NCBI GenBank assembly: GCA_043799675.1
Contig: JAZDNN010000024.1
Coordinates: forward strand, 7,418 to 71,417
Direction of reading: 5' to 3'
DNA: 64,000 nt
Source: Candidatus Aenigmatarchaeota archaeon
Lineage (GTDB): Archaea; Aenigmatarchaeota; Aenigmatarchaeia; Aenigmatarchaeales; JACQIB01
The position numbers and the translations under genes are program-made. The notes beneath the pieces are model-generated. The model made no database searches. It was not told the origin of the DNA and saw nothing but the letters and a program-made list of their open reading frames with translations. Below, piece by piece: positions 1 through 64,000 of this stretch. Numbering within the stretch: position 1 is the stretch's first letter; the number at the start of each line of letters is the position of its first letter.

Positions 1-1
1 G

Positions 2-163
2 TATGATGACGGTGTCGAGCAGCTGGGCGGGATTCCGCCTCATGCCTGGTACATAACCGGTCCGCAGGCAATCTACATGAAACGGCAGGAAAAGAAACCG
101 ATCACTCCCGCGCAAAACAGGGAAGCGGTCAGAGAGATAAAGAAGATTTTCGGGATGAAATAA
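2..163 (+). CDS. 3' end of a hypothetical protein gene that starts upstream of the window
   Basis: An open frame runs in from the window edge to TAA at 161-163, giving 53 codons (YDDGVEQLGG...KKIFGMK). No family recognised. Confidence 0.25.
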   Translation, partial: YDDGVEQLGGIPPHAWYITGPQAIYMKRQEKKPITPAQNREAVREIKKIFGMK

Positions 164-454
164 TCAAGCAACGTATCTCGCTCTCAACGGCCTGCAATCG
201 AATTTGTTGTTGCGGTCATCCGACCAACTTGCTATTATATCGACTTCGGTAATCTGCTCGGGAAGATTCTGGGGAACAATCCTGACTTCGGCGGGCCGGA
301 AGCCGCTCATCACATAAACATGATGCGCATCCTGTTGACCGAATATCGAATTCAGGTCTTCAAACGTCTTGCCGGCCGCATATGTCGCTGCAATAAATTT
401 CATATATGTTGGCAATCTGTCGAACTGATCCGTCTTCTCAACACGTACGGGCAT
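164..454 (-). CDS. hypothetical protein (96 aa)
   Basis: Inner ATG at 454 of the 164..694 track ORF. The upstream part of that ORF overlaps the 3' end of ftsY in another frame. It lies directly downstream of ftsY on the same strand. No family recognised. Confidence 0.35.
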   Translation of the reverse strand: MPVRVEKTDQFDRLPTYMKFIAATYAAGKTFEDLNSIFGQQDAHHVYVMSGFRPAEVRIVPQNLPEQITEVDIIASWSDDRNNKFDCRPLRARYVA

Positions 455-485
455 GAGAAATGTATGCAGGATAAAGAATAAATAA

Positions 486-1661
486 TCAACCCAGCAAGCC
501 GTCAGCGACCTTCTTGGCATCGAACTTCTGCAGGTCCTTGTAATCCTGGCCGACACCGATGTACAGGATGGGCTTCTTGATTGCCCAGGCGGTTGAAAGA
601 ACAGCACCTCCCTTCTCGTAAACGTCGGCCTTTGTGAGAATGACACCATCCACTCCAACAGCCGCGTTGAAGGTCCTTGCCTGCTCGACGGCATCGTTGC
701 CTGTCAAACAATCGACCACCAGAATCTTCAGGTCGGGCTTGTTCACCCTGATTATCTTCTTCATCTCGTCCATCAGGCCCGCGTTGGAATGGCTCCTTCC
801 GGCAGTATCGGCAAGCACAATGTCCAGCTTCCTGCTCTCCGCCGCCTTTACCGCATCAAAGATAACGGCGGCAGGGTCCGCGCCGTACTTGTGCTTCACC
901 ACCGGGATGCCCAGCTTCTCACCATGGATTTCTATCTGCTCCTGGGCTGCGGCGCGCCATGTATCGGCTGCAGCAAACAACGGGCTCAGGCCTTTCTCCT
1001 TGAGCATGTAACCCAAACGGGCAATCGTGGTCGTCTTGCCTGTCCCGTTGAAACCAAGAAAAATGACCTTCAGCGGCTTCTTTGTCTTGACCAGTTCGAA
1101 AATATCGACATCCGGCTGGTTAAGTATTTCATAGACGGACTTCCTCAGGCTCTCGCGGATGGTGCTTTCCACCTGCCCGCGGGAAATGCTCTTGCCAACA
1201 AGGGCACTCTTAAGATCATTAACAATCTTCTCAGCGACCTCCAAGGCGACATCGGATTCCAACAGGCCTGTCTGGATATCGCCCAGGACAGGAAGAACGT
1301 CCTTCTCCTCGATTTCCTTTTCGGTGATCGCTTTCTTCAGGCGCTCGAACAGGCCGCGCTTGGGCTTCTGCTCTGCCGCATGCTCAGCAACCGCCTCCTT
1401 GACGTCCTTGACAATCTCCTTCTTCACTTCGGGCGGGACTTCCTGAACAGTCTCCTCGGGAACGAGCTCCTCTTCTATCGGCAGTTCGGTCGCGCCCGCC
1501 TTGGCTTCAACTTCAACGGGGGCAGGTTCAACAGGAACGGGCTTCGCTTCCTCAATCTGCTCGGCCAGGTGCTCCTCGGCCTTCTGCCCATCCTCTCCCC
1601 TGATGGCCGAGGCTATCTTCTCGACAGATTCCTTCAACTTCTTCTTCAGGAAGCCGAACAT
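486..1661 (-). CDS. ftsY: signal recognition particle receptor FtsY
   Basis: 391 aa. Acidic/lysine-rich N-terminus followed by an SRP GTPase NG domain with GFNGTGKTTT (G1), DTAGR (G3) and TKAD (G4). Confidence 0.9.
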   Translation of the reverse strand: MFGFLKKKLKESVEKIASAIRGEDGQKAEEHLAEQIEEAKPVPVEPAPVEVEAKAGATELPIEEELVPEETVQEVPPEVKKEIVKDVKEAVAEHAAEQKPKRGLFERLKKAITEKEIEEKDVLPVLGDIQTGLLESDVALEVAEKIVNDLKSALVGKSISRGQVESTIRESLRKSVYEILNQPDVDIFELVKTKKPLKVIFLGFNGTGKTTTIARLGYMLKEKGLSPLFAAADTWRAAAQEQIEIHGEKLGIPVVKHKYGADPAAVIFDAVKAAESRKLDIVLADTAGRSHSNAGLMDEMKKIIRVNKPDLKILVVDCLTGNDAVEQARTFNAAVGVDGVILTKADVYEKGGAVLSTAWAIKKPILYIGVGQDYKDLQKFDAKKVADGLLG

Positions 1662-1690
1662 AACCGGAAAAGAGCGCAGAACCTTTTAAA

Positions 1691-2146
1691 TCATCGTTCC
1701 TGCAGCATCGCTTCTATCTGGGGCTGGAGGCGGACCAGATCCGATTCAACGGCCGAGAGCTGCTGGCTGAGCTTGTTCACGTGCTTCTGCAGTTCCTCGA
1801 GCTTGCCGTCCAGAATCCTGATTGCCTCGGCGCGCGGCTTCTTCAGCACCGCACTGCCGCCTATGCTTATCACGACCTTGTCGGCCTTCTCTATCCTGCC
1901 CGGAACGAAGTTGTCGCAGCCTATGGGGAGCAAAGCATCTGCCGGCTTGATATCGCCCAACAGCTCAAGCGTGGATTTTGTCTGCGCAATCTCGTTGGCC
2001 TTCGTCACGGCCTGCTCCAGCTGCTGGCGCAGGTTCTGGTGGGTGTTCTGCAGGACCTGGAACTGCATCATCTTGGTCTGAAGCTGCTGCTCCCTCTCGG
2101 CCTTTTCATTAGCCATACGCATAGCAACTCCCGCCTTCGGCGGCAA
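1691..2146 (-). CDS. pfdA: prefoldin alpha subunit
   Basis: 151 aa. Coiled coil, central beta-hairpin region (LLPIGCDNFVPGRI...VVISIGGSAVL), then coiled coil. It sits in the conserved archaeal ftsY-pfdA-rpl31e-rpl39e neighbourhood. Confidence 0.8.
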   Translation of the reverse strand: MPPKAGVAMRMANEKAEREQQLQTKMMQFQVLQNTHQNLRQQLEQAVTKANEIAQTKSTLELLGDIKPADALLPIGCDNFVPGRIEKADKVVISIGGSAVLKKPRAEAIRILDGKLEELQKHVNKLSQQLSAVESDLVRLQPQIEAMLQER

Positions 2147-2223
2147 AATTGTTATTGGCAGCTCTGCTGCTCATGCCACATTGCACCTGCAGCCTTCGGC
2201 TGCCAATCATCATTTGCGTATAA

Positions 2224-2676
2224 TCACTTCTTCTCTTCCATCTCGGACTTCTGTTTCACCGGCTCTGCCTGCTTTTCAGCGGCTCCCTTCTCTTCCTGTA
2301 TCTCCTTCTCGAGCGTCATCTTCTTCCTCTCCTTCCTCTCTTCCTTTATCCGCTGCTTCTTCTCCGCCTTCTTTTCCTTCTTCTTCTTCTCGTCGGCTGC
2401 GGTGGGCGTCTTGATATCGATACCGACCAATTCGCTGTAAACTATGCCCTCATGCCTGCGGACATGAATCCTGACCTTGCGCGGCGGGTGCTGGATGCCG
2501 CGGGTCCAAAGCATGTCATTTATCGAAGTCCCTATCTTCACGTTGTCGCTCTTCATGTGCTTCTCCAGGAACTTGCGGACAAGCAACGCGGCCTTCTTGG
2601 CCCTGCGCGTCCTGGGAGCGAGCCAGGCGTCGCGAAGCGGCACCATGTAGATCCTTTCTTCGGTCTTTTCAGCCAT
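2224..2676 (-). CDS. rpl31e: ribosomal protein L31e with a long K/E-rich C-terminal tail
   Basis: 150 aa. The N-terminal 90 aa match the L31e pattern (ERIYMVPLRDAW..RTRRAKKA...IWTRGIQHPPRKVRI). The last 60 aa or so are low-complexity KKKEKKAEKK... Confidence 0.85.
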   Translation of the reverse strand: MAEKTEERIYMVPLRDAWLAPRTRRAKKAALLVRKFLEKHMKSDNVKIGTSINDMLWTRGIQHPPRKVRIHVRRHEGIVYSELVGIDIKTPTAADEKKKKEKKAEKKQRIKEERKERKKMTLEKEIQEEKGAAEKQAEPVKQKSEMEEKK

Positions 2677-2745
2677 CTAGAAGCACCTGCCGCCTCTGGC
2701 GGCCAATTGTTCTTGGTTCAATTCATGAACATGCATACCATTCAC

Positions 2746-2913
2746 TTACCTTTGCAATCGTCCCTTCCTCCAATGCTTGGTCTCGCTGACACGTATGCGC
2801 CTGGTCTTCGCCCGCCTCCCGAACTTCTTCAGGTCGGCCCAGCGGGGGGCGCCCTTCTTCTTGCCCGCGGCTATGAGCCTGAGCTTTTTCTGCTTGAACT
2901 TTACCGGTCCCAC
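2746..2913 (-). CDS. rpl39e: ribosomal protein L39e (GTG start, absent from the ORF track)
   Basis: Manual translation gives 55 aa: V/MGPVKFKQKKLRLIAAGKKKGAPRWADLKKFGRRAKTRRIRVSETKHWRKGRLQR, ending at a TAA. It carries the L39e hallmarks KKLRLAKA...P.W and HWRR.KL, and sits between the PDCD5-like/hypothetical genes and rpl31e as in other archaea. Confidence 0.75.
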   Translation of the reverse strand: MGPVKFKQKKLRLIAAGKKKGAPRWADLKKFGRRAKTRRIRVSETKHWRKGRLQR

Positions 2914-2917
2914 AAAA

Positions 2918-3157
2918 TCACCCGTAATACTCCTTCAGTATCTTCTCCCTCACGCATGAACTTATGTCTTCACGCAGCCCGGGCATGTCCTCATCGTCCG
3001 CATACTTCCCGGCCTTGGAAGCTTCCGTTATTCCCATCAGAACGGCATACCTCACGGTCTGAATATGATCCGATTCCGCAAGGTCCGCGGGGGTGCATTC
3101 CGGAGCCTGGCGATGCCCGAATGCAGCCTGCCTGCCTTTTACTCCTGCTTGTGTCAT
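2918..3157 (-). CDS. hypothetical protein (79 aa)
   Basis: The ORF is tightly packed between the PDCD5-like gene (stop at 3159) and rpl39e (start at 2913). No family recognised. Confidence 0.4.
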   Translation of the reverse strand: MTQAGVKGRQAAFGHRQAPECTPADLAESDHIQTVRYAVLMGITEASKAGKYADDEDMPGLREDISSCVREKILKEYYG

Positions 3158-3158
3158 A

Positions 3159-3419
3159 TCAACGCCTGATTATCTTGGTCTCTCGCTTGGTCACGAGGGT
3201 GTCCAGTATCTGCCTCAGCTTCGCGTCGGTAATCGTTTCCTTCAACTGACCCGCCTGCATGAGCTGGAGCAGGTACAGTTCCAGCTGGCTTGCAAGCATC
3301 GGATTTGCCATCCTGACGCGGCCGAGCCTCTCGATGGCCGCATTGTCGAGTATCTTGCTGAGCATCATCTTCTTCGCGACCTCGAGGTGCATCTCATCCG
3401 CTTGGGATTCCATGTTCAT
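3159..3419 (-). CDS. PDCD5/TFAR19-like double-stranded DNA-binding protein
   Basis: 86 aa and helical, with ILDNAAIERLGRVRMANP...A.QLE..L..L resembling the archaeal PDCD5 homologue. It is conserved next to rps19e, and its start overlaps the rps19e stop by 4 nt. Confidence 0.75.
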   Translation of the reverse strand: MNMESQADEMHLEVAKKMMLSKILDNAAIERLGRVRMANPMLASQLELYLLQLMQAGQLKETITDAKLRQILDTLVTKRETKIIRR

Positions 3420-3835
3420 GCCGAAGCACCCGCAAGCCTGTCGAGCAGCTTCTGCGCCTTCGGCGTGATTACCCTGCCCTTCCTCGGCTTCTCGACCTTT
3501 GTCACGAATCCGGCAGCCTCGAGCTGCTGCAACATGAGCCTGATGAATTTCCCGCCGGTCTTCGCATGATGGGCCGGCTTGTGGCCGCGCCTGTGCCTGC
3601 CGCCGAAAGCGGTCCTGAGCCTCTGGGTCCCGACCGGACCGGTGAGGTAGATCTTCCTCAGGATTGCGGCGCTCCTGATGTACCAGAAATCGGCCTGCTC
3701 CGGCGGCCTTTCGTTGCTGACACCCGACTTCGTAAATCCGGCCGCCGGGTGCGGCTTGATGGTCTCGATCTTTTTCAGTTCAGCGGCAAGCGCCGGAATG
3801 AGCTTATCCGCCGAAACTTCCTTTGCACTTGGCAT
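3416..3835 (-). CDS. rps19e: ribosomal protein S19e
   Basis: 139 aa, with FWYIRSAAILRKIYLTGPVGTQRLRTAFGG and GRVITPKAQKLLD typical of S19e. Confidence 0.9.
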   Translation of the reverse strand: MPSAKEVSADKLIPALAAELKKIETIKPHPAAGFTKSGVSNERPPEQADFWYIRSAAILRKIYLTGPVGTQRLRTAFGGRHRRGHKPAHHAKTGGKFIRLMLQQLEAAGFVTKVEKPRKGRVITPKAQKLLDRLAGASA

Positions 3836-3903
3836 AATAGTTCAGCCCAAATACGACGCCCAATCCTTTTTAAGGTTGTTCGGAGGGGTGCCGACCTCGA
3901 AAA

Positions 3904-4137
3904 TCAAACGTGCGGGGTGGTGGTCTGATAACCCTGCTTTTTGAGCGTGTCAATCAGCTTACCGTATTCGGATGAGTTTGCAACCGAATCGTCAATCGGG
4001 TATATTTCCATCAGCTTGTGGGTCGGATGCGCCACGCAAACCAGACAGCCCTTTTTGTAAAAGCTGACGAACACGCTTTCCTCCGATTTGAATCCATGAG
4101 CCTCTCCGATATTCTGCAAATCCGTCGTATCTACCAT
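3904..4137 (-). CDS. hypothetical protein (77 aa)
   Basis: Stand-alone ORF with an ATG start. No family recognised. Confidence 0.35.
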   Translation of the reverse strand: MVDTTDLQNIGEAHGFKSEESVFVSFYKKGCLVCVAHPTHKLMEIYPIDDSVANSSEYGKLIDTLKKQGYQTTTPHV

Positions 4138-4223
4138 GGCAGATATCCGACAGAAAAGGATTAAAAGGGCATGGTGCGCCGACCGCGCGGACTGATGTCC
4201 GCTGAGTCGACCTCAGGAAAATT

Positions 4224-4400
4224 TGGTGCGCCGACAGGGATTCTCATAGCACTGCAACCCGAAGGCTGCCAAAACGCCTCTTGGCGCTTCGCGCTCATTT
4301 GAACCCTGGTCATCAGCTATCCTCTTTCTGGTGCAGGTCTTTGCCGTCAGGCAAAGAAGTGCCATGGAAGGCTGAGGTCCTACCACTAGACTATCGGCGC
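4224..4400 (-). tRNA. tRNA-Gly(UCC) with two BHB introns
   Basis: 177 nt.
- Acceptor: GCGCCGA/TCGGCGC.
- D arm: GTCT-AGTGGTA-GGAC.
- Anticodon stem: TCAGC/GCTGA. The loop is CUUCCAA after removing a 46-nt intron at 37/38 (4319..4364; central helix CUUC/GAGG).
- T arm: CAGGG-TTCAAAT-CCCTG after removing a 57-nt intron at 59/60 (4241..4297; central helix UUCA/UGAG, bulges AAU and AAU).
- CCA is encoded. Confidence 0.85.
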
Positions 4401-4430
4401 AGAGAAGCTTTGCGCACGACCCTCAAAAGC

Positions 4431-5123
4431 TTATTGCTTGCGGTAGAAAAGGTACGAGCGGCTCCTGGAAACGTCGGCCCTGTATTCGAGACCTATGTCC
4501 AGTTCCTTCATCGCGGCCTCGCTGACGATGACATTCATGTTGGTCCCGTCGTTGTCGGGCGCGGTCAGGCCGGCCCACTGGCTGTTCTTTATGTTGTCTA
4601 TGACCATCAGCCCGCCGCGGTTCATGTTCTTCGCCATGTTGGCCACGGCAAGCAGCCTCTGGCCGTCGATATCAGTGTCCGACCCGTTCCCTATGTGCTC
4701 GAAAACGTTGAGGCATTCGACATAATGGAAGGGGCCCAATCCGCTCAGGTCGGCGGTGACTATGTCACCCTGCACGCAATTGGTGCGAAGGCCGCCTCTT
4801 TCCCTGGCTTCCTCAAGCGCGGCGGCATCCACGTCCAAAACGTGTACCACGAAATCCTTCTCGTATTCCGCGAACTTCCTTGCAAGCTCCACGTGGCGGA
4901 TTGCGCACGTCTTGTCCTGGGCGGACTTCTTACCGACCCCAACAAGGAGGGCGTTCATCTCTCCACCGACGTTGTGAAGGAAACCGTCCAGATAGTCGTC
5001 CACCTTCAGATGTCTGTCCGGATATGAAACGTCAGAAATCATGTCAAGCGAATGGGGCCTGTAACTTCCCCTCACTTTCTCCTGCCACTCAGGCGTCAGA
5101 AGCGCTGCCATGCTTATATTCAC
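4431..5123 (-). CDS. putative SAM-dependent methyltransferase-like protein
   Basis: 230 aa with a Rossmann-like alternation (VHVLDVD..., NVFEHIG, GGLMVIDN) reminiscent of class I methyltransferases. The glycine-rich motif I is not canonical. Confidence 0.4.
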   Translation of the reverse strand: MNISMAALLTPEWQEKVRGSYRPHSLDMISDVSYPDRHLKVDDYLDGFLHNVGGEMNALLVGVGKKSAQDKTCAIRHVELARKFAEYEKDFVVHVLDVDAAALEEARERGGLRTNCVQGDIVTADLSGLGPFHYVECLNVFEHIGNGSDTDIDGQRLLAVANMAKNMNRGGLMVIDNIKNSQWAGLTAPDNDGTNMNVIVSEAAMKELDIGLEYRADVSRSRSYLFYRKQ

Positions 5124-5148
5124 TGTGTAGTAGTATATAAAGTTATCC

Positions 5149-5586
5149 TTACTCGAGCGCTTTCCGTATCATGTCGGCGGCCTTCTCCATCTGCTCCTTG
5201 GACATCTGCTTGCGGGCGGTCCAATTGATGGCCTCCCCGTGGCCGTCATCTGCAAAGCGGGGGATGAGATTTATGTGAGCGTGCTGGACCAGCTGGCCGA
5301 CCGCCGCCCCGACCACCCATTCTGTGCCCAGGCCCTTCTGCATCGCCTTCGCCACCTTCCTGGCAAACTCGAAATAGGATCCGGCATCCGGGATGTCCCA
5401 GACCCAGCGGCAGTGGTCCTTCGGAATGACAAGCACGTGGCCGGGATTCAGCGGGGTTATGTCAAGGAACGCTTCGAAATCCCCGTCCTTGCAGATGCTG
5501 AAGGACGGTACCTTGCCTTCCACGATCCTGCAGAAGACGCAGTTGGGGTCCCTCTTGGCGCTCGGATGTGGCTTGTATTCGGGCAT
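5149..5586 (-). CDS. HIT-family (histidine triad) nucleotide hydrolase
   Basis: 145 aa, with CVFCRI, NPGHVLVIPKDH and the histidine triad HAHINLIP. Confidence 0.85.
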   Translation of the reverse strand: MPEYKPHPSAKRDPNCVFCRIVEGKVPSFSICKDGDFEAFLDITPLNPGHVLVIPKDHCRWVWDIPDAGSYFEFARKVAKAMQKGLGTEWVVGAAVGQLVQHAHINLIPRFADDGHGEAINWTARKQMSKEQMEKAADMIRKALE

Positions 5587-5590
5587 ACGC

Positions 5591-5881
5591 TCACTTCAGC
5601 AGATAGGCATAAAAATGCGTGCTATCCGGAAAGATCGAGAGAATGAACTTTTCGGCTTCTGCAACATCCTTGGACTGAGGGGAAATCTTCCGCCAATTGT
5701 TTTGGAAGAATTCGTCGCCAAGGTCAAAGGGGACGACACTGCCTATAGACTTTCGCAGAATACGGCGACCGCACTGGAAGACCGCATTTTCACCATGAAG
5801 CAGGCGGGTGCGGACCTCGATGGTCTTGCTGCCGGCCTCCAGCGTCTCGAACACCGGCTTGTACACGCGGAACAACGGCAT
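5591..5881 (-). CDS. ASCH/PUA-like domain protein
   Basis: Inner ATG at 5881, because the track ORF start at 5935 runs into tRNA-Trp. The 96 aa begin MPLFRVYKPVFETLEAGSKTIEVR, typical of small ASCH-domain proteins. Confidence 0.5.
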   Translation of the reverse strand: MPLFRVYKPVFETLEAGSKTIEVRTRLLHGENAVFQCGRRILRKSIGSVVPFDLGDEFFQNNWRKISPQSKDVAEAEKFILSIFPDSTHFYAYLLK

Positions 5882-5882
5882 A

Positions 5883-6046
5883 TGGTGGGGTCGGAGAGAT
5901 TTGAACTCCCGTCCGCTGGTATCACCATCGGGCAATCATCACGGTCATATTTGGCCGCTCATCGCTCCAGCAACATTCTGGAGCCAGCTATCCTGCCTGG
6001 CTTTGTCAGACGCAAGACCTAACTTGCGCCTTTAGACTACGACCCC
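5883..6046 (-). tRNA. tRNA-Trp(CCA) with two introns
   Basis: 164 nt.
- Acceptor: GGGGTCG/CGACCCC.
- Anticodon stem: GCTGG/CCAGC, loop CUCCAGA.
- Intron at 37/38: 57 nt (5921..5977).
- D-loop intron after nt 13: about 29 nt (about 6005..6033). The BHB is relaxed with one U-U mismatch, so the boundaries are approximate.
- T arm: GGGAG-TTCAAAT-CTCTC.
- CCA is encoded. Confidence 0.8.
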
Positions 6047-6116
6047 ATTGCTTTCAGAGGACGGGAGTATAAAAAGCGGAGTGGAGCCTTTAGTCTCCAC
6101 GCCACTTGCGAAACCC

Positions 6117-6123
6117 AAAAAAA
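6117..6123 (-). terminator. oligo-T tract downstream of tRNA-Thr
   Basis: T7 run on the minus strand, 8 nt after the encoded CCA of tRNA-Thr. Archaeal RNA polymerase terminates at oligo-T. Confidence 0.4.
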
Positions 6124-6130
6124 GGTGGAG

Positions 6131-6218
6131 TGGAGCCTCGGGAGGGAATTGCACCCTCGACCTGCTGTTTGCTTGGTTGCTTACAAGACAGCCGCTCTTC
6201 TGCCTGAGCCACCGAGGC
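6131..6218 (-). tRNA. tRNA-Thr(UGU) with a 12-nt mini-intron
   Basis: 88 nt.
- Acceptor: GCCTCGG/CCGAGGC.
- D arm: GCTC-AGGCAGAA-GAGC.
- Anticodon stem: GCTGT/ACAGC. The loop is CUUGUAA after removing a 12-nt intron (6170..6181; central helix CUUG/CAAG, bulges UAA and CAA).
- T arm: GAGGG-UGCAAUU-CCCTC, with an atypical G at position 55.
- CCA is encoded. Confidence 0.8.
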
Positions 6219-6253
6219 AAGAGATTTAATAGGCCGAGTCTTAAAAGCTTGGC

Positions 6254-6952
6254 ATGAAAGCAAGGGTCTCGGTCGTGGTTTGCGCAAGGAACGAGGAGAA
6301 GGTCATAGGAGCCTGCCTGGAAGCGCTCAAGAAACAGACGGCCTGCCCGGAGATAATCGTCATTGACGGACACTCGACGGACAGGACCAGGGAGATAGCC
6401 AAGAAGCATGCGGACAGGGTCATCCTGGACAACGGGAAGGGAATAGGGGATGCGAGGAACATCGGCTGGAAGGCGGCAACACACGGAATAGTGGCCTTTT
6501 GCGATGCGGATGCGAGACCGCCGCCGGACTGGGTGGAGAACATAGGAAAGCTGATTGACGACAACGCGGCCGTCAACGGGCCCCTCGTGCCTTACGATGC
6601 GCACAGATTCAGGACAAAGCTCACGATGAAGATATGGACGGACATTTTTTTGAGGGCGGGCTCGGCTGTCAGATACCCTATAGTGTGCGCGGCCAATGTG
6701 GCTTTCAGGAAAAGCATGCTGGAAAAGTATCCGTTCAGGCTCAACGCGCCCACCGAAGACTTCGATGTGGGCAGGAGGATGAGGCACGCGGGCAGGATAA
6801 GGTTCTTCAGCGAACTCCGTATGCCCATATCCGGCAGGAGATTCGAGAACAAGTTCTACAGGCGGACGGCCGTGATTTACCTAAGGAACTATTTCAGGGT
6901 CACGGTAGGGAAGGAAGCGAAGGACTTCGGATATTTCGAAAACAAGGGCTAG
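6254..6952 (+). CDS. family 2 glycosyltransferase
   Basis: 232 aa, with VSVVVCARNEE..., IIVIDGHSTDRT and CDADARPPPDW (DxD), which is the typical GT-A/GT2 fold signature. Confidence 0.8.
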   Translation: MKARVSVVVCARNEEKVIGACLEALKKQTACPEIIVIDGHSTDRTREIAKKHADRVILDNGKGIGDARNIGWKAATHGIVAFCDADARPPPDWVENIGKLIDDNAAVNGPLVPYDAHRFRTKLTMKIWTDIFLRAGSAVRYPIVCAANVAFRKSMLEKYPFRLNAPTEDFDVGRRMRHAGRIRFFSELRMPISGRRFENKFYRRTAVIYLRNYFRVTVGKEAKDFGYFENKG

Positions 6953-7326
6953 AACAGGAGAATTATCCATATCGTAAGGGCTATCAGGAAGCCCGAACCG
7001 AACGCTATGCCGAGCGGTATCTCGATGGGGACGCGTCCGCAGACATCATAGAGACAGGACTTCTGATACTTCCACCAGCCCTTCCCTGTCCCCCAAAGCT
7101 CCCATAAAATGTCAACGATGAAGGCGATGACACCGAATTCTACCATCAGCACAGACCTCAGTACCGCAAATGCAAAAGAGAAGAAAATCACGGCGATGAT
7201 CAGTCCCTTCAACAGGAAGGTCTGCTCGCTCTTCAGGAGCAGATATTCCGGTCTTTTCAACGCAAGCCTGTACTCGTGCCTGAGGGCGTCATACTTCCGC
7301 TTCAGCAACCGGTAATCCCGCATCAT
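6949..7326 (-). CDS. membrane protein, tandem paralog A
   Basis: Start taken at MMRDY (7326) to avoid overlap with the upstream paralog. It has an N-terminal Y..L.RKY..L...Y helix, two or three TM segments and a GRVPIEIP motif shared with 7328..7717. Confidence 0.5.
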   Translation of the reverse strand: MMRDYRLLKRKYDALRHEYRLALKRPEYLLLKSEQTFLLKGLIIAVIFFSFAFAVLRSVLMVEFGVIAFIVDILWELWGTGKGWWKYQKSCLYDVCGRVPIEIPLGIAFGSGFLIALTIWIILLF

Positions 7327-7327
7327 A

Positions 7328-7717
7328 TCACAACCCGAACATCCTGACAAGCACGAATGTGGCAAGGGAGGCCCCGGAGAAGAAATAGAAGACCGGTATC
7401 CCTATCGGCACCCTTCCGGCAATCATGTGCACTGAGTTCTCGTAGTTCCAGCGGCCGTTCTTGGTCGCGTACAACTCCATCACGAGCTCGCCGGCGGATA
7501 TCAGCGCACCCATTATGAAAATCACCGGATGATGATACCAGACGATGCCGAACACCGCGATTACCAGGAACGGGATGACCAGGGACCGCTTGCTCACAAG
7601 GGCGACCCTCTTTCTGGTAGGGAGGCGCCTTTCGTACCTTGCCCTCAGGTTCTTGTAGCGGATCTTCAGCTCCGCATATTTGCGCTCGAGCTTCCGGTAT
7701 GCGGCATCCATCTCCAT
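7328..7717 (-). CDS. membrane protein, tandem paralog B
   Basis: 129 aa with the same architecture as 6949..7326 (YRKLERKYAELKIRY..., TM segments, GRVPIGIP). Confidence 0.5.
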   Translation of the reverse strand: MEMDAAYRKLERKYAELKIRYKNLRARYERRLPTRKRVALVSKRSLVIPFLVIAVFGIVWYHHPVIFIMGALISAGELVMELYATKNGRWNYENSVHMIAGRVPIGIPVFYFFSGASLATFVLVRMFGL

Positions 7718-7807
7718 AAGAGACCTGTTTCGGCGGCGGGCTTATAAAAATAGCTGAACGGCCGGAAGGGTTATAAGAGTTCTGGCAGCGTTATTGAAGC
7801 GAAATGT

Positions 7808-9124
7808 ATGGGGTATGACCTGGTCATAGCGGGCTGCGGAACGGCCGGAGCGGCCGCGGCCCTGACTGCGGCAAAAGCGGGGCTGAAAGTCTGCGTCGTA
7901 GAACGGAAGGACAGGGCGGACATAGGAAGGAAGACCTGCGGGGACGCAATCCACGTGGACCACCTCGAATTCGCAAAAAAGCTCGGCGTGCAGTTCGGTG
8001 AGAAGGAGCTCCTTAACAAGATAACCGGAATGTACCTGATTGCGCCGAACAAGAAGGACATGATTTACGTCGAGGACGAGGGATACTGCGTAAACAGGCG
8101 GTTGTTCGGGCAGAAGCTCGTTTCCGAGGTGGAAAAGGAAGCCAAGCTGCTGAAGGTCAGCGCGATGGGACCCATCGTCGACGGGGAGAAGGTCACCGGA
8201 ATAATCACGGACAGGGGAAGGCTTGATGCGACCGTCACCATCGATGCGACCGGAGTGACGGGCATCCTGAGAAAGCAGATACCTTTCCAGACCGATTTCC
8301 CGAAGGAGATGCAGGTCAACGATTTTGCAAAGGCCTACAGGGGCATAGTGCAGATAGAAGGCGAGTTCGATACGCCGCAGGCGATCAAGATAGAATTCAA
8401 CAACGAAGTGGCTCCCGGAGGTTACATCTGGTATTTCCCGAAGGCAAAGAACGTCCTGAACATCGGAATAGGGCTGAAAGGAAATTCTTCCGCACAGGAG
8501 AACTACAACAAGTTCGTGGCAAGCCAGTTCGGAATAATAAAAGTGCTGGACGCGTCCGCATGGGCGCTGCCGATAAGGCGGCCGCTGGACGGGTTCGTGG
8601 CCAACGGTTTCATGATAATAGGGGATACCGCCTCACAGGTCAACCCGCTGGACGGGGCGGGAATAGGCTATTCGATGCGCGGCGGGGCGATGGCGGCCGA
8701 AGCCGCAACAGAAGCGGGAGAGCAACCGACACGGGAGAGGCTGTGGAAATACAACCACCGGTTCCAGACCGAAATAGGGATCAAGCACGTGCAATCGGCG
8801 ATATTCGTGGAAGCGCTTGCTTCTTTGAGCAACGAGGACCTGAACTTCGTTTTCGGTAAGAAACTGATAAACACGGACGACATTAAGCGGTCCTACACCG
8901 GCAGCATGAAGCTCAGCACTGCGCAAAAACTGAAGAAGGTGATGGCCGGGGCGGGAAGGCCGGAAGTGCTGTCCAAGCTCTACAAGGTGGTGAGCCTGGC
9001 CAACGAGGCCAAAGAACACTACAAACGGTATCCTGAAACGCCTGCAGACCTGCCGATGTGGGCCGCACTCTCCAAACGAATATTCGAAAGGTCGGCACAG
9101 GCGTTCCCGGCTTTCGGCACGTGA
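7808..9124 (+). CDS. geranylgeranyl reductase family flavoprotein (digeranylgeranylglycerophospholipid reductase-like)
   Basis: 438 aa. FAD-binding motif YDLVIAGCGTAGAAAALTAAKAGLKVCVVER, followed by K.CGDAI and GD(T)A motifs typical of archaeal GGR. Confidence 0.85.
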   Translation: MGYDLVIAGCGTAGAAAALTAAKAGLKVCVVERKDRADIGRKTCGDAIHVDHLEFAKKLGVQFGEKELLNKITGMYLIAPNKKDMIYVEDEGYCVNRRLFGQKLVSEVEKEAKLLKVSAMGPIVDGEKVTGIITDRGRLDATVTIDATGVTGILRKQIPFQTDFPKEMQVNDFAKAYRGIVQIEGEFDTPQAIKIEFNNEVAPGGYIWYFPKAKNVLNIGIGLKGNSSAQENYNKFVASQFGIIKVLDASAWALPIRRPLDGFVANGFMIIGDTASQVNPLDGAGIGYSMRGGAMAAEAATEAGEQPTRERLWKYNHRFQTEIGIKHVQSAIFVEALASLSNEDLNFVFGKKLINTDDIKRSYTGSMKLSTAQKLKKVMAGAGRPEVLSKLYKVVSLANEAKEHYKRYPETPADLPMWAALSKRIFERSAQAFPAFGT

Positions 9125-9128
9125 TGAG

Positions 9129-10193
9129 ATGGAAAACGAACGGATGTGGTCGCTGGACACCTCGACCAAGGTAAAGGGCCTGACCTGGTGGTGGTGGTGG
9201 TGGCTTTTCTTCATCGACAACCCTTCGAACCCAGCAAGGCCGAGGCAGTTGATGATACTGTGGTCGACCAAGAACTGCAAGAAAGTAAGGATTGACGATT
9301 ATGATTGGAAACGGAAGCATGATGCGCAGAAAGAAGGCAATAACCTGAAGTTCAACGGGATGGCCGCGGCCTGGTACTTCGATGGGAAGCAGATGCACGA
9401 CCCCCTGCTGCTGGACGAGCACGAGCTAAAGGCAGAATGGTCTGACAATGCCGGAAAACTACATACTGATGGGGCAACAAGGCTGTTCGAGGGCAATGAC
9501 AAGGAATACAAGGTCAAGATAGAGCACAACGGACAGAACTTCGACTTCAAGCTGTTGCCGTGGACAAATTTCCAGTCGGAGCCGCATTATTCCGGGCGGA
9601 AATATGTAGGCAAGCTGGGCTACGACATCCTGAAAGTCCGCGGAGTAAAACTTGATGGAAAGATAAACGGAGAGCATGTGACAGGCACTGCATACTTCCA
9701 GAAGGTGATGGTGAACGCCCCTGCGGTGCCGTGGTACTGGGGCATGTTCCATTTCGAGGACGGCTCCTACTTCGATTATTTCATGCCACACGTGGGACTG
9801 CAGTGCCTCAGGAGGTCTGATAAACCGAAGAGCGCGTGGGACCGCGGGCATGTGTTCATGGCACGGAATGCACAATTTTTCCATGAGCCGACCGGGAAGC
9901 ATTACACGTTCAAGAAAGCGGGAATCAAAAAACTGGTCGAGAACGGCCTGCCGATATTCCAGCTGACTGCCAAAGAGAACGGAGTCAGCATCAAGGCAAA
10001 CATGGCGGCATACAGCCGCGCATGCTGGAGGTTCGAGCAGAAAGCCTTGGGGCTCAAGACGAAGCTGTTCTACAACGAATATCCCACGGAGATGCTGGAA
10101 TTCGAGCTGAAGGATAAGGAAAGGACAATTACCAAGAAAGAACTTGGTCAGAGCAAAGGCAACACGGAGCATGCATGGGGGACGCTGGCGTAA
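9129..10193 (+). CDS. hypothetical Trp-rich protein (possible CrtC/AttH/tocopherol-cyclase-like lipid-modifying enzyme)
   Basis: 354 aa. Begins 5 nt after the GGR stop. It contains a WWWWWW run (TGG x6 at 9187-9204) and PAVPWYWGMFHFEDGSYFDYF. The family assignment is only a resemblance. Confidence 0.5.
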   Translation: MENERMWSLDTSTKVKGLTWWWWWWLFFIDNPSNPARPRQLMILWSTKNCKKVRIDDYDWKRKHDAQKEGNNLKFNGMAAAWYFDGKQMHDPLLLDEHELKAEWSDNAGKLHTDGATRLFEGNDKEYKVKIEHNGQNFDFKLLPWTNFQSEPHYSGRKYVGKLGYDILKVRGVKLDGKINGEHVTGTAYFQKVMVNAPAVPWYWGMFHFEDGSYFDYFMPHVGLQCLRRSDKPKSAWDRGHVFMARNAQFFHEPTGKHYTFKKAGIKKLVENGLPIFQLTAKENGVSIKANMAAYSRACWRFEQKALGLKTKLFYNEYPTEMLEFELKDKERTITKKELGQSKGNTEHAWGTLA

Positions 10194-10232
10194 GTCATAG
10201 AGCATAAATACTCTTCGGCAGCTAATCTTTCC

Positions 10233-10889
10233 ATGATAAAATTCATCATCAACGGCGACGACTTCTGTGCAAGCAAGGTGTTCAACGGGAAAATACTGAA
10301 TCTCCTCGAAAAGGGCTACATCAAATCGACCACCGTCATGGTCAACAGGGTCACCGAGGAACAGGAAGGGCAGATAAGGCAGCTATCCAGGCTATACAAT
10401 GAAAGAATAGTAGGTGTCGGACTTCACCTTGAGTACGACGAAAAACTACCGGTCCGCAAAGCCGTCGAATCGCAATACGGGAGATTCGTCAGAATTTTCG
10501 ACTGCCCGCCTAGCCACATCGATTTTCATAAGGGAAGGGGCATGCCGGAGGCCCAATTCATTAAGATGTTCACGGCCGGCGACAAGTTCGCAAAGGAGCA
10601 CGGCCTTCCCGCAAGGAATCGCGGGACGGCAATGACGGCAAGACACACCGCCTATCCGGCATTCATGTGCAAGGACATAACCCTGGATTTCGAGGAAGTG
10701 ACGGGATTTCTCCTTGGCGTGAAGGACGGCAGCAGCTGTGAGCTGATAACCCATCCGGGCGAATATGACCCCTTCAGCAAATCCAGCCGGAACAGGGAAA
10801 GGAAAGTGGACTATGACGTCATAGTCAGGCTGCAGGACTTCCTCAAGACGCACCCGAATTTCAGGAACATCAGCTATCTTGAGCTGTAG
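10233..10889 (+). CDS. YdjC/ChbG-like carbohydrate deacetylase family protein
   Basis: 218 aa. N-terminal INGDDFCASKVFN..I..L...G.I.STTVMVN matches the YdjC signature (NADDFG.S..vN.gI...G.vtstslMv). Confidence 0.7.
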   Translation: MIKFIINGDDFCASKVFNGKILNLLEKGYIKSTTVMVNRVTEEQEGQIRQLSRLYNERIVGVGLHLEYDEKLPVRKAVESQYGRFVRIFDCPPSHIDFHKGRGMPEAQFIKMFTAGDKFAKEHGLPARNRGTAMTARHTAYPAFMCKDITLDFEEVTGFLLGVKDGSSCELITHPGEYDPFSKSSRNRERKVDYDVIVRLQDFLKTHPNFRNISYLEL

Positions 10890-10898
10890 AGAATTAGA

Positions 10899-11151
10899 TG
10901 GTGTCGGGGATGGGGTTTCCAGTGAACTTCGTTCACAGTCAAGCGAACGGAGTTCCGCTTTGAACCCACGACCTCGCGATCTCTCACAGACTCATAGCTC
11001 CGCCGCAAGCGGCAAATTGCTTTTGCCACCTTCGGTGGTTAAGCGAGTCTCAAATCTCATAATCTTGTTATGAGTCGCGCGCTTTTGGTTATCGAATCTA
11101 CCAGGCTTTGCCGGCTGCATGACGCATCATGCGACCATGAGCCACCCCGAC
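10899..11151 (-). tRNA. tRNA(CAU) (elongator Met or Ile2) with four BHB introns
   Basis: 253 nt, with a mature length of 79 nt including CCA.
- Acceptor: GTCGGGG/CCCCGAC.
- D arm: GCTC-AAAGCCTGGTA-GAGC.
- Anticodon stem: CGCGA/TCGCG, loop CUCAUAA.
- T arm: GTGGG-TTCAAAC-CCCAT.
- Intron 1: 11110..11138, 29 nt, D loop after nt 13, central helix UGGC/GCCG.
- Intron 2: 11084..11097, 14 nt, D stem about 22/23, central helix UGGU/ACCA.
- Intron 3: 10981..11068, 88 nt, position 37/38, central helix CUCA/UGAG.
- Intron 4: 10916..10958, 43 nt, T loop 59/60, central helix UUCA/UGGA. Confidence 0.75.
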
Positions 11152-11182
11152 TGTTCTGATTGAATGCAAGAATTCAAATAGG

Positions 11183-11623
11183 TTAGCCAAAGCTCTCGAG
11201 GGGCGGCATTACCCGGGTGTTTCCGTCCCACAGGCCGAAATAGTTCCGGAAGAGCGGGTCATGAACCTTTGGCCTCAGTTTTCCATAATTGGTATGTCTG
11301 AATATCTTTTCGATTGCAGCAGCCTTCGCCGCCCTTTCTTTTATTTTATCCCTGCTGACGTCGAACCCGCAGACGAAGCATTTCAGGTAATAATCCGTCC
11401 CGATGGAATCCTTCCCGGTGAACACCTTCACCATGCCCAGCGGGAATTCCGACGACGGGATGCCCTCGTCCGGCCACCCGTTGGAAGGCTCCGCTTCCAG
11501 CTCGGCGGAAATCGCGTTCTTGACCATGTCGTAAACGATGCCGTTCTTTTCGTGCTTCTTGCCAACGGGCGTCAACGAGCCGCATCTCATGCAGGGGTCC
11601 TTGGTCAGCCAGTACATCAACAT
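11183..11623 (-). CDS. hypothetical zinc-ribbon protein (146 aa)
   Basis: Inner ATG at 11623, because the track ORF start at 11791 runs through tRNA-Lys. It has CMRCG...(N)...CFVCG cysteine pairs. No family recognised. Confidence 0.5.
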   Translation of the reverse strand: MLMYWLTKDPCMRCGSLTPVGKKHEKNGIVYDMVKNAISAELEAEPSNGWPDEGIPSSEFPLGMVKVFTGKDSIGTDYYLKCFVCGFDVSRDKIKERAAKAAAIEKIFRHTNYGKLRPKVHDPLFRNYFGLWDGNTRVMPPLESFG

Positions 11624-11653
11624 CGTTGTGTGAGAAAGGGATAAATCGACGAG

Positions 11654-11850
11654 TGGTGGGCCCAACGGGACTCTCGTAGCACTGCCGCGCTGGCGGCAAA
11701 AGCGCTTTTGGCGCTTCGCGCTCATTCGAACCCGCGACCTACCGGTTTCTCCAGTCACCGAACCAAAATGATGGTTCTCTTTTGGCTCCATTAAGAGCCG
11801 GTCGCTGATGGCTTGGTTTTAACCAATCTACCAGACTGAGCTATGAGCCC
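11654..11850 (-). tRNA. tRNA-Lys(CUU) with three BHB introns
   Basis: 197 nt.
- Acceptor: GGGCTCA/TGGGCCC.
- D arm: GCTC-AGTCTGGTA-GAGC.
- Anticodon stem: ACCGG/CCGGT, loop CUCUUAA.
- T arm: GCGGG-TTCGAAT-CCCGT.
- Intron 1: 11807..11827, 21 nt, D stem about 22/23, central helix UGGU/GCCA, inner hairpin UUGGUU/AACCAA.
- Intron 2: 11747..11791, 45 nt, position 37/38, central helix CUCU/GGAG.
- Intron 3: 11671..11724, 54 nt, position 59/60, central helix UUCG/CGAG.
- CCA is encoded. Confidence 0.85.
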
Positions 11851-11884
11851 GAACTATTCAGAAGTCGCGGAGTATTAAAAGCCT

Positions 11885-12172
11885 CTACTTCTTTTTCTTT
11901 TCTTCAGCCTTCTTTGCCAAGCTGTCCGCAACTTTCGGTTCCTTGTAATCGCAGTCCTTGCATAACTTAAGCAGTTGCGGCTCTTCGGGCCCGGTTCTGA
12001 CCCCTTCGTACCATCCCTCCAGCGCGCCCATGACTTCGGCGGTCGCCTGATCCCTGGCGATGATGGCCAGATATTTTATGTCCATAGCACCGAGACACAC
12101 GCCAGATGTATCTTTGTCATATGCATGGCACAGCCTGCAGAATTTTTCCGCCCTCGCAAGTGAACATGGCAT
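11885..12172 (-). CDS. hypothetical Cys-rich protein (95 aa)
   Basis: Inner ATG at 12172, because the upstream part of the track ORF overlaps rpl37e. It has a K-rich C-terminal tail. No family recognised. Confidence 0.35.
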   Translation of the reverse strand: MPCSLARAEKFCRLCHAYDKDTSGVCLGAMDIKYLAIIARDQATAEVMGALEGWYEGVRTGPEEPQLLKLCKDCDYKEPKVADSLAKKAEEKKKK

Positions 12173-12204
12173 GAGAGCAATACAGGAGAAAAGGATAAAT
12201 AGAA

Positions 12205-12390
12205 CTATCTGGTGCGTTGCCTGCTGACCGTGCCCTTCCACTGCCACTTGAATGAGCGGGTCCTGGCCGCGGGGAAGCCGCAGGAGGCGCAAGTCTTCTT
12301 ATTGATATGGTAGGCGTTCCTGCCGCAGCGACGGCAGCGTATGTGGGATACTTTGTTGTGTTTGCCGAAACTGGGGGTTCCTTTTGACAT
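12205..12390 (-). CDS. rpl37e: ribosomal protein L37e
   Basis: 61 aa: [39 protein letters not shown], which is the C4 zinc-ribbon L37e signature. Confidence 0.9.
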
Positions 12391-12466
12391 CTATATCACA
12401 TCACAGCATGCCAGCGAAGCTGGGCAAAACTGTTAACCAGAGCATGCTTGGCGGACTATTTGAACC

Positions 12467-12688
12467 TTACTCTGCGGGGCTTGCGTAGATTATCGTGTCG
12501 CCCCTGACCAGCGTCGCGCCGAGCTTCACGGTCTTGTCATCCTTCCTGTCCTCGGCGTCGTCCAGCCAGATATTCAGGTGCAGATCAAATGCTTGAAGCA
12601 CACCGTTTATCTCCGAGCCGTTCTTCAGCTTCAGGATTACCCGTTTGCCCTTCGCGCGGTCCAAAACATCCAAAGGCCGCGAATTCAT
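12467..12688 (-). CDS. Sm-like archaeal protein (SmAP/LSm)
   Basis: 73 aa with Sm1/Sm2 motifs (VILKLKNGSEINGVLQAFDLHLNIWL...LVRGDTIIY). It forms the conserved Sm-rpl37e pair. Confidence 0.9.
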   Translation of the reverse strand: MNSRPLDVLDRAKGKRVILKLKNGSEINGVLQAFDLHLNIWLDDAEDRKDDKTVKLGATLVRGDTIIYASPAE

Positions 12689-12725
12689 ATCAATCGATTG
12701 CTATAGAACTGGGTTGGATATAAAG

Positions 12726-13046
12726 ATGCCGCCAAGGCAAAGCATTCTTAAGGTTTTGTTTCCTATGCCTATCATGGACAGATGCAGAGGCTGCGGCGAC
12801 ATGGGCCGCTTTTACAATGACCCTATCGGCGAATTGGAAAATCCGTCCCAGCCCCCGTCGTTTTATCTCAGGCTGGCGATGGAGCATTTCGACGATATGG
12901 AGCTGAGGCATATCAATTTCTTCATTGCCAAAATGGCCGTCAAAAAGCATTTTCCCAAAGACTATCCCAGCGTTCAACCTCTGAAGAGCGAACGTTTGTC
13001 AATGGAACAACTGGACCGATTGATCAAGAAATATCCTTCTTCCTAG
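12726..13046 (+). CDS. hypothetical protein (106 aa)
   Basis: First ATG after the overlap with the Sm gene. The start is uncertain and no family is recognised. Confidence 0.3.
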   Translation: MPPRQSILKVLFPMPIMDRCRGCGDMGRFYNDPIGELENPSQPPSFYLRLAMEHFDDMELRHINFFIAKMAVKKHFPKDYPSVQPLKSERLSMEQLDRLIKKYPSS

Positions 13047-13086
13047 ACTCCGATTAGTTTAAAAGGGCTAAAGGGGAACAGCACGC

Positions 13087-13470
13087 ATGCAGAAGCAGTT
13101 CAGGTCGCAGAGAAAGCCCACAGGCGGGCTTTACCACAAGCTGCGCAAGATGAAGAAGAGGGACCTTGGAAGGGACTTCGTGGCTGTGCACATGGCCCCG
13201 GCCAAGACCAAGAAGATCTGGGCTTACGGCGGAAACGTGAAGATGGCCATGCTGTCCGCCGATTATGCGAACGTTCTGGACCCGGCAACGCACACGGTCA
13301 GGAAAGCAAAGATAATCACGGTCAAGGAGAATCCGGCGAACCCGCACTTCGTCCGAATGAACGTCATCACCAAGGGAGCCGTGATTGACACCGAGGCCGG
13401 GATGGCAAGAGTCACTTCAAGGCCAGGGCAGCACGGGATCGTCAACGCCGTTTTAATTAAGAAGGCTTAA
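13087..13470 (+). CDS. rps8e: ribosomal protein S8e
   Basis: 127 aa, with RKPTGG...K.RKK...LGR and NPANPHFVRMNVITKGAVI typical of S8e. Confidence 0.9.
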   Translation: MQKQFRSQRKPTGGLYHKLRKMKKRDLGRDFVAVHMAPAKTKKIWAYGGNVKMAMLSADYANVLDPATHTVRKAKIITVKENPANPHFVRMNVITKGAVIDTEAGMARVTSRPGQHGIVNAVLIKKA

Positions 13471-13547
13471 TTAGTCGGCCGGGCCGACACGTCGGATATT
13501 AAATGTATGCCAGACACTACGAATCGTTAAATTTATAGCCGACATAT

Positions 13548-14774
13548 ATGTACAGTATGAAAAACCCGAATTTGGTTGAGGCGGCCACCAAACCCGATAT
13601 AAGGTTCAACCCGAAGCGCTACACGTATAGTGTAGACCATCATTACTTCAAGATGTGGACGCCTCAAATGGCGTATATTTTAGGGTTCGTGTTTGCGGAC
13701 GGCGGAATAGAAAGGAACAATACGACCCTTGCCTTTGAGTTGCAGATGCGGGATAAAGAGATTTTACGAAAAATAAGAGCGGCTCTAAAATCTACCCATC
13801 CGATTTCAGCGACCAAAGCAGGCGAGTATGTACGATTACGGATCAATAGCCGTCAAATAGTTGACGATTTGAAGAAGCTTGGAGTAACGCATAATAAAAG
13901 CAAAGATTGCACATGTCCAGATATCCCTCAGCGGCTGTTGCCGCACTTCGTGAGAGGGTTCGTGGACGGTGATGGCTGGATTATTCAAAGAACCGGCAAT
14001 AACAGACATGAAATAAGCGCGGGTTTCTGCCATGGTTCTAAGGGGTTCCTTAGATCGCTGGTAAATCAGATTCGAGCGGCGCTTGATATCAAGGCATTTA
14101 ATCTACGGGCTAAGTATAAGGCAACTAGCAGCGGCAAGAGGTCGTGCACATATAGCATAGAATGGTATTCACACAACGCGTCGAAATTTTTAGATTGGAC
14201 ATACAAAGACGCAGACATCTTCTTGAAAAGAAAATACCAAAGCTATCTGAGAAGCAAACGGCTTTTTGAGGAGTTTTCTTCAAAAACGCGGCTTTGGAGA
14301 AAGGTCGAAACCAAACACAGAATGCCGCTAAGAGCCATCCTCGACGGCATGTTGGCCCGGGGTTCGAGCACCTGTCAGATTTCGGGGAATGTCGGAGTTT
14401 CATCGGCTACGATTTACAGGTGGTTAGACAAAACTGACATAAGGAAACCGGTGAAGAGGGTGTCCAAAGCGCCTGTTCTCATGAAGTGCCAGACCTGCGG
14501 TGACATTTTCAGAAAGTTTAAAGAAAACGCCAGCTATTGCTCACTTTCCTGTGCGGCGAAACATATGGCAGTTTCTAGATTGTCTGGGAACAACGTCACG
14601 TGCGCTGCATGCGGTAAACGTGTTTATAGGCCGAACTGGTGGTTTGCGATAAACAGTCGCGCCTTCTGTTCCAATAGTTGTCACGGGAAATGGCAAGAGA
14701 CCCGTTTGGCGACCAATTCGCTGCAACGCTGCAGGACCGATGGCCGCTTCCTTCCTGCTTCAGGGAGGCTATAG
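13548..14774 (+). CDS. free-standing double-motif LAGLIDADG endonuclease-like protein with C-terminal HTH and zinc ribbons
   Basis: 408 aa.
- Two LAGLIDADG motifs (YILGFVFADGG and FVRGFVDGDGW).
- An HTH (QISGNVGVSSATIYRWLDK).
- Two Cys clusters (CQTCG...CSLSC and CAACG...CSNSCHGKW). Confidence 0.7.
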   Translation: MYSMKNPNLVEAATKPDIRFNPKRYTYSVDHHYFKMWTPQMAYILGFVFADGGIERNNTTLAFELQMRDKEILRKIRAALKSTHPISATKAGEYVRLRINSRQIVDDLKKLGVTHNKSKDCTCPDIPQRLLPHFVRGFVDGDGWIIQRTGNNRHEISAGFCHGSKGFLRSLVNQIRAALDIKAFNLRAKYKATSSGKRSCTYSIEWYSHNASKFLDWTYKDADIFLKRKYQSYLRSKRLFEEFSSKTRLWRKVETKHRMPLRAILDGMLARGSSTCQISGNVGVSSATIYRWLDKTDIRKPVKRVSKAPVLMKCQTCGDIFRKFKENASYCSLSCAAKHMAVSRLSGNNVTCAACGKRVYRPNWWFAINSRAFCSNSCHGKWQETRLATNSLQRCRTDGRFLPASGRL

Positions 14775-14776
14775 AA

Positions 14777-15316
14777 ATGAGCAGTTTTTCACTCAAACGA
14801 ATCACGGATTCGGTCATAAGATTCGGTGAAATACACAACAAGAAGGTCATACCCGGCGAGGGCCCCTCTAACGCAAAATTGGTAATGGTCGGTGAAGCCG
14901 GCGGAAGGGAGGAAGAGAAATTGGGTCGGCCATTTGTTGGCAGAGCTGGGCGCTTTCTAAACAAAAGCCTCTCCGAGGTCGGTATCGACAGAAACAAGAT
15001 TTACATAACCAATGTGGTTAAGATGCGCTGGCAGGGTCGGCCACCTCCATCTGCTATCGAGGAGTGGCTACCGCTGCTTAAGGAAGAACTGGAGGCGGTA
15101 AAACCGCGGATAGTGGTATTACTAGGCGACGTCGCCGTCAAGGCAGTGCTGGACAAGAGCTACACTATAGGCAACAATCATGGCCAGTTGATACGGAAGG
15201 ATGGTCAGGGCTTTCTGGTGATGCCGCATCCGAGCGCGGCGATGAGGTTCAACAGGATGCGGCTGATGTTCAAGTCGGACATGGACGGACTCAGGCAGTT
15301 GCTGGGTGAAAAATAA
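14777..15316 (+). CDS. udg: uracil-DNA glycosylase, family 4/5 type
   Basis: ATG at 14777, just after the upstream stop. It has GEGPSNAKLVMVGEAGG(R)EE, GRPFVGRAG..L, and the HPSAAMR C-terminal motif. Confidence 0.8.
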   Translation: MSSFSLKRITDSVIRFGEIHNKKVIPGEGPSNAKLVMVGEAGGREEEKLGRPFVGRAGRFLNKSLSEVGIDRNKIYITNVVKMRWQGRPPPSAIEEWLPLLKEELEAVKPRIVVLLGDVAVKAVLDKSYTIGNNHGQLIRKDGQGFLVMPHPSAAMRFNRMRLMFKSDMDGLRQLLGEK

Positions 15317-15563
15317 ATAAAACGCTTTAATAGCTTTGCCGGCATGCATAGAATCGTGTCCACGACAAAATCCTGCAGGAGCCGGAACAGCCCGTATTTT
15401 GGAATGATTGTGGATGCGAGTGCAAACGGAGTTTGCCTTAACAAAGAATGCCCCATATACAAAATACGTTGCGAACAGCTATACACAAGTTCTTGACCGT
15501 GATGCCGTTCTGGAGACCTGACAGGCTTTTAAGCTGGCCTCACGAAAAGCAGTCAGTGAAAAT

Positions 15564-16229
15564 ATGATCGGACAACTATTGAAAGGACTCATAGCCGATC
15601 CCGGAAACGCAATCGTTTCAGGCAAGCACGAACACAACATGAAGCAGACATGGACGTTGCTGGGCATAGAATGGGCAATTGCGGCAATATCCGTGCTGAT
15701 AGCCGGAGATGCCGTTGGCAATGCGCTAGGATCGTTTAAAAGCCTGGCCACAATGCTCGGCGGCATAGCGGCAATCGCGGTGCTGATCGGAGGCATCCTG
15801 GTGACCGTGTTCATCGCCTTCCTGCTGAAGGTCACGGTGAACGCGCTCGGAGGCAAGGGAACATACTTCGACGGACTGAGCGTCCTGGCATACATGATAT
15901 GGCCCCTGGCACTCGGCGGCCTGTTGGCATCGGTACTGCTGATGATACCCGCGCTCGGTGCCTTCCTCGCAGGATTGTCACTGGCATTCCTCGGCGTGCT
16001 CGCAGGTGCAATTGCGTTCCGCAGCATAAAGGAAATGTTCGGCGTCGATTACATAACCGCATTGATAGCGCTGGCGGTCCTAGGAATAGGACTGAACCTG
16101 GCGGCAGCCGCCGCCACTTCAGTTGCCGCGGCAACGCTCGCACTCAACTTCGTGCAAATGTTGAAATCGATGCTGGGAACGTTCCAGCTGCCGACAGGCA
16201 TGACGCTGCCTGGGATAATTCCGGGTTGA
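15564..16229 (+). CDS. polytopic membrane protein (Yip1-domain-like)
   Basis: 221 aa with 5 predicted TM helices rich in G/A/L. The resemblance to the Yip1/DUF1282 family is by eye only. Confidence 0.45.
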   Translation: MIGQLLKGLIADPGNAIVSGKHEHNMKQTWTLLGIEWAIAAISVLIAGDAVGNALGSFKSLATMLGGIAAIAVLIGGILVTVFIAFLLKVTVNALGGKGTYFDGLSVLAYMIWPLALGGLLASVLLMIPALGAFLAGLSLAFLGVLAGAIAFRSIKEMFGVDYITALIALAVLGIGLNLAAAAATSVAAATLALNFVQMLKSMLGTFQLPTGMTLPGIIPG

Positions 16230-16274
16230 ACAGAAATTCATTTTCTTTTCTTTTTCGCGGCCTAGCGGGAGCCG

Positions 16275-17591
16275 TCACTTCTTCCTTGCGCCGCCCGGAC
16301 TGGAAAACCGCCCGTCCAGCAACCGGTACCTTTTCACCACCGCATACACCGCGATTATCGTGATCAGATAGACCGCCACTGTCAGGGGCCCGATCGGGAA
16401 CTCAAGCGGCTGCTCCTGCACCGGTCCGATGGCATAGGTATGGGATGCCGTACTTGCGAATATCTTCTGTGAATCTATGGCGAATGATGCAATCAACGGC
16501 TCGCCCGTATCATAACTCCACAGAACCTCACCGTTGGAGACCGACAAACCGTAAATGTTACCGTCCTGAGAACCGGCCAGTATGAACGCATCCGTTATCG
16601 CTGGAGATGCCGTCACTGCATCGCCGGTCAGGTGACTCCATGTGATGTCGCCGTTGTCCCCGTCGAGCGCGTAAACGTAACCGTCATTGGAACCCACGTA
16701 AATCACTCCCGTCCTGTTGTCAAGAGCGATAGTCGATTCAACGGCGGAAGACATCGTCCTGCTCCATTCTACGTTACCGTTGTCCCCGTCCAGGCTGTAA
16801 ATCGCCCCTGTTCCGTCGCTTCTAACCACGCCAAAAAAAAGCATGTTCTGGGAAGACACCGTCGGCGAGGACCTTATCCGGCCGACAGCCTGCGTCCTCC
16901 AAACCAGGTCGCCGCCGGTTGCGGAGAGGGCATACATGTAGCCGTCGTCCGAGCCCGCATAGACCGTCCCGCTGTCCAGTGCGGGCGAAGACTTCACCGC
17001 GCCGCCGGTCTGGTAGGTCCATTCAACACTGCCCGCCTGCGCATCAAATGCGTACACGTTGCCGTCGTCCGAACCGATGTAGAACATGCTCCCGTCAGGC
17101 AAAGCTGACGGGTTTGAGTTGAACTGGGCGGTCGCACTTCCGGTATAATCCCAAAGCTGCTGGCCTGTATACACGTCAAGGGCCACCACGTGGGAACCTG
17201 AGCCGAAAATAAGCCTGCCGTCCAACTGCAACGGCGTGGTCTTTGTTCCTGAATAAGCGTCGCTCTGCCACACGGTCGACCAGTCGGTGTCGCTGAGCGC
17301 ATACACCCTTCCGTCGTTCGATGCCACAAAGACGTTGCCTTCGTAGACGGTATCATCGACGGTGTACCTGTACGCCGGGGAGGCCTTTTCGACGCCCACG
17401 TCCCATGTGTTCAGGTTCACGATATTACCGGACATATCGCATGTCGAGCGGCCGCTGTGGTGCCAGTTGTGCTGGAAGGAATACCACACTCCGCCGCCTC
17501 CGGCGCACGCGAACGCCTCCACTGCGCCGAAAATTACGAACGAAACGACCAGCGCAGAGAGCAAAGTTGCAATTCGAGCTGCTGACTTCAT
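16275..17591 (-). CDS. secreted PQQ-like beta-propeller repeat protein with C-terminal TM anchor
   Basis: Inner ATG at 17591 gives the signal peptide MKSAARIATLLSALVVSFVIFGAVEAFA. There are at least 7 repeats of the V(Y/F)(V/A)GS.DG.(V/M)YAL....G...W type. The C-terminus is a hydrophobic helix plus KRYR. Confidence 0.75.
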   Translation of the reverse strand: MKSAARIATLLSALVVSFVIFGAVEAFACAGGGGVWYSFQHNWHHSGRSTCDMSGNIVNLNTWDVGVEKASPAYRYTVDDTVYEGNVFVASNDGRVYALSDTDWSTVWQSDAYSGTKTTPLQLDGRLIFGSGSHVVALDVYTGQQLWDYTGSATAQFNSNPSALPDGSMFYIGSDDGNVYAFDAQAGSVEWTYQTGGAVKSSPALDSGTVYAGSDDGYMYALSATGGDLVWRTQAVGRIRSSPTVSSQNMLFFGVVRSDGTGAIYSLDGDNGNVEWSRTMSSAVESTIALDNRTGVIYVGSNDGYVYALDGDNGDITWSHLTGDAVTASPAITDAFILAGSQDGNIYGLSVSNGEVLWSYDTGEPLIASFAIDSQKIFASTASHTYAIGPVQEQPLEFPIGPLTVAVYLITIIAVYAVVKRYRLLDGRFSSPGGARKK

Positions 17592-17688
17592 GGTCAGAAT
17601 ACGGACATTCTTACTTAAAAAACAATCGGTAATTTCTGCCTTAAAAATGTCCGACTTTTTTTTAAAGGTTGCGGTACCAATCAGAAGC

Positions 17689-18927
17689 ATGGTTTTAACC
17701 AAGTACGACCGCGGACTGCTGGAAATGATGTACCTGCTCACGAGGAAGCAGAGCCACATGAACCCTTCGGGGGTGGCAAGATACCTTTCCGAGCAGGGCA
17801 TACGGGTGACGGACAGGACAGTGAGGAGATGGTTCAACTACCTCCAGACGCACCGTTTCGACTACTTCCCGTACCCGAAATTCAAGGCGATGGGCCTCAC
17901 TCCCGTGTGGGTTTTCACGGATTTCAACGAAAAAATACTTGAAGCGATTCCACACAAGGTGGCAATAGTAAGCGGATTCGACCTCAGGAACCTCGAGAAA
18001 CGCCTGCTGGGCCTTTACTTGGTTCCGACGGAGCGGCTGAAGGATTTCAGTAAATTGTGGGCGGATGCCGTGGACGCAAAGGCGTTGAGCTTCTGCCAGC
18101 TGCTTGAAGTGGGCTCAATCAACTCCTTCTATTCGCCCTTCCACAAGCTGGTTGACCGTAACGGCATCGCCGACTTCGTGGATGACCACGAGCCGGACAA
18201 TTCCTACTTCACGGACATGCTGCGGAAGAGCACCGGCACGGAAAGCAGTGCCGGGATGAGCCCGCGCATATGCAAAAACCCGCTGATAATCCCGGTAATA
18301 TGGGAATCGTTCAGGAAGAACGCGTCGTCGCAGAAGATATGGAACTCGTTCGAAAGGAGGGCGGGTAAAGCCGCATGGGATTACATAAACAACCCGAAGG
18401 TGAGGAGAGAAAAGAAGACCGGATGCGGGATAAGGCACGTGCAGAACACCATGAGGGAGATGCAGGACAATTTCGGCGAGTTCTTCCAGCAGATGAGAGT
18501 GTCATACAATCCCCTGTACACGCACCACAACAGCATGTTCTATATGCTGCTGAAGCTGAAAAGAAGGGAAGACATCGTGCCGCTCTCGGAACTGCTCTCC
18601 AAACAGGCAATCTCAATCGTGGCGTACCCGCCCAGGGACGCGAAGAGCAGCCTGATGATGTACTACATCCTCACCAATGCCAAGGAAAGCGTCAATATCA
18701 TCAGCGACCTCATACAACCGTACATCGACAAGTCGTTCGACAACAGGATAATCACGGAGGACTTCAAGGGAACGGCGAAATACAGGAACCCGAACATGCG
18801 TCACTGGAAGGAGAACTACATGATGTCCTGCTACCACAAGCTGTTTGACCCCGTGACATGCACGTGGAAGTTCGATACCAAGGCGTACGCCAAAAAGCTG
18901 AACGCTGCCGGCATCAGACAGGGCTGA
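17689..18927 (+). CDS. hypothetical protein with N-terminal winged-helix/HTH
   Basis: Start taken at MVLTKYDRGLLEMMYLL (an alternative ATG lies at 17647). The N-terminal HTH is GVARYLSEQGIRVTDRTVRRWFNYL. The remaining 370 aa or so are unrecognised. Confidence 0.5.
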   Translation: MVLTKYDRGLLEMMYLLTRKQSHMNPSGVARYLSEQGIRVTDRTVRRWFNYLQTHRFDYFPYPKFKAMGLTPVWVFTDFNEKILEAIPHKVAIVSGFDLRNLEKRLLGLYLVPTERLKDFSKLWADAVDAKALSFCQLLEVGSINSFYSPFHKLVDRNGIADFVDDHEPDNSYFTDMLRKSTGTESSAGMSPRICKNPLIIPVIWESFRKNASSQKIWNSFERRAGKAAWDYINNPKVRREKKTGCGIRHVQNTMREMQDNFGEFFQQMRVSYNPLYTHHNSMFYMLLKLKRREDIVPLSELLSKQAISIVAYPPRDAKSSLMMYYILTNAKESVNIISDLIQPYIDKSFDNRIITEDFKGTAKYRNPNMRHWKENYMMSCYHKLFDPVTCTWKFDTKAYAKKLNAAGIRQG

Positions 18928-20335
18928 TGTTCTTCTCCAGCAGCTTGCAGATGAAGACGCGGAAATCCGGAGGAAGTTTTGATAGCATTGTGATAACCGG
19001 GGCACCGCTGGCAACGGTTGATTTCAAAAGGGCAGATGCTATGTGGCTCGGCATTCCTTTGCCCAAAAGAACATGCTCGGGCTGCGCAAAGAACGATTTC
19101 AGGTAATCCAGGGCGACCGTGTGTTCCCTCTCCGTTTCGGTGACCCAGCAGTCCTTCTCTATCCAGCACTTCTTCTCCCTGTAATGCTCCAAAAAGGCCT
19201 TTGCCTGCTTGTGCGACCAGATGGTCGGGCCGACGTGCTTCACCACCCGAGGAACCTGCCACACCTCGAGCTCGAACAGCAGGATGCAATCCTTTCCGTC
19301 CGCCCACACGTCCCTCCTGAGCACGCGGAATCCGCCGTCCGCCAGGAGACCTTCCAGGGAAGCGGAGGCCTTCCGCATCTGCGGCCACAGGGTATCATCC
19401 ACCAGATTCATCGGACGGTCGAACCTGACAAGGTACCAGCGGGTGCGCCTCCTTGCTATGGCTGCAGCCACTTCCTTCACGCTGTACGGCCTGGCGCGGG
19501 GAGGGAAGAACCACTTCTGATGGGGCAACAAAATGAAATCCCTGCACGCCCTGGCAAAAGCAAAGAAGCTGTCTGCCGAGACCGCCGCGGCAACGTTGCG
19601 GTTCGGGTCCACCGGATCTATCACCATCATGGGGGCGCGGAACTTCTCCAAAGCGGCCTGATAATCAACGGCCTTCCGCTCAAGGTCTATCAGGAGGCCT
19701 GCCTCCCATTTCTGCGCCTCGGCCGCGCAGCGGGCAAAACTGCCGTAATGAATGGCAAGCAACTCGCAAAGGTAGCCGGAGAAGCCCTGCGTCTTCACGT
19801 CGGCGCCATAAGCTCCTGCAGCTTTTGCGAAAGCCTTGATGAGCCTCGCGGTGTCGGACAGGTCCGGAGTGAAACGCTTCTTGATATAGGAAACGTGGTG
19901 CGGGGTCCTATCGACCGCGGACTTTATCCTCGACGGATCGGGAACGTCATACGCGGGCACGACGTCTATCGCATAATCCAGCTTTCCCGACTTCATCGAG
20001 CCGCGGAGGTAGGGATGCTCGGCATAGGCTATCTCCCACTTGCCGTTGAGGGTGGAAATTATCTTCTTCGCGAGGTCAAGCCCCTTCTTCTCAAACTCTT
20101 CCCGGCTGACGGCGGGATTGAAAAGCAGGAACAGGTCGAACTCGCGCTTTCCGGCAAGCCAGGTGCCCTTCTCCACCGAGCCGCACATCACGGGCACGGC
20201 CGTGTTTCCCGCTATCTTTGAGGCGACCTGCATCACGGCATTCACGGCCGATTGCATGGCTGACTGGTCGGAAGCGGAGGGGCGTATTTTCTTCAGAACG
20301 GAAGTAAGGACCTTCTCAACCGGCTGCGCTGGCAT
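18914..20335 (-). CDS. cca: class I (archaeal) CCA-adding tRNA nucleotidyltransferase
   Basis: Inner ATG at 20335 gives 473 aa. It has GSVEKGTWLAGKREFDLFLLF (the nucleotidyltransferase G[SG]...D.D motif), EHPYLRG, VDVVPAY and DRTPHHV. Confidence 0.85.
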   Translation of the reverse strand: MPAQPVEKVLTSVLKKIRPSASDQSAMQSAVNAVMQVASKIAGNTAVPVMCGSVEKGTWLAGKREFDLFLLFNPAVSREEFEKKGLDLAKKIISTLNGKWEIAYAEHPYLRGSMKSGKLDYAIDVVPAYDVPDPSRIKSAVDRTPHHVSYIKKRFTPDLSDTARLIKAFAKAAGAYGADVKTQGFSGYLCELLAIHYGSFARCAAEAQKWEAGLLIDLERKAVDYQAALEKFRAPMMVIDPVDPNRNVAAAVSADSFFAFARACRDFILLPHQKWFFPPRARPYSVKEVAAAIARRRTRWYLVRFDRPMNLVDDTLWPQMRKASASLEGLLADGGFRVLRRDVWADGKDCILLFELEVWQVPRVVKHVGPTIWSHKQAKAFLEHYREKKCWIEKDCWVTETEREHTVALDYLKSFFAQPEHVLLGKGMPSHIASALLKSTVASGAPVITMLSKLPPDFRVFICKLLEKNISPV

Positions 20336-20381
20336 ACCTTTAATTGACAGCCTATAAATAAAGGCTAAGGAAAGATTCGGT

Positions 20382-20813
20382 ATGCTGGTCTCGGAAGTGA
20401 TGAACAAGCGGGTCAGGACCTGCCGGAAGGACGACACTGTCCGCCAGGCAGCGCAGGAAATGAACAAGTGGCACATAGGGAGCCTGATCGTGGTGGACGG
20501 CCCGGGAAAGGTCATAGGAATAATAACGGAGAGGGACATCCTGACCGAAGTGGTGGCCAAAGGCCTGCGGAGCGATGACGTGGATGTCAAGGAAATAATG
20601 ACCGGAGACGTGATAGAGGTCGAGTCCAGTGCCACCCTTGAGGATGCGGCCGAGATAATGACACTTAAAAAAATAAAGAAGCTGCCGGTGGTGAGGAAGG
20701 GGCAACTGGTCGGCATCGTGACGGCGACCGACCTGATAATGTACGAGCATTCGCTGATAGAAAAAGTGTCAACCCTGCTGCAGACCGGAAAAAAGGCCGC
20801 TGTGTGCGGCTAA
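20382..20813 (+). CDS. CBS-domain pair protein
   Basis: 143 aa with two CBS motifs (VIGIITERDIL and LVGIVTATDLI). Confidence 0.8.
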   Translation: MLVSEVMNKRVRTCRKDDTVRQAAQEMNKWHIGSLIVVDGPGKVIGIITERDILTEVVAKGLRSDDVDVKEIMTGDVIEVESSATLEDAAEIMTLKKIKKLPVVRKGQLVGIVTATDLIMYEHSLIEKVSTLLQTGKKAAVCG

Positions 20814-21511
20814 GCTGAAATCACTTTCTCGTCCGGATAGACCTCGATGCCCCTGCTGGTGATTTCCGCGGCGACTATGCTCCTGTCATGGCTTGTCCCG
20901 CGCATCTTCCTGACGGCGATCGCGTGGCGGAAGTAATTTTCAAACCGTATCTCCATGATGCTTATGACCCCGTCGGCAACGAACTCCTCGAACCCCCACG
21001 TGCTCAGTTCGTCGCGGCCGTGCGATTCGCTGGTGAGGATGCCGGTGCAGCCCAGGCTGCTTATCGCATTGGAAAGATCGAGCAGAGCCTCGCGGCGCTG
21101 TGCGGGCGTTTCTATCATGGAAAGCATTCCGTTTATGCTGTCGAAGGCGACGCGCTTGGCCCTGTTCGCCCTCACCACTTCCCCTATCTCCGCGATTATG
21201 TCCTGCCAGTTGGCCTTCACCTTCCGCCTCCAGTGCTCGAGTTCGGCGGCGTTGCCGCCGAGCATGGTGAAGCCCCTCAGGTCTATTCCCACGCCCTGAA
21301 GGTCGGCCTTGAGCTTCTCCCTGTCCTCCTCCATCGTTATGAAGACGCCCGGTTCGCCGTGCCTGACGCCGGCCTCGATGAAATGCGCGGCAAGCGTGGT
21401 CTTTCCGGTGCCCGCGGGCCCGGTAACAAGGACTATCTTCCCGGCCGGTATTCCGCCATTAAGCATCTTGTCCAAACCGCGGACTCCCGTGCTCACTCTT
21501 TGCATGCTCAT
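20810..21511 (-). CDS. KaiC-like RecA-superfamily ATPase
   Basis: 233 aa. It has VSTGVRGLDKMLNGGIPAGKIVLVTGPAGTGKTT (Walker A), a Walker B region and the single-KaiC-domain architecture. Confidence 0.8.
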   Translation of the reverse strand: MSMQRVSTGVRGLDKMLNGGIPAGKIVLVTGPAGTGKTTLAAHFIEAGVRHGEPGVFITMEEDREKLKADLQGVGIDLRGFTMLGGNAAELEHWRRKVKANWQDIIAEIGEVVRANRAKRVAFDSINGMLSMIETPAQRREALLDLSNAISSLGCTGILTSESHGRDELSTWGFEEFVADGVISIMEIRFENYFRHAIAVRKMRGTSHDRSIVAAEITSRGIEVYPDEKVISA

Positions 21512-22041
21512 ACATGTATCTTCCTATTTGTAAAGGTTGCGCTTGCCCCCGCAATGAAGCCCGCAAGGTGAAAAACGTCGGACCTGACCGCAATCATCCG
21601 GCCCGCCTCGAAGCTGTTCACCACCGAAACGCCGAAGATGAACATCACGACCATGGGATATGAGAACTTGACAGGTATCATCCCCCTTGCGCGGTCCAGC
21701 GAGACCGCAAGTGCGCCGAATATCGCGGTGCTGTTTCCGGCTATCACCGCCCCGGGGAAGAAGAACAGCAGCGGGACTGCTATGAAAGCGCCCAGCGCAT
21801 AGGCTGTCATGAACCTTGTCGGATTGATATCGAGTTCGATTGCGAGGGCGGCGGTGAGCAGGAGACCCATCAGATTCTCAATCAGGTGATAGACGTTGAA
21901 GTGGGCGAACGGGAACAGCAGGAGGGCCTGCGGATGAAAGTTGGTGAACGAAAGGGATATATCGTCAATGGGTATGGTCAGGAAGGCGAAAACGTTCATT
22001 ACCGCCATGGCTGCTGCGAAAAGGGCTATCAGATTCACCAC
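21508..22041 (-). CDS. rhomboid-family intramembrane serine protease
   Basis: 177 aa and polytopic. It has YHLIENL (H..xN), AGNSTAIFG (GxSxxxxG with the catalytic Ser) and FHLAGFIAG (catalytic His). Confidence 0.65.
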   Translation of the reverse strand: MVNLIALFAAAMAVMNVFAFLTIPIDDISLSFTNFHPQALLLFPFAHFNVYHLIENLMGLLLTAALAIELDINPTRFMTAYALGAFIAVPLLFFFPGAVIAGNSTAIFGALAVSLDRARGMIPVKFSYPMVVMFIFGVSVVNSFEAGRMIAVRSDVFHLAGFIAGASATFTNRKIHV

Positions 22042-22045
22042 GGGT

Positions 22046-22189
22046 TCAATCCTCCAGCGCCTTCTTTATCCGTTCATAACGCAGGACGGAGTGGCGGAGC
22101 TTGTTCTTCTGATACCTGATGAACAGAAGAAGCACCATCGCCAGGACCGCACCGCCGAGACCGAATTCAAGCAGCATGGGTGATATCAT
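22046..22189 (-). CDS. small membrane protein (47 aa)
   Basis: MISPMLLEFGLGGAVLAMVLLLFIRYQK... Its start overlaps the upstream stop as ATGA. Short, so confidence is low. Confidence 0.3.
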   Translation of the reverse strand: MISPMLLEFGLGGAVLAMVLLLFIRYQKNKLRHSVLRYERIKKALED

Positions 22190-22419
22190 CGCATCTTCCT
22201 CCTCTTCACAAACAGGAAAATCATGAGCAGCATACCCAGCAGCGGGATTCCCGCCGCCCCGATACCCAGTTCCACGGTCTGGCCGTTGGCGGTCACCACC
22301 GGTATGAGCGGGACGTTGAAGGCCGCAGCGTTTATCACGAATACAGCAAGAATTGCGGCAAGCCCTGTCAGGAACGGACTGTCGAACGCCCTTGACTTTG
22401 AGCGCTTTTGCATCCTCAT
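22186..22419 (-). CDS. small membrane protein (77 aa) with C-terminal TM plus basic tail
   Basis: Two hydrophobic helices. The C-terminus GIPLLGMLLMIFLFVKRRKMR resembles a sorting-signal-like anchor. Confidence 0.35.
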   Translation of the reverse strand: MRMQKRSKSRAFDSPFLTGLAAILAVFVINAAAFNVPLIPVVTANGQTVELGIGAAGIPLLGMLLMIFLFVKRRKMR

Positions 22420-22518
22420 CCTTGTCAGAAATCATATTTAAACCTAGACCAATGGGCTCCGGACTATCCTTCCTGACGTTAACGTATCGGATAAATCCAG
22501 CATCGTATAACAGGTTGC

Positions 22519-22911
22519 ATGCAGATTGCGTGGAGGATAGCTCTCATCCTCCTGACCGGGTTCAGCTTCATCCTGATGCACGAGCTCGGACACTGGACGG
22601 TCGCGGAAGCGTTCTCACTCGACCCCCAATTCGTGCTCGGAGGGGCCAACAGCGGCATACTCGGACTGGCGGTGGGAGTGATGCACAATCCCGCATCGGC
22701 GGGGGAACAAACGATGATAATCCTGGGCGCGACCCTGCTGCCGATGCTGGTGGTGGTTGCGGCCGCCGGGGCGGCCCATTTCACCGGAAGCGAGACAGCC
22801 GTGATGGTCGCCGAGATATACCTCCTCCTTATAGTGGTAAACCTCGTACCGATACCGGGCGTCGGGCAGCTTGATTCGAACAGGCTGATGGCCGCGGTAC
22901 TGCCGCCCTGA
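22519..22911 (+). CDS. small membrane zinc metalloprotease (M50/S2P-like)
   Basis: 130 aa with HELGH in the first TM segment and NLVPIPGVGQLDSNR resembling the NxxPxxxLDG motif of site-2 proteases. Confidence 0.55.
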   Translation: MQIAWRIALILLTGFSFILMHELGHWTVAEAFSLDPQFVLGGANSGILGLAVGVMHNPASAGEQTMIILGATLLPMLVVVAAAGAAHFTGSETAVMVAEIYLLLIVVNLVPIPGVGQLDSNRLMAAVLPP

Positions 22912-22922
22912 AGCATAAATAA

Positions 22923-23396
22923 ATGTGCATGATGCTAGTGATTGTCATGCGAATCGTTTTGCCTTTGGCTTTACTGCTGATGGTCCCGGCGGCCGCATTT
23001 GCCGGTGCCGGCGCGCAGGCGACGGCAACTGTGTACGTGTACACCCCTCCGCAGATGATGGTGCAGATAAGCGAGAATTCTTCCGGCCTCACGTGCGGCT
23101 GGACCATCACCGACCCCGATGTAGGCGACACGTTCAGCTCTACTGCGGAATGGTCCGTTGACGGGAAGCAGATGCCCGAGCTGAGCTCCGAAGTCAACGA
23201 CTGCGTTGCAGGAAAGGCGTGTCATTCTCCCTTGCTTTCACCCGCAAAGGAGGATGAGGAATGGACATGCAAGGTAAAGGTGACCGACAGCTACGGGGCC
23301 GTCGGAAACGGGGAAACGAGTTACACCATCGTCCCGCTGGGATTCTTCGGCGGACTTTTCAAGGAAATCGCATGCAACTGGTTCAAGTGGTGCTGA
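22923..23396 (+). CDS. secreted hypothetical protein
   Basis: 157 aa with the signal peptide MRIVLPLALLLMVPAAAFAGAGA and a Cys-containing mature part. No family recognised. Confidence 0.45.
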   Translation: MCMMLVIVMRIVLPLALLLMVPAAAFAGAGAQATATVYVYTPPQMMVQISENSSGLTCGWTITDPDVGDTFSSTAEWSVDGKQMPELSSEVNDCVAGKACHSPLLSPAKEDEEWTCKVKVTDSYGAVGNGETSYTIVPLGFFGGLFKEIACNWFKWC

Positions 23397-23466
23397 AATA
23401 ATCCGGCAACAAGGACCGGCGGCAAAAACGAAAGTATATATTCAACCTCTCCACTCTTTGCCCTAT

Positions 23467-23868
23467 ATGGCGACGACCAAGGTGGCAATCAAGACCCTGA
23501 AGAACGGGAAGTTCTGCATGATTGACGGGGAGCCGTGCAAGGTCCAGAACCTTTCCACGTCGGTCCCGGGCAAGCACGGCGGAGCGAAGGCCAGGCTGGA
23601 TGCTGTCGGTCTCTTTGACAACCGGCACCGCTCGATAGTCAAACCGGCGGACACGGAGATAGAGGTCCCCATCGTTGAGAAGAAGACGGCGCAGGTGGTG
23701 GCCGTCAACCCGCCGAACGTCCAGCTGATGGACCTGGAGACCTACGAGACGTTCGATGCAATAATCACCGATGAGCTGAAGGACAAGCTCCAGACCGGGA
23801 TGGAAATCAACTACTGGGACATCGAAGGCAGGAAGATGCTCATCGGAATCCGCGCGGAAAAGGAATGA
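23467..23868 (+). CDS. eif5a: translation initiation factor 5A (aIF5A)
   Basis: ATG at 23467. The hypusine loop STSVPGKHGGAKARL and a C-terminal OB-fold region are present. Confidence 0.9.
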   Translation: MATTKVAIKTLKNGKFCMIDGEPCKVQNLSTSVPGKHGGAKARLDAVGLFDNRHRSIVKPADTEIEVPIVEKKTAQVVAVNPPNVQLMDLETYETFDAIITDELKDKLQTGMEINYWDIEGRKMLIGIRAEKE

Positions 23869-23877
23869 TTACAGACC

Positions 23878-24165
23878 TCAATCGATCGTTCTCTGGACGG
23901 GACCTTTCTTCAGCCTTCCGTAAAGCGTGCCAAGGCCGCCCTCACTGAACATGTATTCCCATCTGCCTTCGCACGGGACCATCTCCGCCTCGCTGCCCTT
24001 TATCATTTCCTTCAGCAGGTCCCTGACGATGCGCGGGGGCGCCCGGAGCGTCAGAACGACCTGCTCAAAGGAGTAAGGACCGGACTGCGGAAGCTCCCCT
24101 GTCGGGTCCTCGGCGAAGGCGTATATGCACCTGAGGGCGTTCGTGATGTCGATTGGTCCGGTCAT
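23878..24165 (-). CDS. hypothetical protein (95 aa)
   Basis: Clean ORF with an ATG start, convergent with eif5a. No family recognised. Confidence 0.4.
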   Translation of the reverse strand: MTGPIDITNALRCIYAFAEDPTGELPQSGPYSFEQVVLTLRAPPRIVRDLLKEMIKGSEAEMVPCEGRWEYMFSEGGLGTLYGRLKKGPVQRTID

Positions 24166-24195
24166 TCAATCGCTGGGAATTGCCCGAAAACGGAT

Positions 24196-24405
24196 TTAAG
24201 CCTTCTGCTTGCCGCTGGCTGAGAAGACGTCTTCTGCTGTGATCGTCTTTCGGCCTGCGCGTCTGGCTGCCAATGCCGCATCCAACGCAAGCTCAAAACC
24301 TATCTCATCGACCGCTTTCTGGAGCGCCTTTAATGCTTCGGGGGAAATCTTCTCCACCCCGGCGTTCTTCACGATTTTTTCCATGGATTCGACCGGCAGA
24401 GGCAT
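24196..24405 (-). CDS. archaeal histone (HMf-like histone fold)
   Basis: 69 aa: LPVESMEKIVKNAGVEKISPEALKALQKAVDEIGFELALDAALAARRAGRKTITAEDV, which matches the archaeal histone pattern (...RIIK.AGAERVS..A...L...LEE....I...A...A.HAGRKTI..EDI). Confidence 0.8.
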   Translation of the reverse strand: MPLPVESMEKIVKNAGVEKISPEALKALQKAVDEIGFELALDAALAARRAGRKTITAEDVFSASGKQKA

Positions 24406-24440
24406 TCGGTTTATAAGCCGCTTAACTAAATAAAGACACT

Positions 24441-24842
24441 ATGGCACGTGCGAAGCGCAAGGCAAGGCATGCCGGGAGAACTGTGCAGGGGAAGCGGAAG
24501 GCTGCCGTCAGGGAGCCGACCGTGCAAAGGGTCTCGTTTTCAACCGCGGGGCGGGACGCGCAACTGCGCATGCTGAGGGAGAAGTTCAAGGAAGAGCTTG
24601 GGGAGATAATGAACACGGCGGCGCAAAAACGGAAGAAGGCAAAATCCAAGCAGCTCCAGCAGATAATCCTTTGGGAAATGGACCAGATACGGCACGCGGA
24701 CGCGAAGTACAGGACCGCCATTGACAGGTTGACAAAGGACGTGCCGGCAGGCGACGAGGAGCAGCGGAAGAACGCCCCGATGTTCAACGAATCTAAGACG
24801 GACAAGAGGCCCGCCCCGAAGGAACAGAAGATGGCCGACTAG
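24441..24842 (+). CDS. hypothetical highly basic protein (133 aa)
   Basis: K/R-rich and predicted helical. No family recognised. Confidence 0.4.
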   Translation: MARAKRKARHAGRTVQGKRKAAVREPTVQRVSFSTAGRDAQLRMLREKFKEELGEIMNTAAQKRKKAKSKQLQQIILWEMDQIRHADAKYRTAIDRLTKDVPAGDEEQRKNAPMFNESKTDKRPAPKEQKMAD

Positions 24843-24903
24843 CTGAAAACAATTGCCTTTTGGCGGGAAAGCATAAGCTTAAAAGGGTTAACGGAGGATA
24901 GCG

Positions 24904-24911
24904 TTTTATAA
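24904..24911 (+). promoter_or_regulatory. TATA-box-like element upstream of tfb
   Basis: TTTTATAA lies about 40 nt upstream of the tfb ATG (24950). This matches archaeal TATA consensus and placement only. Confidence 0.3.
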
Positions 24912-24949
24912 GTTTGTATTTTCGCTTCACTACATTAGGGTAGCTAACT

Positions 24950-25945
24950 ATGCCAACCAAAAAGAAGCCTTCGAAACCCGCCAAGGAGGCCAAGCCGGTC
25001 AAGCCGGCAGGAAAGGCCGGCAAGGGCGTCAGTAAATGCCCCGAGTGCGGGACGATGCAGTTCTTCGAGGACGAATCGCGGGGTGAAAGGGTCTGCGCGC
25101 GGTGCGGACTGGTGCTTGAGGAAAGCATGGTCGATACCAGCCCCGAATGGCGTGCTTTTGACGAGGACCAGAGAGGAAAACGGACCAGGACGGGAGCACC
25201 CCTCACAAGGACCAAGCACGACATGGGAATGACCACCGAGATAGGGAGGGGCAAAGGGGAATTGTTCAGGGTCACGCCGGAGAAGAGGGCGCAATACCAC
25301 AGGCTCAAGATATGGCAGAAGAGACTGGTCGAGAGCAAGGACAGGAACCTTTCGTTCGCATTGTCGGAGCTTCAACGGCTCGTGAGCTTCCTGGGGTTGC
25401 CGAAGGGAGTGCACGAGGAAGTGGCAAAGAAGTACGAGCAGGCGGTCGACCGCGGCTTGGTCAGGGGCAGGTCGATGGAATCGGTCATTGCTTCATTATT
25501 GTACGCGGTCACCAGGGAACTGGGGACGCCAAGGACGCTCGAGGAAATTGCCGAAGCAAGCGGCGTGGAAAAGAGGGAAATCGGAAGGACCTACCGTTAC
25601 ATCGCAAGGGAACTGCATATCAGGATACTGCCGGCTCCGCCGGAAGACTATGTGCCAAGATTTGCCAGCATGCTCGGCCTTTCCGACAAGGTGCAGGCAA
25701 GGGCGATACAATTCTTGAGGAGCGCCAAGCGCGATGAGGTGACGGCAGGCAAGGGCCCTACCGGAGTGGCTGCGGCCGCCCTTTACATCGCGGCTGTGCT
25801 TGAGGGCGAGAAGAGGACGCAGAGGGAGATAGCGGATGCGATAGGCGTGACTGAAGTGACAATCCGCAACAGGTTCAAGGAGCTCGTTGAGAAGCTCGGA
25901 ATAGAGAAGGAAGTCGAGGCAAAAGTAAGGGAAATCGGCGGATGA
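24950..25945 (+). CDS. tfb: transcription initiation factor IIB (TFB) with K/P-rich N-terminal extension
   Basis: 331 aa. A zinc ribbon (CPECG...CARCG) is followed by a B-finger/linker and two cyclin-fold repeats (GRSMESVIASLLYAVTRE and GKGPTGVAAAALYIAAVLEG). The first 28 aa or so are PTKKKPSKPAKEAKPVKPAGKAGK. Confidence 0.9.
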   Translation: MPTKKKPSKPAKEAKPVKPAGKAGKGVSKCPECGTMQFFEDESRGERVCARCGLVLEESMVDTSPEWRAFDEDQRGKRTRTGAPLTRTKHDMGMTTEIGRGKGELFRVTPEKRAQYHRLKIWQKRLVESKDRNLSFALSELQRLVSFLGLPKGVHEEVAKKYEQAVDRGLVRGRSMESVIASLLYAVTRELGTPRTLEEIAEASGVEKREIGRTYRYIARELHIRILPAPPEDYVPRFASMLGLSDKVQARAIQFLRSAKRDEVTAGKGPTGVAAAALYIAAVLEGEKRTQREIADAIGVTEVTIRNRFKELVEKLGIEKEVEAKVREIGG

Positions 25946-25951
25946 AAGGAA

Positions 25952-26185
25952 ATGATTGGAATGAATCTTAACAAGGCCGCGGAAATAGAGAAATTCAGGC
26001 AGGCACTTTCGGAACGAACCAAAAGGCCCGTTGTTTACGACGCCCAGATAGACGCGTACAGGTCCGGGCCTGACGGGAGCGTCCTGAAAATAACGAGGGA
26101 TGCGCAAGGCACCGCGGGCAGGATTGAAATAGACGGGGAGACCTTCCCGTTCGAATACGATCCGCAGACCGGACGTTACACATAA
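25952..26185 (+). CDS. hypothetical protein (77 aa)
   Basis: The ORF starts 4 nt after the tfb stop. No family recognised. Confidence 0.35.
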   Translation: MIGMNLNKAAEIEKFRQALSERTKRPVVYDAQIDAYRSGPDGSVLKITRDAQGTAGRIEIDGETFPFEYDPQTGRYT

Positions 26186-26205
26186 TTTTACATATAAAAG
26201 CTTAA

Positions 26206-26538
26206 TCAGAACCGCTTCAGCTTTTCCTCGATGAATTTCAGCCTGGCATCAATCGTGTCCAGCTTGCTGAGAATCAGCTCAAGCCTGTCATTCTCGGCGT
26301 GGGCATGCCTGGGCTCTTCCTTCGGCTTCTCGCGCTCGGGCGGGGGCTCGGGATGCTTGCGGGGTATGGTGATATCGAAGCCGCCTATCTCCGGCTCGTG
26401 CCTGACCAGCGGGTCGCCCAGCTCGTCTTCCGGAACGTCCTCGGGACCGGGCAGTCTGAGTTCCCTCTTTACCCTTTCCAGCCCTCCGGGCAAGTCGTCG
26501 TCAAGGGAGCCCTTCTTCCTCTTCAGGCGTTCGAACAT
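26206..26538 (-). CDS. hypothetical protein (110 aa), last gene of a three-gene operon
   Basis: Inner ATG at 26538 shares one nucleotide with the upstream stop (TGATG). It has an acidic/proline-rich centre and a C-terminal amphipathic helix. Confidence 0.45.
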   Translation of the reverse strand: MFERLKRKKGSLDDDLPGGLERVKRELRLPGPEDVPEDELGDPLVRHEPEIGGFDITIPRKHPEPPPEREKPKEEPRHAHAENDRLELILSKLDTIDARLKFIEEKLKRF

Positions 26539-27059
26539 CAGCCTGGCCTCCTGTTGACGGATTCGCGGACATGCGCGTGGGTTATCCCGAACCTTTCGCG
26601 GAGCTCCGCATCGAAGCTGCGCACCTTCGCCTGGGAGTCGGCCAGGTACCTGCGCAGGACGGGCTTGTAGAACGTGTTGAAATACATATAGTAAAGCATG
26701 CCCGTGAACGGATTGTGCCATTCCAGCTCGGTGGTCATGGTAGGCTTCACCCTGACGACTATGTTGCCCGTCTTGGTCTTCTTGTCATACGTGCCCTGGC
26801 ATGCGACCTTTATCCAGATTGTCGTCCAGACGTCCTTCTTGTCCTTGTAGCGCCACTCGCCGTACCAGTGGACAGGGTCGCCGGTCACGTCCCATTCCAG
26901 CCGGTCGGTGAAGGTGCATGAGCTGGAGACGCGCCAGTTCCATTTTGCAATATCATTCATCTCGGCAATCACGAAAGTGGGCTTCGGGACGTTCTTGAAC
27001 TCGCCCGACCAGTCGCGGTTCGGTGCCAGCACGTCCTGCTGGAACTGTATCTTCGACAT
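26538..27059 (-). CDS. hypothetical protein (173 aa), paralog-like partner of 27061..27588
   Basis: Trp/Tyr-rich, beta-rich N-terminal part followed by a basic helical C-terminus. It is similar in size and layout to the upstream gene, with a 1-nt intergenic gap. Confidence 0.5.
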   Translation of the reverse strand: MSKIQFQQDVLAPNRDWSGEFKNVPKPTFVIAEMNDIAKWNWRVSSSCTFTDRLEWDVTGDPVHWYGEWRYKDKKDVWTTIWIKVACQGTYDKKTKTGNIVVRVKPTMTTELEWHNPFTGMLYYMYFNTFYKPVLRRYLADSQAKVRSFDAELRERFGITHAHVRESVNRRPG

Positions 27060-27060
27060 C

Positions 27061-27588
27061 TCAATCTTCCTTCCGCTCGTTCGTGATTTTCTTTACCTCG
27101 TCAACGAAGTTCGCTATCATCCGCCGCCCGTTGCGTATCCACTGCTCGCGCTTCCTCTCGTAGAACATGGAATGCCAGACCATCCTCAGCACCTCGTACA
27201 GCAGGCTCCTCTCCCAGACGGTGTCCTGCGGGTATTCGGTCCTCAGGTTTGCCTCCTTGACCGCTATCTTGACGGTGCCGTAGCCCTTGTTCTCGCTCCC
27301 GCTCAATTCCACCTCAATATAATAATAGCTGAAGTTGTCGAGGTCCTTGTCGGCCTCCCAAAGGACGCTGAACTTCTCGGTCTCCCCTTTCGTCCAGCTT
27401 ATCTTCTTCTCCTGAATCTGCCCGGTGTGCACCTTGAACGCGGTGGCCATCAGGTTCGGTATTTCCTTGTAAAGCTTCGACGGTTCCGGGCCCGTATAGG
27501 TTATCTGGACCATCGGCCGCGGGCGCAGCAGATCGTCCTGAAGCATCAGTTTGGTCCGCGCAATTGTCATCAGCAAACCTCCGTGCAA
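27061..27588 (-). CDS. hypothetical protein (175 aa)
   Basis: First gene of the minus-strand operon, divergent from 27751..31559. No family recognised. Confidence 0.5.
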   Translation of the reverse strand: MHGGLLMTIARTKLMLQDDLLRPRPMVQITYTGPEPSKLYKEIPNLMATAFKVHTGQIQEKKISWTKGETEKFSVLWEADKDLDNFSYYYIEVELSGSENKGYGTVKIAVKEANLRTEYPQDTVWERSLLYEVLRMVWHSMFYERKREQWIRNGRRMIANFVDEVKKITNERKED

Positions 27589-27750
27589 TTGTCATGTTTG
27601 CGGGACTGCAAGCATGCCTGCTTGCGTCCAGGAACGAAGTTCCTTGATGCCGAAACATTGAGGATGTTTCTCATACGGAGAGATTGCTTAGTCGGAATAT
27701 AAGTATTCGCATGAGGGTAACGCTTTAAGTATCGGCTGCCATCTTATGGC

Positions 27751-28014
27751 ATGTCCTCTCTTTTCGAGCGGATGGAAACCAACATGCAGACCGGACGGGT
27801 GTTCCTGGTGTTCGTTGCGATCGTCCTGTTCGCATGGGGACTGGCCAGCATAAGCCTCAAAATCCTGGGGGTCGCGGTCGCGACGCTCGGGTTCGCATTC
27901 CTGATATGGTTCCCGGGAAGAATCGAGCACCAGAGGAAGCTCTACACAAACGCGATAATAAAACTGGGAGTGCTCTTGGTGGCTGCCGGGCTGCTGATGC
28001 TGATATTCGGGTGA
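27751..28014 (+). CDS. small membrane protein (87 aa)
   Basis: Three hydrophobic helices. Its stop abuts the ATG of the 604-aa gene. Confidence 0.45.
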   Translation: MSSLFERMETNMQTGRVFLVFVAIVLFAWGLASISLKILGVAVATLGFAFLIWFPGRIEHQRKLYTNAIIKLGVLLVAAGLLMLIFG

Positions 28015-29829
28015 ATGAATGACAAGCAAAAACCGGGGAATGATGGGATGAGCGACGGAGAAAAACCGTTCTTTCCGCTGCTTGCGTCAGGCACGAAAGG
28101 CAAGTTTGAGACGCCGATGAAGGCCGACCTCAGCAACCAGGACAAGCCGGGAATAATCACAAGTGCCGGCAACAGTCCCTGGTCGAGCAGGCTGTTGTGG
28201 GCCGGCGAAACACTGCCGCCAAGGAGGGAGATCGGAGGCAACCAGTTCATAGCCCTGGACTACACAGGGCCGCCAGGCGAGGGAAGCGGGATCTACTACA
28301 GCCTCATGTTCCAGATGCTCAAGTGGAGATGGAACATCGTGAAGGTGGACGAGAGCATAGAGGTCAGCCCGACCCACCGCGAATACTACGAAAGGACCAT
28401 AGCCACGAAGGGGGCGCTGGAAGGGACCATCAAGGAGGGATTGCGCAGCGCGGCCCAGGCGGTGGCGGATTACGAACTCATACTGCACGACATCCGAAAA
28501 TACAAGGAGATAATGGACTACTTCGAGGCGGTCGCAAAAGCCAGGCAGACCAAGGACAAGGAGGAAAGGAAGAAGAAGGTCGCTTCGGCGGAGCATGTGC
28601 TGAAAGCAATGTACGCGGATCAGGTGGACATCCACACCGGAAACAGCAGCATCGTCCAGATGGCGCAGACGCGGTGGCCGACCATCCTTTCGGACTTCAT
28701 GCGGCTGACCGAAGACATGGACACCATGGACAGGATAAAAGGGGACCTGAAAATCAGCGGCGCGGAAGCTTTGGTGCTCAAGACCAAGAACGACCTGTTC
28801 AGGGAGTGGCTGAAAATATTCGGCCGGGCCGTCCAGGAAAGGTACGAAAGGCTGACCGGGATAACGATCGCAAGGAAGCGGTGCGTCGAGGAGTACAGGG
28901 AATGGATCAAGCCTTACGTTACCAGGTTCAAGGCGATGAAGACCGGGTCGAACCGGGAGGCGTTCAAGTCGTTCATCGACATAACCGGCCAGGCGCTGTA
29001 CAGCAACGAGATAAAGCTGTGGGCGTGGCAGCCGTACAGGGCGGTCGAGATACACAAGGCGCCGATGGTAAAATCGGGCGACTTCACTGTCGAACCCGCG
29101 GACCCGTGGACGGTTGAGCACTACATAAAATCGCAGGTCACCGGTCTCGCCCACAAGGATTATTATCCGTGGCTGCTGCAGGAGGAATCCCCGACGTTCA
29201 AGAAGGCGTCGGATTATCCGTGGCTCGCCGGATTCAGCACCGAAAAGAAGGTGACCATGGCCGACAACATGATAGCCAGGATACGGAACAACTGGAAGAA
29301 GGGGGAGATACCGTGCACGGACCCCAACGACAACTACTACCTCTTCATCACCATGGACATCGACCGGGCGGGGAGCCGGCTGCCCGTAGGAGAGCTTGAG
29401 GACATATTGTTCGACATGCGCATGCACGTCATCTCGCACAACGCGCTGCTGATAAAGATGGTGGAGCTCGACTGCCGGGAAAAGGAGATTGACAGGTACA
29501 TAGAGGAAATACTGGGCATCAAGAAGGACGACAAGAGCATAGAAGAGCTCGTCAAGAAGGAGTTCCCGGACCTGTTCGGGGTACAAAAACCGAAGGAACC
29601 GACTCAGTTCGAACTGTTCAAGAAGGAATGGAGCGACACCATAAACGGTTTCATGGCGCCGTTCAAGAGCGCGAACAAGACGCTCACGAAATCACGCCCG
29701 TGGCTGGTCAAGACCGGCCCGTACGAGACCGACTGGGACGAAAGGATAACCAAGCACTACCTCATCCCGTCCGGGCAGGTGTTCGGCATGGTCACCGGAT
29801 ACCTTATGTCGAAGATGGGCATCGAATAA
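28015..29829 (+). CDS. large hypothetical protein (604 aa)
   Basis: Long ORF with protein-like composition, while its 499-aa antisense ORF is Arg/Pro/Val-rich shadow. No motif recognised. Confidence 0.55.
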   Translation: MNDKQKPGNDGMSDGEKPFFPLLASGTKGKFETPMKADLSNQDKPGIITSAGNSPWSSRLLWAGETLPPRREIGGNQFIALDYTGPPGEGSGIYYSLMFQMLKWRWNIVKVDESIEVSPTHREYYERTIATKGALEGTIKEGLRSAAQAVADYELILHDIRKYKEIMDYFEAVAKARQTKDKEERKKKVASAEHVLKAMYADQVDIHTGNSSIVQMAQTRWPTILSDFMRLTEDMDTMDRIKGDLKISGAEALVLKTKNDLFREWLKIFGRAVQERYERLTGITIARKRCVEEYREWIKPYVTRFKAMKTGSNREAFKSFIDITGQALYSNEIKLWAWQPYRAVEIHKAPMVKSGDFTVEPADPWTVEHYIKSQVTGLAHKDYYPWLLQEESPTFKKASDYPWLAGFSTEKKVTMADNMIARIRNNWKKGEIPCTDPNDNYYLFITMDIDRAGSRLPVGELEDILFDMRMHVISHNALLIKMVELDCREKEIDRYIEEILGIKKDDKSIEELVKKEFPDLFGVQKPKEPTQFELFKKEWSDTINGFMAPFKSANKTLTKSRPWLVKTGPYETDWDERITKHYLIPSGQVFGMVTGYLMSKMGIE

Positions 29830-29927
29830 CCTTTTGCTCGCTGCTTACCGCAGCTCCAAAAGGTTAATCAAAACATTTACTGAGCCTGTTTCATAAAAGC
29901 TAAATACCAGACAGACGAACCCATGTC

Positions 29928-31559
29928 ATGGCTTATGTTTTGGGCGTGAGCACGGGAACCTTCGGGATAGCCCGGTCCGCCGACCCGGAGACCAGGCACG
30001 AATACATCGGAATCCCGAAGAAGGCGCTCTGGAGCATCACCAAGGGGGTGAACTTCGCCCAGGTGGACATGGAGAGCGTGTCCGAGTTCATCGAGCCGGA
30101 CCTTGAGAAGCAGATAGCCGCGCTTGAGAGGATAGGCATCGACGTCGGCATACACGGGGAGGCGAAGGAATACACGAGCGTGATGCCGTACCTGGACAGC
30201 GCCCTGTTCGAAGAGTGGCACCGGAGCCATGACAGGCTGATAAAGTCCCTCACCGGCGCCGGAAAGGACATCCATGCGAAATACTTTTTGCTTCACAGCT
30301 CGGCGAGCACCAGCTGGCAGACGCTCTGGCACGAGTTCCAGCCTACTAATCTGGCCGACATCTGGGGGCGCAGGCTGGACAAGTTCCTTGAGGACAATCC
30401 GGACGTGCAGGAATGGGCGATATCCTCGGAAAGGGTGATGGAGGTCGCCGGCCACCGGACAACCATCATGCCGAAAATTGAGGACCAGAAGAAGGAAGCG
30501 TTCGAGAACTACGTGGAAAGATGGAAACAAGGGCACGAGGGGAAGGAGCTCAGCTCCGATGAGCTTTCAAAAATGAAGAAGGAAGCGGAAGAGGCGACGG
30601 TGGAACAGTTCAAGCGGATACTGGAAAAATTTGTCACCACCTCCGAGCAGACCTACGGAAGCGAAAGGGTGGCCTACTATTGCATCGGGTACTGGATGCA
30701 GGAAGGAAGGAGATGCCCGGTACAGCTGAGGGAAATCTGGAAGAGCATCTGCGGAAGGGGAAATGTATCAGATCATAAATGGGCGGAGGCGGCGGGAGGG
30801 AACAACTGGGTCCCGGCGGTGACTTGCGCTTATACCTGGGGTCACTTCAACCCGGACAAGTGCCCGTCATGGCCGAGCGACCTGAAGAGGCCGGAAGACC
30901 CGAAGCCCATCCTCGAAAAATACAACCTGCTGTTCGTACTTGAAACCCCGGTCGCGGGGGCGGGCGAGGAGGAGCTGCTGAGGCTTGCCAAGCCCACTCA
31001 CATCTACGCACTGGTCAAGAATATGGGCTCGCCGAATGTCGGGGTGGCGTGGGACTCTGAACACCAGCTCTGCGGGGGGATAGACCCGATGAAGGAGGCG
31101 GACAGCCTGCCCGACGGGGCGGGAAAGATGGTAAGGGTGATACACGTCGGGTATCCGGCGGTCCTTGGGCCGGCGCACGTCCCGATACCGCTGGGGAGCG
31201 AGGCGCAGGAATACATCTACAGGATGCTGTGGAAGCTCCGCAAGAAGGGTTTCAAGGACGGGTGGATAATATTCGAACGGGGCGCCGGGCAGGAACCTGT
31301 CAAAGAAAGCGTTATCTCCCTGAGAAAGATAATCGAGTTCCTGGACAAGGAAATCGTTCCTGAAAAGCTGCCTGACGAATTCTACGGGATGGAGAAGGGC
31401 GGGGTGAGGCTGACCAGGCAGGAAGTGGCCATAAAGGACCACGCGATGGACCCGCTGAAAGGGCTGCTGGTGATACCGGAGGAGGAATACGGGTTCCTTT
31501 CAACCGCAGCGGCGGCCAAGGGCAAACTTGAGGAATGGAAGAAGGCCGAGCTGAAGTGA
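29928..31559 (+). CDS. hypothetical protein, possibly xylose-isomerase-like TIM-barrel with a large insertion
   Basis: 543 aa. Spaced motifs GIHGEA, FLLHSS, FVLETP, AWDSEH and VIHVGY resemble the metal-binding strands of AP-endonuclease-2/sugar-phosphate-isomerase barrels. The match is weak and by eye. Confidence 0.45.
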   Translation: MAYVLGVSTGTFGIARSADPETRHEYIGIPKKALWSITKGVNFAQVDMESVSEFIEPDLEKQIAALERIGIDVGIHGEAKEYTSVMPYLDSALFEEWHRSHDRLIKSLTGAGKDIHAKYFLLHSSASTSWQTLWHEFQPTNLADIWGRRLDKFLEDNPDVQEWAISSERVMEVAGHRTTIMPKIEDQKKEAFENYVERWKQGHEGKELSSDELSKMKKEAEEATVEQFKRILEKFVTTSEQTYGSERVAYYCIGYWMQEGRRCPVQLREIWKSICGRGNVSDHKWAEAAGGNNWVPAVTCAYTWGHFNPDKCPSWPSDLKRPEDPKPILEKYNLLFVLETPVAGAGEEELLRLAKPTHIYALVKNMGSPNVGVAWDSEHQLCGGIDPMKEADSLPDGAGKMVRVIHVGYPAVLGPAHVPIPLGSEAQEYIYRMLWKLRKKGFKDGWIIFERGAGQEPVKESVISLRKIIEFLDKEIVPEKLPDEFYGMEKGGVRLTRQEVAIKDHAMDPLKGLLVIPEEEYGFLSTAAAAKGKLEEWKKAELK

Positions 31560-31571
31560 TCCGCGCTCTAT

Positions 31572-32024
31572 CTATGTGAAGAGACTAATGATATCAACGA
31601 GCTGGATCGCCCACCAGAAAAACAGTCCCGTATTTATCAACGCACCGATGCCGCAGACAGCCACGTCCCTTTTCGAAAAGACGTTGAGATTATTACTTGC
31701 CTTGGTAACGGCGCTGTAGCCCAGGATGGCACCCAGCCCCCAACATACGGGCGGGAAGATGAACAGGCCGATGATGGCAAGGAACCATGCGGCAGATGAT
31801 GTTCCCAGCACGCCATTTCTCATCGCGGGAGACGGCTTCTGCGGCGCATTAGTGGCAGCAGGAGCCGCCTGAGCCTGCGCCTTCGACGTCCCGAACACCT
31901 TGTCAGCGTCGCCCTTGCAATAAAGTTTGCCCCCGATCTCTACCGAGCATTTCTTGCAGATTCCTTCTCCGCATTCGCGGCAGACGCCGACGGCATTGAC
32001 CTTGGGATGCTTGTAACACTTCAT
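31572..32024 (-). CDS. membrane protein with N-terminal B-box-like zinc ribbon
   Basis: ATG at 32024 (MKCYKHP..). It has CYKHP...CRECGEGICKKC...LYC, then an A/Q/P linker and two TM helices. Confidence 0.5.
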   Translation of the reverse strand: MKCYKHPKVNAVGVCRECGEGICKKCSVEIGGKLYCKGDADKVFGTSKAQAQAAPAATNAPQKPSPAMRNGVLGTSSAAWFLAIIGLFIFPPVCWGLGAILGYSAVTKASNNLNVFSKRDVAVCGIGALINTGLFFWWAIQLVDIISLFT

Positions 32025-32092
32025 GTTGCCACACACTTAATGGCGAAAGCCCGCTTAAATATCTTATTTTACATTCACACCCGCAATAATCT

Positions 32093-33013
32093 TCACTTTT
32101 GTGCCGTAAGGTTCAGGCAGATTCCTTTCATGCCGTATTCCGTGCTCTTTATTTCGTTACAGAGAGCTGTGTCCCTGTTTTCGATTGCGTACCATTGGAT
32201 GCACAGGTCCTGCTGGATATCGATATTCTCCATGGCGCAGGAAATGTCGCATGTGATTTTCCGGCATTGCGTCCAATCCCTGGTCGCCTTGGCCTTGCAA
32301 AAGCCCTTGGTCTTCGGCATGCCGGTAAGGTCGCATACGGAAACATCCCCCGTGGCGAGCGCATAGGCCCTGATGCAATCCTCCTCGCCAAACGTGGTCG
32401 AGTTGAACAGTTGGTATACCAGATTGCAGGCGCCTGGGTTCCTGAATTCGGCTGCAATCTTTGCCACGCATCCGGCAATCTTGCCTTCGCGCGACCATCC
32501 GTTCACATCAACAACCGGCTCGGCCATCAGGCGGCTGCAATTGCTCCTGACCGCCTGCTCGAGCTTTGCCTTCTCCAACATCGTGTCGAGTATGGAAATG
32601 CTGGTCCTCGCAACCACGGTCCCGCTGCCGCCCCTTATTGTAAGAAGCTCGACCGTGTATTTTCCCGGCCCAAGGTCGCGATAATATTTGTTTGCTTCCA
32701 CCCAATCGACCGCCTTTGCAGTGAACGTTTCATACACCGGCATGGTCACAAATCCGTTCGCATCGATGACCCTGAACCCGTAGGTTGTCCCTTCAGGAAG
32801 CCCTTTTTGCTGGAGAAAGAACCATTCGCCCGTTCCGAGGGATGTCACCGCATTATGGTCGTTGTTCAGGACGAACACCCCGACGCCGGGTGAGATGCCA
32901 TCGGAAACGGTCAGGTTCAATCCCGGCGGTAGCGTGGCGGGTATCATGCCGTTGAGGATGAACAACGCCAGAGGTATGAAAACAACGCACAGAAGCAGAT
33001 ACTTCTTTTTCAC
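32093..33013 (-). CDS. secreted hypothetical protein with Cys-rich C-terminal half
   Basis: 306 aa. The signal/anchor is MKKKYLLLCVVFIPLALFIL. An Ig-like N-terminal part is followed by more than 12 Cys. Confidence 0.5.
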   Translation of the reverse strand: MKKKYLLLCVVFIPLALFILNGMIPATLPPGLNLTVSDGISPGVGVFVLNNDHNAVTSLGTGEWFFLQQKGLPEGTTYGFRVIDANGFVTMPVYETFTAKAVDWVEANKYYRDLGPGKYTVELLTIRGGSGTVVARTSISILDTMLEKAKLEQAVRSNCSRLMAEPVVDVNGWSREGKIAGCVAKIAAEFRNPGACNLVYQLFNSTTFGEEDCIRAYALATGDVSVCDLTGMPKTKGFCKAKATRDWTQCRKITCDISCAMENIDIQQDLCIQWYAIENRDTALCNEIKSTEYGMKGICLNLTAQK

Positions 33014-33122
33014 ATGCCTGATTTACAGATGCCGGCTTAAAAATGCGGCCACCGCTAAAGCGTGTGATAAAGCAGGACCGATGTAAAAGCCATTTAAAAG
33101 GATAGCTGCCATATTTGGTTCG

Positions 33123-34604
33123 ATGAGCAGACCAAAAAAGAAAACGGTGAAAAAGCAGAAAACGATGCTCCCCAACGTGCCGGCCGAGCTGGCGGAAAAG
33201 GCGAACATAGGATTCAGTGATATGGGCAGCGAAGCTGCCAAGGACGGCATTGCCGCCAAGGGCGGACATGCCATGAAGGGCAAGCAGCCGGTCGGGCAGA
33301 AGCTCAGGAAGTTCTCGCTGGAGACGAGGCTGAAAAGCTCGAACGAGTTCACGGACAAGGTCGTCAAGACGTTCAAGGACTACATCAAATCCGTGGTGGT
33401 TTGGGGTTCAATAACGAGAGGGGACTTCACCGGCAAGAGCGACGTCGATTTGTACGTGATATTTGATGATACCAAAATGCCGCTGAAAAAGTTTGATGAA
33501 CTGAGGGAGAAGATAGACAAGGACCTGTACAAGATGGCTTCCGATACCGACCCGAGGCTGCACGTACAGCCTGTGCTTGCCCTTACCGAGTTCTGGGACG
33601 GAATAAGAACCTGCCATCCCCTGTTCTACAACATCGTCAGGGAAGGGTATGCACTTCATGATACCGGATTCTTCATCCCGATGAGGAAACTGCTTGAGTG
33701 GGGCAAGTTCCCCGCGACCATGGAAGCGGCCGAAATCAGGATGGAAGGGGTGCCGAAGAGGATAAGCAGAGTCCAATCGGTCAAGCTGTACATGATTGCC
33801 GAGGACCTGTACTATGCAATCACCGATGCCGCGCAGAGCGTGCTGATGTACGTCGGGGTCGGGCCGCCGGCACCGAAGGTCCTGGCGAAGGAAGTGAGGA
33901 AGCACCTGGTCGAGACCAAGCTGCTGGAAGAGGAATGGGCGAAGCTGATTGAGGATGTCATGAGCTTCAGGAAGGCGGTGGAGCACAAGGAAATCAAGGA
34001 AATCACCGGGCAGGAGCTGGACAATTGGATAGCAAGGACGGACAAGTACGTCAAGAGGATGGGGGGGCTGCTGGACAACCTGGAGATCGAAAGAAAGGCA
34101 TATGACATCAAGAAGAATTACGAGGTCATGATAAAGGCGAGCGTGGCGGCATTGAAGGCAATCAACAAGCTACCGCCTGAGCCGGAAAAGCTGCCCGCAG
34201 CGTTCAAGAAATACCTGATCGAACCCGGGCTGGTGGCTCCATGGTATTCGGAGGTTTTCGGAAAGGTCATCGAGATGCGGAAGATGCTCGAGGACAAGAA
34301 GATGACGGACATCCCCGAAAGGGACGTCTACATGAGCAAGGAGTACGTGAGACGTTTCATCATGGACGTCAGGCGGGTGGTGGAGAGCAAACGACCCGAG
34401 CAAAAGCAGATGGAGATACCTTCAGAGCCGATTGACAAGATGTCCGAGGCCGGCGCAATGATCAACACGGCCAGGGAAATCGGCATGCAGCAGGAGGCGG
34501 TCGCGGGCATGAAACTTCCTTCTTCCGCCGACAGCAAGGTCAGGAAGATAGCGGAAAAGATTGAGAAAGGCAAGAAGGAAGCGCACAAGAAGCGCGGGGA
34601 GTGA
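33123..34604 (+). CDS. nucleotidyltransferase-domain protein
   Basis: 493 aa. A K-rich N-terminus is followed by a minimal NTase motif (VVWGSITRGDFTGKSDVDLYVIFDD) and long helical regions. Confidence 0.6.
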   Translation: MSRPKKKTVKKQKTMLPNVPAELAEKANIGFSDMGSEAAKDGIAAKGGHAMKGKQPVGQKLRKFSLETRLKSSNEFTDKVVKTFKDYIKSVVVWGSITRGDFTGKSDVDLYVIFDDTKMPLKKFDELREKIDKDLYKMASDTDPRLHVQPVLALTEFWDGIRTCHPLFYNIVREGYALHDTGFFIPMRKLLEWGKFPATMEAAEIRMEGVPKRISRVQSVKLYMIAEDLYYAITDAAQSVLMYVGVGPPAPKVLAKEVRKHLVETKLLEEEWAKLIEDVMSFRKAVEHKEIKEITGQELDNWIARTDKYVKRMGGLLDNLEIERKAYDIKKNYEVMIKASVAALKAINKLPPEPEKLPAAFKKYLIEPGLVAPWYSEVFGKVIEMRKMLEDKKMTDIPERDVYMSKEYVRRFIMDVRRVVESKRPEQKQMEIPSEPIDKMSEAGAMINTAREIGMQQEAVAGMKLPSSADSKVRKIAEKIEKGKKEAHKKRGE

Positions 34605-35419
34605 ATCCGTTGCGCATCCTGGTGATGGGGGACTTCGAGGGAAGCGTCCCGAATGGTTTGAAGAACTTTGTTAAGAGAGAGAAAATAGACTGCATGATAA
34701 GCCCCGGGGATTTCTCGGACACGGCGGAAATAAAGAAAATCGAGTTCGGCAACTGGGGCAAGAGATGGGCCGGGATTGTCGGTAAGGAAAAGGCGGAGAA
34801 ACTGATTGAAAAGTCGTTCAGGAACGGGATTGCAACGCTTAAGGTGCTTGATAATATCGGCATTCCGGTTTATTGCGTCTACGGGAACAATGACGTGTAT
34901 AGAATCGGAAATAAAAAACACCCGTTAAGCAGGAAAGTTTCAAGCATGAAAAACGTCAGGATGATCGGAGGCAAAACGGTGATGCTCGACGGCTTCACAC
35001 TGGCCGCGCACGGCGGCTACAGGGGGTTCGGGCAGAAAAAAGACAGGTTTGAGAAAGTGGATGCGAAGACCGCAAGGAAAATCGAAGACATCAGGAAAAA
35101 ATGGCGCATGCAACTGAGGAAACTGCTGGAAGGAAAGAGAAATGTCATGCTGCTCACGCACGACGTGCCGTACATGTGCAAGCTGGATATGATCCGGAAC
35201 AAGAAATCGCCGCTGGACGGCAAGCACATCGGCGACGAGCTCATCCGGGAAGCCATACTCAGGTACAAACCTGTGATTCACTTGTGCGGGCACATGCACG
35301 AGAACCAGGGAACATGCAGGGTAGGGAAAACAACGATAATCAACGGCGGTTTTGGTCGGTTGGGGCAGGCTGCAATCCTGGAACTGCCGGAAAAATCGGT
35401 AAAGTTCGTCAGTATCTGA
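34601..35419 (+). CDS. calcineurin-like metallophosphoesterase
   Basis: The GTG start overlaps the upstream TGA. Motifs are ILVMGDFEG, SPGDFSD, GNND, LLTHDVP and GHMHEN. Confidence 0.75.
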   Translation: MNPLRILVMGDFEGSVPNGLKNFVKREKIDCMISPGDFSDTAEIKKIEFGNWGKRWAGIVGKEKAEKLIEKSFRNGIATLKVLDNIGIPVYCVYGNNDVYRIGNKKHPLSRKVSSMKNVRMIGGKTVMLDGFTLAAHGGYRGFGQKKDRFEKVDAKTARKIEDIRKKWRMQLRKLLEGKRNVMLLTHDVPYMCKLDMIRNKKSPLDGKHIGDELIREAILRYKPVIHLCGHMHENQGTCRVGKTTIINGGFGRLGQAAILELPEKSVKFVSI

Positions 35420-35658
35420 ATTGCCTGTCAAAAGTTTTGGAAAAACCGCGCCAAGCTTTTATAACGATGTTATAAGAACCCGCCGATGATAGTAAAAATA
35501 GTTTTAAAAGGGGTTAAATGTGGCCGTGGGCCGATAATCTTATATGCTAATCGGTAGATTACTAAAGGATTAAGAAAAGCTGATAAGACCAGAAGTGATC
35601 ATATGCAAGTCAACAAAGTTGACCAAACAACAATTGGCTGCCAGAGGCAGCAGGTGCT

Positions 35659-35922
35659 ATGAGTATGGGAGACACAAAAGGCATTATCGTCACCTACCAC
35701 ATCGCCTATACCAAGGAGGTGCTGGTGCGGGTGCCCGGAATCAACAGCCGCAGGGACGCGGCGAAGCTAGTGGGCAAAAGGGCGACATGGTCCGACCCTA
35801 AAGGGGAGAAATATACGGGCATGGTCAATGGATTGCACGGGACCGCAGGGACGGTGAAGGTCAAGTTCAAGAGCCCGCTTCCTCCGACAGCCTTGGCGAA
35901 GCCCATTGACATAGCGGGCTGA
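35659..35922 (+). CDS. rpl35ae: ribosomal protein L35Ae
   Basis: 87 aa, with G.IV.Y......EVLV...GI.SR.DAAKLVGKRA.W and G...G.HG..G.VKVKF...LP typical of L35Ae. Confidence 0.8.
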   Translation: MSMGDTKGIIVTYHIAYTKEVLVRVPGINSRRDAAKLVGKRATWSDPKGEKYTGMVNGLHGTAGTVKVKFKSPLPPTALAKPIDIAG

Positions 35923-35977
35923 CAAAAACACGCCCAATACGCCGAAGCTATTTATGTAAACGGCTTTATTCTTGTCC

Positions 35978-38668
35978 ATGAAAAACGGCATTGACAAAGG
36001 AAGGCTGTTTTTGTCTCTCATGGTTATAGCCGGAACGTTTCTGCTGACCGGCGTCGGGGGAGTCAGCGGTTATCTAGTCATGACCGACACCATCCAGCCT
36101 GACAGCGGCGGGAAGGACGCCCATATGATATCGGGTTCCCCAAATTTCAATTACGGTGCGGATACAGGGATGGACATAAGAGGCGACGATAACAGGCGCG
36201 CCCTGATAGAGTTCAACCTTTCGAACGCATCGGCGTACACCAACATGATTTCCGCCACCATGAGGCTTTACGCGACCGCAAAGGGGTCCGCAGACCCGGT
36301 AGTGTACGTACACAGGGTGACCAATCCGTGGGTCGAAGGCAGCGGCACGGGTTCCAAAACGGGTGACGGCGTCACATGGAACAACCGGTCCGGCTCGCAG
36401 GCATGGACTTCGTCGGGCGGCGACTACGATCAGAACATCATTACGAACACCACGGTAACGGGCACGAACGCGTGGTTCAGCTGGGACGTGACCGACCTGG
36501 TACGAGGCTGGGCAAACGGGACGTATTCCAACTACGGCCTGCTCATCAGGACGAACACCACCAGCAGCGCCACGACCACCTTTTCCACCAGCGACAACGC
36601 GAATTCGAGCAGGCGGCCCGTCCTTGAAATAAGGTATTTCATACCCCTCAATATCGGTTTTGTGAGCCCGACCCCCGACAGCGGGAGCACGGTGAACCAG
36701 ACATGGGTGTATGTCAACGTGACCCTGTCCAACGGCAACGCCACTGCGGCAAAACTGGAGTTCAACGGGACAAACTACACGATGAGCAACGCCTCCGCAA
36801 CACCCGGCGTCAGGTGGTTCTACAACAAGACAAACATGGCCAACGGGAACTACACGTACAGGGTCTATGCCAATGACACCGATAACAGGGTTTTCTATAA
36901 TTCCTCGGTCAGGACCGTCACCGTCAATGTCTATACGGATTCCACACCGCCGCAATGGAGCAATGCAAACAGTTCAACACCGGCAACATATTCGACAACT
37001 TCATCATCGTTCAACGTCGCATGGACAGACAATGCAGGCATCTCCATTGCGCTGTTCGAATCGAACTACAGCGGAACGGCAACGAATTACACCATGTCCG
37101 GCTCCGGCACCTACAGCTATAGCGCCGTATTGCCGGCCGGGACGTTCTACTGGAAGAGCTATGCGAACGATACCAGCGGTAACCGGAACAGCACGGGCAT
37201 TCGGTACTTCACAATAGGCAGGGCAGACAACCCCGTCAACCTTTACCTGAACGGAAACAGGAACAGCAATATTACGATCGCTTACGGAACGCAATCCAAC
37301 GCCACGGGAACTGCCCAAGCAGGAACCGCGACCATGTTCAGAAACGATGCTTCAATCGGCAACCCTGAAACGGCCATATTCGGTGTCAACGCTGCCGGAC
37401 ATGCATACAAGGTCAACGCCACCGGAAACGCCAACTACTCAGATAACACCACCGGCATCACATATTACCTGATTATCAGCAAGGCGGCCTCGGCAGCTTC
37501 GTTGACGTTTTCACCGGCCTCGCCGGTCTCATATGGCACCGCGACAACTGCAAGATGTTCTTCAACAAATCCGGAAGGTGCGGCCAGGCTTTACAGGGAC
37601 GGCACGGATGTGACGACCGAGAACAATACCGCAATAATCCTTGGCGCAGGCACTTACGGGTATGTGTGCAACGCCAGTGCAACGCAGAACTACACGGCTG
37701 CAAACAGCAACAGCAGCTACGTTGTGAACAAGGCGGCCACAACTACAGCCTTGTTAATAGACGGGACACAGGCCGACAAGACCGTGACCTACGGCACGCA
37801 AACCAACGTGACGGCAACGACGTCCACCGGATCGTTGACACTTTACAGGAACGGGCTGGTCGTATCCAATCCTGACATCACAAACCTCGGGAACGGAACG
37901 TACAACTACACGGCATACAACTACGGAAATGCCAACTTTTCCGGCAGCTCGGTGACACGATGGGTGACCGTGGGCAGCATGACCTCATCCGTCCTGCTCA
38001 TGCTCGACGGGCAGCAGGCCGACCTGTCCGTGACCGCGGGGGATTCGGTCAACATAACCGCGGTTCTGGTCTCGCCTGCGGCAGGGAACCTGAACCTGGC
38101 CATGGACGGCACGACCATCGATTCCGGCCCGTCGCCGCTGCAGAACATCACACTCTTTGCTAATGCAGGCACGTTTTTCATCAATGCGAGCTATGCGGGC
38201 AACGCCAACTATACCCCGGCCAACGCGGGCCTGTACGTGACGGTGCAGAACTCAAAAGCACCCTCCAAAAAAGCGCTAGTGGTCCAGGCGGGCCCGGACG
38301 CGTGCCTGAGATGCCCGCCCCTGACCGACTGGTCCGCATGCGCTGACGGGAAGCAGACAAGGACCGCCTATGATTGCGCCAGCACCACCGCCTATCGCTG
38401 CATCCCGAGGACCGAGGAAAACGCCTGCACCAATCCTGCGCCCCCGATAGTCCAGGAAAACCGGCCGGCCCAGACCGCGCAAGGGGCAGCCGGAAATGCC
38501 AACAATCCGGCGGGCGGGACCGCCCCGCTGGCCGCAGTGACGGGCGCGGCAGGCGCCATGCCGGGCCTGGAACTGATTGCCGGCCTGGCAATCCTGGCCG
38601 GAGGCATAGGGCTGGTCTGGATGAGGCGTACACGGCATCCGCACAGACCGTCAAAAAGGCCCCGCTGA
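35978..38668 (+). CDS. large surface glycoprotein (S-layer-like) with DNRLRE-type domain and C-terminal TM anchor
   Basis: About 896 aa from ATG 35978.
- N-terminal signal/anchor.
- GDDNRRALIEFNLSN...ATMRLYA, a DNRLRE/disaggregatase-like domain.
- Dozens of N-x-S/T sequons in repeated Ig-like segments.
- One Cys-rich TDWSAC..GKQTRT module.
- C-terminal PGLELIAGLAILAGGIGLVWMRRTRH anchor. Confidence 0.7.
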   Translation: MKNGIDKGRLFLSLMVIAGTFLLTGVGGVSGYLVMTDTIQPDSGGKDAHMISGSPNFNYGADTGMDIRGDDNRRALIEFNLSNASAYTNMISATMRLYATAKGSADPVVYVHRVTNPWVEGSGTGSKTGDGVTWNNRSGSQAWTSSGGDYDQNIITNTTVTGTNAWFSWDVTDLVRGWANGTYSNYGLLIRTNTTSSATTTFSTSDNANSSRRPVLEIRYFIPLNIGFVSPTPDSGSTVNQTWVYVNVTLSNGNATAAKLEFNGTNYTMSNASATPGVRWFYNKTNMANGNYTYRVYANDTDNRVFYNSSVRTVTVNVYTDSTPPQWSNANSSTPATYSTTSSSFNVAWTDNAGISIALFESNYSGTATNYTMSGSGTYSYSAVLPAGTFYWKSYANDTSGNRNSTGIRYFTIGRADNPVNLYLNGNRNSNITIAYGTQSNATGTAQAGTATMFRNDASIGNPETAIFGVNAAGHAYKVNATGNANYSDNTTGITYYLIISKAASAASLTFSPASPVSYGTATTARCSSTNPEGAARLYRDGTDVTTENNTAIILGAGTYGYVCNASATQNYTAANSNSSYVVNKAATTTALLIDGTQADKTVTYGTQTNVTATTSTGSLTLYRNGLVVSNPDITNLGNGTYNYTAYNYGNANFSGSSVTRWVTVGSMTSSVLLMLDGQQADLSVTAGDSVNITAVLVSPAAGNLNLAMDGTTIDSGPSPLQNITLFANAGTFFINASYAGNANYTPANAGLYVTVQNSKAPSKKALVVQAGPDACLRCPPLTDWSACADGKQTRTAYDCASTTAYRCIPRTEENACTNPAPPIVQENRPAQTAQGAAGNANNPAGGTAPLAAVTGAAGAMPGLELIAGLAILAGGIGLVWMRRTRHPHRPSKRPR

Positions 38669-38712
38669 CATAACCGCCAACGGAAGAAGGCAACGCATTT
38701 TATAAGCCAGCT

Positions 38713-39435
38713 TTGTTAAAATTACATGTGGTAAAGAAAGCCGGAAAAACCGAGGAACGCCCGACACTTCAGCGGGTGACGACAGGCATCACGGGGCTTG
38801 ACAAGCTTCTGGAAGGCGGCCTGGTGAAAGGCAGCACCGTCCTGCTCGCCGGCGGACCCGGCACCGGAAAGACCATTTTCTGCGCCCAGTTCCTGATGGA
38901 GGGGCTGAAAAGGGGCGAAAAGTGCCTTTACATAACGCTTGAAGAAAGTCCCGAGGACATAATCGACGACTGCATGCGGTTCGGGTGGGACCTTTCCAAA
39001 TACCTGGCCAACTGCCAGCTGAAAATCGAATTCAAGGACCCGCTGGAAATGGTCGACGTCAAAAGGGAGTTTCTGGACAACCTGTGCCGGCTGAAAATGG
39101 ACAGGGTGGTCATAGACAGCACATCGGTGATGGGGCTCTACTTCAAGAACCCGTCCGACATCAGGAAGAACCTGTACCAGACCCTGCAGGCCATCAAACG
39201 GAGCGGCGCGACCACGGTAGTAACAGCGGAAGCGCCGGAAGAAGGGAAGACCATAACGCGATTTGGGGTGGAGGAATACGTGACGGACGGCGTGATAACC
39301 ATGCATTTTGTCGGATTCGGTGGCGCTTCCTACCACAGCCTCCAGATACGGAAGATGAGACGGACCGACCACGGCAAGGACATCTACCCGATGTTCATCA
39401 ACAGGAACGGTATCGAAATAAAGAAACTGGAATAA
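38713..39435 (+). CDS. KaiC-like RecA-superfamily ATPase (second copy)
   Basis: About 240 aa. The start codon is uncertain (TTG at 38713 or GTG at 38728). It has ITGLDKLLEGGLVKGSTVLLAGGPGTGKTIF (Walker A) and RVVIDS (Walker B). Confidence 0.75.
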   Translation: MLKLHVVKKAGKTEERPTLQRVTTGITGLDKLLEGGLVKGSTVLLAGGPGTGKTIFCAQFLMEGLKRGEKCLYITLEESPEDIIDDCMRFGWDLSKYLANCQLKIEFKDPLEMVDVKREFLDNLCRLKMDRVVIDSTSVMGLYFKNPSDIRKNLYQTLQAIKRSGATTVVTAEAPEEGKTITRFGVEEYVTDGVITMHFVGFGGASYHSLQIRKMRRTDHGKDIYPMFINRNGIEIKKLE

Positions 39436-39437
39436 AA

Positions 39438-40811
39438 TTAGAACTTCTTGACTATACGAAGGCGCTTGGGGGTGCCGTTTACCACAAGCATCTTCTGGAA
39501 TTCGTCATGCGGGACGGGATGAACGTTAACGTTCAGTATTCCCGCTTCATACGCCTGGAACAGCTGCTCCGTACGCTGGTCCTTTGAGAGGCTATCCAGG
39601 ATGGCATCGGTTATCCGCCCCTTGTCAAGCCCGCCATTGTCAATCAGTATGTCGAACTTGTGGGTCTTGCCTTCGGAATCCTTGCTCCAATGTATCTGCC
39701 AGTCGGGTATCAAATACTCCTGTCCGACCTCCTCGAACCTGCGCTCTATGTGATTCTCATAGGTCTTGGCCCCGCCTATGTTCAGCACCTTGTCTGTCCT
39801 CGATATCACGCGGGCGTTCGGCGCGGTTATGCCGCACGGGCATTCGGTATCAATGATCTCGATGACGTCCCCTATATCATAGTTGATGAGCGCAAAGGCC
39901 TCCCTGTTCGGGGTTGTGGCACGCAAGGGCCCGATGTCCCCTTTCTTGCATTCCCACAGCCACTTGGGTCCCTCGTCGGTCATGAGCTGGTAGATGTTAT
40001 CATCGAGAAACATGTGTGAACCTCGATGATGCTTGCATTCGACCGCCGGGGACGAAAGCTCGGCGGAGCCGTACATCTCGTATGCCTCGACTCCGAACCT
40101 TCCGAACGCTTCCCTCTGCTTCCCGTTCATCGCCTCGCCTGCCATCACGGCCATCCTCAATTTCGGGAACACCTTCTTCAGCGGGGCGGGAATCTTTTCG
40201 GCCATCGTATCCAAGAAGCGTATGCCTATCGGGGGCACCCCGGTCAGCCCGACTATGCTGCCCGCGTTCTTCATCAGGCTGCCCATAAGCTCCTGGGGTC
40301 TTGCCATGATTCCCCTTGTCACCGGTATGCTGCCGAGACCGTACGCGTCGGACGTCCAGCCGGACATTATCTGGGAACAATGGGGTGGCTCCGCTCCGAT
40401 GTTGATGACCACGTCGCCCTTTGAAAGCTCCGACATGAATGCATACCTTGACCCATAGGCCCCCAGCCTCCTGGTATCATACTCGCTGAACGGATAGAAC
40501 TTCATCTTCCTGCTGCCGGTGGAACATAACCAACCGTCATTGGCCTGTTTCACCGGTCCGGATGGGATGAGAGGGTCGCGTTCCTTGAAGCCCGTGTAGA
40601 AATCCGGCGTAAGAACCGGAACCTCCTGAAGGACGGCGAGCTCGGCAGAATAGCTTTTCCCGCCCCAGAGAAGCCTGTAGACCTCGGATTTCTTCGCACG
40701 CTCCATGACTTCCGATTCGGCGAGCATCGTCTCCGCCTGCTCCCTGAACTTGGAGCGCGGCATGTACATCGCTTCTTTCACTTCATCCAAAGAGGGTATC
40801 GGTCTCATCAT
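39438..40811 (-). CDS. adenylate-forming enzyme, phenylacetate-CoA ligase / coenzyme F390 synthetase-like
   Basis: Start taken at MMRPIPS (40811), just after the upstream stop. The PaaK-like features are SSGTTG-equivalent STGSRKMKFYPF, YGSAE and a C-terminal ACT-like region. This is family-level only. Confidence 0.65.
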   Translation of the reverse strand: MMRPIPSLDEVKEAMYMPRSKFREQAETMLAESEVMERAKKSEVYRLLWGGKSYSAELAVLQEVPVLTPDFYTGFKERDPLIPSGPVKQANDGWLCSTGSRKMKFYPFSEYDTRRLGAYGSRYAFMSELSKGDVVINIGAEPPHCSQIMSGWTSDAYGLGSIPVTRGIMARPQELMGSLMKNAGSIVGLTGVPPIGIRFLDTMAEKIPAPLKKVFPKLRMAVMAGEAMNGKQREAFGRFGVEAYEMYGSAELSSPAVECKHHRGSHMFLDDNIYQLMTDEGPKWLWECKKGDIGPLRATTPNREAFALINYDIGDVIEIIDTECPCGITAPNARVISRTDKVLNIGGAKTYENHIERRFEEVGQEYLIPDWQIHWSKDSEGKTHKFDILIDNGGLDKGRITDAILDSLSKDQRTEQLFQAYEAGILNVNVHPVPHDEFQKMLVVNGTPKRLRIVKKF

Positions 40812-40813
40812 AA

Positions 40814-41347
40814 TCACTTCACTTTCAGCACGAACTCGCAGTAAGGCGCGCCCATCGCGAGGCACCTGGTCTCCTCGCACCCGAACTTCTTGCCCTTGAA
40901 GGCGCTCTCGAACACGCCGACCATGGTGCCGCAGAAGAACCAGTCGACGGGGAACCTGGTCTTCCCGTTCAGCTTCAGCACCTCGCGCGCCATGGTGGAA
41001 TCCCTTATGTGCACCGTGGCTTCGCCGCTGAACGGGTCGTACTTGGTGACCTCCATCAGGCCGATGCCCATCATGTTGCTGCTGTCGGCCATCTGGTCGG
41101 AGAACTTCTGCTTGTCGACGCCGAAGTGCTCCATGGAGACCTTGCCTATGAGACGGCCGTGGTTCATGCCCGCTTCGTAGAACATGTCGAACGCTTTCTT
41201 GCCCTCCGTCTTGTAAATCTTCAGGAATATTTCCGCAAGGACGGGCGAGGAAACTATCACGGCACCGACGCCCATTATCTCTATCTTGCCCTCATCGAAG
41301 CTGGCGAGGTTGGCGAAAATCATCTTGTTCATGAACTTGGAAAACAT
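40814..41347 (-). CDS. V4R (4-vinyl reductase-like) small-molecule-binding domain protein
   Basis: 177 aa. The C-terminal EETRCLAMGAPYCEFVLKV matches the V4R E..C...G...C.F signature. Confidence 0.65.
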   Translation of the reverse strand: MFSKFMNKMIFANLASFDEGKIEIMGVGAVIVSSPVLAEIFLKIYKTEGKKAFDMFYEAGMNHGRLIGKVSMEHFGVDKQKFSDQMADSSNMMGIGLMEVTKYDPFSGEATVHIRDSTMAREVLKLNGKTRFPVDWFFCGTMVGVFESAFKGKKFGCEETRCLAMGAPYCEFVLKVK

Positions 41348-41439
41348 ACGATACCAGTCTTACGATACCTATTTTCACAAATAAAGGTTCCTCCCGACAA
41401 AAGTTAACGGGATTTATCCTTTGCGCCTGAAGTATCCGC

Positions 41440-43065
41440 ATGGCGAGAGTGTTCCTGAGCCCGATATACGGCGACAAGAAAACGCAGACGTTCGACTGCC
41501 TGACGCCGAATCCGGGTCCGGCAATGCTGGCAGCCTCGCTGCTGAAGGAAGGCCAAACCGTCCGCATCTACGACCCGAACCTTCCGCGCAACAGCATGAA
41601 GGGGCTTGAGACTTGCATAGACGGGTACGACCCCGACCTGCTTGCCCTCAGCGTCTACCAGAACGGCTTCTTCGACACGATAGACCTGGCAAAGAGGGTC
41701 AAGAAAAAACACCCGGAAATCAAGATAGCCGCCGGCGGACCGCAGATAACCACATGGGACTCCTACGTCTACAACGTGACCGATGCGTTCGACGTCCTCG
41801 GCATCGGGGAAGGCGAATACACGATAACCGGCCTGGCGGATTGGGCGGACGGCGGTAAGCTGGGCGAAGTTCCCGGAATAATCTACAAGGAAGGGGGAGA
41901 AATCAGAAGGAACCCGCCGAAGGTGTTCACGAACCTTGATGAGCTTCCCTCACCCGCATGGCAGCTGTTCGAGCTGGACAAGTACCTGCCGATGTTCCCT
42001 CTCGAGCTCGGAAGGAGCTGCCCATGGGCCAAGTGCGCATTCTGCGTGCACGGAAAGCTCTCGGGAAAGAGGAGGGAACGCTCGCCAAAAATCTCTGTCG
42101 ACGAAATGGAGAGAGACATAAAGGAATACGGAATGACCAACTTCAGGATAACCGACTCATCGCCCACACATCGCACGCTGGAAGGCTTTTCGGACGAGAT
42201 TCTCAACAGAAAACTGAAGGAGAAGTATGACGTCAAGTGGTGCACCCTGGTAAGGGCCAAGGAAACGGATTTCCCTTTATCGAAGAAGATGCATGCGGCC
42301 GGATGCGTTGCCGAATTCATCGGTGCGGAGTCCGGGGACGACCAGATGCTCCGGCGCATGAACAAGGGCGAAACAGCTGACGAAAATCGCAAGGCAATCA
42401 TGGCGGCAAAAGATGCCGGGGTGAAGGCGTCTGTCAGCACCATAATCGGCTTCCCGGGGGAGACCGAGGAGAGCATCCAGAAGACGGTCAATCTCATTTA
42501 CGAGACCATGCCGGACTCTGTCATGATATACCCGCTGGGCGTGATGCCCAGCACGCCGCTGTCGGGAAACCCCGAAAAATACGGAATCAAGCTGCATGAA
42601 GACTGGAAAGAAAAGTTCATGAAAACCAGTGTCAAGCTGATAGGCGGAAGGATGAAGGTGCCCCATTATTTCGATTACGCGGACGGGAAGCCGAACACTT
42701 ATTACGGCAAGAAAGTTGGCAAGCTCCTCATGAAGAACGCGAAGGCGCTGGTCCGGAAGGGGGTGCTCATCCAGGTACCGGAGCACCTGTTCCTGTTCGC
42801 GGAAATGCTGGAAAAGGAGAAGGCCGGAAGGCTCATCAACAATCCGGAGGCGGCATACGAATCCAAAATCAAGAATGCCTGGACCACCGTGAAAAAGAAG
42901 GCCGTGAAAGCGATGGGCAAACCGGATTTCCCGTACGAGATGAAAATGATGAACGGCTTCCACAGCTGGCTGAGGAACGGGTATGCCGAGGGCGTTGAAG
43001 AGATTGTCGGCATGATGTGGGAAAACAGCAGGGCCCGGGCCGGGGGCAAAGCGAAGGCATTATAA
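41440..43065 (+). CDS. B12-binding-domain radical SAM enzyme
   Basis: 541 aa. An N-terminal Rossmann-like B12-binding region is followed by the GRSCPWAKCAFC radical-SAM cysteine cluster and a TIM-barrel region. Confidence 0.75.
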   Translation: MARVFLSPIYGDKKTQTFDCLTPNPGPAMLAASLLKEGQTVRIYDPNLPRNSMKGLETCIDGYDPDLLALSVYQNGFFDTIDLAKRVKKKHPEIKIAAGGPQITTWDSYVYNVTDAFDVLGIGEGEYTITGLADWADGGKLGEVPGIIYKEGGEIRRNPPKVFTNLDELPSPAWQLFELDKYLPMFPLELGRSCPWAKCAFCVHGKLSGKRRERSPKISVDEMERDIKEYGMTNFRITDSSPTHRTLEGFSDEILNRKLKEKYDVKWCTLVRAKETDFPLSKKMHAAGCVAEFIGAESGDDQMLRRMNKGETADENRKAIMAAKDAGVKASVSTIIGFPGETEESIQKTVNLIYETMPDSVMIYPLGVMPSTPLSGNPEKYGIKLHEDWKEKFMKTSVKLIGGRMKVPHYFDYADGKPNTYYGKKVGKLLMKNAKALVRKGVLIQVPEHLFLFAEMLEKEKAGRLINNPEAAYESKIKNAWTTVKKKAVKAMGKPDFPYEMKMMNGFHSWLRNGYAEGVEEIVGMMWENSRARAGGKAKAL

Positions 43066-43087
43066 GCGGCAGAATGCTTTTTCTCTG

Positions 43088-44743
43088 ATGTCGTGGCACG
43101 AGCTGAAGGCGGAAATTGCGAAGCATCTTGATGTGCCGGAGCAGGAAATAGAAGAGCCCGGCAAGGAAGGTTTCGGGGACTTTGCGTGGCCGGCATTCTC
43201 GAAAGCAAAGGCAGAAAAGAAGAACCCGGTCGAGATTGCAAAGGCACTTGCAGCCAAGCTCAAGGTGAAAGGGATAAAGGAAATCAAGGCGGTCGGGCCG
43301 TACGTCAACTTCTTTGTCGACTGGGCTGCGCTTGGGAACGACATTCTGAAAGAGGCCGGATCCGGCTACGGAAAAGGGAAGGAAAAGAAAAGAGCGGTCA
43401 TAGACCTGAGCAGCCCGAACCCCGCACACCCGTTCCACATGGGGACGGTGAGGAGCACGGTGATAGGCGAGGCGGTAGCAAGGACACTTGAAAGCAGGGG
43501 ATGGAAGGTCGACAGGCTGTGCTATGTCAACGACCTTGGAAAGCAGGCAGCCACTTTGCTTACAGGATACCTGCGCTATGCGAACGGGCAGAAACCGGAA
43601 GGAAAGCCGGACGTCTGGCTCGGCAAGCTTTACATGAAAATCAACGAGGAGAGCGAACAGATAGAGGACGAGGTGTTCCAGAACCTGCACAAGTACGAGC
43701 TCGGCGACAAGACGATGAGGGAGCTCGGAAGGAAGGTTTTCGGCTGGTGCCTTGAAGGGTTCGGGCAGAACTGGAAGCTGCTCGGGGTTAAGTTCGACCA
43801 CATGTTCTGGGAATCCGACCTGGTCGGGGAGAGCAAACTGATAATCAAGGAGCTCGAGAAGAAGAAACTCACGTTCGAATCGGAGGGGGCGATGGTGCTG
43901 AATCTTGAGCCGCACGGCCTTCCGAACACCATAATCCAGCGGAAGGACGGCTCCGGTCTCTACCTCTCAAGGGACATACCGCAGGCGATATGGAGATGGA
44001 AGAACATGAAGCCCGACCTGAACCTGTACGTGGTCGCGGAGGGGCAGAGCACCCACTTCAACCAGCTGTTCAAGACGCTGGAGCTGCTCGGCCACGGGGA
44101 GCTGGCAAAGAGGAGCAGGCATCTCGCTTACGGGACGGTGCTACTTGAGGGGGAGAAGATGTCCTCAAGGAAGGGCATCACGGTCCTGTGGGACCAGCTG
44201 CTTGAAGAGGGGATAAAGCGGGCCAAAGAGGAGATAATCGGGCGCTGGCCCGACCTGAGCGAGAAGGAAAGGAATGAAAGGGCGGAACAGATAGCGGTCG
44301 GCGCAATCGTATATTACATCCTAAAATATTCACCGGAGAAGACGGTCAACTTCACCTGGAGCGAGGCAATGAGGTTCGAAGGGGACACCGGACCATACCT
44401 GCAATACACCCATGCAAGGGCCAAGAGCATACTCGCAAAGGAGAAGGCAAAATCGTTCGATGCCAAGCACCTCACGGATGAAAAGGAGAAAAACCTGCTG
44501 AGGATGCTTGCCCAGTGGCCTTCCGTGCTGAAAAAATCGGCAGCGGACCTCCAGCCTCATCAGGTCGCCGAATACCTCCACAGGCTTGCCGATTCATTCA
44601 ACGAGTTCTACCAGACGGTAAGGGTGATACAGGCGGAAAAGAACGAGCAGAAGCAGGCGAGGCTGAAACTGGTCGAGGCGGTCTCCGAGGTCCTCAAGAC
44701 GGCGATGACACTGCTGGCAGTTCCTTCACCTGACAAGATGTGA
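43088..44743 (+). CDS. argS: arginine--tRNA ligase
   Basis: 551 aa. It has SSPNPAHPFHMGTVRS (HIGH-type), MSSRKG (KMSK-type) and a C-terminal DALR anticodon-binding region ending ...PDKM. Confidence 0.9.
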   Translation: MSWHELKAEIAKHLDVPEQEIEEPGKEGFGDFAWPAFSKAKAEKKNPVEIAKALAAKLKVKGIKEIKAVGPYVNFFVDWAALGNDILKEAGSGYGKGKEKKRAVIDLSSPNPAHPFHMGTVRSTVIGEAVARTLESRGWKVDRLCYVNDLGKQAATLLTGYLRYANGQKPEGKPDVWLGKLYMKINEESEQIEDEVFQNLHKYELGDKTMRELGRKVFGWCLEGFGQNWKLLGVKFDHMFWESDLVGESKLIIKELEKKKLTFESEGAMVLNLEPHGLPNTIIQRKDGSGLYLSRDIPQAIWRWKNMKPDLNLYVVAEGQSTHFNQLFKTLELLGHGELAKRSRHLAYGTVLLEGEKMSSRKGITVLWDQLLEEGIKRAKEEIIGRWPDLSEKERNERAEQIAVGAIVYYILKYSPEKTVNFTWSEAMRFEGDTGPYLQYTHARAKSILAKEKAKSFDAKHLTDEKEKNLLRMLAQWPSVLKKSAADLQPHQVAEYLHRLADSFNEFYQTVRVIQAEKNEQKQARLKLVEAVSEVLKTAMTLLAVPSPDKM

Positions 44744-44814
44744 GCCCCGAGAGAACCTAGGTTCCCTTAAGGGTTTATTCCTCCTAAATTGGCTGCGGCC
44801 ATAATGAGAAAATA

Positions 44815-45201
44815 TTATTTCTTTTTTCCGGCGCGCAATATCCTGTAGACATCCTTGTCGACAAGGCACGGGCATTTGTCGCAGGTTTCGTTCCTGCACT
44901 TGTAGCCGACAATCTTTTCTTCCGATTTCACTATCTTGGGGTCTCTTGAATCCGGGAGCTCGGCCTCAAGGTCTTCAACCTCTGAAATGGAGTCTTCGTT
45001 CTCAGGCCTCCTTTCATACGTGAGCGTCATGGTGATGGACGCTTCGCGCACGGAAAGTATCGGAGAGGTCGTATCTTTAAAGTATTTTATCAGGGCCTTC
45101 TTGCCCAGATAAGCCGGCAACGCGCTGACAACCTCATTGTCGTCCCTTGAGTCGCCCGTCTTAAAACCGAAAACACACCTGCAGTCCTCGTATTCAGCCA
45201 T
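44815..45201 (-). CDS. hypothetical protein (128 aa)
   Basis: ATG at 45201 (MAEYEDC..). It has a C-terminal CRNETCDKCPC cluster. No family recognised. Confidence 0.4.
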   Translation of the reverse strand: MAEYEDCRCVFGFKTGDSRDDNEVVSALPAYLGKKALIKYFKDTTSPILSVREASITMTLTYERRPENEDSISEVEDLEAELPDSRDPKIVKSEEKIVGYKCRNETCDKCPCLVDKDVYRILRAGKKK

Positions 45202-45387
45202 ATTGTTGCCTGAAATCAGTTGCATGGAAAAGGATTTAAACGGGCATCATCCGCTTGCAGAAAACACCGCTTCCGTCGGAAATGATTCCTTCCTATTTCC
45301 GCTTGTGCTTCGCCTTGAGCTTACCCATGAACGTATTTCCGGCATTCAGCTCATTCGATGCATCATCGAAATCGTTTATCATCATGA

Positions 45388-45891
45388 TCACGAGCAGCTC
45401 AGCAGGGCCTGCAGCTTCTCGGCCGAGCTGAAAATGTTGTTGAGATTGACGCCCACGATGGGAATCTGGTAGCGCTTGCCGTGCATCGCCGTTTCCAGCT
45501 CCTCGATCAGGACCCCCTTGCCCGGAACGTTCCTTGTGCCGTTGGCGAGCTGATGGACCGCCCAGGTCGGGTTGAACTCGACCCCTAACACCCCAACTAT
45601 CTGGTATTTTGATTTCATGTAACTCTCAATCTGCCTGACAATATCGTCGGCGTGCTTCTTGCAGGTGCCCCTGTAGGCCTTGGTGTCGAGCGCCTCCTTC
45701 CCTTTCGACTTGCGGTCAAGGCCGAAGCACTCGAGCTCGGGATCAGGAAGCTGTATTATGCCTATTCCGGATTCCCCCAGCAGTTCAAGCAGTTCCTTGA
45801 CGGCACCCGGAGCGCGTTCGCAACCGGCGGCAGCCGCGTTCTGGTTCAGAAGCAAGTGCGAAACAAATATTACTTTTCTGCTCCTTTCCAT
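45388..45891 (-). CDS. hypothetical conserved protein (167 aa)
   Basis: ATG at 45891 (MERSRKVIFVSHLLLNQN..). Alpha/beta-like, with no family assigned confidently. Confidence 0.45.
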   Translation of the reverse strand: MERSRKVIFVSHLLLNQNAAAAGCERAPGAVKELLELLGESGIGIIQLPDPELECFGLDRKSKGKEALDTKAYRGTCKKHADDIVRQIESYMKSKYQIVGVLGVEFNPTWAVHQLANGTRNVPGKGVLIEELETAMHGKRYQIPIVGVNLNNIFSSAEKLQALLSCS

Positions 45892-46099
45892 GATCAAACC
45901 ACTCAATAGGGGGGTCCGTTTTGCAAAACCCCAGAACCGCCCTGACATATACTGTGGCCAACACGTATTTAAAGTTTACTCGGATTGTGTAGTGAACAGA
46001 ACAACCGTTCGGCAATGGTCGAAGCGATACGACGAGCTTTTATCCATTGTGACGGAACAACATAATCCGGATTGAAGCTGCCGAAAGAAGGAATGAAAA

Positions 46100-46963
46100 A
46101 TGCCAAAGGAAACGGATGAAGAACTGCTGGACGACATGACAGCGGCGGAAATAGACTTCATACGCTACAGCGAGATTGTGGACTGCCTGAAGGACGTGAA
46201 CGGACCGAGAGGTCCGCCGCTGAAGAACGCGAACGACATGTACACTTTCTTCATGCGATATGCGCGCGACCATACGGATGATCCTTACAACAAATTCTCA
46301 TGGTATCCCGAAAGGGACGGGCCGAACGGATACGTGCGCCGCCTGGATGATTCCATAGAGAAGGCGGAAAAGAGCGTGTTCGAAATAAGCGGTGACGGGG
46401 ACTTCGCAAAGAGCGATGAACGGATGGCGATGTACAAACGGAAAATAGCCGGCGAGGTCGTTTCGACGGTAAGGAAGGCGGAAGACGGCAGGGACGAAAC
46501 CGTACAGACGGAAAAGAAAGGGATACAGATGCGCTTCATGCTCGATGTCGAGGAGGGCTGGCTTAAATCGCTTGACAACTTCGAGCGGTTGGTGGAAGCC
46601 GGCGCGGAGATAAGAAATTTCATACCCGGCACGCCCTATGGAAAGTCCCATTTCGGCGTAATCGACGATAAAATGTTCTTCAGCATAACCAGGCAGCAGA
46701 CGCCGGAATCCACCATATCAAAGACCGTCGGGGAACCGCAGATGGAAAAAAGCATCAAGGAGAGCACCGGCGAGACCATACAGGAAATGAGATACGCCAT
46801 GTTCACAACCGAGCATCCTGTCGTCGTGAAGACGGCGAAAGGCGTGCTCAAACGCTGGTGGGCAAACGCCGAAGAGTACGAGCCTGCCGTGAAAAGACTC
46901 GGAGGTTTTCACGAGGAGCATTCGGTAATCAACGGCGCCAACGGCAACGGAAAGCGATATTAA
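46100..46963 (+). CDS. hypothetical protein (287 aa)
   Basis: Acidic N-terminus. The C-terminal part GKSHFGVIDDKMFFS vaguely resembles the PLD-like/TrmB C-terminal fold. Convergent with the TrmB-family gene. Confidence 0.45.
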   Translation: MPKETDEELLDDMTAAEIDFIRYSEIVDCLKDVNGPRGPPLKNANDMYTFFMRYARDHTDDPYNKFSWYPERDGPNGYVRRLDDSIEKAEKSVFEISGDGDFAKSDERMAMYKRKIAGEVVSTVRKAEDGRDETVQTEKKGIQMRFMLDVEEGWLKSLDNFERLVEAGAEIRNFIPGTPYGKSHFGVIDDKMFFSITRQQTPESTISKTVGEPQMEKSIKESTGETIQEMRYAMFTTEHPVVVKTAKGVLKRWWANAEEYEPAVKRLGGFHEEHSVINGANGNGKRY

Positions 46964-46973
46964 ATTCTGAAAA

Positions 46974-47801
46974 TCATTTCAGCTGCTTCCAGCAATTCTC
47001 GAAATTCTCGCGCAGGGCCGTAACAAGCGGCTGGCTATCGATGGTCATGAACTCGTAGCGGAACTCGGAATCGGTCCCGGGCTCGCCGGATGAGATTTCG
47101 GCCCCCTTCACCAACGGTATCTTGCTTATCACTATCGCCATGCAGCTGTCGGCGACATGCGCGCGGAGGTCGCCTGCATAGCCCGAGCGGACGGACAGGC
47201 CGAGCTGCTTCGCCTTCCGTATGTTCTCGGCTATCTTTTTGTTGCCTGTCGGGTCCTTCAAAATGACACGGACATGGATGCCCTTGCGGACCATGCTGCG
47301 AAGGACATCAGAGGACTCCCATATCCAGGACATGTCACCGGCGAAAATCGCGACGTCCTTCCTTGCGCACTTTTTTATCTCGTCAAGGAGCTTGCTGACG
47401 TTCGCCCTTTTCTGGGTCGACCAGATGTTCGAGCTGTCATCACCGACCACGAGCTCCGGCTCTATGTGCGAAAGGACCTCGGCGGCATCCTTCACGCGCG
47501 CCTTCATGGTCTCGAGCTGGGCGGTCAGATGCTTGTTTCTGGTCTCGGTGTAACGCTCAAGGGCGGTTGCAGCCGGGACGGCCTTGAACACCTTCGGCCT
47601 GGTCTTGCTGACCAGAACAAATCCTTTCCGCTGGAGCTCGGTTATGGTATCATAAACACGCGGAAGCGGGATGTGAGCCATCTCGCTTATCTTCTCGGCA
47701 GTAAGGGTGCCGTAACGCAAAAGAGACACGAACGCCTTCGCCTCGTACTCCGTGAGGCCTATCGACTTGAGCACCGCTTCCGGCTGTTCCATTTCCCCCA
47801 T
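46974..47801 (-). CDS. TrmB-family transcriptional regulator
   Basis: 275 aa. The N-terminal wHTH is LTEYEAKAFVSLLRYGTLTAEKISEMAHIPLPRVYDTITELQRKGFV, followed by a coiled coil and a TrmB C-terminal effector domain. Confidence 0.8.
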   Translation of the reverse strand: MGEMEQPEAVLKSIGLTEYEAKAFVSLLRYGTLTAEKISEMAHIPLPRVYDTITELQRKGFVLVSKTRPKVFKAVPAATALERYTETRNKHLTAQLETMKARVKDAAEVLSHIEPELVVGDDSSNIWSTQKRANVSKLLDEIKKCARKDVAIFAGDMSWIWESSDVLRSMVRKGIHVRVILKDPTGNKKIAENIRKAKQLGLSVRSGYAGDLRAHVADSCMAIVISKIPLVKGAEISSGEPGTDSEFRYEFMTIDSQPLVTALRENFENCWKQLK

Positions 47802-47921
47802 TAACCCACCATCAGTTTAATTCGCTGCGGCGTAATAGCTCCATAAAAGGTTATAAAGCTATTGGACTGGCGCAAGGCATTTCACGACCGGTCATTTAAG
47901 AGCCGGAAAACAAAGCTGCTC

Positions 47922-48353
47922 ATGCCGAAGTTCAGGTTCATTCCCGAGATAGCGATAGCTGATGTAGCCTTCGAAGCGGAAGGTAAGGACATCAATGAGC
48001 TGTTTGTGAACTGCGCCCTTGCAACCGAGGAATCCATGGTCAACACAAAGAAGGTGAAGCCGAAGGTCAGCAAGACCATAAAGCTGGAAGCGGATGCGCT
48101 GGACAGACTGATGATTGACTGGCTGAACGAGGTGATTTACTACAAGGACGCGGAGGGGCTGCTGTTTTGTGAATTCATCGTCAAGGTATTGCAAAAGGGA
48201 AAGAACTGGACGCTTGAAGCCACGGCAAAGGGCGAAAAGAGGGACCCGAAGAAGCACGAGCTCAGGGCGGATGTGAAGGCGGCGACTTGGCACCTTTTTG
48301 AACTGAAGCAGGAAAAGGGCAAGTGGAAAGCGAGGATTGTAGAGGATATCTGA
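47922..48353 (+). CDS. archease (RtcB activator)
   Basis: ATG at 47922 gives 143 aa. It has IADVAFEAEGKDINELF, KAATWHLFEL and the overall length typical of archease. It lies 1.9 kb upstream of rtcB. Confidence 0.75.
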   Translation: MPKFRFIPEIAIADVAFEAEGKDINELFVNCALATEESMVNTKKVKPKVSKTIKLEADALDRLMIDWLNEVIYYKDAEGLLFCEFIVKVLQKGKNWTLEATAKGEKRDPKKHELRADVKAATWHLFELKQEKGKWKARIVEDI

Positions 48354-48362
48354 TTACAACGC

Positions 48363-49196
48363 TTAGCTGCGTATTCCGCGGATTGTCCCTGTCGTGAACA
48401 CATTGTTGCCCTGGTCGACGTAATCTATCCGCACCGACACGCTGTACGGGTCCCCTGCGTTGCCGTTATTTCCCCGGCCGACATACCATGCGCTGTAATC
48501 GGGTTCCAGAGTTGGCGCGTTGATGTTGCTCAATAACGTTCCGTTCAGGGATACCAAGGCAATAGTTATAGCGTAATTGAAATGGGAATTCAGCAGGAGC
48601 ATCCTGAAAGTGCCGTTATGCGAGTAATCTGCATCGATCACGTCTATGCTGCCGAAATCGGATATCATCTTCGGCGTGCATGCCTGCGATTCCTGCGGTT
48701 TTGTATTATTCAGACCGCACGAAGCGGCATCAACACACGTACGCGTCTGCATCGCATTGGCGCCGCAAACCGACCACGCGCTGCACTGCCATACCGGGGC
48801 GCACGTGCATGCATCGCTTTCGGATGGCTTGCCTACGGTCGTCCCGCAGTGGTTCGAATCGCTGCACGTCCTTGTCTGGGTTCCCCCGACGCACAGGGAC
48901 CACGCACCGCAATACCAGTTCGGCGTACAATGGGTCACCTGCGCACAGCCGTTGGTTTCCTCCGGCCTGCCCGTGTTCGTACCGCAGGAGTTCTCATCAA
49001 CGCACGTCCTGGTCTGGACTCCGGAGACCGAGCATGCGCTCCATGCGCCGCACTGCCAGTCCGGCGTGCATACAGCTGGTGTCGGTTCGGGTTCAATCGG
49101 CCTTACAATAAACTGCATGACGAATACCAACGCAAGCGCGATGAGCATCAGGGACAATATCAGGATGACGGCGTTTTTGCTTCCGAATTTCAGCAC
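48363..49196 (-). CDS. membrane-anchored protein with three TSP1-like cysteine repeats (tandem paralog 1)
   Basis: 277 aa. An N-terminal TM anchor is followed by three copies of C-T-P-x-W-x-C-G-A-W-S-x-C-x3-G-x-Q-T-R-T-C-x-D-x-N-x-C-G-x5-P-x-E-x3-C and a beta-rich C-terminal domain. Confidence 0.6.
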   Translation of the reverse strand: MLKFGSKNAVILILSLMLIALALVFVMQFIVRPIEPEPTPAVCTPDWQCGAWSACSVSGVQTRTCVDENSCGTNTGRPEETNGCAQVTHCTPNWYCGAWSLCVGGTQTRTCSDSNHCGTTVGKPSESDACTCAPVWQCSAWSVCGANAMQTRTCVDAASCGLNNTKPQESQACTPKMISDFGSIDVIDADYSHNGTFRMLLLNSHFNYAITIALVSLNGTLLSNINAPTLEPDYSAWYVGRGNNGNAGDPYSVSVRIDYVDQGNNVFTTGTIRGIRS

Positions 49197-49260
49197 AACT
49201 GAAATGGTGATTATCGCTTAATAAAGAAAAATTTCGGCTTTGCTATCTGATTGCAGGCGC

Positions 49261-50127
49261 TTAGCTGCGCTCTCCGGAAACCGTTCCGGTAACTGAAAAC
49301 CCGTTACTGCCGCTATCCAAGTATGTCATCGTTACAGCGAGGGTATATGGATCTCCAACGTGGCCATTCACTCCCATGGTATTTGTGCCTGTCAGCCATA
49401 CCCTTTCCAGAGGGAATAAGTTCATGGGCACGTTCATGGATGGTATTTGTAAACCGTTGACGCTTACAGACGTAATGCTGATGGTATCGCCAACCCTGTC
49501 CTCCACCCACAATTTTAACGTACCATTTGCAGCGTAATCGACATCCAGCACACCTATGTTCGTGAAGCCGCTGATTGTCTTGGGAGTGCAGGTCTGTGAT
49601 TCCTGCGGTTTGCTTGTCGTTGTCCCGCAAGAATTCGTGTCAATGCATGTTCGCATCCGCGTTCCGCCGGCACCGCACGCGGACCATGCATCGCATTGCC
49701 AGTTAGGAGTACATGTACATGGTTGTGTTTCCAAAGGCCTGTCGCTAAACAGATTGCATCTGTTTGCATCCGTGCATACCCTGCTCTGATTTCCCGAATT
49801 ACTGCAATTGGTCCATGCACTGCACTGCCAGTCAGGCACGCAGGGTGGCGTGCAGAACTGGGTTTCAACAGGCTTGTTATAATTCACGCTGCAGGAATTC
49901 GCATCTATGCATGTCCTTGTCTGCGTTCCTGAAGCGGAGCATGCATTCCACGCCCCGCACTGCCAATCAGGCGTGCATACTGGGGGCATCAGAGGCCCAC
50001 TTGGCTTAATCAGGGATTGCACAATATACAACGATGCAAGCGCAACGATTATTACAGCCAGAACCAAGATAATGACGTTTTTCTTTTCGGATTTAGGCAC
50101 ACCTATTTTCTTTTCTGACTTAGGCAC
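49261..50127 (-). CDS. membrane-anchored protein with three TSP1-like cysteine repeats (tandem paralog 2)
   Basis: 288 aa with the same architecture as 48363..49196. The N-terminal PKSEKK is duplicated. Confidence 0.6.
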   Translation of the reverse strand: MPKSEKKIGVPKSEKKNVIILVLAVIIVALASLYIVQSLIKPSGPLMPPVCTPDWQCGAWNACSASGTQTRTCIDANSCSVNYNKPVETQFCTPPCVPDWQCSAWTNCSNSGNQSRVCTDANRCNLFSDRPLETQPCTCTPNWQCDAWSACGAGGTRMRTCIDTNSCGTTTSKPQESQTCTPKTISGFTNIGVLDVDYAANGTLKLWVEDRVGDTISITSVSVNGLQIPSMNVPMNLFPLERVWLTGTNTMGVNGHVGDPYTLAVTMTYLDSGSNGFSVTGTVSGERS

Positions 50128-50180
50128 ACCAAAAATGACTATTACCGCTTAATAAAGATGAATTTTGGCTTTGCTGCTTG

Positions 50181-50188
50181 ATTTATTA
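50181..50188 (+). promoter_or_regulatory. TATA-box-like element upstream of rtcB
   Basis: ATTTATTA lies 23-30 nt upstream of the rtcB ATG (50211), consistent with a leaderless or short-leader transcript. Confidence 0.3.
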
Positions 50189-50210
50189 GCGGCGCAAACG
50201 ATTAGCTGGC

Positions 50211-51795
50211 ATGGAGCAGGAACCTGAAAAGCAGACAGGCAGTCTGCCGAAGGAAATCAAGAAAATCAGCGAGGTCGTCTGGGAACTGCCCACCAGCTAC
50301 AAGAAAGGCATGCGCGTGCCGGCAAGAATATATGCGACCAAGAAGCTGCTCGATGCGATGGACGCGGGAGTGTTCGAGCAGGTCACCAACGTCGCGACCC
50401 TGCCGGGAATCGTCAAGCATGCGTTCTGTATGCCGGATGGGCACTGGGGTATGGGTCAAGTCGCGGCTTGATTCACTCAAATATGGGTTCCCAATCGGCG
50501 GCGTGGCTGCATTCGACCCGAAGGTCGGCGTGATCAGCCCGGGCGGCATCGGGTTCGACATCAACTGCGGCATGAGGTTCGTCACTACCAACCTTACTGT
50601 CAAGGACGTCAAACCCAAGCTGAAAGAACTGGTGGATATCCTGTTCAGGACGGTTCCCGCGGGCGTGGGCGGGGAAGGGTTTGTAAAATTAAGCCGCAGC
50701 CAATTCGACGAAATAATGGTCCAAGGGGCCAATTGGGTCATCGAGCACGGCTACGGTTGGAAAGAGGACACGGAAAGAATAGAGGAGTACGGCTGCATCA
50801 AAGGTGCTGATCCGTCAAAGGTCAGCGACAAGGCAAGGACCAGAGGCATCACGCAGATGGGGACGCTCGGCTCAGGGAACCATTACCTGGAAATCCAGAC
50901 TGCCGAGAAAATTTTCCTTCCCGAAGTCGCAGAGGCATTCGGCGTGAACGAACAGGGGCAGATAGGGGTGATGGTGCACTGCGGCTCGAGGGGGTTCGGC
51001 CACCAAATCGGAACGGATTATCTCAGGATATTCGACATGGCAATGAAGAAGTACAACATCACGGTGCCTGACAGGGAGCTTGCCTGTGCGCCTTTTGCGA
51101 GCCAGGAAGGACAGGATTATTATCACGCGATGGCCTGCGCGGCAAACATGGCTTTTGCCAACAGGCAGGTGATTTTGCACAGGATACGCGAGGCTTTTGC
51201 AAAGGTGTTCAGGAAATCCCCCGAAGACATGGAAATGCACCTGGTGTACGATGTCGCGCACAACGTGGCCAAGGTGGAGAAACACCTGGTCGACGGTCAT
51301 GAAAAGGAACTGGTGATGCACCGGAAGGGGAGCACGCGCTGCTTCGGTCCGGGTAGGCCGGAGATTCCTGAAGCTTACCGCAAGGTCGGCCAGCCGGTGA
51401 TTGTGGGCGGCAGCATGGAAACGGGCAGCTTTTTGTGCGTGGGCACGGACAAGGCTCTGACAGAAACATGGGGAAGCACCATGCACGGCGCGGGCAGAAC
51501 CATGAGCAGGACTTCAGCGAGGAACCAGGGCTCGGGCTTGGCGTTGCAGAAGAAGATGGCCAAGGAAGGGATACTGGTGGAAGCCACGAGCATGAGCGGG
51601 CTTGCAGAGGAAGCGGGCTTTGCCTACAAGGACCTGAACGAAGTGGTCGAGACCATGGAAATCGCGGGCGTGAGCAGGAAGGTCGTTCTGCTGAGGCCTT
51701 TGGGTAATATTAAAGGCACCGCCCGGGCCTCATACAGCCTTTTAGCTTTCCCCATACTTGTCATGGTCTTGGCCTTGATTTCGTCCCTTATCTGA
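50211..51795 (+). CDS. rtcB: RNA-splicing ligase RtcB, coding sequence interrupted by a 31-nt BHB intron (exon 1 50211..50450, exon 2 50482..51795)
   Basis: - Exon 1 (80 aa) ends ...LPGIVKHAFCMPDGHWG.
- Exon 2, in another frame, starts YGFPIGGVAAFD...GGIGFDINCGMR, and HCGSRGFGHQ and further motifs follow.
- Joining at 50450/50482 recreates the universal MPD.H.GYGF.IGG motif.
- Unspliced, the first frame stops at 50469-50471 after 86 aa.
- The C-terminus carries a hydrophobic extension of about 25 aa after the usual ...IKG end. Confidence 0.85.
50451..50481 (+). other. predicted bulge-helix-bulge (BHB) intron within the rtcB mRNA
   Basis: - Central helix: UGGG (50445-48) / CUCA (50476-79).
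- Bulges: GUA (50449-51) and AAU (50480-82), each 3 nt.
- Inner helix: 9 bp, UGGGUCAAG/CUUGAUUCA, with loop UCGCGG.
- Cleavage after the 2nd bulge nucleotide on each side removes exactly the 31 nt needed to restore the frame. Confidence 0.75.
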
Positions 51796-52859
51796 ACGAT
51801 AAGCGGTTCGACCTGTTTCCACCTCGTGATGTTCTTGCCGATTATTTCGAGAATCAATTCCTTTTTGGCCGTTTTCTCGGGATGCCTCAACGGCAGCAAT
51901 TCGAGCATCCGACGGACATCGGCCTTCCTGAAGATTTCTAAGGCGAAATAATCCTTGCTGTATCTTATACTGACCCCATGAGTGTCTCTGCCGTCCCCGC
52001 GCCTGAAAATCCTGTATAGAATTGGATTAAAGCCCTGTTCCCTTAGTTGCCGTTTTATCCTACCAAGCAAGGTTTTATTTTCGGTGCCTATCCGCATACA
52101 ACACTGCAAATTTTCCCTGATTTTCTTGACCAGAAGCGACCCTTCCGCATCGAAGTAGCCGGCCAGGAACGACAGGAAAACATTCCGTTCGGATTCGACC
52201 AACTCTGAAATCAATCGTTTCCTGTTTTCCAGCAAGAGGAAGTCGAAGCTGTTGTCGAGGTCTGCGGATGTCGTCCACATGTAATTTCCAAAAGTTCTGT
52301 TCTTCGCAGGATATGTCCTTACCTTCGCATATCCTTTGAACAGGCTCTCGAAGACATCCAGGAATCCTTCATGAGTCGTGTTGGTTATGGCCCGAATGGT
52401 ATGCTTCGATCTTCTGAAGGCTGTCACATCACCCTCCACGAAACCAACCATGTAAGCCTTTTCTTCATCCTTTCCATCAAAACTTTGCCGTTCATGTTTC
52501 CTGTTTGTCAGCAGGATAGCCTCATCGTTTCCACGCACCCGAAAGCCGTTTTCTTCCAGCACCTTATGCAACGTGCCTTTGGAAGAACCAAATTTCTTGG
52601 CCAGCTTTTTCAACGATATTTTCTCCGTGTCATAAAGTCTCAGAATTTCCGTCACAGGCAGGTGTTTCCTGTGAGACAACGAATGTGCCTGACTGAGATT
52701 CCTTATCGGTATGTCAAGTTTGATGAACCGTTTTCTTACGGCCGACCACGATATATCGTCTCCGAGCTTAACACTCAATATCGCCGCCACTTCTTTGAAC
52801 GTCTTACCGGACGAATAGAGACTCTCGGCTTCCTTCAGGAGTTCGCTGTTCAGCTTCAT
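51624..52859 (-). CDS. LAGLIDADG endonuclease-like protein with N-terminal HTH domains
   Basis: 411 aa. There are two N-terminal HTH-like segments (GKTFKEVAAIL and ISLKKLAKKFGSSKGTLHKVL), then LAGLIDADG motifs (YMVGFVEGDVT and FLSFLAGYFDAEGS). It lies directly downstream of the DGR RT. Its last 172 nt overlap the 3' end of rtcB on the opposite strand. Confidence 0.65.
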   Translation of the reverse strand: MKLNSELLKEAESLYSSGKTFKEVAAILSVKLGDDISWSAVRKRFIKLDIPIRNLSQAHSLSHRKHLPVTEILRLYDTEKISLKKLAKKFGSSKGTLHKVLEENGFRVRGNDEAILLTNRKHERQSFDGKDEEKAYMVGFVEGDVTAFRRSKHTIRAITNTTHEGFLDVFESLFKGYAKVRTYPAKNRTFGNYMWTTSADLDNSFDFLLLENRKRLISELVESERNVFLSFLAGYFDAEGSLLVKKIRENLQCCMRIGTENKTLLGRIKRQLREQGFNPILYRIFRRGDGRDTHGVSIRYSKDYFALEIFRKADVRRMLELLPLRHPEKTAKKELILEIIGKNITRWKQVEPLIVQIRDEIKAKTMTSMGKAKRLYEARAVPLILPKGLSRTTFLLTPAISMVSTTSFRSL

Positions 52860-52914
52860 GGTCGTCTATTATATCCCGTTAGGCACTATAAATTGATATA
52901 TATTCTCGAGCACA

Positions 52915-53991
52915 CTAATCATGCAGAATACATCCAAAAATATTATTATACCTTCCAGCGAGCGCATTTCTCAACCTGAACGTGTCGCCCTGCGCCGCAT
53001 AGGCCATCCAGCCCTCAAGGCTTTTCGCAGCCTGTTCTGCCGAAATCTCACCGGATTCGTACTGCAGTCTGAGTGCCGTCATCCTTTTTTCGAGCTTCAG
53101 CAGGTTCCTCCTTTTTGGAATCCTGTAGTGGTAGAACACCCTGAAGCCGAGCAACGATATCCCCTTATGCAAAGGGTAGACCTGCGATTTTTCCTCATGC
53201 AACTCTAGCTTTAACCGTTGTTTGAGGAACCCGTTTATCCCGCTCCTGAACTGCATCAGCGCGGCCTCAGACCTGTCCAGAATCACGAAGTCATCTACAT
53301 ACCGGAGATAGAACCTTGCCTTAAGCACGTGCTTCACGAAATGGTCCAGCTCATTCAGGTAGACGTTCGCGAAGAACTGGCTCGTCTGATTGCCTATCGG
53401 CATCCCCTTCGGCAGGGCAGGGTCGTTGTTCGACAGGATTTTCCGTACCAGCCAGAGCACGCTTTCGTCCCTTATTTTTCTCCGTATGATGCCAATCAGG
53501 ACATCGTGGTCGACGCTCGGGAAATAGTGCCTTATGTCGGCCTTCAGTGCATAGCCGACCACCATGTTGTTGTCCTTCGCGCCGTGCACCAAACGGCCGT
53601 TCCCGGAAACCTTTCGCTTGAAGCAATCAAACCTGTCCAATGCTGCCAGGCCGCCCTTTCCCTTCCTGTTGGCGTAGCTGTCGTGGATGAACGTTTTGTC
53701 GAAAATCGGTTCGAGCACGTTGCATAACGCATGATGGACAACACGGTCCCTGAAATGCGAGGCATGAATTACCCGTGTCTTGGGGTCGCGGATGATGAAC
53801 CGTTTCAACGGGCGCGGCGAATACGTACGATTTTCAAGCTCAGTTTTCAAATCTGCCAATTCGCCATCAAGATTAGCTTCGAATCTTTTGACATACCATT
53901 TCTTCGACTTGCCCTTCCTCGCCTTTCTGAATGCCAGCAAAAGGTTCTCTGGCGAGCAGACCTTTCCGTAAAGGTTGTCAAATGTTTTCAA
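52915..53991 (-). CDS. DGR-type reverse transcriptase
   Basis: 358 aa with an apparent TTG start. RT motifs 1-7 include RVIHASHFRDRVVHHAL, the DGR-diagnostic PIGNQTSQFFANVYLNELD (I/LGxxxSQ) and the catalytic YLRYVDDFVIL. It has no maturase or endonuclease domains, and it sits 30 nt downstream of the TR. Confidence 0.85.
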   Translation of the reverse strand: MKTFDNLYGKVCSPENLLLAFRKARKGKSKKWYVKRFEANLDGELADLKTELENRTYSPRPLKRFIIRDPKTRVIHASHFRDRVVHHALCNVLEPIFDKTFIHDSYANRKGKGGLAALDRFDCFKRKVSGNGRLVHGAKDNNMVVGYALKADIRHYFPSVDHDVLIGIIRRKIRDESVLWLVRKILSNNDPALPKGMPIGNQTSQFFANVYLNELDHFVKHVLKARFYLRYVDDFVILDRSEAALMQFRSGINGFLKQRLKLELHEEKSQVYPLHKGISLLGFRVFYHYRIPKRRNLLKLEKRMTALRLQYESGEISAEQAAKSLEGWMAYAAQGDTFRLRNALAGRYNNIFGCILHD

Positions 53992-54040
53992 AAATATCCC
54001 CTATCGGCGGCCCGTGCTATTGGCGCAGACCCCGTTGTCA

Positions 54041-54073
54041 TTCAGGCTTCCCGCCAAAAGGCAATGAGGAAGT
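54041..54073 (-). other. TR intron 3 (33 nt, predicted BHB)
   Basis: Sense-strand layout: CAGG | AAA | CUUCC-UCAUU-GCC-UUUU-GGC-G-GGAAG | CCUG | AAU. That is a perfect 4-bp central helix CAGG/CCUG, 3-nt bulges and a 5-bp inner helix. Confidence 0.75.
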
Positions 54074-54098
54074 TTCCTGTTCGAGGGCCTGTTCGCAT

Positions 54099-54129
54099 TT
54101 ATGCCGGCGGAACGTTTCCTTCCAACCGT
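54099..54129 (-). other. TR intron 2 (31 nt, predicted BHB)
   Basis: Sense-strand layout: AUGC | GAA | CGGU...GCCG | GCAU | AAA. That is a perfect 4-bp central helix AUGC/GCAU, 3-nt bulges, and an inner helix CGGU/GCCG enclosing a GGAA-ACG-UUCC hairpin. Confidence 0.7.
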
Positions 54130-54145
54130 TCGCATTGAAGCACCC

Positions 54146-54162
54146 TTGACGGCCCGAAGGCT
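54146..54162 (-). other. TR intron 1 (17 nt, predicted BHB)
   Basis: Sense-strand layout: GACG | AGA | GCC-UUCG-GGC | CGUC | AAG. That is a 4-bp central helix GACG/CGUC, 3-nt bulges, and an inner GCC/GGC helix with a UUCG loop. Confidence 0.7.
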
Positions 54163-54436
54163 CTCGTCCGTGTTCCAATCCGACCTGACGGAAGGGTTTC
54201 GGTAGCCTCTCCACCGACATGACACCGCGGCTTCAATCTTCGGGAACCTACCAACTGAAACCGCTGAATTTAATGGCACAAGCATTCGGACGGCATGAAA
54301 TGCCATCGCACCATCTTGCGCTCTATGGAAAGGCGTATAGCGCGGGCCTTTGCCGGGAGAATGAAATACCCGCCCCCCGATTGGGAAGGAAAGAACTCTG
54401 TCATGCAAAAATTGAGGGACGAAACGATTTATGCGC

Positions 54437-55183
54437 CTATTTTGAGGTCTTAACCGCTTTTTTTGCGGCGCAGACCCCGAGGTCATGCCTGAGCGAGGGC
54501 CCGCCCGCATCCGCATCGAAGCACCCCCCGTCGGAGTGCCAAGTCGACCTGACGGAAGCCACTTCAACCGGGATTAAGGCTTCTGTTTCGATTTCTACTA
54601 TATCCAGTTTGTTGTCTTTCATCCTGTAAGAAGCCGCTTTCTGTTTGGCCAGCTTTTGGATGACCTCAAGATTATGATTCCAGTAATCGTCCATCGTTGC
54701 CTTGTATTCCTTGTCGGAATTCATCAGTTCAGCCGACTCCTGTGCCTTGAAGTGTCTTACTCCAAAGTCCAGCTTGAACTCCTCGGGTATTCTCTGATAG
54801 ACCAGTTCCTGGATTATCCTGTCCGCATTGGCGATGAACCCTTTGCGTTTATAGTCCCTGAACTTTCCTGCGTCCCCTTTGGCCATCAGGAGCGCATAGC
54901 CTTTCTTTTCAAGGTCCTTTTCCAGCCTCTTTCCGTCAATTATGGCCAATATTTCATCGACCTCTCCCAACCTTTCTTTTACAGAAAAATCATCATCAAA
55001 TATTACAGAGCCATTGTAAGCGGCCAGCTTCGAATCATACGCGCCTGCTGCACGCAGATAATCGAGAACACAGCCTTCAACAGTTACAGGCACGGCTTTT
55101 CCCGTGAACCTGAATTCCCCGTCGATAATCCTCACTTCAGGCTCGGGCATCACGACCGTTGTTATTTTGCTCATGATAATCAT
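54437..55183 (-). CDS. DGR target protein B (VR near C-terminus)
   Basis: 248 aa. The C-terminal ...SVRSTWHSDGGCFDADAGGPSLRHDLGVCAAKK is encoded by VR-B. The N-terminal 200 aa are unrelated to targets C and D. No signal peptide is seen. Confidence 0.7.
   Translation of the reverse strand: MIIMSKITTVVMPEPEVRIIDGEFRFTGKAVPVTVEGCVLDYLRAAGAYDSKLAAYNGSVIFDDDFSVKERLGEVDEILAIIDGKRLEKDLEKKGYALLMAKGDAGKFRDYKRKGFIANADRIIQELVYQRIPEEFKLDFGVRHFKAQESAELMNSDKEYKATMDDYWNHNLEVIQKLAKQKAASYRMKDNKLDIVEIETEALIPVEVASVRSTWHSDGGCFDADAGGPSLRHDLGVCAAKKAVKTSK
54467..54558 (-). repeat. DGR variable repeat VR-B (92 nt)
   Basis: Colinear with the spliced TR. There are 16 differences, 14 at TR adenines and 2 at G positions. 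Confidence 0.75.
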
Positions 55184-55186
55184 TCT

Positions 55187-55912
55187 TCAGAAGTGCTTCT
55201 TCACGACTTCGAGGTCTTTCATCAAAGCGTCATATTTCTTTGACTTTTCCAGAAGCTCCCGGTATTCGCTCTCCGCGACCTCGCACATCTTCGGAAGCTC
55301 GGCCTTCTCGTCCGTTTTAAGGAGGGCGCAGACCCCGTCGTCAGCCCAGTGCGAGGGCCTGCCCGCAGTCGCATTGAAGCACCCCTCGCCCGTGGTCCAA
55401 GCCGACCTGACGGAAGCTTCACCGTTTTCAAACGAGATGCTTCCCCTCCAGACCTTCTTTTTCGGTTTCTTGAACAGCCCGGCATTCACGAGTGTATCAA
55501 AGACGTCCGATTTGCTTATCCCGGCCCTTGTTCTTTTGCCGTCATATTTGAGTTCACCGTTCACTTCCTTCACGACGGGGTCGGCTATTATCTCGCCCTT
55601 CTCAAGGGCGACTTCCCTGTTGTGCAACCAATAATCAATATTCATTTTCTTGAACGACTTGTCCTCGTGCACCAAATCGTAAGAAACCTGCAACGGCAGG
55701 AGCGTGTAGCGCTCGCCGACCTTCTTTGATACTTCCTGACCGAGAAGCGTCATCTGCCTGTGGTCGAGGTTCGCCACGAGGCCATTGCCTTTGTAGTCGT
55801 TGTGCCCTTCGGCAGGACTTCCCTTCCATTTCGGGAAATACACCGTTTCCTTGCCCGTGGGCGGCACTATCTTTCCCGCTATCTCATGGACGATTTCGGC
55901 CTGTGTTACCAT
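55187..55912 (-). CDS. DGR target protein C
   Basis: 241 aa and a paralog of target D (shared ...GKETVYFPKWKGSP.EG.ND...VGERY..LP.Q.SYDLVH.D.SFKKM). VR-C encodes SVRSAWTTGEGCFNATAGRPSHWADDGVCA, followed by a helical tail of about 40 aa. Confidence 0.7.
   Translation of the reverse strand: MVTQAEIVHEIAGKIVPPTGKETVYFPKWKGSPAEGHNDYKGNGLVANLDHRQMTLLGQEVSKKVGERYTLLPLQVSYDLVHEDKSFKKMNIDYWLHNREVALEKGEIIADPVVKEVNGELKYDGKRTRAGISKSDVFDTLVNAGLFKKPKKKVWRGSISFENGEASVRSAWTTGEGCFNATAGRPSHWADDGVCALLKTDEKAELPKMCEVAESEYRELLEKSKKYDALMKDLEVVKKHF
55326..55417 (-). repeat. DGR variable repeat VR-C (92 nt)
   Basis: Colinear with the spliced TR. There are 11 differences, all at TR adenines (11 of 22 A positions changed, 0 of 70 non-A positions). 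Confidence 0.8.
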
Positions 55913-55972
55913 GAGGACAATACCACCGCAAAGGATTTAAGCGGAAGACTGAACGTAAACGGCTTGAACTAC

Positions 55973-56695
55973 TCAATCGCCGCATTCGTCCAAAGCCGCT
56001 TTCCTAAAATCCAACGATTTAGGAGGGTCCTTCAGAAACTGTTGATATTCGCTCTCCGCAATCTTGCGCACCTTCGGCTTCTCAACGGCCTTGCCCGTTT
56101 TCACGAAGGCGACAACCCCGCGGTCAGGCCCGGAGGAGGGCCAAGACGCACCCACAGCGAAGCACCCAAAACGGTTTCCCGACTTGACGGAAGAAATGCC
56201 GTCATTCTCGTAAATGATGCCCCAATCACAGACGTTGTGATTGAGCTGCTTGAACAGTTTTGCGCTGGCAAGCGTCTTTATCACGGACTCTGCGTCAATG
56301 TTCGCCTTTACGCTCCTGCAACCATCATTGAGCCTGAGCTCGCCGTCGACTTCGCTGACAATCGGGACGGAAATAACATCCCCGTTTCTCCGTATGACTT
56401 CCCTGTTGATTATCTTATAATCGGCCATCATTTTCTTGAAACTTCTGTCATTATGCACCAAATCATAACTCGTCTGAAACGGAAGTTCGGCATAACGCTC
56501 GCCCACTTTCTCGGATATCATCTGACCCAAGAACACGGACTGCCACTTATCGAGAGTCGCAACAAAACCCTTACCGTAACGATCGTTGCGTCCTTCTATC
56601 GGACTTCCCTTCCACTTCGGAAAATACGCCGTTTCCTTGCCGGTAGGCATCCTAATCTTGTCCAAAATTTCATAGACGATTTCAGCTTCACCCAT
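55973..56695 (-). CDS. DGR target protein D (degenerate VR)
   Basis: 240 aa and a paralog of target C. The VR-like segment encodes SVKSGNRFGCFAVGASWPSSGPDRGVVA. Confidence 0.65.
   Translation of the reverse strand: MGEAEIVYEILDKIRMPTGKETAYFPKWKGSPIEGRNDRYGKGFVATLDKWQSVFLGQMISEKVGERYAELPFQTSYDLVHNDRSFKKMMADYKIINREVIRRNGDVISVPIVSEVDGELRLNDGCRSVKANIDAESVIKTLASAKLFKQLNHNVCDWGIIYENDGISSVKSGNRFGCFAVGASWPSSGPDRGVVAFVKTGKAVEKPKVRKIAESEYQQFLKDPPKSLDFRKAALDECGD
56108..56193 (-). repeat. DGR variable repeat VR-D (86 nt, diverged)
   Basis: Alignable to the spliced TR, but with a 6-nt deletion, several non-adenine differences and a diverged 3' boundary (GGGGTTGTCGCC against GGGGTCTGCGCC). It is probably no longer a homing target. 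Confidence 0.55.
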
Positions 56696-56717
56696 TATAA
56701 CTAACTAGTGGTGATAG

Positions 56718-56724
56718 TATTTAA
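56718..56724 (-). promoter_or_regulatory. TATA-box-like element for the DGR target operon
   Basis: TTAAATA on the minus strand lies about 23-29 nt upstream of the ATG of target D (56695), suggesting a leaderless transcript. Confidence 0.3.
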
Positions 56725-56742
56725 GGTTTCTTTTTGGGCTGG

Positions 56743-56750
56743 TTTATAAA
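56743..56750 (+). promoter_or_regulatory. TATA-box-like element upstream of rps26e
   Basis: TTTATAAA ends 22 nt upstream of the rps26e ATG (56772). It shares the divergent intergenic region with the DGR operon. Confidence 0.3.
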
Positions 56751-56771
56751 CCTCGGAGCAGAAAGTGGCAC

Positions 56772-57056
56772 ATGCCAATCTCGGGAGCACCGTACACGCG
56801 GCAATGGGAGCACCACAAGGGGCGGGGACACGAATCCTCGGTCACATGCGGCTACTGCGGAAGGCTTGTGCCTCGGTACAAGACGTTCACCAAGTTCAGG
56901 GGCTTCAGAATCACCGATCCCACGATACTTCAGGCGGTGGACAGGCAGTTCATCCACACCTTCAGCCAGAAGATATACGTCTGCCCGAGCTGCGCGCGGT
57001 CCCACAAGATAGTGCAGAGAGGCAAAACGAAGCAGAAAAGCCACATGTTCAGATAG
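56772..57056 (+). CDS. rps26e: ribosomal protein S26e
   Basis: 94 aa. It has HKGRGHESSVTCGYCGRLVPRYK...F and YVCPSCARSHKIV, matching the S26e pattern (GRGHV..V.C..CGR.VPKDKA... and YC.SCAIH.K.V). Confidence 0.75.
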   Translation: MPISGAPYTRQWEHHKGRGHESSVTCGYCGRLVPRYKTFTKFRGFRITDPTILQAVDRQFIHTFSQKIYVCPSCARSHKIVQRGKTKQKSHMFR

Positions 57057-57096
57057 GATTAAAAAGAACGGTTTCTATATACTGGAGCAGATAGAT

Positions 57097-57423
57097 ATGA
57101 AAGTCATCGAAATACAACCGACGACCATGGCGGAGGCCAAGGAGATAGTGCTCGCGAAGGAGAAGGACAAGGAGCTGGGCTACGAGCAGAAGCTCGCGGC
57201 GGAGCACCTGAAGAAGTTCACCAAGCTGAAGCGCGAGGATGCCAAGAAGTTCATGAACGAGCTGACTTCCGTGCTGAAGGCCTCGCCCGAGACGCTGGTG
57301 ACCATAGCGAACGTCCTCCCGCAAACCACCGATGAGGTACGGCTGATTTTTGCCAGAGAGAAGTTCAGCGTGAAGGAAGACGAGATTTCCAAGATACTGG
57401 AGATAGTCAAGAAGTTTGTTTGA
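57097..57423 (+). CDS. rpoF: DNA-directed RNA polymerase subunit F (Rpo4)
   Basis: 108 aa. It is helical and Rpb4-like (EAKEIVLAKEKDKELGYEQKLAAEHLKKF...), in the conserved rpoF-DUF655-ksgA neighbourhood. Confidence 0.75.
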   Translation: MKVIEIQPTTMAEAKEIVLAKEKDKELGYEQKLAAEHLKKFTKLKREDAKKFMNELTSVLKASPETLVTIANVLPQTTDEVRLIFAREKFSVKEDEISKILEIVKKFV

Positions 57424-57432
57424 GGGTTTTCT

Positions 57433-58005
57433 GTGGAAAGAGACGAATGGGCCGTAGTTCTAGACTTCCTACCTAAGGGAAAAGCATCCGGCAAGCCTGA
57501 GCCATTGGCACAAGTGCTCGGTACCTTCCGATTCGGCCTGCTGGAAGTGGTGGTAAGGGAAGGGGTCATACTCAAGCCGGGCGAGAGGCTGTACATCGGG
57601 GAACAGGAAAGGAAGGAAGTGGACCACATCAAGCGGAGGATAGCCTCCAACGAGCTGACCTCCTTTGCCCGCAATGACCTGCCGTTCGCGGTGGAAAAGA
57701 TAGTCAGGGCGGAAGAGGCGAGGTTCGTGGACTTCTTCAACAAGGCCACTTCCATCTCCGTCAGGACCCATCAGCTCGAGCTGCTTCCGGGAGTCGGAAA
57801 GAAGCACATGTGGGACATAATCAACGAGAGGAAGAAGGGGCCGTTCAAGAGCTGGGACGACATCAAGAGCAGGATAAGCCTGCTGCCGGATCCTGCCAAG
57901 CTCATAGTCCAGAGGATTCTCAAGGAGATAGACAACGACGACGAACGGTTCAGGATATTCGTGGTCGGGCCGCCGAGGCCCGAGGACAGATGGGGCAGAC
58001 GCTAG
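57433..58005 (+). CDS. DUF655-family RNA-binding protein (OB fold + helix-hairpin-helix)
   Basis: 190 aa. It has EWAVVLDFLPKG..., then LELLPGVGKKHMWDIINERKKGPF.S..DI. This is the conserved archaeal gene between rpoF and ksgA. Confidence 0.7.
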   Translation: MERDEWAVVLDFLPKGKASGKPEPLAQVLGTFRFGLLEVVVREGVILKPGERLYIGEQERKEVDHIKRRIASNELTSFARNDLPFAVEKIVRAEEARFVDFFNKATSISVRTHQLELLPGVGKKHMWDIINERKKGPFKSWDDIKSRISLLPDPAKLIVQRILKEIDNDDERFRIFVVGPPRPEDRWGRR

Positions 58006-58012
58006 TGATTTT

Positions 58013-58771
58013 GTGCCAAGAAAGCTCGGCCAGCATTTCCTGAAGTATCCGGAGATAGCGGAGCGGATGGCTGCGCTGGCCATAGTCGATGATTGTGATA
58101 TCGTTCTTGAGATTGGACCGGGCCATGGAGAGCTGACCCAGGTTCTTGCCTCCAAGGCCAAAAAAGTGATTGCGATAGAGAAGGACAAGATGCTTGCCGA
58201 GGCACTGGAAGGCAAATTGAGCAATGTCGAGGTGATTGCCGGGGATGCGGTAAAGCTCGAATGGCCGCACTTTGACAAGCTTGTGGCGAACCTGCCATAC
58301 GAAATAAGCAGCCCGGTGATGGAGAAATTGTTCGAGAGGAAGCACTGGAAGGTCGCTGTGCTGATGCTGCAGAAGGAGTTTGCGAAAAGGCTGACTGCGA
58401 AGGAAGGGAGCGAGGAGTGGAGCAGGCTCGGGATGGCTGCCAGTTATTACGTTGACGCGAAGCTGATTGCGAAGGTCGGGCGGGGGGCGTTCAGGCCCAT
58501 GCCCAAGGTCGAGAGCGCGATAGTGCTGATGAAGCCCAGGGAGCACCCGTTCAAGACGGACAGCCTGTTCTGGCTGGTGACAGGGAAGCTGTGGCAGCAC
58601 CGGAAGAAGCAAGTCAGAGCTGCATTGAAGCACCTCGGCAGGTACGACGGCTGCGGCGTCGGGATAGATTTTGTGCCTCACGGGATTGCGGAGAAGAGGG
58701 TGGAAAGATGCTCACTTGAGGACTTCAGGCTGATTGTTGACACGCTGAGGGAACACCTGGGGAGCGGTTGA
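58013..58771 (+). CDS. ksgA: 16S rRNA (adenine1518/1519-N6)-dimethyltransferase KsgA/Dim1
   Basis: GTG start, 252 aa. Motifs are LGQHFL, VLEIGPGHGELT and ANLPYEISSP. Confidence 0.9.
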   Translation: MPRKLGQHFLKYPEIAERMAALAIVDDCDIVLEIGPGHGELTQVLASKAKKVIAIEKDKMLAEALEGKLSNVEVIAGDAVKLEWPHFDKLVANLPYEISSPVMEKLFERKHWKVAVLMLQKEFAKRLTAKEGSEEWSRLGMAASYYVDAKLIAKVGRGAFRPMPKVESAIVLMKPREHPFKTDSLFWLVTGKLWQHRKKQVRAALKHLGRYDGCGVGIDFVPHGIAEKRVERCSLEDFRLIVDTLREHLGSG

Positions 58772-59014
58772 ATGGACCTGACCAACGAGAGCTATGTTAT
58801 TCTGATACACACCAAAACGGCCACCGAGCGGTACTACCGGGACAGACAGGGTTGGGTGAAGGTAAGCACCAGAGACAGAAAGTTCCGGGCGACCGCGGAG
58901 CAGGTCCTGAACCACCTGCTGCCCGCGCTGGCCGGACTCAAACCGAACGTGACGGTCGAGGTGAAACACCGCGAGGCAAGGGGCACAAGCCCGAGGGCAA
59001 TCGGAAGCGGTTGA
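58772..59014 (+). CDS. hypothetical protein (80 aa)
   Basis: The ATG immediately follows the ksgA stop. No family recognised. Confidence 0.35.
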   Translation: MDLTNESYVILIHTKTATERYYRDRQGWVKVSTRDRKFRATAEQVLNHLLPALAGLKPNVTVEVKHREARGTSPRAIGSG

Positions 59015-59110
59015 CTGCAATTGTCGACAACGGTTTCGTCAATCTGCGTTTTTAACAGACGCGAAAAAGGCTTTTAAATGGGCGAATGGAATCTAGCGCA
59101 AGGTGAACCA

Positions 59111-59302
59111 ATGAAATACGACCTATACTTCGTCGTGAAGCTGTTGACCATAATCGGTGCCATACTCTGGCTACCGTTGGCCTTCGGCTACAATGTGATA
59201 GGGACCTTATTCAGCGCCATACCGGTGCTCGTCCAAGCGATATATGTTATCATCGGATTGTGCGGTCTCTACAAGCTGTACCTGCTCTTTACAAAGAAGT
59301 AG
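59111..59302 (+). CDS. DUF378-family small membrane protein
   Basis: Start taken at MKYDLYF. It has two TM helices with the IGAILW...G.N and AIYVIIGLCGLY pattern typical of DUF378. Confidence 0.55.
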   Translation: MKYDLYFVVKLLTIIGAILWLPLAFGYNVIGTLFSAIPVLVQAIYVIIGLCGLYKLYLLFTKK

Positions 59303-59329
59303 GTGCGGAATTTCCTTTTTATTCTTTTG

Positions 59330-60130
59330 TCATTCAGGTGCAGACGGGGGAATGGCGTACAAGGTTGACAGTTCCGCAGGCTTCTTTCCGGTGAGCTGGC
59401 CGACTATCTCAACGTAAGCGTCGTATTGGGCATCCACCTTTTCCTTCGGCCTCCGCTTCGGATCGTAGCTGCCGTTCTCTATCTTCACCACCGGAGCGCC
59501 GAAGCCGAGCTTTCGTGCAAGCAGAGGCATCGCGACGTCGAAGCCCCAGCGCCTGTTGTAATTCCTTATCATCGGCTGGTCAAGCAGGGTTGCCATGGCC
59601 TTCCGGCTGTAAAGCTGGCTGCCAGCGGAAGGGGGATCGAACTCGGTCAGGCCGAATTCCTCCTTCAGTATCCTGAGCATGTCCTCCCTGCGGTCGACCT
59701 CATGGGAATTCTCCGCCCTGCTTATCTCCCTCCACCTGATTCCTGCAACCGCATCGGCGCCGTTCACTACGAACGGCATTAACCTCTCAAACACGGTCTG
59801 CTGGTTGAAATCCGCATCGAGATCGGTCTTCAGGAAATAGTCCGGGTTGAACTGTGAAAGTATCCTGATGTACGCATCGTGGACGGTCCTTGCGATGCCC
59901 AGGTTCTTTTCGTTCCGGTAGGGAATCGCGGGCAGTTCGTAATCGGCACAACAACGCACCATCACATCGTAGGTGCCGTCGGTACTTCCGTCATCTATCG
60001 GGAACAGCTTGAATGAATTATCATAAAGCCTACGAAACTCATCTATCCCGTCCTTTATGTTTGCAAAGGGTTTCTTCAACCCGTCCGCCTCGTTGAAAGC
60101 GGGAAGCACGACGGCAACGGTCTTCGGCAT
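59330..60130 (-). CDS. family 2 glycosyltransferase (dolichyl-phosphate sugar synthase-like)
   Basis: 266 aa, with VAVVLPAFNEADG, PIDDGSTDGT and DLDADF (DxD). Confidence 0.8.
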   Translation of the reverse strand: MPKTVAVVLPAFNEADGLKKPFANIKDGIDEFRRLYDNSFKLFPIDDGSTDGTYDVMVRCCADYELPAIPYRNEKNLGIARTVHDAYIRILSQFNPDYFLKTDLDADFNQQTVFERLMPFVVNGADAVAGIRWREISRAENSHEVDRREDMLRILKEEFGLTEFDPPSAGSQLYSRKAMATLLDQPMIRNYNRRWGFDVAMPLLARKLGFGAPVVKIENGSYDPKRRPKEKVDAQYDAYVEIVGQLTGKKPAELSTLYAIPPSAPE

Positions 60131-60232
60131 GCACGTAAATGACCCGCAGACCCTTTAAATATAACTACTTGTTAGGAATATCTTTATATATCACTTCGAC
60201 ATATATGTTGTTACAACTGTTTTGGTGCATAC

Positions 60233-60595
60233 ATGACGAACATGAAACTTCCGTTAACGAAACCCGTGTTTGAACCGTTCTTCGGCCTTGTGAGACCGAA
60301 GCAGCCGCTGTTCAACATAGGCGGCACCGATTACAGGCAGATAACGCCGAAGAGGCCGATGGTCATACGGAAGGGATACAGCGTGAAGAGCTGCTTCTAC
60401 TACCGCGGGACAAAGACCTGCATGGGCGTGCAATGCTACTGGCCGAAGGTAGGAACATGCTCATTATACGACAGGCTGTATGCAAACACGAAGGGCGGAA
60501 GGATTGCGGCGATAAAGACCGACAGAATAAAGTTAATCAGGGCGAAACGTGCCAGGATGAAGGGCAGGCCCGCGAAGCCGTGGGGGAAGTCCTGA
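60233..60595 (+). CDS. small Cys-rich basic protein, tandem paralog 1
   Basis: 120 aa. It shares the core R.GY.V.SCFYYRGTKTCMGVQCYWPKVGTCSLY with the next gene. Confidence 0.5.
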   Translation: MTNMKLPLTKPVFEPFFGLVRPKQPLFNIGGTDYRQITPKRPMVIRKGYSVKSCFYYRGTKTCMGVQCYWPKVGTCSLYDRLYANTKGGRIAAIKTDRIKLIRAKRARMKGRPAKPWGKS

Positions 60596-60846
60596 TGCCG
60601 GTGCTCCGCCCGACCCCAAGAAGGCCGGAGCCGCGCTGCCCGACATTCATGCCGATGATAATCAGGGCCGGGGAATACAACAAGCTGGATTTCAAGAGAC
60701 CCGCGGTGTTGAGGAAGGGAAACGACGTGATAACATGCTATCTCTGGGAAGGGACCAAGCAGTGCCTGAAGGATGCGTGCTTCTGGCCGAGGTCAGGGAA
60801 GTGCAGCATTTTCAGCAAGATAGTCAAGAACGGCAAGAAGAACTGA
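60595..60846 (+). CDS. small Cys-rich basic protein, tandem paralog 2
   Basis: The ATG at 60595 overlaps the upstream TGA (ATGA). The 83 aa have the core RKGNDVITCYLWEGTKQCLKDACFWPRSGKCSIF. Confidence 0.5.
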   Translation: MPVLRPTPRRPEPRCPTFMPMIIRAGEYNKLDFKRPAVLRKGNDVITCYLWEGTKQCLKDACFWPRSGKCSIFSKIVKNGKKN

Positions 60847-61938
60847 TTATAACAATAATTTCTTCAGTTCCTCGTAGCCTGCATCCGTCTTTATCGCCGT
60901 GCAATCGAAATGGGTGCGGACAGCCAGCCTTCCGCTTTCATGCAACCTGAGCATCACATCTTCCGTGCCCTTTGCGGGCACCTTGAGCTTCGAAGCCAGA
61001 ACGTGCAGGTCCCAGTAGAAGGGAGGGGCATCAGCCTCTTCCATAATCTGGGAAAGCATCTTCGCCTCTGCCGGTTTTTGTTTGAAGTCCCTGCCTTTGA
61101 TATCATCGAGGACTTCATTGACGAATACCTTGTCCTGTATCGGACCCAGATAGATGGGGCCGGCGAACTGCCAGTTTTCAATGGGTTGTGAACCTGTGCG
61201 ATATTCGCCTGTCTTTGGATTGTAACTCACGAATTTGAACTTCTTCAGCAGACCTTCTATCTCGCCTGCATGCCCGATCCTTCCGTAGCAACGGAAATAA
61301 TGGCGCGTGGAATGGGAAAGCACCGGAACAAAAGCCCTGTCCCGGCGGGCGAACGTGAGGATTATGAACGAAACGAGGGTCCTCAGTCCCAATTCGGAAT
61401 AGAACGGCGCGCCCTTGAAGGTGACGATGCCGTACTTGCGGAAACAGGCGGCCGGGGCGGAGCCGCTCAGCGGGGCGGTGTCGGTGGCAGTGACGGCCAC
61501 GAAGCCCTTGTGCCAGACGCTGCGTGCAGCACCATCCAGGAAAAGATTGGGGGAACCGAACGGGTCGATGTCGATGAAATCGAACAGACGGTCATGGAAC
61601 AGCCTGTTCGCATCAACACAGGACGTCCTGCATCTTTTCTGAAGTTTGTTGAGCGTGATGTTCTTTTTGATTACTTTGACCGCGAACGGGTTCTTGTCGT
61701 TCAGCACTACCTCCTTCAGTCCTTCGACTTCGGCTGCATAGCGGAGGCCGCGCATCCCGGCGGCTGCCAATGCGTCACAGACCGTGAGCTTCTGCCTGCT
61801 GATTCTCTGCCAGGTCTGAAGGACGGAAATCGAGATGTCGCGCTGGAACTCGGCCGCGGGATTGTAGAACGCGCCCTTGCCGAGCGCAGGGGAGGCCCAG
61901 ACTTCGACCTTCCCTTCCCGGACTTTCTCAACACTCAT
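60847..61938 (-). CDS. trm1: tRNA (guanine26-N2)-dimethyltransferase Trm1
   Basis: 363 aa. Motifs are FYNP..EF.RD, DALAA.G.RGLRYA.E, IDIDPFGSP..FLD.A and TATD.A.L. Confidence 0.85.
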   Translation of the reverse strand: MSVEKVREGKVEVWASPALGKGAFYNPAAEFQRDISISVLQTWQRISRQKLTVCDALAAAGMRGLRYAAEVEGLKEVVLNDKNPFAVKVIKKNITLNKLQKRCRTSCVDANRLFHDRLFDFIDIDPFGSPNLFLDGAARSVWHKGFVAVTATDTAPLSGSAPAACFRKYGIVTFKGAPFYSELGLRTLVSFIILTFARRDRAFVPVLSHSTRHYFRCYGRIGHAGEIEGLLKKFKFVSYNPKTGEYRTGSQPIENWQFAGPIYLGPIQDKVFVNEVLDDIKGRDFKQKPAEAKMLSQIMEEADAPPFYWDLHVLASKLKVPAKGTEDVMLRLHESGRLAVRTHFDCTAIKTDAGYEELKKLLL

Positions 61939-62174
61939 ATGCCCACCAGAATCTTCCTGGCACCCTTCCTCTCAATTCTGGATTCCATGACATGCGAGAG
62001 GAAGCTCAGCAACCAGCAGGCAAGTGCAAGATAAGCGAACAAAAAATCGGAACTGCCTATCGCCATTACCGTGAAAACCGCTATGCCGTAGAAACCTATA
62101 TGTTCCAGCAGACCGAACAACCTGACCGCTTGCATATTACGATTGACGTAGGGACACCTTATAACTATAAAAGG

Positions 62175-63215
62175 ATGTGCACGCGTCAGTTGCGCATGCC
62201 CGTGGACTTCCTGAAAGTTCTGGCGGAGAAGAAGAACTTCGTCTGGCCGGAGCTGCAGAGCTATCTGCCGAAAGACGGCTGCCTGCACAGCAGGATGATC
62301 AGGGACTATCCGGAAAGGGGAGGAAAATACGTGCGTTCGGGCCTGGTGATGCTCGCCTGCGAGGCGTTCGGCGGGGACCCGAAGAAGGCGATAAAGACGG
62401 CGGCGGCGATGGAAGCCAGCCAGAACTGGATACTGATTCATGACGACATAGAGGATGATTCCGACGACAGGAGAGGGAAGCCAACGCTGCACAAGATGTA
62501 CGGAAGCGAGCTGGCAATCAATGCGGGCGATGCCCTTCATGTGCTCCAATGGAAGATGCTGGCCGACAACCGCCAGGTGCTCGGGGACGCGATGATGTGC
62601 AAAGTGCTCAATGAATTTTACAGCATCCTGGAAAGGACCACGCTGGGCCAGACCATCGAGATGGAATGGATAAAGAGCAACAACTTCAATTTCACCGAAA
62701 AGGACTACTACGTCATAAGCGATTCCAAGACAGGACTTTATACGATAACCGGGCCGATGAGGCTGGGCGCGATAATCGCGGGGGCCCAGGAACATGAAAT
62801 GGTCGCATTGGGAAAGTTCGGCATCCCGTTCGGGCGGGCGTTCCAGATACAGGACGACGTATTGAATCTGACAGCCGAACAGGCGAAGTACGGGAAGGAA
62901 ATCGGCGGAGACATCCTTGAGGGAAAGAGGACGCTGATGGTGGCACATCTTCTTGCCAACACCGACGGGCATGAAAAGCAAAAGGTGATTGAGATTTTCT
63001 CGAAGCCGCGCCAGCAGAAGACGCAGGAAGAGACGAAATGGGTGCTGGACATGATGAGAAGGAAAGGTAGCATAGATTTCGGGAAGCGGAAGAGCCTGGA
63101 ATTCGCAAGGGAAGCGGAACAAATCTTTGACAGGGAGATGGGGTTCCTGAAGGACAGCCCTGCAAAGGAAGCGCTAAGGGCGGGAATAGAATTCGTGGTC
63201 AAACGCGACCTTTAG
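62175..63215 (+). CDS. idsA: polyprenyl (geranylgeranyl) diphosphate synthase
   Basis: ATG at 62175 (alternative at 62196), preceded by ATAACTATAAAAGG. The first aspartate-rich motif is HDDIEDDSDDRRG and the second is QIQDDVLN. The upstream part of the track ORF is probably non-coding. Confidence 0.85.
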   Translation: MCTRQLRMPVDFLKVLAEKKNFVWPELQSYLPKDGCLHSRMIRDYPERGGKYVRSGLVMLACEAFGGDPKKAIKTAAAMEASQNWILIHDDIEDDSDDRRGKPTLHKMYGSELAINAGDALHVLQWKMLADNRQVLGDAMMCKVLNEFYSILERTTLGQTIEMEWIKSNNFNFTEKDYYVISDSKTGLYTITGPMRLGAIIAGAQEHEMVALGKFGIPFGRAFQIQDDVLNLTAEQAKYGKEIGGDILEGKRTLMVAHLLANTDGHEKQKVIEIFSKPRQQKTQEETKWVLDMMRRKGSIDFGKRKSLEFAREAEQIFDREMGFLKDSPAKEALRAGIEFVVKRDL

Positions 63216-63282
63216 CCGCCTTTTAAGCGTGATTTTTTTAATACGGCAATCGGTGAATAAGGCAATTGTCGCGGTCTGCGTT

Positions 63283-63936
63283 ATGTATGGAAAGGACGTG
63301 GATGTTGTGATGCCGAACCGGTCGATTCCGAATATGATTGGACGAAGTATTGCTTTCACGGACTGCACCGACATGTACATGGACGAGGTGAGGCCGCTGG
63401 CGGAAAGGTTCGGTCTTTACGGGGCGTACATGGAATCCAAGTCCAATCTTGACGGAAAGAAACTGAAGAAATACTCGATGCTTCTGCAAGGGCACAGCCT
63501 CGGCGAGGTGGAAGGCATGATGACCGCCGAACCGTTCGAGGGCGCCAGGGGCGTCATACACGCCCTGAAGAACTCGGGCTACGAGGTGCATGTGATAAGC
63601 GACAACCCGCTGCTTACCCTCCCCGGGGCGTCCAAGAAGCTGTACCAGCTCGGTATAGGATACATCCATCCGACCATCAAGCTGGACGTCAGGAACGGCT
63701 GTTTCACCGGCTATCTGGACAGCTACAGGCCGAAGGAGGAGATAGTGATGGAAGTGGTGAGAAAGATGCAGCCCGACCGCATTATCGGGATAGGGCACGC
63801 GAACAACGACAGGGACATGCTGGAAATCGTGAAGGATCTTGAGGGGACCACGATAGCCATCGGGAAAGAACTCGAAGCCGACCACAACGTGAATGATCTG
63901 GACGAGCTCGCCCGCCTGATTCCGATGCTCCCATGA
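63283..63936 (+). CDS. HAD-superfamily hydrolase-like protein
   Basis: The start is uncertain (ATG at 63283, 63310 or 63334). It has a motif-I-like FTDCTD, VHVISDNP and the GIGHANNDRDMLE motif IV. Family level only. Confidence 0.45.
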   Translation: MYGKDVDVVMPNRSIPNMIGRSIAFTDCTDMYMDEVRPLAERFGLYGAYMESKSNLDGKKLKKYSMLLQGHSLGEVEGMMTAEPFEGARGVIHALKNSGYEVHVISDNPLLTLPGASKKLYQLGIGYIHPTIKLDVRNGCFTGYLDSYRPKEEIVMEVVRKMQPDRIIGIGHANNDRDMLEIVKDLEGTTIAIGKELEADHNVNDLDELARLIPMLP

Positions 63937-64000
63937 ACTTTTAAACACCGCAAAGCATCTGCAGCGTATGCTCAACCAAAGGGTGATGGTCACCGCGGTG

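Follow-up and report, generated by a model that had tools for sequence, protein, structure and literature searches.

The T-loop introns at position 59/60 of two tRNA genes, tRNA-Gly(UCC) and tRNA-Lys(CUU), are very probably paralogous copies within a single family of homologous bulge-helix-bulge (BHB) introns that has spread recently. The family comprises at least 11 occurrences with ten distinct sequences, falls into two subtypes (A and B), and lies at position 59/60 in every case, in at least six tRNA species of related metagenomic archaea (Gly(UCC), Lys(CUU), Lys(UUU), Pro(CGG), Leu(GAG), and a class II Ser(CGA)/Leu(CAA)).

The window, that is, the whole stretch of 64,000 nucleotides that was analysed, carries both genes on the minus strand. 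Among named sequences, its ribosomal proteins S19e and S8e are closest to homologs from Candidatus Aenigmatarchaeota/Aenigmarchaeota MAGs (54-72% identity), and they reach 84-99% identity with metagenomic proteins; judged from these two proteins, the host lineage is a DPANN archaeon and not a member of the Thermoproteales. Loci of related metagenomic archaea are designated below by L numbers. An earlier examination of the window by eye (the sequence-only reading) had placed the two T-loop introns at 4241-4297 and 11671-11724 on position 59/60, and both placements proved exact. The features that the comparison draws on are as follows:

4224-4400, minus strand: tRNA-Gly(UCC) gene with two introns; exons 4400-4365, 4318-4298, and 4240-4224; CCA encoded.
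4241-4297, minus strand: 59/60 intron of tRNA-Gly, 57 nt, subtype B; covariance-model score 102 bits.
4319-4364, minus strand: 37/38 intron of tRNA-Gly, 46 nt, canonical, unrelated to the family; reported by ARAGORN as a 46-nt intron at position 37.
10916-10958, minus strand: 59/60 intron of tRNA-Met(CAU), 43 nt, an unrelated comparator that has only the T-loop-pairing tail (UGGAAA) in common with the family.
11654-11850, minus strand: tRNA-Lys(CUU) gene with three introns; exons 11850-11827, 11805-11792, 11746-11725, and 11670-11654, compared with the one-intron ortholog at L048.
11671-11724, minus strand: 59/60 intron of tRNA-Lys, 54 nt, subtype A; covariance-model score 65 bits; identical to the L073 intron.
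11747-11791, minus strand: 37/38 intron of tRNA-Lys, 45 nt, outside the family and of older origin; L048, L174, and L176 have it too.
11806-11826, minus strand: 21-nt intron in the D-arm of tRNA-Lys, unrelated to the family; the orthologs at L048 and L174 lack it.
50332-51795, plus strand: gene for the tRNA-splicing ligase RtcB (Pfam RtcB, E = 3.6e-157).

Removal of the 57-nt and 46-nt introns yielded a canonical 74-nt tRNA-Gly(tcc) in ARAGORN, and the tRNA-Gly orthologs at L045 and L048 have no introns. For tRNA-Lys, ARAGORN called Lys(ctt) once the D-arm and T-loop inserts were removed, with a placement of the 37/38 intron that differed from our manual parse; this A-rich junction is ambiguous by one A. 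Splicing out the 59/60 insert also restored a tRNA in the Pro and Ser/Leu hosts (ARAGORN after manual splicing). The junction of the 59/60 introns is itself ambiguous by one U (59/60 or 60/61), with BHB geometry favouring 59/60. The 37/38 intron of the window tRNA-Gly shows no similarity to the 59/60 family and differs from the 37/38 introns of L042 and L122, and in the Lys D-arm intron 4 of 21 positions, including the two of a compensatory pair, distinguish the window copy from that of L073.

Alignment of the Gly and Lys 59/60 introns gave 45 identical positions out of 57, including the first 17 nt (UGAGCGCGAAGCGCCAA) and the stretch GCAGUGCUA.GAGA near the 3' end, which bore out the shared sequence noticed earlier; the accompanying observation that the exons differ is true outside the universal T-arm. 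The global alignment score was 31, against -3.1 ± 4.1 for 5,000 dinucleotide-preserving shuffles, and the local score was 32, against 9.8 ± 1.8 (n = 5,000); no shuffle reached the observed score in either case, so that the similarity exceeds what is expected for short GC-rich hairpins. Other introns in both genes and the unrelated 59/60 introns of window tRNA-Met, L118 tRNA-Tyr, and L118 tRNA-Asp scored only 4-8, which argues that the similarity is not a generic likeness among GC-rich hairpins.

These scores bear directly on convergence, the idea that the introns originated independently and look alike only because the same T-loop demands a GC-rich BHB. The last 6-8 nt of unrelated 59/60 introns (UGGAAA in window tRNA-Met, GGUGAGAA in L118 tRNA-Tyr) do resemble the family tail, as convergence would have it. 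Beyond the tail, however, the unrelated introns are dissimilar, they miss the family covariance model at E ≤ 10 with the sole exception of the Asp intron at 17 bits, and the shuffles refute the idea for the Gly/Lys pair; we regard convergence as having a negligible probability.

Besides the Gly and Lys copies, profile HMM and covariance-model searches found no third family copy in the window. Further members came from three sources: a metagenome scan with an exact 14+6 nt pattern, a scan of contigs for T-loop inserts, and syntenic loci reached through S19e and S8e. Hosts were assigned after manual splicing, since ARAGORN isotypes were wrong on multi-intron precursors, and host range and copy number are lower bounds. 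The members are listed here by host, locus, and subtype:

tRNA-Gly(UCC), window: subtype B.
tRNA-Gly(UCC), L122: subtype B.
tRNA-Gly(UCC), L042: subtype A.
tRNA-Lys(CUU), window: subtype A.
tRNA-Lys(CUU), L073: subtype A, identical to the window copy.
tRNA-Lys(CUU), L174: subtype A.
tRNA-Lys(CUU), L176: B-like.
tRNA-Lys(UUU), L118: subtype A.
tRNA-Leu(GAG), L083: subtype B.
tRNA-Pro(CGG), L084: subtype A, diverged.
tRNA-Ser(CGA) or tRNA-Leu(CAA), class II, L084: subtype B; the host stays Ser(CGA) or Leu(CAA) because the junction of its anticodon-loop intron is ambiguous.

Identity between subtypes A and B is 79% (the 45 of 57 positions above), and within a subtype it is at least 90% over the core. 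Intron positions 2-15 and AGUGCU look invariant partly through ascertainment, since most metagenomic members were found with the exact 14+6 nt pattern; these positions are fixed by the pattern in L073, L083, the class II host on L084, L118, and L122. Members found without it (L084 Pro, L174, and L176) vary there, with C2, A8, G10, and CCGCU in place of GUGCU. The family is nevertheless sharply delimited from other sequence. An nhmmer profile gave 10 matches at E ≤ 2.4e-14, with the next best at 0.0026 (1.1 Mb of DNA), and a covariance model built from subtype B members gave eleven matches of 57-104 bits, with the next at 17 bits (171 kb of related archaeal DNA).

A search for the element outside tRNA genes, also proposed with the original observation, returned no copy outside tRNA T-loops in the 1.1 Mb profile search or in the 171-kb covariance-model search, and three scans of 2.9 million viral contigs returned no family member. 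Among 185,579 species-representative genomes, the pattern GAGCGCGAAGCGCC-N15-45-GTGCTA matched 41 times; all 41 were bacterial chance matches, none lay in a tRNA, and their number is about that expected for 20 specified bases, so that neither the source genome nor a close relative is included in that set. An exact-match look-up of one window protein likewise returned no record.

This confinement to T-loops weighs against the reading in which the intron is a DNA transposon (MITE-like), or an element carried by an integrase, that targets tRNA T-arms by chance. Transfer RNA genes often serve as integration sites, a mobile element has been put forward as the source of intron gain in Caldiarchaeum (PMC3293823), and the window does contain ORFs that combine LAGLIDADG and helix-turn-helix domains. 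Against this, the introns have no terminal inverted repeats beyond the 5-bp helix P1 described below and no target-site duplication, and neither in the window nor in the loci of relatives does a recombinase, integrase, or transposase adjoin any copy. A Pfam scan of 41 window ORFs likewise found no EndA, integrase, or transposase. Taken with the lack of copies off T-loops and in viral contigs, this makes such an element very unlikely as the source of the family.

The common site has a structural counterpart elsewhere in the tRNA. The T-loop has 7 nt and is closed by a 5-bp stem; site 59/60 separates its sixth and seventh nucleotides and is the T-arm counterpart of the canonical 37/38 site. Once the T-arm was included in constrained folds, every family member could form a BHB, in which a 4-bp helix, formed by U54-U55-C56-R57 with intron positions -6 to -3 (YGAG), stacks on the T-stem (49-53/61-65). 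Pair 57:-6 is A-U, G-U, or G-C, following the host T-loop. The predicted bulges are A58 A59|U+1 and N-2 N-1|U60, each presumably cut after its second base. A strict BHB is found in L042 Gly and L084 Ser, and the other members are relaxed by an additional unpaired G2/A-7; in most members the 5' bulge is thus 4 nt long (A58 A59 U1 G2) opposite an unpaired A, which makes the motif relaxed and not strict. Constraining the fold to the BHB costs about 2.5-5 kcal/mol relative to the minimum free energy in all members, and the minimum-energy fold from ViennaRNA favours a shifted UUC:GAA register over the BHB pairing. A K-turn reading of the 5' bulge together with G2.A-7 was considered and dropped, the second tandem pair being A-U and not A.G.

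Between the splice-site ends, the predicted intron core is a three-way junction of P1 (5 bp, AGCGC/GUGCU), P2 (7-8 bp, GAAGCGC(C) with (G)GCGUUUU), and P3 (6 bp and a tetraloop). In the two window introns the predicted helices are positioned as follows, from the folds and the pair table, with the pairing of the tail to the T-loop:

4295-4291 with 4252-4248, minus strand: P1 of the Gly 59/60 intron.
4290-4283 with 4278-4271, minus strand: P2 of the Gly 59/60 intron.
4269-4264 with 4259-4254, minus strand: P3 of the Gly 59/60 intron, with a UUCG loop.
4246-4243, minus strand: tail UGAG of the Gly 59/60 intron, which pairs with T-loop 54-57 (4303-4300).
11722-11718 with 11682-11678, minus strand: P1 of the Lys 59/60 intron.
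11717-11711 with 11705-11699, minus strand: P2 of the Lys 59/60 intron.
11698-11693 with 11688-11683, minus strand: P3 of the Lys 59/60 intron.
11676-11673, minus strand: tail CGAG of the Lys 59/60 intron, which pairs with T-loop 54-57 (11730-11727).

A covariance analysis had been suggested for a conserved GCGC-GAA-GCGC hairpin. Substitutions keep the pairing of the three-way junction. The hairpin, whose bases are the 5' strands of P1 and P2, competes with these two helices, has a predicted pair probability of at most 0.03, and was rejected. In the model-fitted alignment, 97.6% of pair cells were standard pairs, compared with 40-51% when partners were slid by one to three columns, a figure that leans towards structure since the alignment was fitted to the model. 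Between subtypes A and B, five of the six P3 pairs differ, all of them compensatory, in the structural table made by hand, and only two such pairs appear in the model-fitted alignment, which sets subtype A P3 in another register than the table. We used the hand table and the model-fitted alignment because a MAFFT alignment of A and B puts P3 out of register. Point changes within P2 and P3 preserve pairing, and the positions that vary freely are those of the two hairpin loops, the tail, and G2:A-7. The family introns (54-57 nt) contain no ORF and no group I or II ribozyme core, Rfam at E ≤ 10 had no match at the Gly or Lys 59/60 intron, and neither a C box (RUGAUGA) nor a D box (CUGA) is present in the family consensus; the tail of L042 alone reads CUGAUGU, by chance.

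Comparison with relatives indicates when the introns were acquired. At L045, L048, and L178, where S19e and S8e are 70-79% identical to those of the window, the syntenic Gly, Lys, Met, and Trp genes have no T-loop intron. Because they are absent at orthologous genes of these distant relatives, the 59/60 introns were gained recently, inside one Aenigmarchaeota-like subclade. Within the subclade the subtype changes at orthologous sites. The Gly intron is subtype B in the window and L122 and subtype A in L042, where the T-stem also carries a compensatory change; the Lys(CUU) intron is subtype A in the window, L073, and L174, with a B-like core in L176. The L174 and L176 copies share C2 and an AUGRAAR tail around differing cores, a weak hint of mosaic structure. 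These switches imply either exchange between paralogous copies or repeated insertion. The sequence-only reading had taken the Gly and Lys pair as a sign that the introns share one origin and moved from one tRNA gene to another through transposition or gene-conversion-like events, and the range of at least six host tRNA species, the absence in distant relatives, and the subtype switches all support that view.

Sequence conservation could alternatively mean that the core is a selected RNA, such as a stable circular RNA or a protein-binding scaffold, kept for that function. Over its first 47 nt, the L042 Gly intron shows no difference from the Lys intron of the window, although the flanking DNA and neighbouring genes are only 71-84% identical. 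L073 is 93% identical to the window overall; here the T-loop intron of the Lys gene has no difference in 54 nt, against 7 in 65 for the other two Lys introns. The substitutions that do occur preserve base pairs, and functional tRNA introns are known, for example the box C/D intron of tRNA-Trp (PMC3326292). Against this, conservation between the window and L174 also reaches about 95% in the Lys 37/38 intron, a figure that weakens the idea of a uniquely conserved T-loop intron; with the 37/38 intron so similarly conserved, splicing constraint on an essential tRNA together with homogenisation between copies suffices. Exchange between copies can also keep sequences alike, part of the invariance comes from the search pattern, distant relatives live without the intron, and there is no Rfam match, no C/D box, and no free-standing copy. 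Selection for a function of the core is therefore an improbable account, and the separate function once suggested for the hairpin is not needed beyond presentation of the splice sites. No function of the excised intron is required to explain the family.

For the spread of paralogous copies we propose the following. The pre-tRNA would be cut by the splicing endonuclease at the BHB, the exons joined by RtcB, and the intron probably circularised, with the three-way-junction core holding both intron ends together. RtcB is the enzyme expected to ligate the exons and to circularise an excised intron. The T-loop bases paired by the tail are nearly invariant across tRNAs, and because the tail pairs with these bases the cassette could be spliced from almost any T-loop. 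Such portability would account for unrelated host tRNAs occupied at exactly one position. New copies would be made and exchanged at the DNA level by short-homology gene conversion, with conserved T-arm DNA and the intron ends supplying the homology, and selection would retain only splice-competent insertions. We give gene conversion at the DNA level roughly even chances of being the route of spread. A first insertion into an intronless gene would have little homology to use, no more than about 8-10 nt 5' of the site and 3-5 nt 3' of it, and with homology this short gene conversion is documented only indirectly, via the subtype switches.

The same tail invites an RNA-level route. In retro-homing, the YGAGAR tail of an excised intron would pair with the T-loop of an intronless tRNA and form a BHB-like motif in trans; the endonuclease would cut at 59/60, RtcB would ligate the intron in, and reverse transcription followed by recombination of the cDNA would carry it into the gene. 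Such a route would explain directly why the site is always 59/60, why the junctions are precise, and why the intron is portable, and the window encodes both RtcB and a reverse transcriptase, the latter as an RVT_1 ORF with an Rfam RT-16 RNA upstream of it. However, we know of no demonstration of reverse BHB splicing in any archaeon. Nothing links the window reverse transcriptase to tRNAs, and a reverse transcriptase with an upstream structured RNA resembles a retron or defence-type unit. The subtype switches represent recombination between copies and require no RNA step, and a review supposes a DNA-level process while calling the transposition mechanism unknown (PMC4090602). We consider retro-homing unlikely, if somewhat less so than a selected core. 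A broader proposal, in which the tail guides endonuclease- and RtcB-mediated reverse splicing of a mobile cassette into any tRNA, fixed through the genome's own reverse transcriptase, and/or the core is a selected stable circular RNA, seems to us about as doubtful as a selected core; if true, it would make this the first BHB intron with a demonstrable module for mobility or function.

Gene conversion or not, the spread itself is a phenomenon already known. Fujishima and colleagues reportedly delimited transposed groups by an intron similarity above about 70%. The present family shows 79% identity between subtypes A and B, distinct host tRNA genes, and intronless outgroup orthologs, and so has the features of a transposed group. 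As cited in later papers (PMC4033280, PMC4090602, PMC10714607), similar introns in tRNA genes for different isoacceptors of the Thermoproteales were attributed to large-scale transposition and late gain (Fujishima et al. 2010), the requirement for a BHB motif restricting where an intron could insert. The present family resembles those groups, as they are cited, in consisting of short, highly similar BHB introns shared across isoacceptors. It is unlike them in its host, here an Aenigmarchaeota-like DPANN lineage from sediment-type metagenomes and not a hyperthermophilic crenarchaeon, and, going by the same citations, in its restriction to the single site 59/60, its tail that pairs with universal T-loop bases, its three-way-junction core of 54-57 nt, and its two subtypes that swap at orthologous sites. 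What is specific here is therefore the single site, the guide tail for the universal T-loop, and the A/B swapping.

Other comparisons place the family among known tRNA introns. Like canonical 37/38 BHB introns, it has the hBHBh' arrangement, a 5-bp arm stem, a 4-bp central helix from loop positions 1-4, 3-nt bulges, and a cut between positions 6 and 7; unlike them, it sits in the T-arm, and its guide pairing is to the invariant T-loop and not to tRNA-specific bases of the anticodon loop. With the tRNA-Trp box C/D intron of Haloferax and Sulfolobus (PMC3326292) it would share being an excised, probably circular, and structured tRNA intron, but it has no C/D boxes or identifiable guide function. 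Caldiarchaeum subterraneum, where intron gain and tRNA splitting through a mobile element were described (PMC3293823), offers a similarly recent, population-level gain of a tRNA intron, but the present family has no recombinase-bearing insertion sequence. Position 59/60 is listed among known noncanonical intron positions (PMC4090602), and disrupted tRNA genes in DPANN are mentioned in general terms (PMC5829648); our literature search found no paper on tRNA intron families of Aenigmarchaeota. Burst-like spread of homologous BHB introns is thus not peculiar to the Thermoproteales and occurs in a DPANN lineage as well. Pairing to the universal T-loop offers a simple structural reason why an intron may be portable between tRNAs, and the relatives in public metagenomes with the intron, without it, and with swapped subtypes form a natural series for studying the mechanism of intron gain.

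The intron load of the window extends beyond this family. Its five tRNA genes (Gly, Trp, Thr, Met, and Lys; 4224-11850, minus strand) contain 12 introns, or 2.4 per gene; the Thermoproteales average in the literature is 0.84 per gene. On the raw window, ARAGORN and Rfam detected one of the five, tRNA-Thr, and since standard tRNA finders miss these genes, the tRNA complements of such MAGs will be underestimated. The most heavily interrupted gene and its inserts are as follows:

10899-11151, minus strand: tRNA-Met(CAU) gene; removal of four inserts gives a canonical 77-nt tRNA-Met.
11137-11107 (31 nt), 11096-11083 (14 nt), 11067-10980 (88 nt), and 10958-10916 (43 nt), minus strand: inserts of the tRNA-Met gene.

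The 5' half of the spliced tRNA-Met equals that of the one-intron L048 homolog. Archaeal tRNA genes have up to three introns according to the tRNAscan-SE 2.0 paper (PMC8450103), and the four inserts of tRNA-Met, the first three of which are candidate introns, may exceed this described maximum. The 59/60 intron of tRNA-Met turns over quickly, measuring 43 nt in the window (10916-10958, minus strand), 87 nt in L174 (4190-4441), and 14 nt (UCAGCCGGUGAAAA) in L176 (969-1121), with the T-loop-pairing tail alone in common.

A second shared intron family was seen at 37/38, where the introns of L042 Gly(UCC) (379-418) and L084 Pro(CGG) (about 1262-1301) are identical at about 31 of 40 positions, with the sequence CCUUCUU.G.AAGAAGGUC.AUCAAGAA.CG; at the same site of the orthologous Gly genes, the window and L122 carry introns of no relation to this family. 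The window tRNA-Trp(CCA) gene (5886-6046, minus strand), for which Rfam gave no more than a weak "tmRNA" match, is interrupted by one intron in the D-loop and by a long one, with a GUGAUGA (C-box-like) motif, in the anticodon loop. The long intron is in line with what is expected of the box C/D guide RNA intron of archaeal tRNA-Trp, and it is separate from the 59/60 family.

Several protein-coding features of the window were also recorded. The RT-16 RNA mentioned above (54197-54373, minus strand; 57.2 bits, gathering score 50) lies directly upstream of the reverse transcriptase ORF (52915-53991; RVT_1, E = 3e-16), and the unit that they form (52915-54373, minus strand), retron-like or defence-like in character, lies at a distance of 1.1 kb from the gene for RtcB. 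LAGLIDADG_3 and helix-turn-helix domains occur together in two free-standing ORFs of about 410 aa (13548-14774, plus strand, and 51624-52859, minus strand), which are possibly derivatives of homing endonucleases; a LAGLIDADG_3 ORF also adjoins the tRNA-Met gene in L045. A gene for the CCA-adding enzyme is present at 18914-20716 (minus strand), although the 3' CCA is encoded in all five window tRNA genes.

Follow-up and report, generated by a model that had tools for sequence, protein, structure and literature searches.

A predicted tRNA(CAU) gene with four BHB-type introns in an Aenigmatarchaeota archaeon

The 253 nt that run from position 11151 (5' end) to position 10899 (3' end) form a tRNA(CAU) gene with an encoded CCA, interrupted by four inserts. 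The gene lies on the minus strand, which an earlier note on this DNA had left unstated, within a 64-kb stretch that was analysed as a whole and that we call the window. The four-insert structure is real and is well supported by comparative evidence: each insert is absent from at least one orthologue, which places the locus among multiple-intron tRNA genes, defined as carrying at least two separately excised introns. We consider it likely that 11151..10899 is a functional, elongator-type tRNA(CAU) gene of an uncultivated archaeon of the Aenigmatarchaeota (DPANN), and that its four predicted introns, at 14/15, 22/23, 37/38 and 59/60, are of the bulge-helix-bulge (BHB) type and are spliced by proteins. 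The earlier note had described interruptions in the D loop, the 3' D stem, the 37/38 site and the T loop, each bounded by a BHB-type motif, and this description stands.

Exons, orthologues and introns 2, 3 and 4

Cutting where the earlier note had proposed (29+14+88+43 nt) leaves 79 nt, for which ARAGORN gives a flawless tRNA-Met(CAT) cloverleaf whose acceptor stem has 7 bp, complete with A73 and the encoded CCA. With the boundaries of intron 1 revised, as set out in the following section, the product is 77 nt long and is also accepted by ARAGORN. This 77-nt product is identical to the exons of one orthologue, L020, that scores 54.8 bits against the Rfam tRNA model RF00005 (gathering score, 29); a second orthologue, L019, scores 52.2 bits against the tRNA model. 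The unspliced gene is seen by neither ARAGORN nor Rfam. Both the ARAGORN fold and the orthologues agree with the claim that the 253 nt reduce to a cloverleaf only after four removals. The exon lengths claimed along with it, 13+12+15+22+17 for a mature tRNA of 79 nt, hold for the last three exons and fail for the first two, which are 14 and 9 nt, so that the series is 14+9+15+22+17.

All five exons read on the minus strand. Exon 1 (11138..11151, nt 1-14) comprises the 5' strand of the acceptor stem, U8 and G9, the 5' strand of the D stem and A14, and its sequence is the same in 9/9 orthologues. Exon 2 (11098..11106, nt 15-22) is 9 nt long and reads GCCUGGUAG, which is the remainder of the D loop plus G22. 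Exon 3 (11069..11083, nt 23-37) supplies the 3' strand of the D stem, G26, the 5' strand of the anticodon stem and CUCAUA, while exon 4 (10959..10980, nt 38-59) supplies the 3' strand of the anticodon stem, the variable loop, the 5' strand of the T stem and UUCAAA. Exon 5 (10899..10915, nt 60-76) begins with C60 and continues through the 3' strands of the T stem and acceptor stem to A73 and CCA.

Orthologues came from scanning metagenomes for exon 4 (a query of 22 nt plus a discriminating base), which returned nine contigs, L013-L021. Because exon 4 served as the search pattern, the orthologues necessarily share it; of the exons, 55 nucleotides lie outside the pattern, and these are identical in all contigs except at position 25 (C/U). 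Unlike the exons, the introns and flanks diverge among contigs, a difference that indicates purifying selection on the exons. The contigs form a series: two (L019, L020) have intron 3 only, three pairs (L013/L017, L014/L018 and L016/L021) have introns 1 and 3, L015 has introns 3 and 4, and the window has introns 1, 2, 3 and 4. L015 and the window share ~9 kb of synteny, in which ~80% of nucleotides are identical. Every insert of the window is delimited to the nucleotide by an orthologue without it. Comparison with relatives had been suggested as a check in the earlier note, and it comes out in favour of the four-insert structure: the inserts are absent there, and their absence exactly restores the uninterrupted tRNA.

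Searches of the genome collection were less productive. A 21-mer of exon 4 matched only a Bathyarchaeota tRNA-Pro and a Terriglobia tRNA, neither an orthologue, and therefore exon 4 in a tRNA(CAU) context is absent from the GTDB species representatives. The neighbouring geranylgeranyl reductase, used as a protein query against the same collection, found no relative, and homologues of the adjacent YdjC-like gene (62-66% identity) occur in different gene neighbourhoods, where no tRNA-Met is close by.

The introns follow one geometric rule. Of the central helix H, the strand on the 5' exon, H(a), ends 2 nt before the 5' cut, and the strand on the intron, H(b), ends 2 nt before the 3' cut; both cuts fall in 3-nt bulges, after the second nucleotide. 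Tested for the BHB core, a 4-bp H with two 3-nt bulges, introns 2, 3 and 4 have 4/4 pairs and intron 1 has 3/4. Intron 3 (10981..11068, 88 nt, at 37/38) is of the hBHBh' type, with H CUCA/UGAG (4/4), bulges UA|A and AG|A, the 5-bp anticodon stem as outer helix and an inner helix of 2 bp. It occurs in every orthologue at lengths of 38-91 nt, and its H(b) and both bulges are invariant. Intron 4 (10916..10958, 43 nt, at 59/60 in the T loop) is of the hBH type, with H UUCA/UGGA (4/4), bulges AA|G and AA|C, and the 5-bp T stem as outer helix. At the same site L015 has an unrelated 87-nt intron that shares H(b) UGGA and the UGGA-AA end and has a 4-bp inner helix. Intron 2 (11084..11097, 14 nt, at 22/23) has H UGGU/ACCA (4/4) and bulges AG|A and AA|A, and is found in the window only, all orthologues reading uninterrupted GGUAGAGCG. 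The sizes and sites that the earlier note gave for introns 2, 3 and 4 are thus exactly those that the orthologues define.

In shuffled inserts, the chance of a 4/4 H in the permitted registers is P = 0.08 for intron 2, 0.023 for intron 3 and 0.033 for intron 4. Intron 2 is the weakest of the four: it occurs in one MAG, it has flanking helices of 1 bp on each side, so that the flanking-helix feature (outer h or inner h') is lacking, and its H alone has P = 0.08.

If intron 2, or less plausibly another of the inserts, were no longer spliced, the locus would be a pseudogene of real tRNA ancestry, with at least one insert stranded in it and another copy serving the cell. We judge this unlikely. 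That intron 2 is unique to the window MAG, is without flanking helices and looks like a shortened relative of the tRNA-Lys 22/23 intron would fit such decay, as would a chance probability that is not extreme, but in intron 2 the H has all of its pairs (4/4) in exact register, and every exon is wholly intact, with the same sequence as in the orthologues. Nor is a minimal intron peculiar to this gene: the 12-nt intron of tRNA-Thr in the window has an inner helix of one pair only, though its outer helix, the 5-bp anticodon stem, is intact. By ViennaRNA the precursor's most stable predicted element is the H helix of intron 2, with P = 0.84-0.98 in every intermediate, and the H helices of introns 1, 3 and 4 have P < 0.1, a test that is uninformative on BHB formation because the conserved, canonical intron 3 fails it too. 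As for a copy that could serve the cell, a signature scan of the 64-kb window, which is part of the genome, found no other tRNA(CAU) among its tRNA genes. Redundant tRNA genes are rarely kept in DPANN genomes.

The product is not an initiator. It has G1:C72 and the anticodon stem C27 G28 C29 G30 A31 / U39 C40 G41 C42 G43 (CGCGA/UCGCG), and so has neither the A1:U72 pair nor the G29-31:C39-41 pairs that mark archaeal initiators; the earlier note had excluded an initiator on the same grounds, G1:C72 and the lack of a GGG/CCC anticodon stem, and was right to do so. The G-CGGGGUGGCUCA start and G9 presumably resemble elongator Met, and we lean towards elongator Met rather than Ile2. The statement that Met and Ile2 are inseparable from sequence does not hold, as tRNAscan-SE 2.0's isotype-specific covariance models separate them in archaea, with an estimated misclassification of 0.4%. 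For archaeal TiaS identity rules that tell Ile2 from Met, the literature searched yielded nothing usable.

The boundaries of intron 1

Intron 1 is, very likely, 31 nt long and inserted at 14/15 (11107..11137, minus strand), a revision of the earlier proposal of 29 nt at 13/14 (11110..11138). Orthologues without intron 1 read GCUCAGCCUGG, and relative to them the insert is 31 nt (32 in L013); therefore only the removal of 31 nt restores the conserved tRNA. A mature tRNA of 77 nt, not 79, follows from these revised boundaries. Removal of 29 nt after nt 13 would leave a D loop 2 nt longer than in the intron-less orthologues.

With these boundaries, intron 1 is of the HBh' type, a relaxed form that has been described before (PMC6379350). 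In its H, G10 C11 U12 pair with G G C, next to a G9.A (or G.G) mismatch, which makes 3/4 standard pairs. The 5' bulge is closed and of 3 nt (C13 A14|U in the window, A14|N across variants), and the 3' bulge is AA|G15. There is no outer helix. The inner helix, GGUCGCAUGA/UCAUGCAGCC, has 9/10 stacked pairs (P = 0.0007 by shuffling), and the hairpin that it forms starts directly after the 5' bulge and abuts H(b). Across the four variants of this hairpin, 94% of cells are paired and three pairs show compensatory change; sliding the partner columns, as a control, gave 25-37% of cells paired.

The earlier reading of intron 1, by which UGGC/GCCG is the central helix and the product is a 79-nt tRNA with the 11-nt D loop AAAGCCUGGUA, has more to recommend it in the window than among the relatives, and we now hold it to be improbable. 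All four helices that were claimed for the introns (UGGC/GCCG, UGGU/ACCA, CUCA/UGAG and UUCA/UGGA) are indeed present with 4/4 pairs; three are upheld and the first is not, even though it is perfect in the window, in the correct register and with 3-nt bulges, and even though ARAGORN accepts the 79-nt product. In addition to the reading of the intron-less orthologues, GCUCAGCCUGG, which no 29-nt removal restores, the same cut in L014/L018 would put G at the invariant A14, and the pair 11:38 of the UGGC/GCCG helix is broken in 3/4 distinct sequences that bear intron 1. That helix also takes up C38 and C39, which are members of the covarying hairpin. In the 79-nt product itself the D loop contains two extra A, six nucleotides separate A14 from G18, and the G15:C48 pair is lost. 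Two further variants were tried and rejected: removal of 31 nt with the cut at 13/14, which gives 0/4 H pairs, and the helix GGCU/AGCC of the minimum-free-energy fold, with which the D loop would be 13 nt.

Fewer introns, other inserts and a proposed splicing route

All 16 subsets of removed introns were run through ARAGORN. A tRNA-Met was called when all four introns were removed, or when introns 1, 2 and 4 were removed, intron 3 being kept because ARAGORN tolerates an intron in the anticodon loop. With the revised boundaries, removal of introns 1, 2 and 3 with intron 4 kept gave a 74-nt tRNA-Met call. The only competing model among the 16 subsets, which ARAGORN proposed when intron 4 was the sole intron removed, is a tRNA-Leu(GAG) containing a single intron of 122 nt. 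We give it almost no credence. It has a D stem of 2 pairs and an intron within the anticodon (35/36) that lacks a BHB, its anticodon stem contains two G.U pairs, and its variable region of 14 nt is unstructured. It also needs the sequence of intron 1, which L015, L019 and L020 are without, yet these share the conserved gene; orthologue comparison thus refutes the tRNA-Leu(GAG) reading. An alternative fold with fewer introns and a canonical cloverleaf was what the earlier note had named as evidence against its structure, and the tRNA-Leu(GAG) model does not provide one.

Equally far-fetched is the idea that the inserts are not EndA introns at all but group I or II introns that splice themselves, inert scars of insertion or artefacts of assembly. 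Nothing specific speaks for it beyond the occurrence of group I introns in archaeal genes (PMC6125680). With lengths of 14-88 nt the inserts are much too short to be group I or II introns, they match no Rfam intron family, and independent assemblies from several metagenomes have homologous inserts at these sites in which the BHB nucleotides are conserved.

For introns that are removed by EndA, we infer transcription, EndA cleavage, RtcB ligation and an order of splicing as follows. The precursor would be transcribed from an A/T-rich element ~25 nt upstream of the gene. A candidate is the promoter-like element CTATTTGAATTC (11170..11181, minus strand, -30..-19), which is conserved in the syntenic L015; GCTTTTAATACTCC-type elements lie upstream of the other four tRNA genes of the window at the same distance as CTATTTGAATTC. 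That CTATTTGAATTC is a promoter element we infer only, and the term is used here in that sense. The archaeal splicing endonuclease, EndA, would recognise the 4-bp helix and 3-nt bulges at each exon-intron pair and cut after the second bulge nucleotide on each strand, making eight cuts in total. RtcB would then join 2',3'-cyclic phosphate to 5'-OH ends in four ligations, so that four rounds of splicing would yield a 77-nt tRNA with its CCA pre-encoded. Exon 2, at 9 nt, would be held mainly by the 4-bp UGGU/ACCA helix of intron 2, and for this reason cleavage of all sites before any ligation is improbable: introns 1 and 2 would more likely go through cutting and joining in turn.

The window encodes an RtcB tRNA-splicing ligase (50332..51795, plus strand; Pfam PF01139, E = 3.6e-157), which is presumed to be the trans-acting exon ligase. 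Among ~45 ORFs scanned, a part of those in the 64-kb window, no EndA (PF01974-type) was found. The window also encodes an archaeal digeranylgeranylglycerophospholipid-reductase-like protein, a class I CCA-adding enzyme and ArgRS.

An intron-rich tRNA set and its known counterparts

The signature scan looks for a 7-bp acceptor stem, U8, a T stem adjoining the 3' strand of the acceptor stem, and NCCA, and is insensitive to interruptions of the D-arm, the anticodon and the T-loop. In the window it finds five tRNA genes, all on the minus strand and all encoding CCA: tRNA-Gly(UCC) at 4224-4400, with introns at 37/38 and 59/60; tRNA-Trp(CCA) at 5883-6046, with introns at 14/15 and 37/38; tRNA-Thr(UGU) at 6131-6218, with the 12-nt intron at 37/38; tRNA-Met(CAU) at 10899-11151, with its four introns; and tRNA-Lys(CUU) at 11654-11850, with introns at 22/23, 37/38 and 59/60. 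There are thus 12 introns in 5/5 tRNA genes, or 2.4 per gene. The geometric rule fits 12/12 introns, including the five canonical ones at 37/38; nine have 4/4 pairs and three have 3/4.

ARAGORN calls the spliced products of all five genes. In the unspliced window it calls one tRNA only, tRNA-Thr (6131-6218), and Rfam at gathering thresholds reports, over the whole window, tRNA-Thr and RT-16 RNA. At a permissive E-value, Rfam gave no tRNA or C/D-box match for the intron-rich genes in 4100-12100. Four of the five tRNA genes are therefore invisible to both ARAGORN and Rfam, which bears on the 'missing tRNA' problem and on estimates of completeness for DPANN genomes.

Several introns of the set resemble one another. 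The 14/15 intron of tRNA-Trp is 31 nt long and ends CAAA|GCC like intron 1 of tRNA-Met, with 3/4 H pairs and a 9-bp inner helix. The 22/23 intron of tRNA-Lys has H UGGU/GCCA and a 5-bp inner helix, and intron 2 of tRNA-Met looks like a shortened form of it. The 59/60 introns of tRNA-Lys and tRNA-Gly are clearly homologous. The boundaries of these tRNA-Trp, tRNA-Lys and tRNA-Gly introns are confirmed by orthologues without them. Candidate transfers are the T-loop intron (Lys/Gly), the 22/23 intron (Lys/Met) and the 14/15 architecture (Met/Trp).

Relatives carry fewer introns. In L018, tRNA-Thr and tRNA-Gly have none and tRNA-Trp has one, the orthologue being without the 14/15 intron; in L015, tRNA-Lys has two. 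At every non-canonical site, close relatives vary in the presence of the intron. Similar introns in different tRNA genes are also known from Thermoproteales, where they have been put down to intron transposition (PMC4033280), and the window matches this. It is conceivable, though we would put the chance somewhat below even, that this Aenigmatarchaeota lineage is actively gaining tRNA introns in a burst, the introns being transferred from one tRNA gene to another. Were that so, empty sites in sister populations from the same sediment metagenomes would allow gain events to be reconstructed nucleotide by nucleotide.

The main value of the locus is this lineage-wide picture of 12 introns in five genes, empty-site alleles and annotation blind spots. 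Natural alleles with one, two and four introns fix the splice boundaries and are usable for the study of gain, shortening and loss of BHB introns, and the allele series could show the smallest exon (9 nt) and the minimal BHB (intron 2) that this lineage's splicing machinery tolerates.

Four introns in one gene had been called exceptional in the earlier note. Reviews up to 2019-2021 do give three as the maximum per tRNA gene (PMC6379350, PMC4033280), and the tRNAscan-SE 2.0 paper speaks of two or three, but this limit is outdated. Valentin-Alvarado et al. (2024; PMC11291895) report introns in 92-95% of the tRNA genes of Atabeyarchaeia and Freyarchaeia, and several introns in over half; the total is 228 introns over three genomes with roughly 40 tRNA genes each. 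Their Supplementary Data 4 tabulates four introns in Freyarchaeia Arg-TCT and Ile2-CAT, both by tRNAscan-SE (4) and by R2DT (4), and, with the two counts in this order, Freyarchaeia Leu-GAG (3 and 4) and the candidates Atabeyarchaeia-2 Trp (3 and 4) and Lys-TTT (4 and 3). Because these four-intron genes were listed in 2024, four introns is not a record. The literature searched contained no description of a four-intron tRNA gene from DPANN or of tRNA introns from Aenigmatarchaeota. A four-intron tRNA is rare, and new for Aenigmatarchaeota and DPANN, not unprecedented, and the present gene extends its range from Asgard archaea to DPANN.

The Asgard Freyarchaeia and Atabeyarchaeia are likewise intron-rich and have four-intron genes, in another phylum. 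Their cases stand in a supplementary table only, with no delimitation by orthologues, whereas the introns of the window are bracketed by natural intron-less alleles; and the 2.4 introns per gene of the window would exceed what the 228 introns over three Atabeyarchaeia and Freyarchaeia genomes amount to. Thermoproteales (Sugahara et al., 2008; Tocchini-Valentini et al., 2009) also have multiple-intron tRNA genes. They share with the window introns of the BHB and relaxed hBH/HBh' types, placed in the D arm and T loop as well as at 37/38, similar introns across tRNA genes (transposition; Fujishima et al., 2010), and genes overlooked by standard tRNA finders. They differ in a maximum of three introns against four here, in an average of 0.84 introns per gene against 12 in five genes, and in a crenarchaeal rather than a DPANN host. 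In the red alga C. merolae (2013; PMC3728597), introns in the D stem, at 37/38 and in the T loop have BHB-like motifs too; this is a eukaryote with at most three introns, whose stepwise processing was shown by RT-PCR, while splicing of the genes of the window is predicted. Closest in kinship, within the same superphylum, are the split tRNAs of Nanoarchaeum and the non-canonical introns and epsilon2 EndA of ARMAN-2 Candidatus Micrarchaeum (PMC3239211, PMC5829648). Kaneta et al. (2018; PMC5829648) found that broad-specificity EndA variants in DPANN correlate with more disruption of tRNA genes, and that DPANN tRNA sets are not fully predictable by standard tools, as in the window described here.

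Related T-loop introns in tRNA-Gly and tRNA-Lys

Two genes of the window have T-loop introns that can be aligned with each other. The first, a tRNA-Lys(CUU) gene of 197 nt at 11654-11850 on the minus strand, was detected by neither ARAGORN nor Rfam in the window, and is interrupted by three introns, of 21 nt at 22/23, 45 nt at the canonical 37/38 position and 54 nt at 59/60. The second, tRNA-Gly(UCC) (4224-4400, minus strand; 177 nt), is likewise hidden and has introns of 46 nt at 37/38 and 57 nt at 59/60. The 59/60 introns of tRNA-Gly (4241-4297) and tRNA-Lys (11671-11724, and ~4965-5020 in L015, a contig syntenic with the window) have their first 17 nt and last ~12 nt in common, and their second hairpin carries compensating changes between copies; they are homologous. 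This homology suggests that introns have been transferred between tRNA genes.

Both genes differ in intron content among relatives. The same tRNA-Lys gene is present in L015, but lacks the 22/23 intron there. Intron-bearing tRNA-Lys orthologues, likewise missed by ARAGORN, lie in three further contigs that carry tRNA-Met orthologues (L013 ~3560-3790, L014 ~2790-2965 and L016 ~1190-1370), and in all three the insert in the anticodon region is longer than in the window. The tRNA-Gly orthologue in L018, another contig of this set, is intron-free (6111-6184). As a mechanically called ORF (11183-11791) overlaps the tRNA-Lys gene, its true coding start is probably near 11620.

Intron 3 and the downstream flank of tRNA-Met

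Every orthologue of intron 3, the 88-nt intron at 37/38 of the four-intron tRNA-Met gene (window 10981-11068; contigs L013-L021), keeps the motif UUAUGAG 5-7 nt from the intron 5' end. This motif is the complement of the tRNA-Met anticodon loop, is separate from and additional to the UGAG of the bulge-helix-bulge helix, and is followed after 2 nt by UCGA or UUGA. Read as box-D'-like, it would target C34 by the N+5 rule, a reading that is speculative because no box C was seen in intron 3 of the window or of L013-L021.

In some relatives the tRNA-Met gene is followed, after ~55 nt, by a conserved 17-mer, GTGTCGCCCGACACCAA, that repeats the 3' end of the tRNA (CCCGACACCA). It occurs in L013 (~3300-3320), in L017, which is identical to L013, and in L019 (~850-870), and is absent from the window. 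An att-like duplication left behind by integration is one possible origin of the 17-mer; a palindromic site is another possible reading.

Other genes and RNAs

Rfam places an RT-16 RNA (57.2 bits; 54197-54373, minus strand) immediately 5' of an ORF of 358 aa (52915-53991, minus strand) that encodes a reverse-transcriptase domain (RVT_1, E = 3e-16); the two together span 52915-54373. The RNA is a structured one associated with an RT, here in the genome of a DPANN archaeon. Two free-standing LAGLIDADG_3 ORFs of ~410 aa each are found at 13548-14774 (plus strand) and 51624-52859 (minus strand), the latter running antisense over the 3' end of the tRNA-splicing ligase gene rtcB. In contigs L006-L008, ORFs of this kind adjoin the homologue of the window's YdjC-like gene. 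In L006, from a relative, ARAGORN also missed a gene resembling tRNA-Ile(GAU) (~4040-4145), whose D arm carries an insert.

In the 600-aa CCA-adding enzyme ORF (18914-20716, minus strand), Pfam domains begin only from residue 288. The region before them is either of unusual length or unrecognised, which may reflect an inserted segment, an intein or a wrongly assigned start.

tRNA-Thr and tRNA-Trp

The tRNA-Thr(UGU) gene (6131-6218, minus strand) has a 12-nt intron at 37/38, which its L018 orthologue (2765-2840) lacks. Position 55 of tRNA is near-universally U or pseudouridine; the T loop of both genes, UGCAAUU, places a G there. The D loop is also atypical (AGGCAGAA).

Also hidden is the 164-nt tRNA-Trp(CCA) gene (5883-6046, minus strand), which has introns of 31 nt at 14/15 and 57 nt at 37/38. 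Rfam gave only a weak match to it, as tmRNA, and ARAGORN wrongly called the L018 orthologue tRNA-Ser. Within the canonical intron lie GUGAUGA and CGAUGAG (box-C-like), as well as CUGGAG, which is complementary to the anticodon loop. These features bring to mind the box C/D guide known from tRNA-Trp introns of euryarchaea.

Follow-up and report, generated by a model that had tools for sequence, protein, structure and literature searches.

A tRNA-Lys(CUU) gene with three predicted BHB introns in DNA of an apparently Aenigmatarchaeota-like archaeon

The minus strand of the window (the whole 64-kb stretch of DNA that was analysed) carries a tRNA-Lys(CUU) gene whose four exons are separated by three predicted introns. 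A TATA-box-like element precedes the gene and a protein coding gene follows it on the same strand. The features of the locus are as follows.

11873..11880, minus strand: TATA-box-like element TTTTAATA, read from the sequence and ending 23 nt before tRNA position 1
11654..11850, minus strand: entire tRNA-Lys(CUU) gene with its three introns, of 197 nt before and 77 nt after splicing, with an encoded CCA (called by ARAGORN in spliced form, with a chance control)
11828..11850, minus strand: exon 1, tRNA positions 1-22 (covering the 5' strands of the acceptor and D stems, the D loop and G22), identical in the orthologous loci L001, L005 and L007
11807..11827, minus strand: intron 1, 21 nt, position 22/23 in the D-stem 3' strand, AUUGGUUAAAACCAAGCCAUC
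11792..11806, minus strand: exon 2, positions 23-37 (covering the D-stem 3' strand and the anticodon-stem 5' strand along with the CUU anticodon)
11747..11791, minus strand: intron 2, 45 nt, canonical 37/38 position
11725..11746, minus strand: exon 3, positions 38-59 (from the anticodon-stem 3' strand through the variable loop and the T-stem 5' strand to A59 of the T loop)
11671..11724, minus strand: intron 3, 54 nt, position 59/60 in the T loop
11654..11670, minus strand: exon 4, positions 60-76 (from the T-stem 3' strand through the acceptor 3' strand and the discriminator A to the CCA)
11183..11623, minus strand: downstream protein gene of about 145 aa, the sole supported part of the ORF 11183..11791; start at 11623 or 11617

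Read from 11850 to 11654, the minus strand runs GGGCTCATAGCTCAGTCTGGTAG / ATTGGTTAAAACCAAGCCATC / AGCGACCGGCTCTTA / ATGGAGCC...CTGGAGAA / ACCGGTAGGTCGCGGGTTCGAA / TGAGCGCG...CTACGAGAG / TCCCGTTGGGCCCACCA. Removal of the three introns (11807-11827, 11747-11791 and 11671-11724) leaves GGGCTCATAGCTCAGTCTGGTAGAGCGACCGGCTCTTAACCGGTAGGTCGCGGGTTCGAATCCCGTTGGGCCCACCA, a 77-mer in which ARAGORN recognised a tRNA-Lys(ctt) with a canonical cloverleaf and an encoded CCA, in agreement with the original prediction of a tRNA-Lys(CUU) with three introns. The stems reported by ARAGORN comprise a 7-bp acceptor stem, a 4-bp D stem (GCUC/GAGC), a 5-bp anticodon stem (ACCGG/CCGGU) and a 5-bp T stem (GCGGG/CCCGU). 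The D loop carries GG and ends with A21, the variable loop is AGGUC, the T loop is UUCGAAU and the discriminator base is A. In its raw, unspliced form the locus was matched neither by ARAGORN nor by Rfam, both at the gathering threshold and at E<=10. Upstream of the gene, the TTTTAATA box and its flanks are conserved in L001, and the other tRNA genes in the window are preceded by AT-rich boxes at a similar distance; the box is read as a putative archaeal promoter.

Other architectures were considered for the locus. A split or permuted tRNA gene was rejected, since the exons (23+15+22+17 nt) are four colinear segments within 197 nt. Self-splicing group I or group II introns were likewise rejected, the inserts being only 21-54 nt long and Rfam giving no match at the locus even at E<=10. 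Inspection of the Lys intron sequences for a C/D-box guide RNA revealed no RUGAUGA or CUGA boxes.

In the archaeal BHB register, as given by the established A-I pair and BHB model, the 5' exon ends with one strand of the central helix (4 nt) followed by two bulge bases, and the intron ends with the complementary strand (4 nt), again followed by two bulge bases. This register was found at each of the Lys introns, where the 4 nt located 3-6 nt upstream of the 5' junction pair at 4/4 positions with the 4 nt located 3-6 nt upstream of the 3' junction. All three thus have a 4-bp central helix and two 3-nt bulges, both cut after the second base (the predicted cut is marked ^ below).

22/23 (D stem) intron: central helix UGGU/GCCA; bulges AG^A and UC^A; outer helix of 1 bp (C17:G24); inner helix of 5 bp with a UAAA loop
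37/38 (anticodon) intron: central helix CUCU/GGAG; bulges UA^A and AA^A; outer helix of 5 bp (anticodon stem); inner helix not stacked on the central helix
59/60 (T loop) intron: central helix UUCG/CGAG; bulges AA^U and AG^U; outer helix of 5 bp (T stem); inner helix of 5 bp after one mismatch

The interior of the 59/60 intron folds into two hairpins. Under a strict hBHBh' definition, which asks for outer and inner helices of at least 2 bp that are directly stacked, none of the Lys introns qualified, because the outer helix of the D intron is 1 bp and the 37/38 and 59/60 introns are without a directly stacked inner helix; all three are therefore relaxed motifs. The D-stem motif had been described as a perfect, near-ideal BHB: its junctions and its UGGU/GCCA central helix stood, but not the grade, the outer helix being the single C17:G24 pair, and the 6-bp inner hairpin with a 2-nt loop that had been drawn for it is actually 5 bp long and closed by UAAA. 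Each Lys junction is ambiguous by one base at the level of sequence, and the BHB register fits only the positions listed above.

When the 197-nt precursor was folded as a whole, the structure with all three BHB motifs reached -74.2 kcal/mol versus -85.7 kcal/mol for the unconstrained MFE fold, a gap of 11.5 kcal/mol, and the BHB motifs were absent from the MFE fold of the precursor. We did not count this as refuting the motifs, since the energy model penalises bulges and the enzyme binds its motif locally.

As a chance control, a SPLITS-like enumeration was run over both strands of the window. Seeds were defined as a 7-bp acceptor-like pairing together with T8 and NCCA, 100-260 nt apart; up to three segments obeying the BHB central-helix rule were then removed from each seed, and a full-length ARAGORN tRNA was required. 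Among the 50 seeds of the window, full-length tRNAs were obtained solely from real loci (Lys, CAU and Gly, the latter with two alternative 3' ends), while the same procedure yielded an ARAGORN tRNA from none of the remaining 46 acceptor-like decoy seeds (0/46). In this blind enumeration several alternative splicings of the real Lys locus were also acceptable to ARAGORN, so that enumeration alone cannot fix the junctions and their choice rests on the orthologues.

Orthologous loci were collected from the contigs of the two homologues of the downstream protein and from one exon-pattern scan of metagenomes. Three independent metagenome loci (L001/L002, L005/L004 and L007) were obtained, all with exons 100% identical to those of the window. 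In L001/L002, whose neighbouring protein is 70% and GGR 84% identical to that of the window, introns 2 and 3 are present and the D intron is absent, with GGTAGAGCGACC (GGTAG^AGCG, ^ marking the joint) contiguous as the exact predicted splicing product. All three introns are present in L005/L004, where the neighbouring protein is 87% identical; the D intron of L005 is a 21-nt variant, AUUGAUUAAAAUCAAGCCACU, in whose inner helix a G-C pair is replaced by A-U, a compensatory change. The L007 locus has a 20-nt D intron at the same 22/23 site and is without the 59/60 intron, GGTTCGAATCCCG (TTCGAATCCCG) being contiguous at the exact predicted joint; in addition, an extra intron of 30 nt interrupts it at 43/44, where a perfect ACCG/CGGU helix is accompanied by an inner helix of 9 bp. 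The 37/38 intron is missing from none of L001, L005 and L007: its homologues in L001 and L005 differ by 2-3 substitutions, and L007 has a diverged 46-nt intron at the same site. In the 59/60 intron, L001 has UGGA as central-helix strand in place of the CGAG of the window, and all three changed positions still pair with UUCG. Covariation over the three D-intron sequences gave 96.7% of cells paired and one compensatory pair, a result equalled by 180/500 shuffles and thus without statistical power. Scans of genome contigs with the Lys exon pattern and with the geranylgeranyl-reductase protein were both empty; in viral contigs the exon pattern was unmatched and the intron 17-mer matched once, by chance, in an unrelated contig.

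The exact presence or absence of introns among the orthologues is the main evidence for the junctions and, judged from these alignments, we take it to be decisive. The predicted coordinates of the gene and its introns proved exact at all six junctions, both by the BHB register and by the orthologues in which the D or the 59/60 intron is missing precisely at the predicted joint. By parsimony, the D intron probably predates the split of the lineages and was precisely lost in L001, and the 59/60 and 43/44 introns would be lineage-specific. Intron content appears to turn over among close relatives that share the same exon sequences.

For the D-stem insert a different reading of the junctions was considered. 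The gene might be real and this insert nevertheless cut at junctions other than 22/23, or after prior splicing, possibly with use of the register CUGGU/AUCAG. The local MFE fold does use this register, being 0.6 kcal/mol more stable (-11.2 kcal/mol, versus -10.6 kcal/mol for the local BHB); moreover, the outer helix of the D motif is only 1 bp, and an ambiguity of one A leaves 22/23 or 23/24 as the site in the sequence. The alternative register, however, is without BHB geometry, and only in the 22/23 register do both junctions fall after the second base of 3-nt bulges around a 4-bp helix. The contiguous locus of L001 requires the product GGTAGAGCG, which both 22/23 and 23/24 give. We therefore regard cleavage of the D insert at other junctions as improbable, and cleavage at 22/23 as the preferred reading.

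The locus could also be read as a decaying tRNA pseudogene with accumulated insertions, neither expressed nor spliced, the functional Lys(CUU) gene being located elsewhere in the genome. That standard finders miss the gene would fit such a relic. A decaying sequence, however, would hardly keep 77/77 exon positions unchanged across four diverged lineages, between which the identity of the neighbouring proteins is only 70-87%. Furthermore, the inserts occur exactly where a BHB motif can form, the substitutions in them keep the pairing, the promoter-like box is conserved, and four other tRNA genes within the same 8 kb are built alike. We consider a pseudogene quite improbable, marginally more so than alternative D junctions. 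From the sequence evidence, the locus is very probably a functional archaeal tRNA-Lys(CUU) gene with three protein-spliced BHB introns at 22/23, 37/38 and 59/60.

The tRNA gene is overlapped on the same strand by an uninterrupted ORF of 202 aa (11183..11791) with an ATG at 11791, which would permit the view that the region encodes the N-terminus of this ORF and looks like a tRNA by coincidence. Among 5.8 billion proteins, the downstream protein had only two homologues; they are 135 and 145 aa long, align only from residue 59 of the 202-aa ORF and start with MRCG and MYWLT, which corresponds to about 11617-11623 in the window, downstream of the tRNA 3' end. In L001 the frame upstream of the downstream protein is broken by stop codons, and the window differs from L001 by an indel, the 21-nt D intron, within flanking exon DNA that is 100% conserved. 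These lengths, starts and stop codons support the earlier view that the N-terminus of the ORF is spurious, and a coding origin of the region has next to no probability. An exact look-up of the L37e neighbour protein returned no record.

Related introns were found in neighbouring tRNA genes.

10899-11151, minus strand: tRNA(CAU), with TGGTAG^ATTCGATAACCAAA^AGC at 22/23 (^ marking the junctions), central helix UGGU/ACCA and bulges AG^A and AA^A
4224-4400: tRNA-Gly(UCC), with a paralogue of the 59/60 intron at 4241-4297

The tRNA-Lys and tRNA(CAU) genes had been predicted to share the position of the D-stem intron and its UGGU strand, and they do: both introns lie at 22/23, with UGGU pairing to GCCA in Lys and to ACCA in CAU. 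As UGGU is the conserved U-G18-G19-U of the D loop, sharing this strand follows from sharing the site. Between the two introns (Lys AUUGGUUA..., CAU AUUCGAUA...) 5/7 unconstrained bases match, the remainder being fixed by pairing with UGGU, and over so short a comparison the shared origin suggested for them is no more than possible. The recurrence of 22/23 in the published list of intron sites (PMC4090602) is consistent with a preferred insertion site.

The 59/60 introns of Lys and Gly are clearly similar. Their first 17 nt (TGAGCGCGAAGCGCCAA) are identical, their 3' ends are similar (...GCAGTGCTA(C/T)GAGA(G/A)) and they occupy the same tRNA position; in the interior, one hairpin is replaced by a different hairpin, and the pairing at position 57 is G57:C in Lys and A57:U in the Gly paralogue. 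Here similar introns occur in tRNAs of different identity, as is characteristic of a paralogous intron family, and by its sequence the Lys 59/60 intron is a member of a family present in other tRNAs. In the Logan contig L003, the shared 59/60 intron connects a 5' part resembling tRNA-Asn(GTT) with the 3' exon of Lys. We rejected it as a split or hybrid gene, since its acceptor and T stems are unpaired and a JGI contig with the same downstream gene (L004/L005) has a normal Lys gene; it is probably an assembly chimera across the repeated intron.

The five tRNA genes located between 4.2 and 11.9 kb have 11-12 predicted introns in total, distributed as one in Thr, two in Trp, two in Gly, three in Lys and three or four in CAU. 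The four-intron solution for tRNA(CAU), with introns at 13/14, 22/23, 37/38 and 59/60, yields a 79-nt tRNA(cat) with a 4-bp D stem, and the three-intron alternative has a D stem of 3 bp and a 6-nt D loop that lacks A21. Four introns are thus the better solution predicted for the tRNA(CAU) gene, a number that would exceed the three published as the maximum.

Components of the tRNA processing machinery are encoded elsewhere in the window and would act in trans.

50332..51795, plus strand: RtcB, tRNA-splicing ligase (Pfam PF01139, E=3.6e-157)
47862..48353, plus strand: Archease (Pfam PF01951, E=7e-39)

Archease is an established cofactor of RtcB, and the two make up the ligating part of archaeal tRNA splicing. 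The window also encodes Trm1 and a CCA-adding enzyme of class I, and a Pfam scan of about 50 ORFs from it gave no match for EndA (tRNA_int_endo). Among named matches, the ArgRS of the window is closest to MAGs named Candidatus Aenigmatarchaeota, with 55-58% identity, a phylum that belongs to the kingdom Nanobdellati (DPANN). By this single marker of moderate identity, the host appears to be an Aenigmatarchaeota-like DPANN archaeon.

From these features we infer the transcription of the gene, its cleavage by EndA, the order of splicing and the type of EndA. The gene would be transcribed from its own TATA-like promoter into a pre-tRNA of about 200 nt. In each intron, 4 nt near the 3' end would pair with the 4 exon nt just upstream of the 5' junction, the exon strands used being U-G18-G19-U20 (D loop), C32-U35 (anticodon loop) and U54-G57 (T loop). 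This pairing would place both junctions in 3-nt bulges, where EndA would cut after the second bulge base, and RtcB with Archease would ligate the resulting exon ends (2',3'-cyclic phosphate and 5'-OH). Since the three motifs occupy separate parts of the molecule, they could be formed and cut independently. As all three are relaxed, a broad-specificity EndA is expected in the organism.

A presumably essential tRNA escapes standard finders, and its gene lies under the wrongly extended part of a protein ORF. Without intron-aware tools, the genomes of this lineage will appear short of tRNAs. The orthologues may furthermore be viewed as a natural experiment, with identical exons and with introns present or absent at 22/23, 43/44 and 59/60, that bears on the gain and loss of BHB introns.

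The non-canonical archaeal intron sites 22/23 and 59/60 have already been listed, the former as recurrent (PMC4090602). Up to three introns per tRNA gene, introns at 22/23 and 59/60 and similar introns across different tRNAs have been documented in the Thermoproteales of the Crenarchaeota (PMC4033280, PMC4090602, PMC8450103), and multiple-intron tRNA genes in members such as Pyrobaculum and Thermofilum are attributed to Sugahara et al. 2008, as cited in PMC4033280. The Lys gene resembles these genes in having up to three BHB introns, with a canonical intron at 37/38 and non-canonical ones in the D and T arms, in the relaxed form of its motifs and in being missed by naive tRNA finders. The Thermoproteales are crenarchaeal, however, whereas the host of the Lys gene is apparently a DPANN archaeon (ArgRS identity of 55-58%), and in the searchable literature we found no description of multi-intron tRNAs in Aenigmatarchaeota. 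The locus would therefore extend heavily intron-disrupted tRNA genes to an Aenigmatarchaeota-like DPANN archaeon and imply a broad-specificity splicing endonuclease there. Relaxed motifs are known as substrates only of the broad-specificity types of EndA (PMC5829648), and such enzymes have been described for DPANN and TACK archaea (PMC5829648, PMC3239211), in DPANN as the epsilon2 type of ARMAN-2 and as an alpha4 type with an L3 loop (PMC3239211, PMC3488258, PMC5829648). Moreover, Kaneta et al. 2018 (PMC5829648) reported that the disruption of tRNA genes is increased in DPANN and predicted undetected disrupted tRNA genes where the tRNA set seems incomplete. The Lys locus fits this prediction, although Aenigmatarchaeota lie outside the genomes analysed there and the scanned ORFs of the window gave no EndA.

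The 59/60 introns of Lys and Gly resemble the transposed tRNA intron families of Fujishima et al. 2010, as far as these are summarised in PMC4033280 and PMC4090602, in their similar sequences at the same site of different tRNAs; the family described here is known from two genes of the 64-kb window and from one probably chimeric contig (L003) with a near-identical copy. A related case is outlined in an excerpt of PMC3293823 for Caldiarchaeum subterraneum, where, at the population level and as at the Lys locus, an otherwise identical tRNA gene has an intron at one site in some closely related environmental genomes and lacks it in others, but in another lineage and at other sites. It is conceivable, and we suggest it only tentatively, as a reading with rather less than even chances, that the Aenigmatarchaeota-like DPANN lineage is a second independent hot spot of tRNA intron proliferation, equal to or above the Thermoproteales, in which the 59/60 (Lys, Gly and probably Asn) and 22/23 (Lys and CAU) families are actively spreading and are precisely lost between relatives with identical exons. 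If this were true, the lineage would be a natural system for studying the movement of BHB introns. As to its type, the Lys gene is well supported as a further example of the known BHB-intron phenomenon and not as a new type of element.

Splicing of the tRNA(CAU) gene into a mature tRNA is best solved with four introns, lying at positions 13/14 (29 nt), 22/23 (14 nt), 37/38 (88 nt) and 59/60 (43 nt).
10899-11151, minus strand: tRNA(CAU), 253 nt before splicing
Removal of all four yields a 79-nt product that ARAGORN calls as tRNA-Met(cat), and the four-intron solution is preferred over a three-intron alternative with a single 48-nt D intron, which gives a worse D arm. According to reviews, archaeal tRNAs carry a maximum of three introns each (PMC4033280, PMC8450103).

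An intron at 59/60 was likewise identified in a second gene.
4224-4400, minus strand: tRNA-Gly(UCC), introns of 46 nt at 37/38 and 57 nt at 59/60
The 59/60 introns of tRNA-Gly(UCC) and tRNA-Lys are paralogues: they are identical over the first 17 nt, one of the interior hairpins of the lysine intron gives way in the glycine intron to another hairpin, whose loop is UUCG, and the central helix of the glycine intron, between the two bulges of its splicing motif, contains a compensating A57:U pair. The 59/60 intron that these genes share also occurs in the metagenome contig L003 (Logan SRR9617119), where at 181-346 it links a tRNA-Asn(GTT)-like 5' part to the 3' exon of tRNA-Lys. The stems of the joined parts do not pair, whereas contigs L004/L005, compared with it, carry a normal tRNA-Lys gene; the hybrid probably arose as a chimera when the repeated intron was assembled, and a join at that point implies that tRNA-Asn of that organism carries an intron of the same family. 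Another metagenome contig, L007, bears a further intron site.
L007 160-332, plus strand: tRNA-Lys orthologue, 30-nt intron at 43/44
This site lies where the anticodon stem meets the variable loop, and its motif, which the window lacks, is near-ideal (ACCG/CGGU, with a 9-bp inner helix).

Downstream of tRNA-Gly, a short part of the gene occurs again.
4172-4183, minus strand: exact repeat of the 12 nt that end tRNA-Gly, GTCGGCGCACCA, 40 nt downstream of the gene
What precedes the copy is a GCGGAC/GTCCGC hairpin instead of a T arm. It could be the remnant of an integration (an att-like duplication) or of a rearrangement; no sensible alternative tRNA results from it. Long open reading frames also cross the tRNA genes.
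6032-6787, minus strand: ORF through or across tRNA-Thr/tRNA-Trp
4281-5027, plus strand: ORF through or across tRNA-Gly
Neither has a Pfam match, and both are probably spurious or over-extended, as is the case for 11183..11791, which runs through tRNA-Lys.

Several genes for tRNA processing share the 64-kb window with five tRNA genes, each of which encodes its CCA.
47862-48353, plus strand: Archease
50332-51795, plus strand: RtcB
18914-20716, minus strand: class I CCA-adding enzyme
60847-61938, minus strand: Trm1 (m2,2G methyltransferase)
Genes of other kinds include two free-standing LAGLIDADG ORFs, the second of which lies antisense to rtcB and overlaps its 3' end, and a reverse transcriptase adjoining an RNA match.
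13548-14774, plus strand: ORF of ~410 aa, LAGLIDADG_3 and HTH domains
51624-52859, minus strand: ORF of ~410 aa, LAGLIDADG_3 and HTH domains
52915-53991, minus strand: reverse transcriptase ORF (RVT_1)
54197-54373, minus strand: RT-16 RNA match (Rfam, 57 bits, above the gathering score)

The tRNA-Trp locus gave a weak 'tmRNA' hit (22 bits) as its sole Rfam match.
5883-6046, minus strand: tRNA-Trp(CCA), introns of 29 nt in the D loop and 57 nt at 37/38
Its D-loop intron has an 8-bp inner helix and a central helix paired at three of four positions. The 37/38 intron contains the box-C-like motifs GUGAUGA and CGAUGAG, which are reminiscent of the C/D guide RNA of euryarchaeal tRNA-Trp introns.
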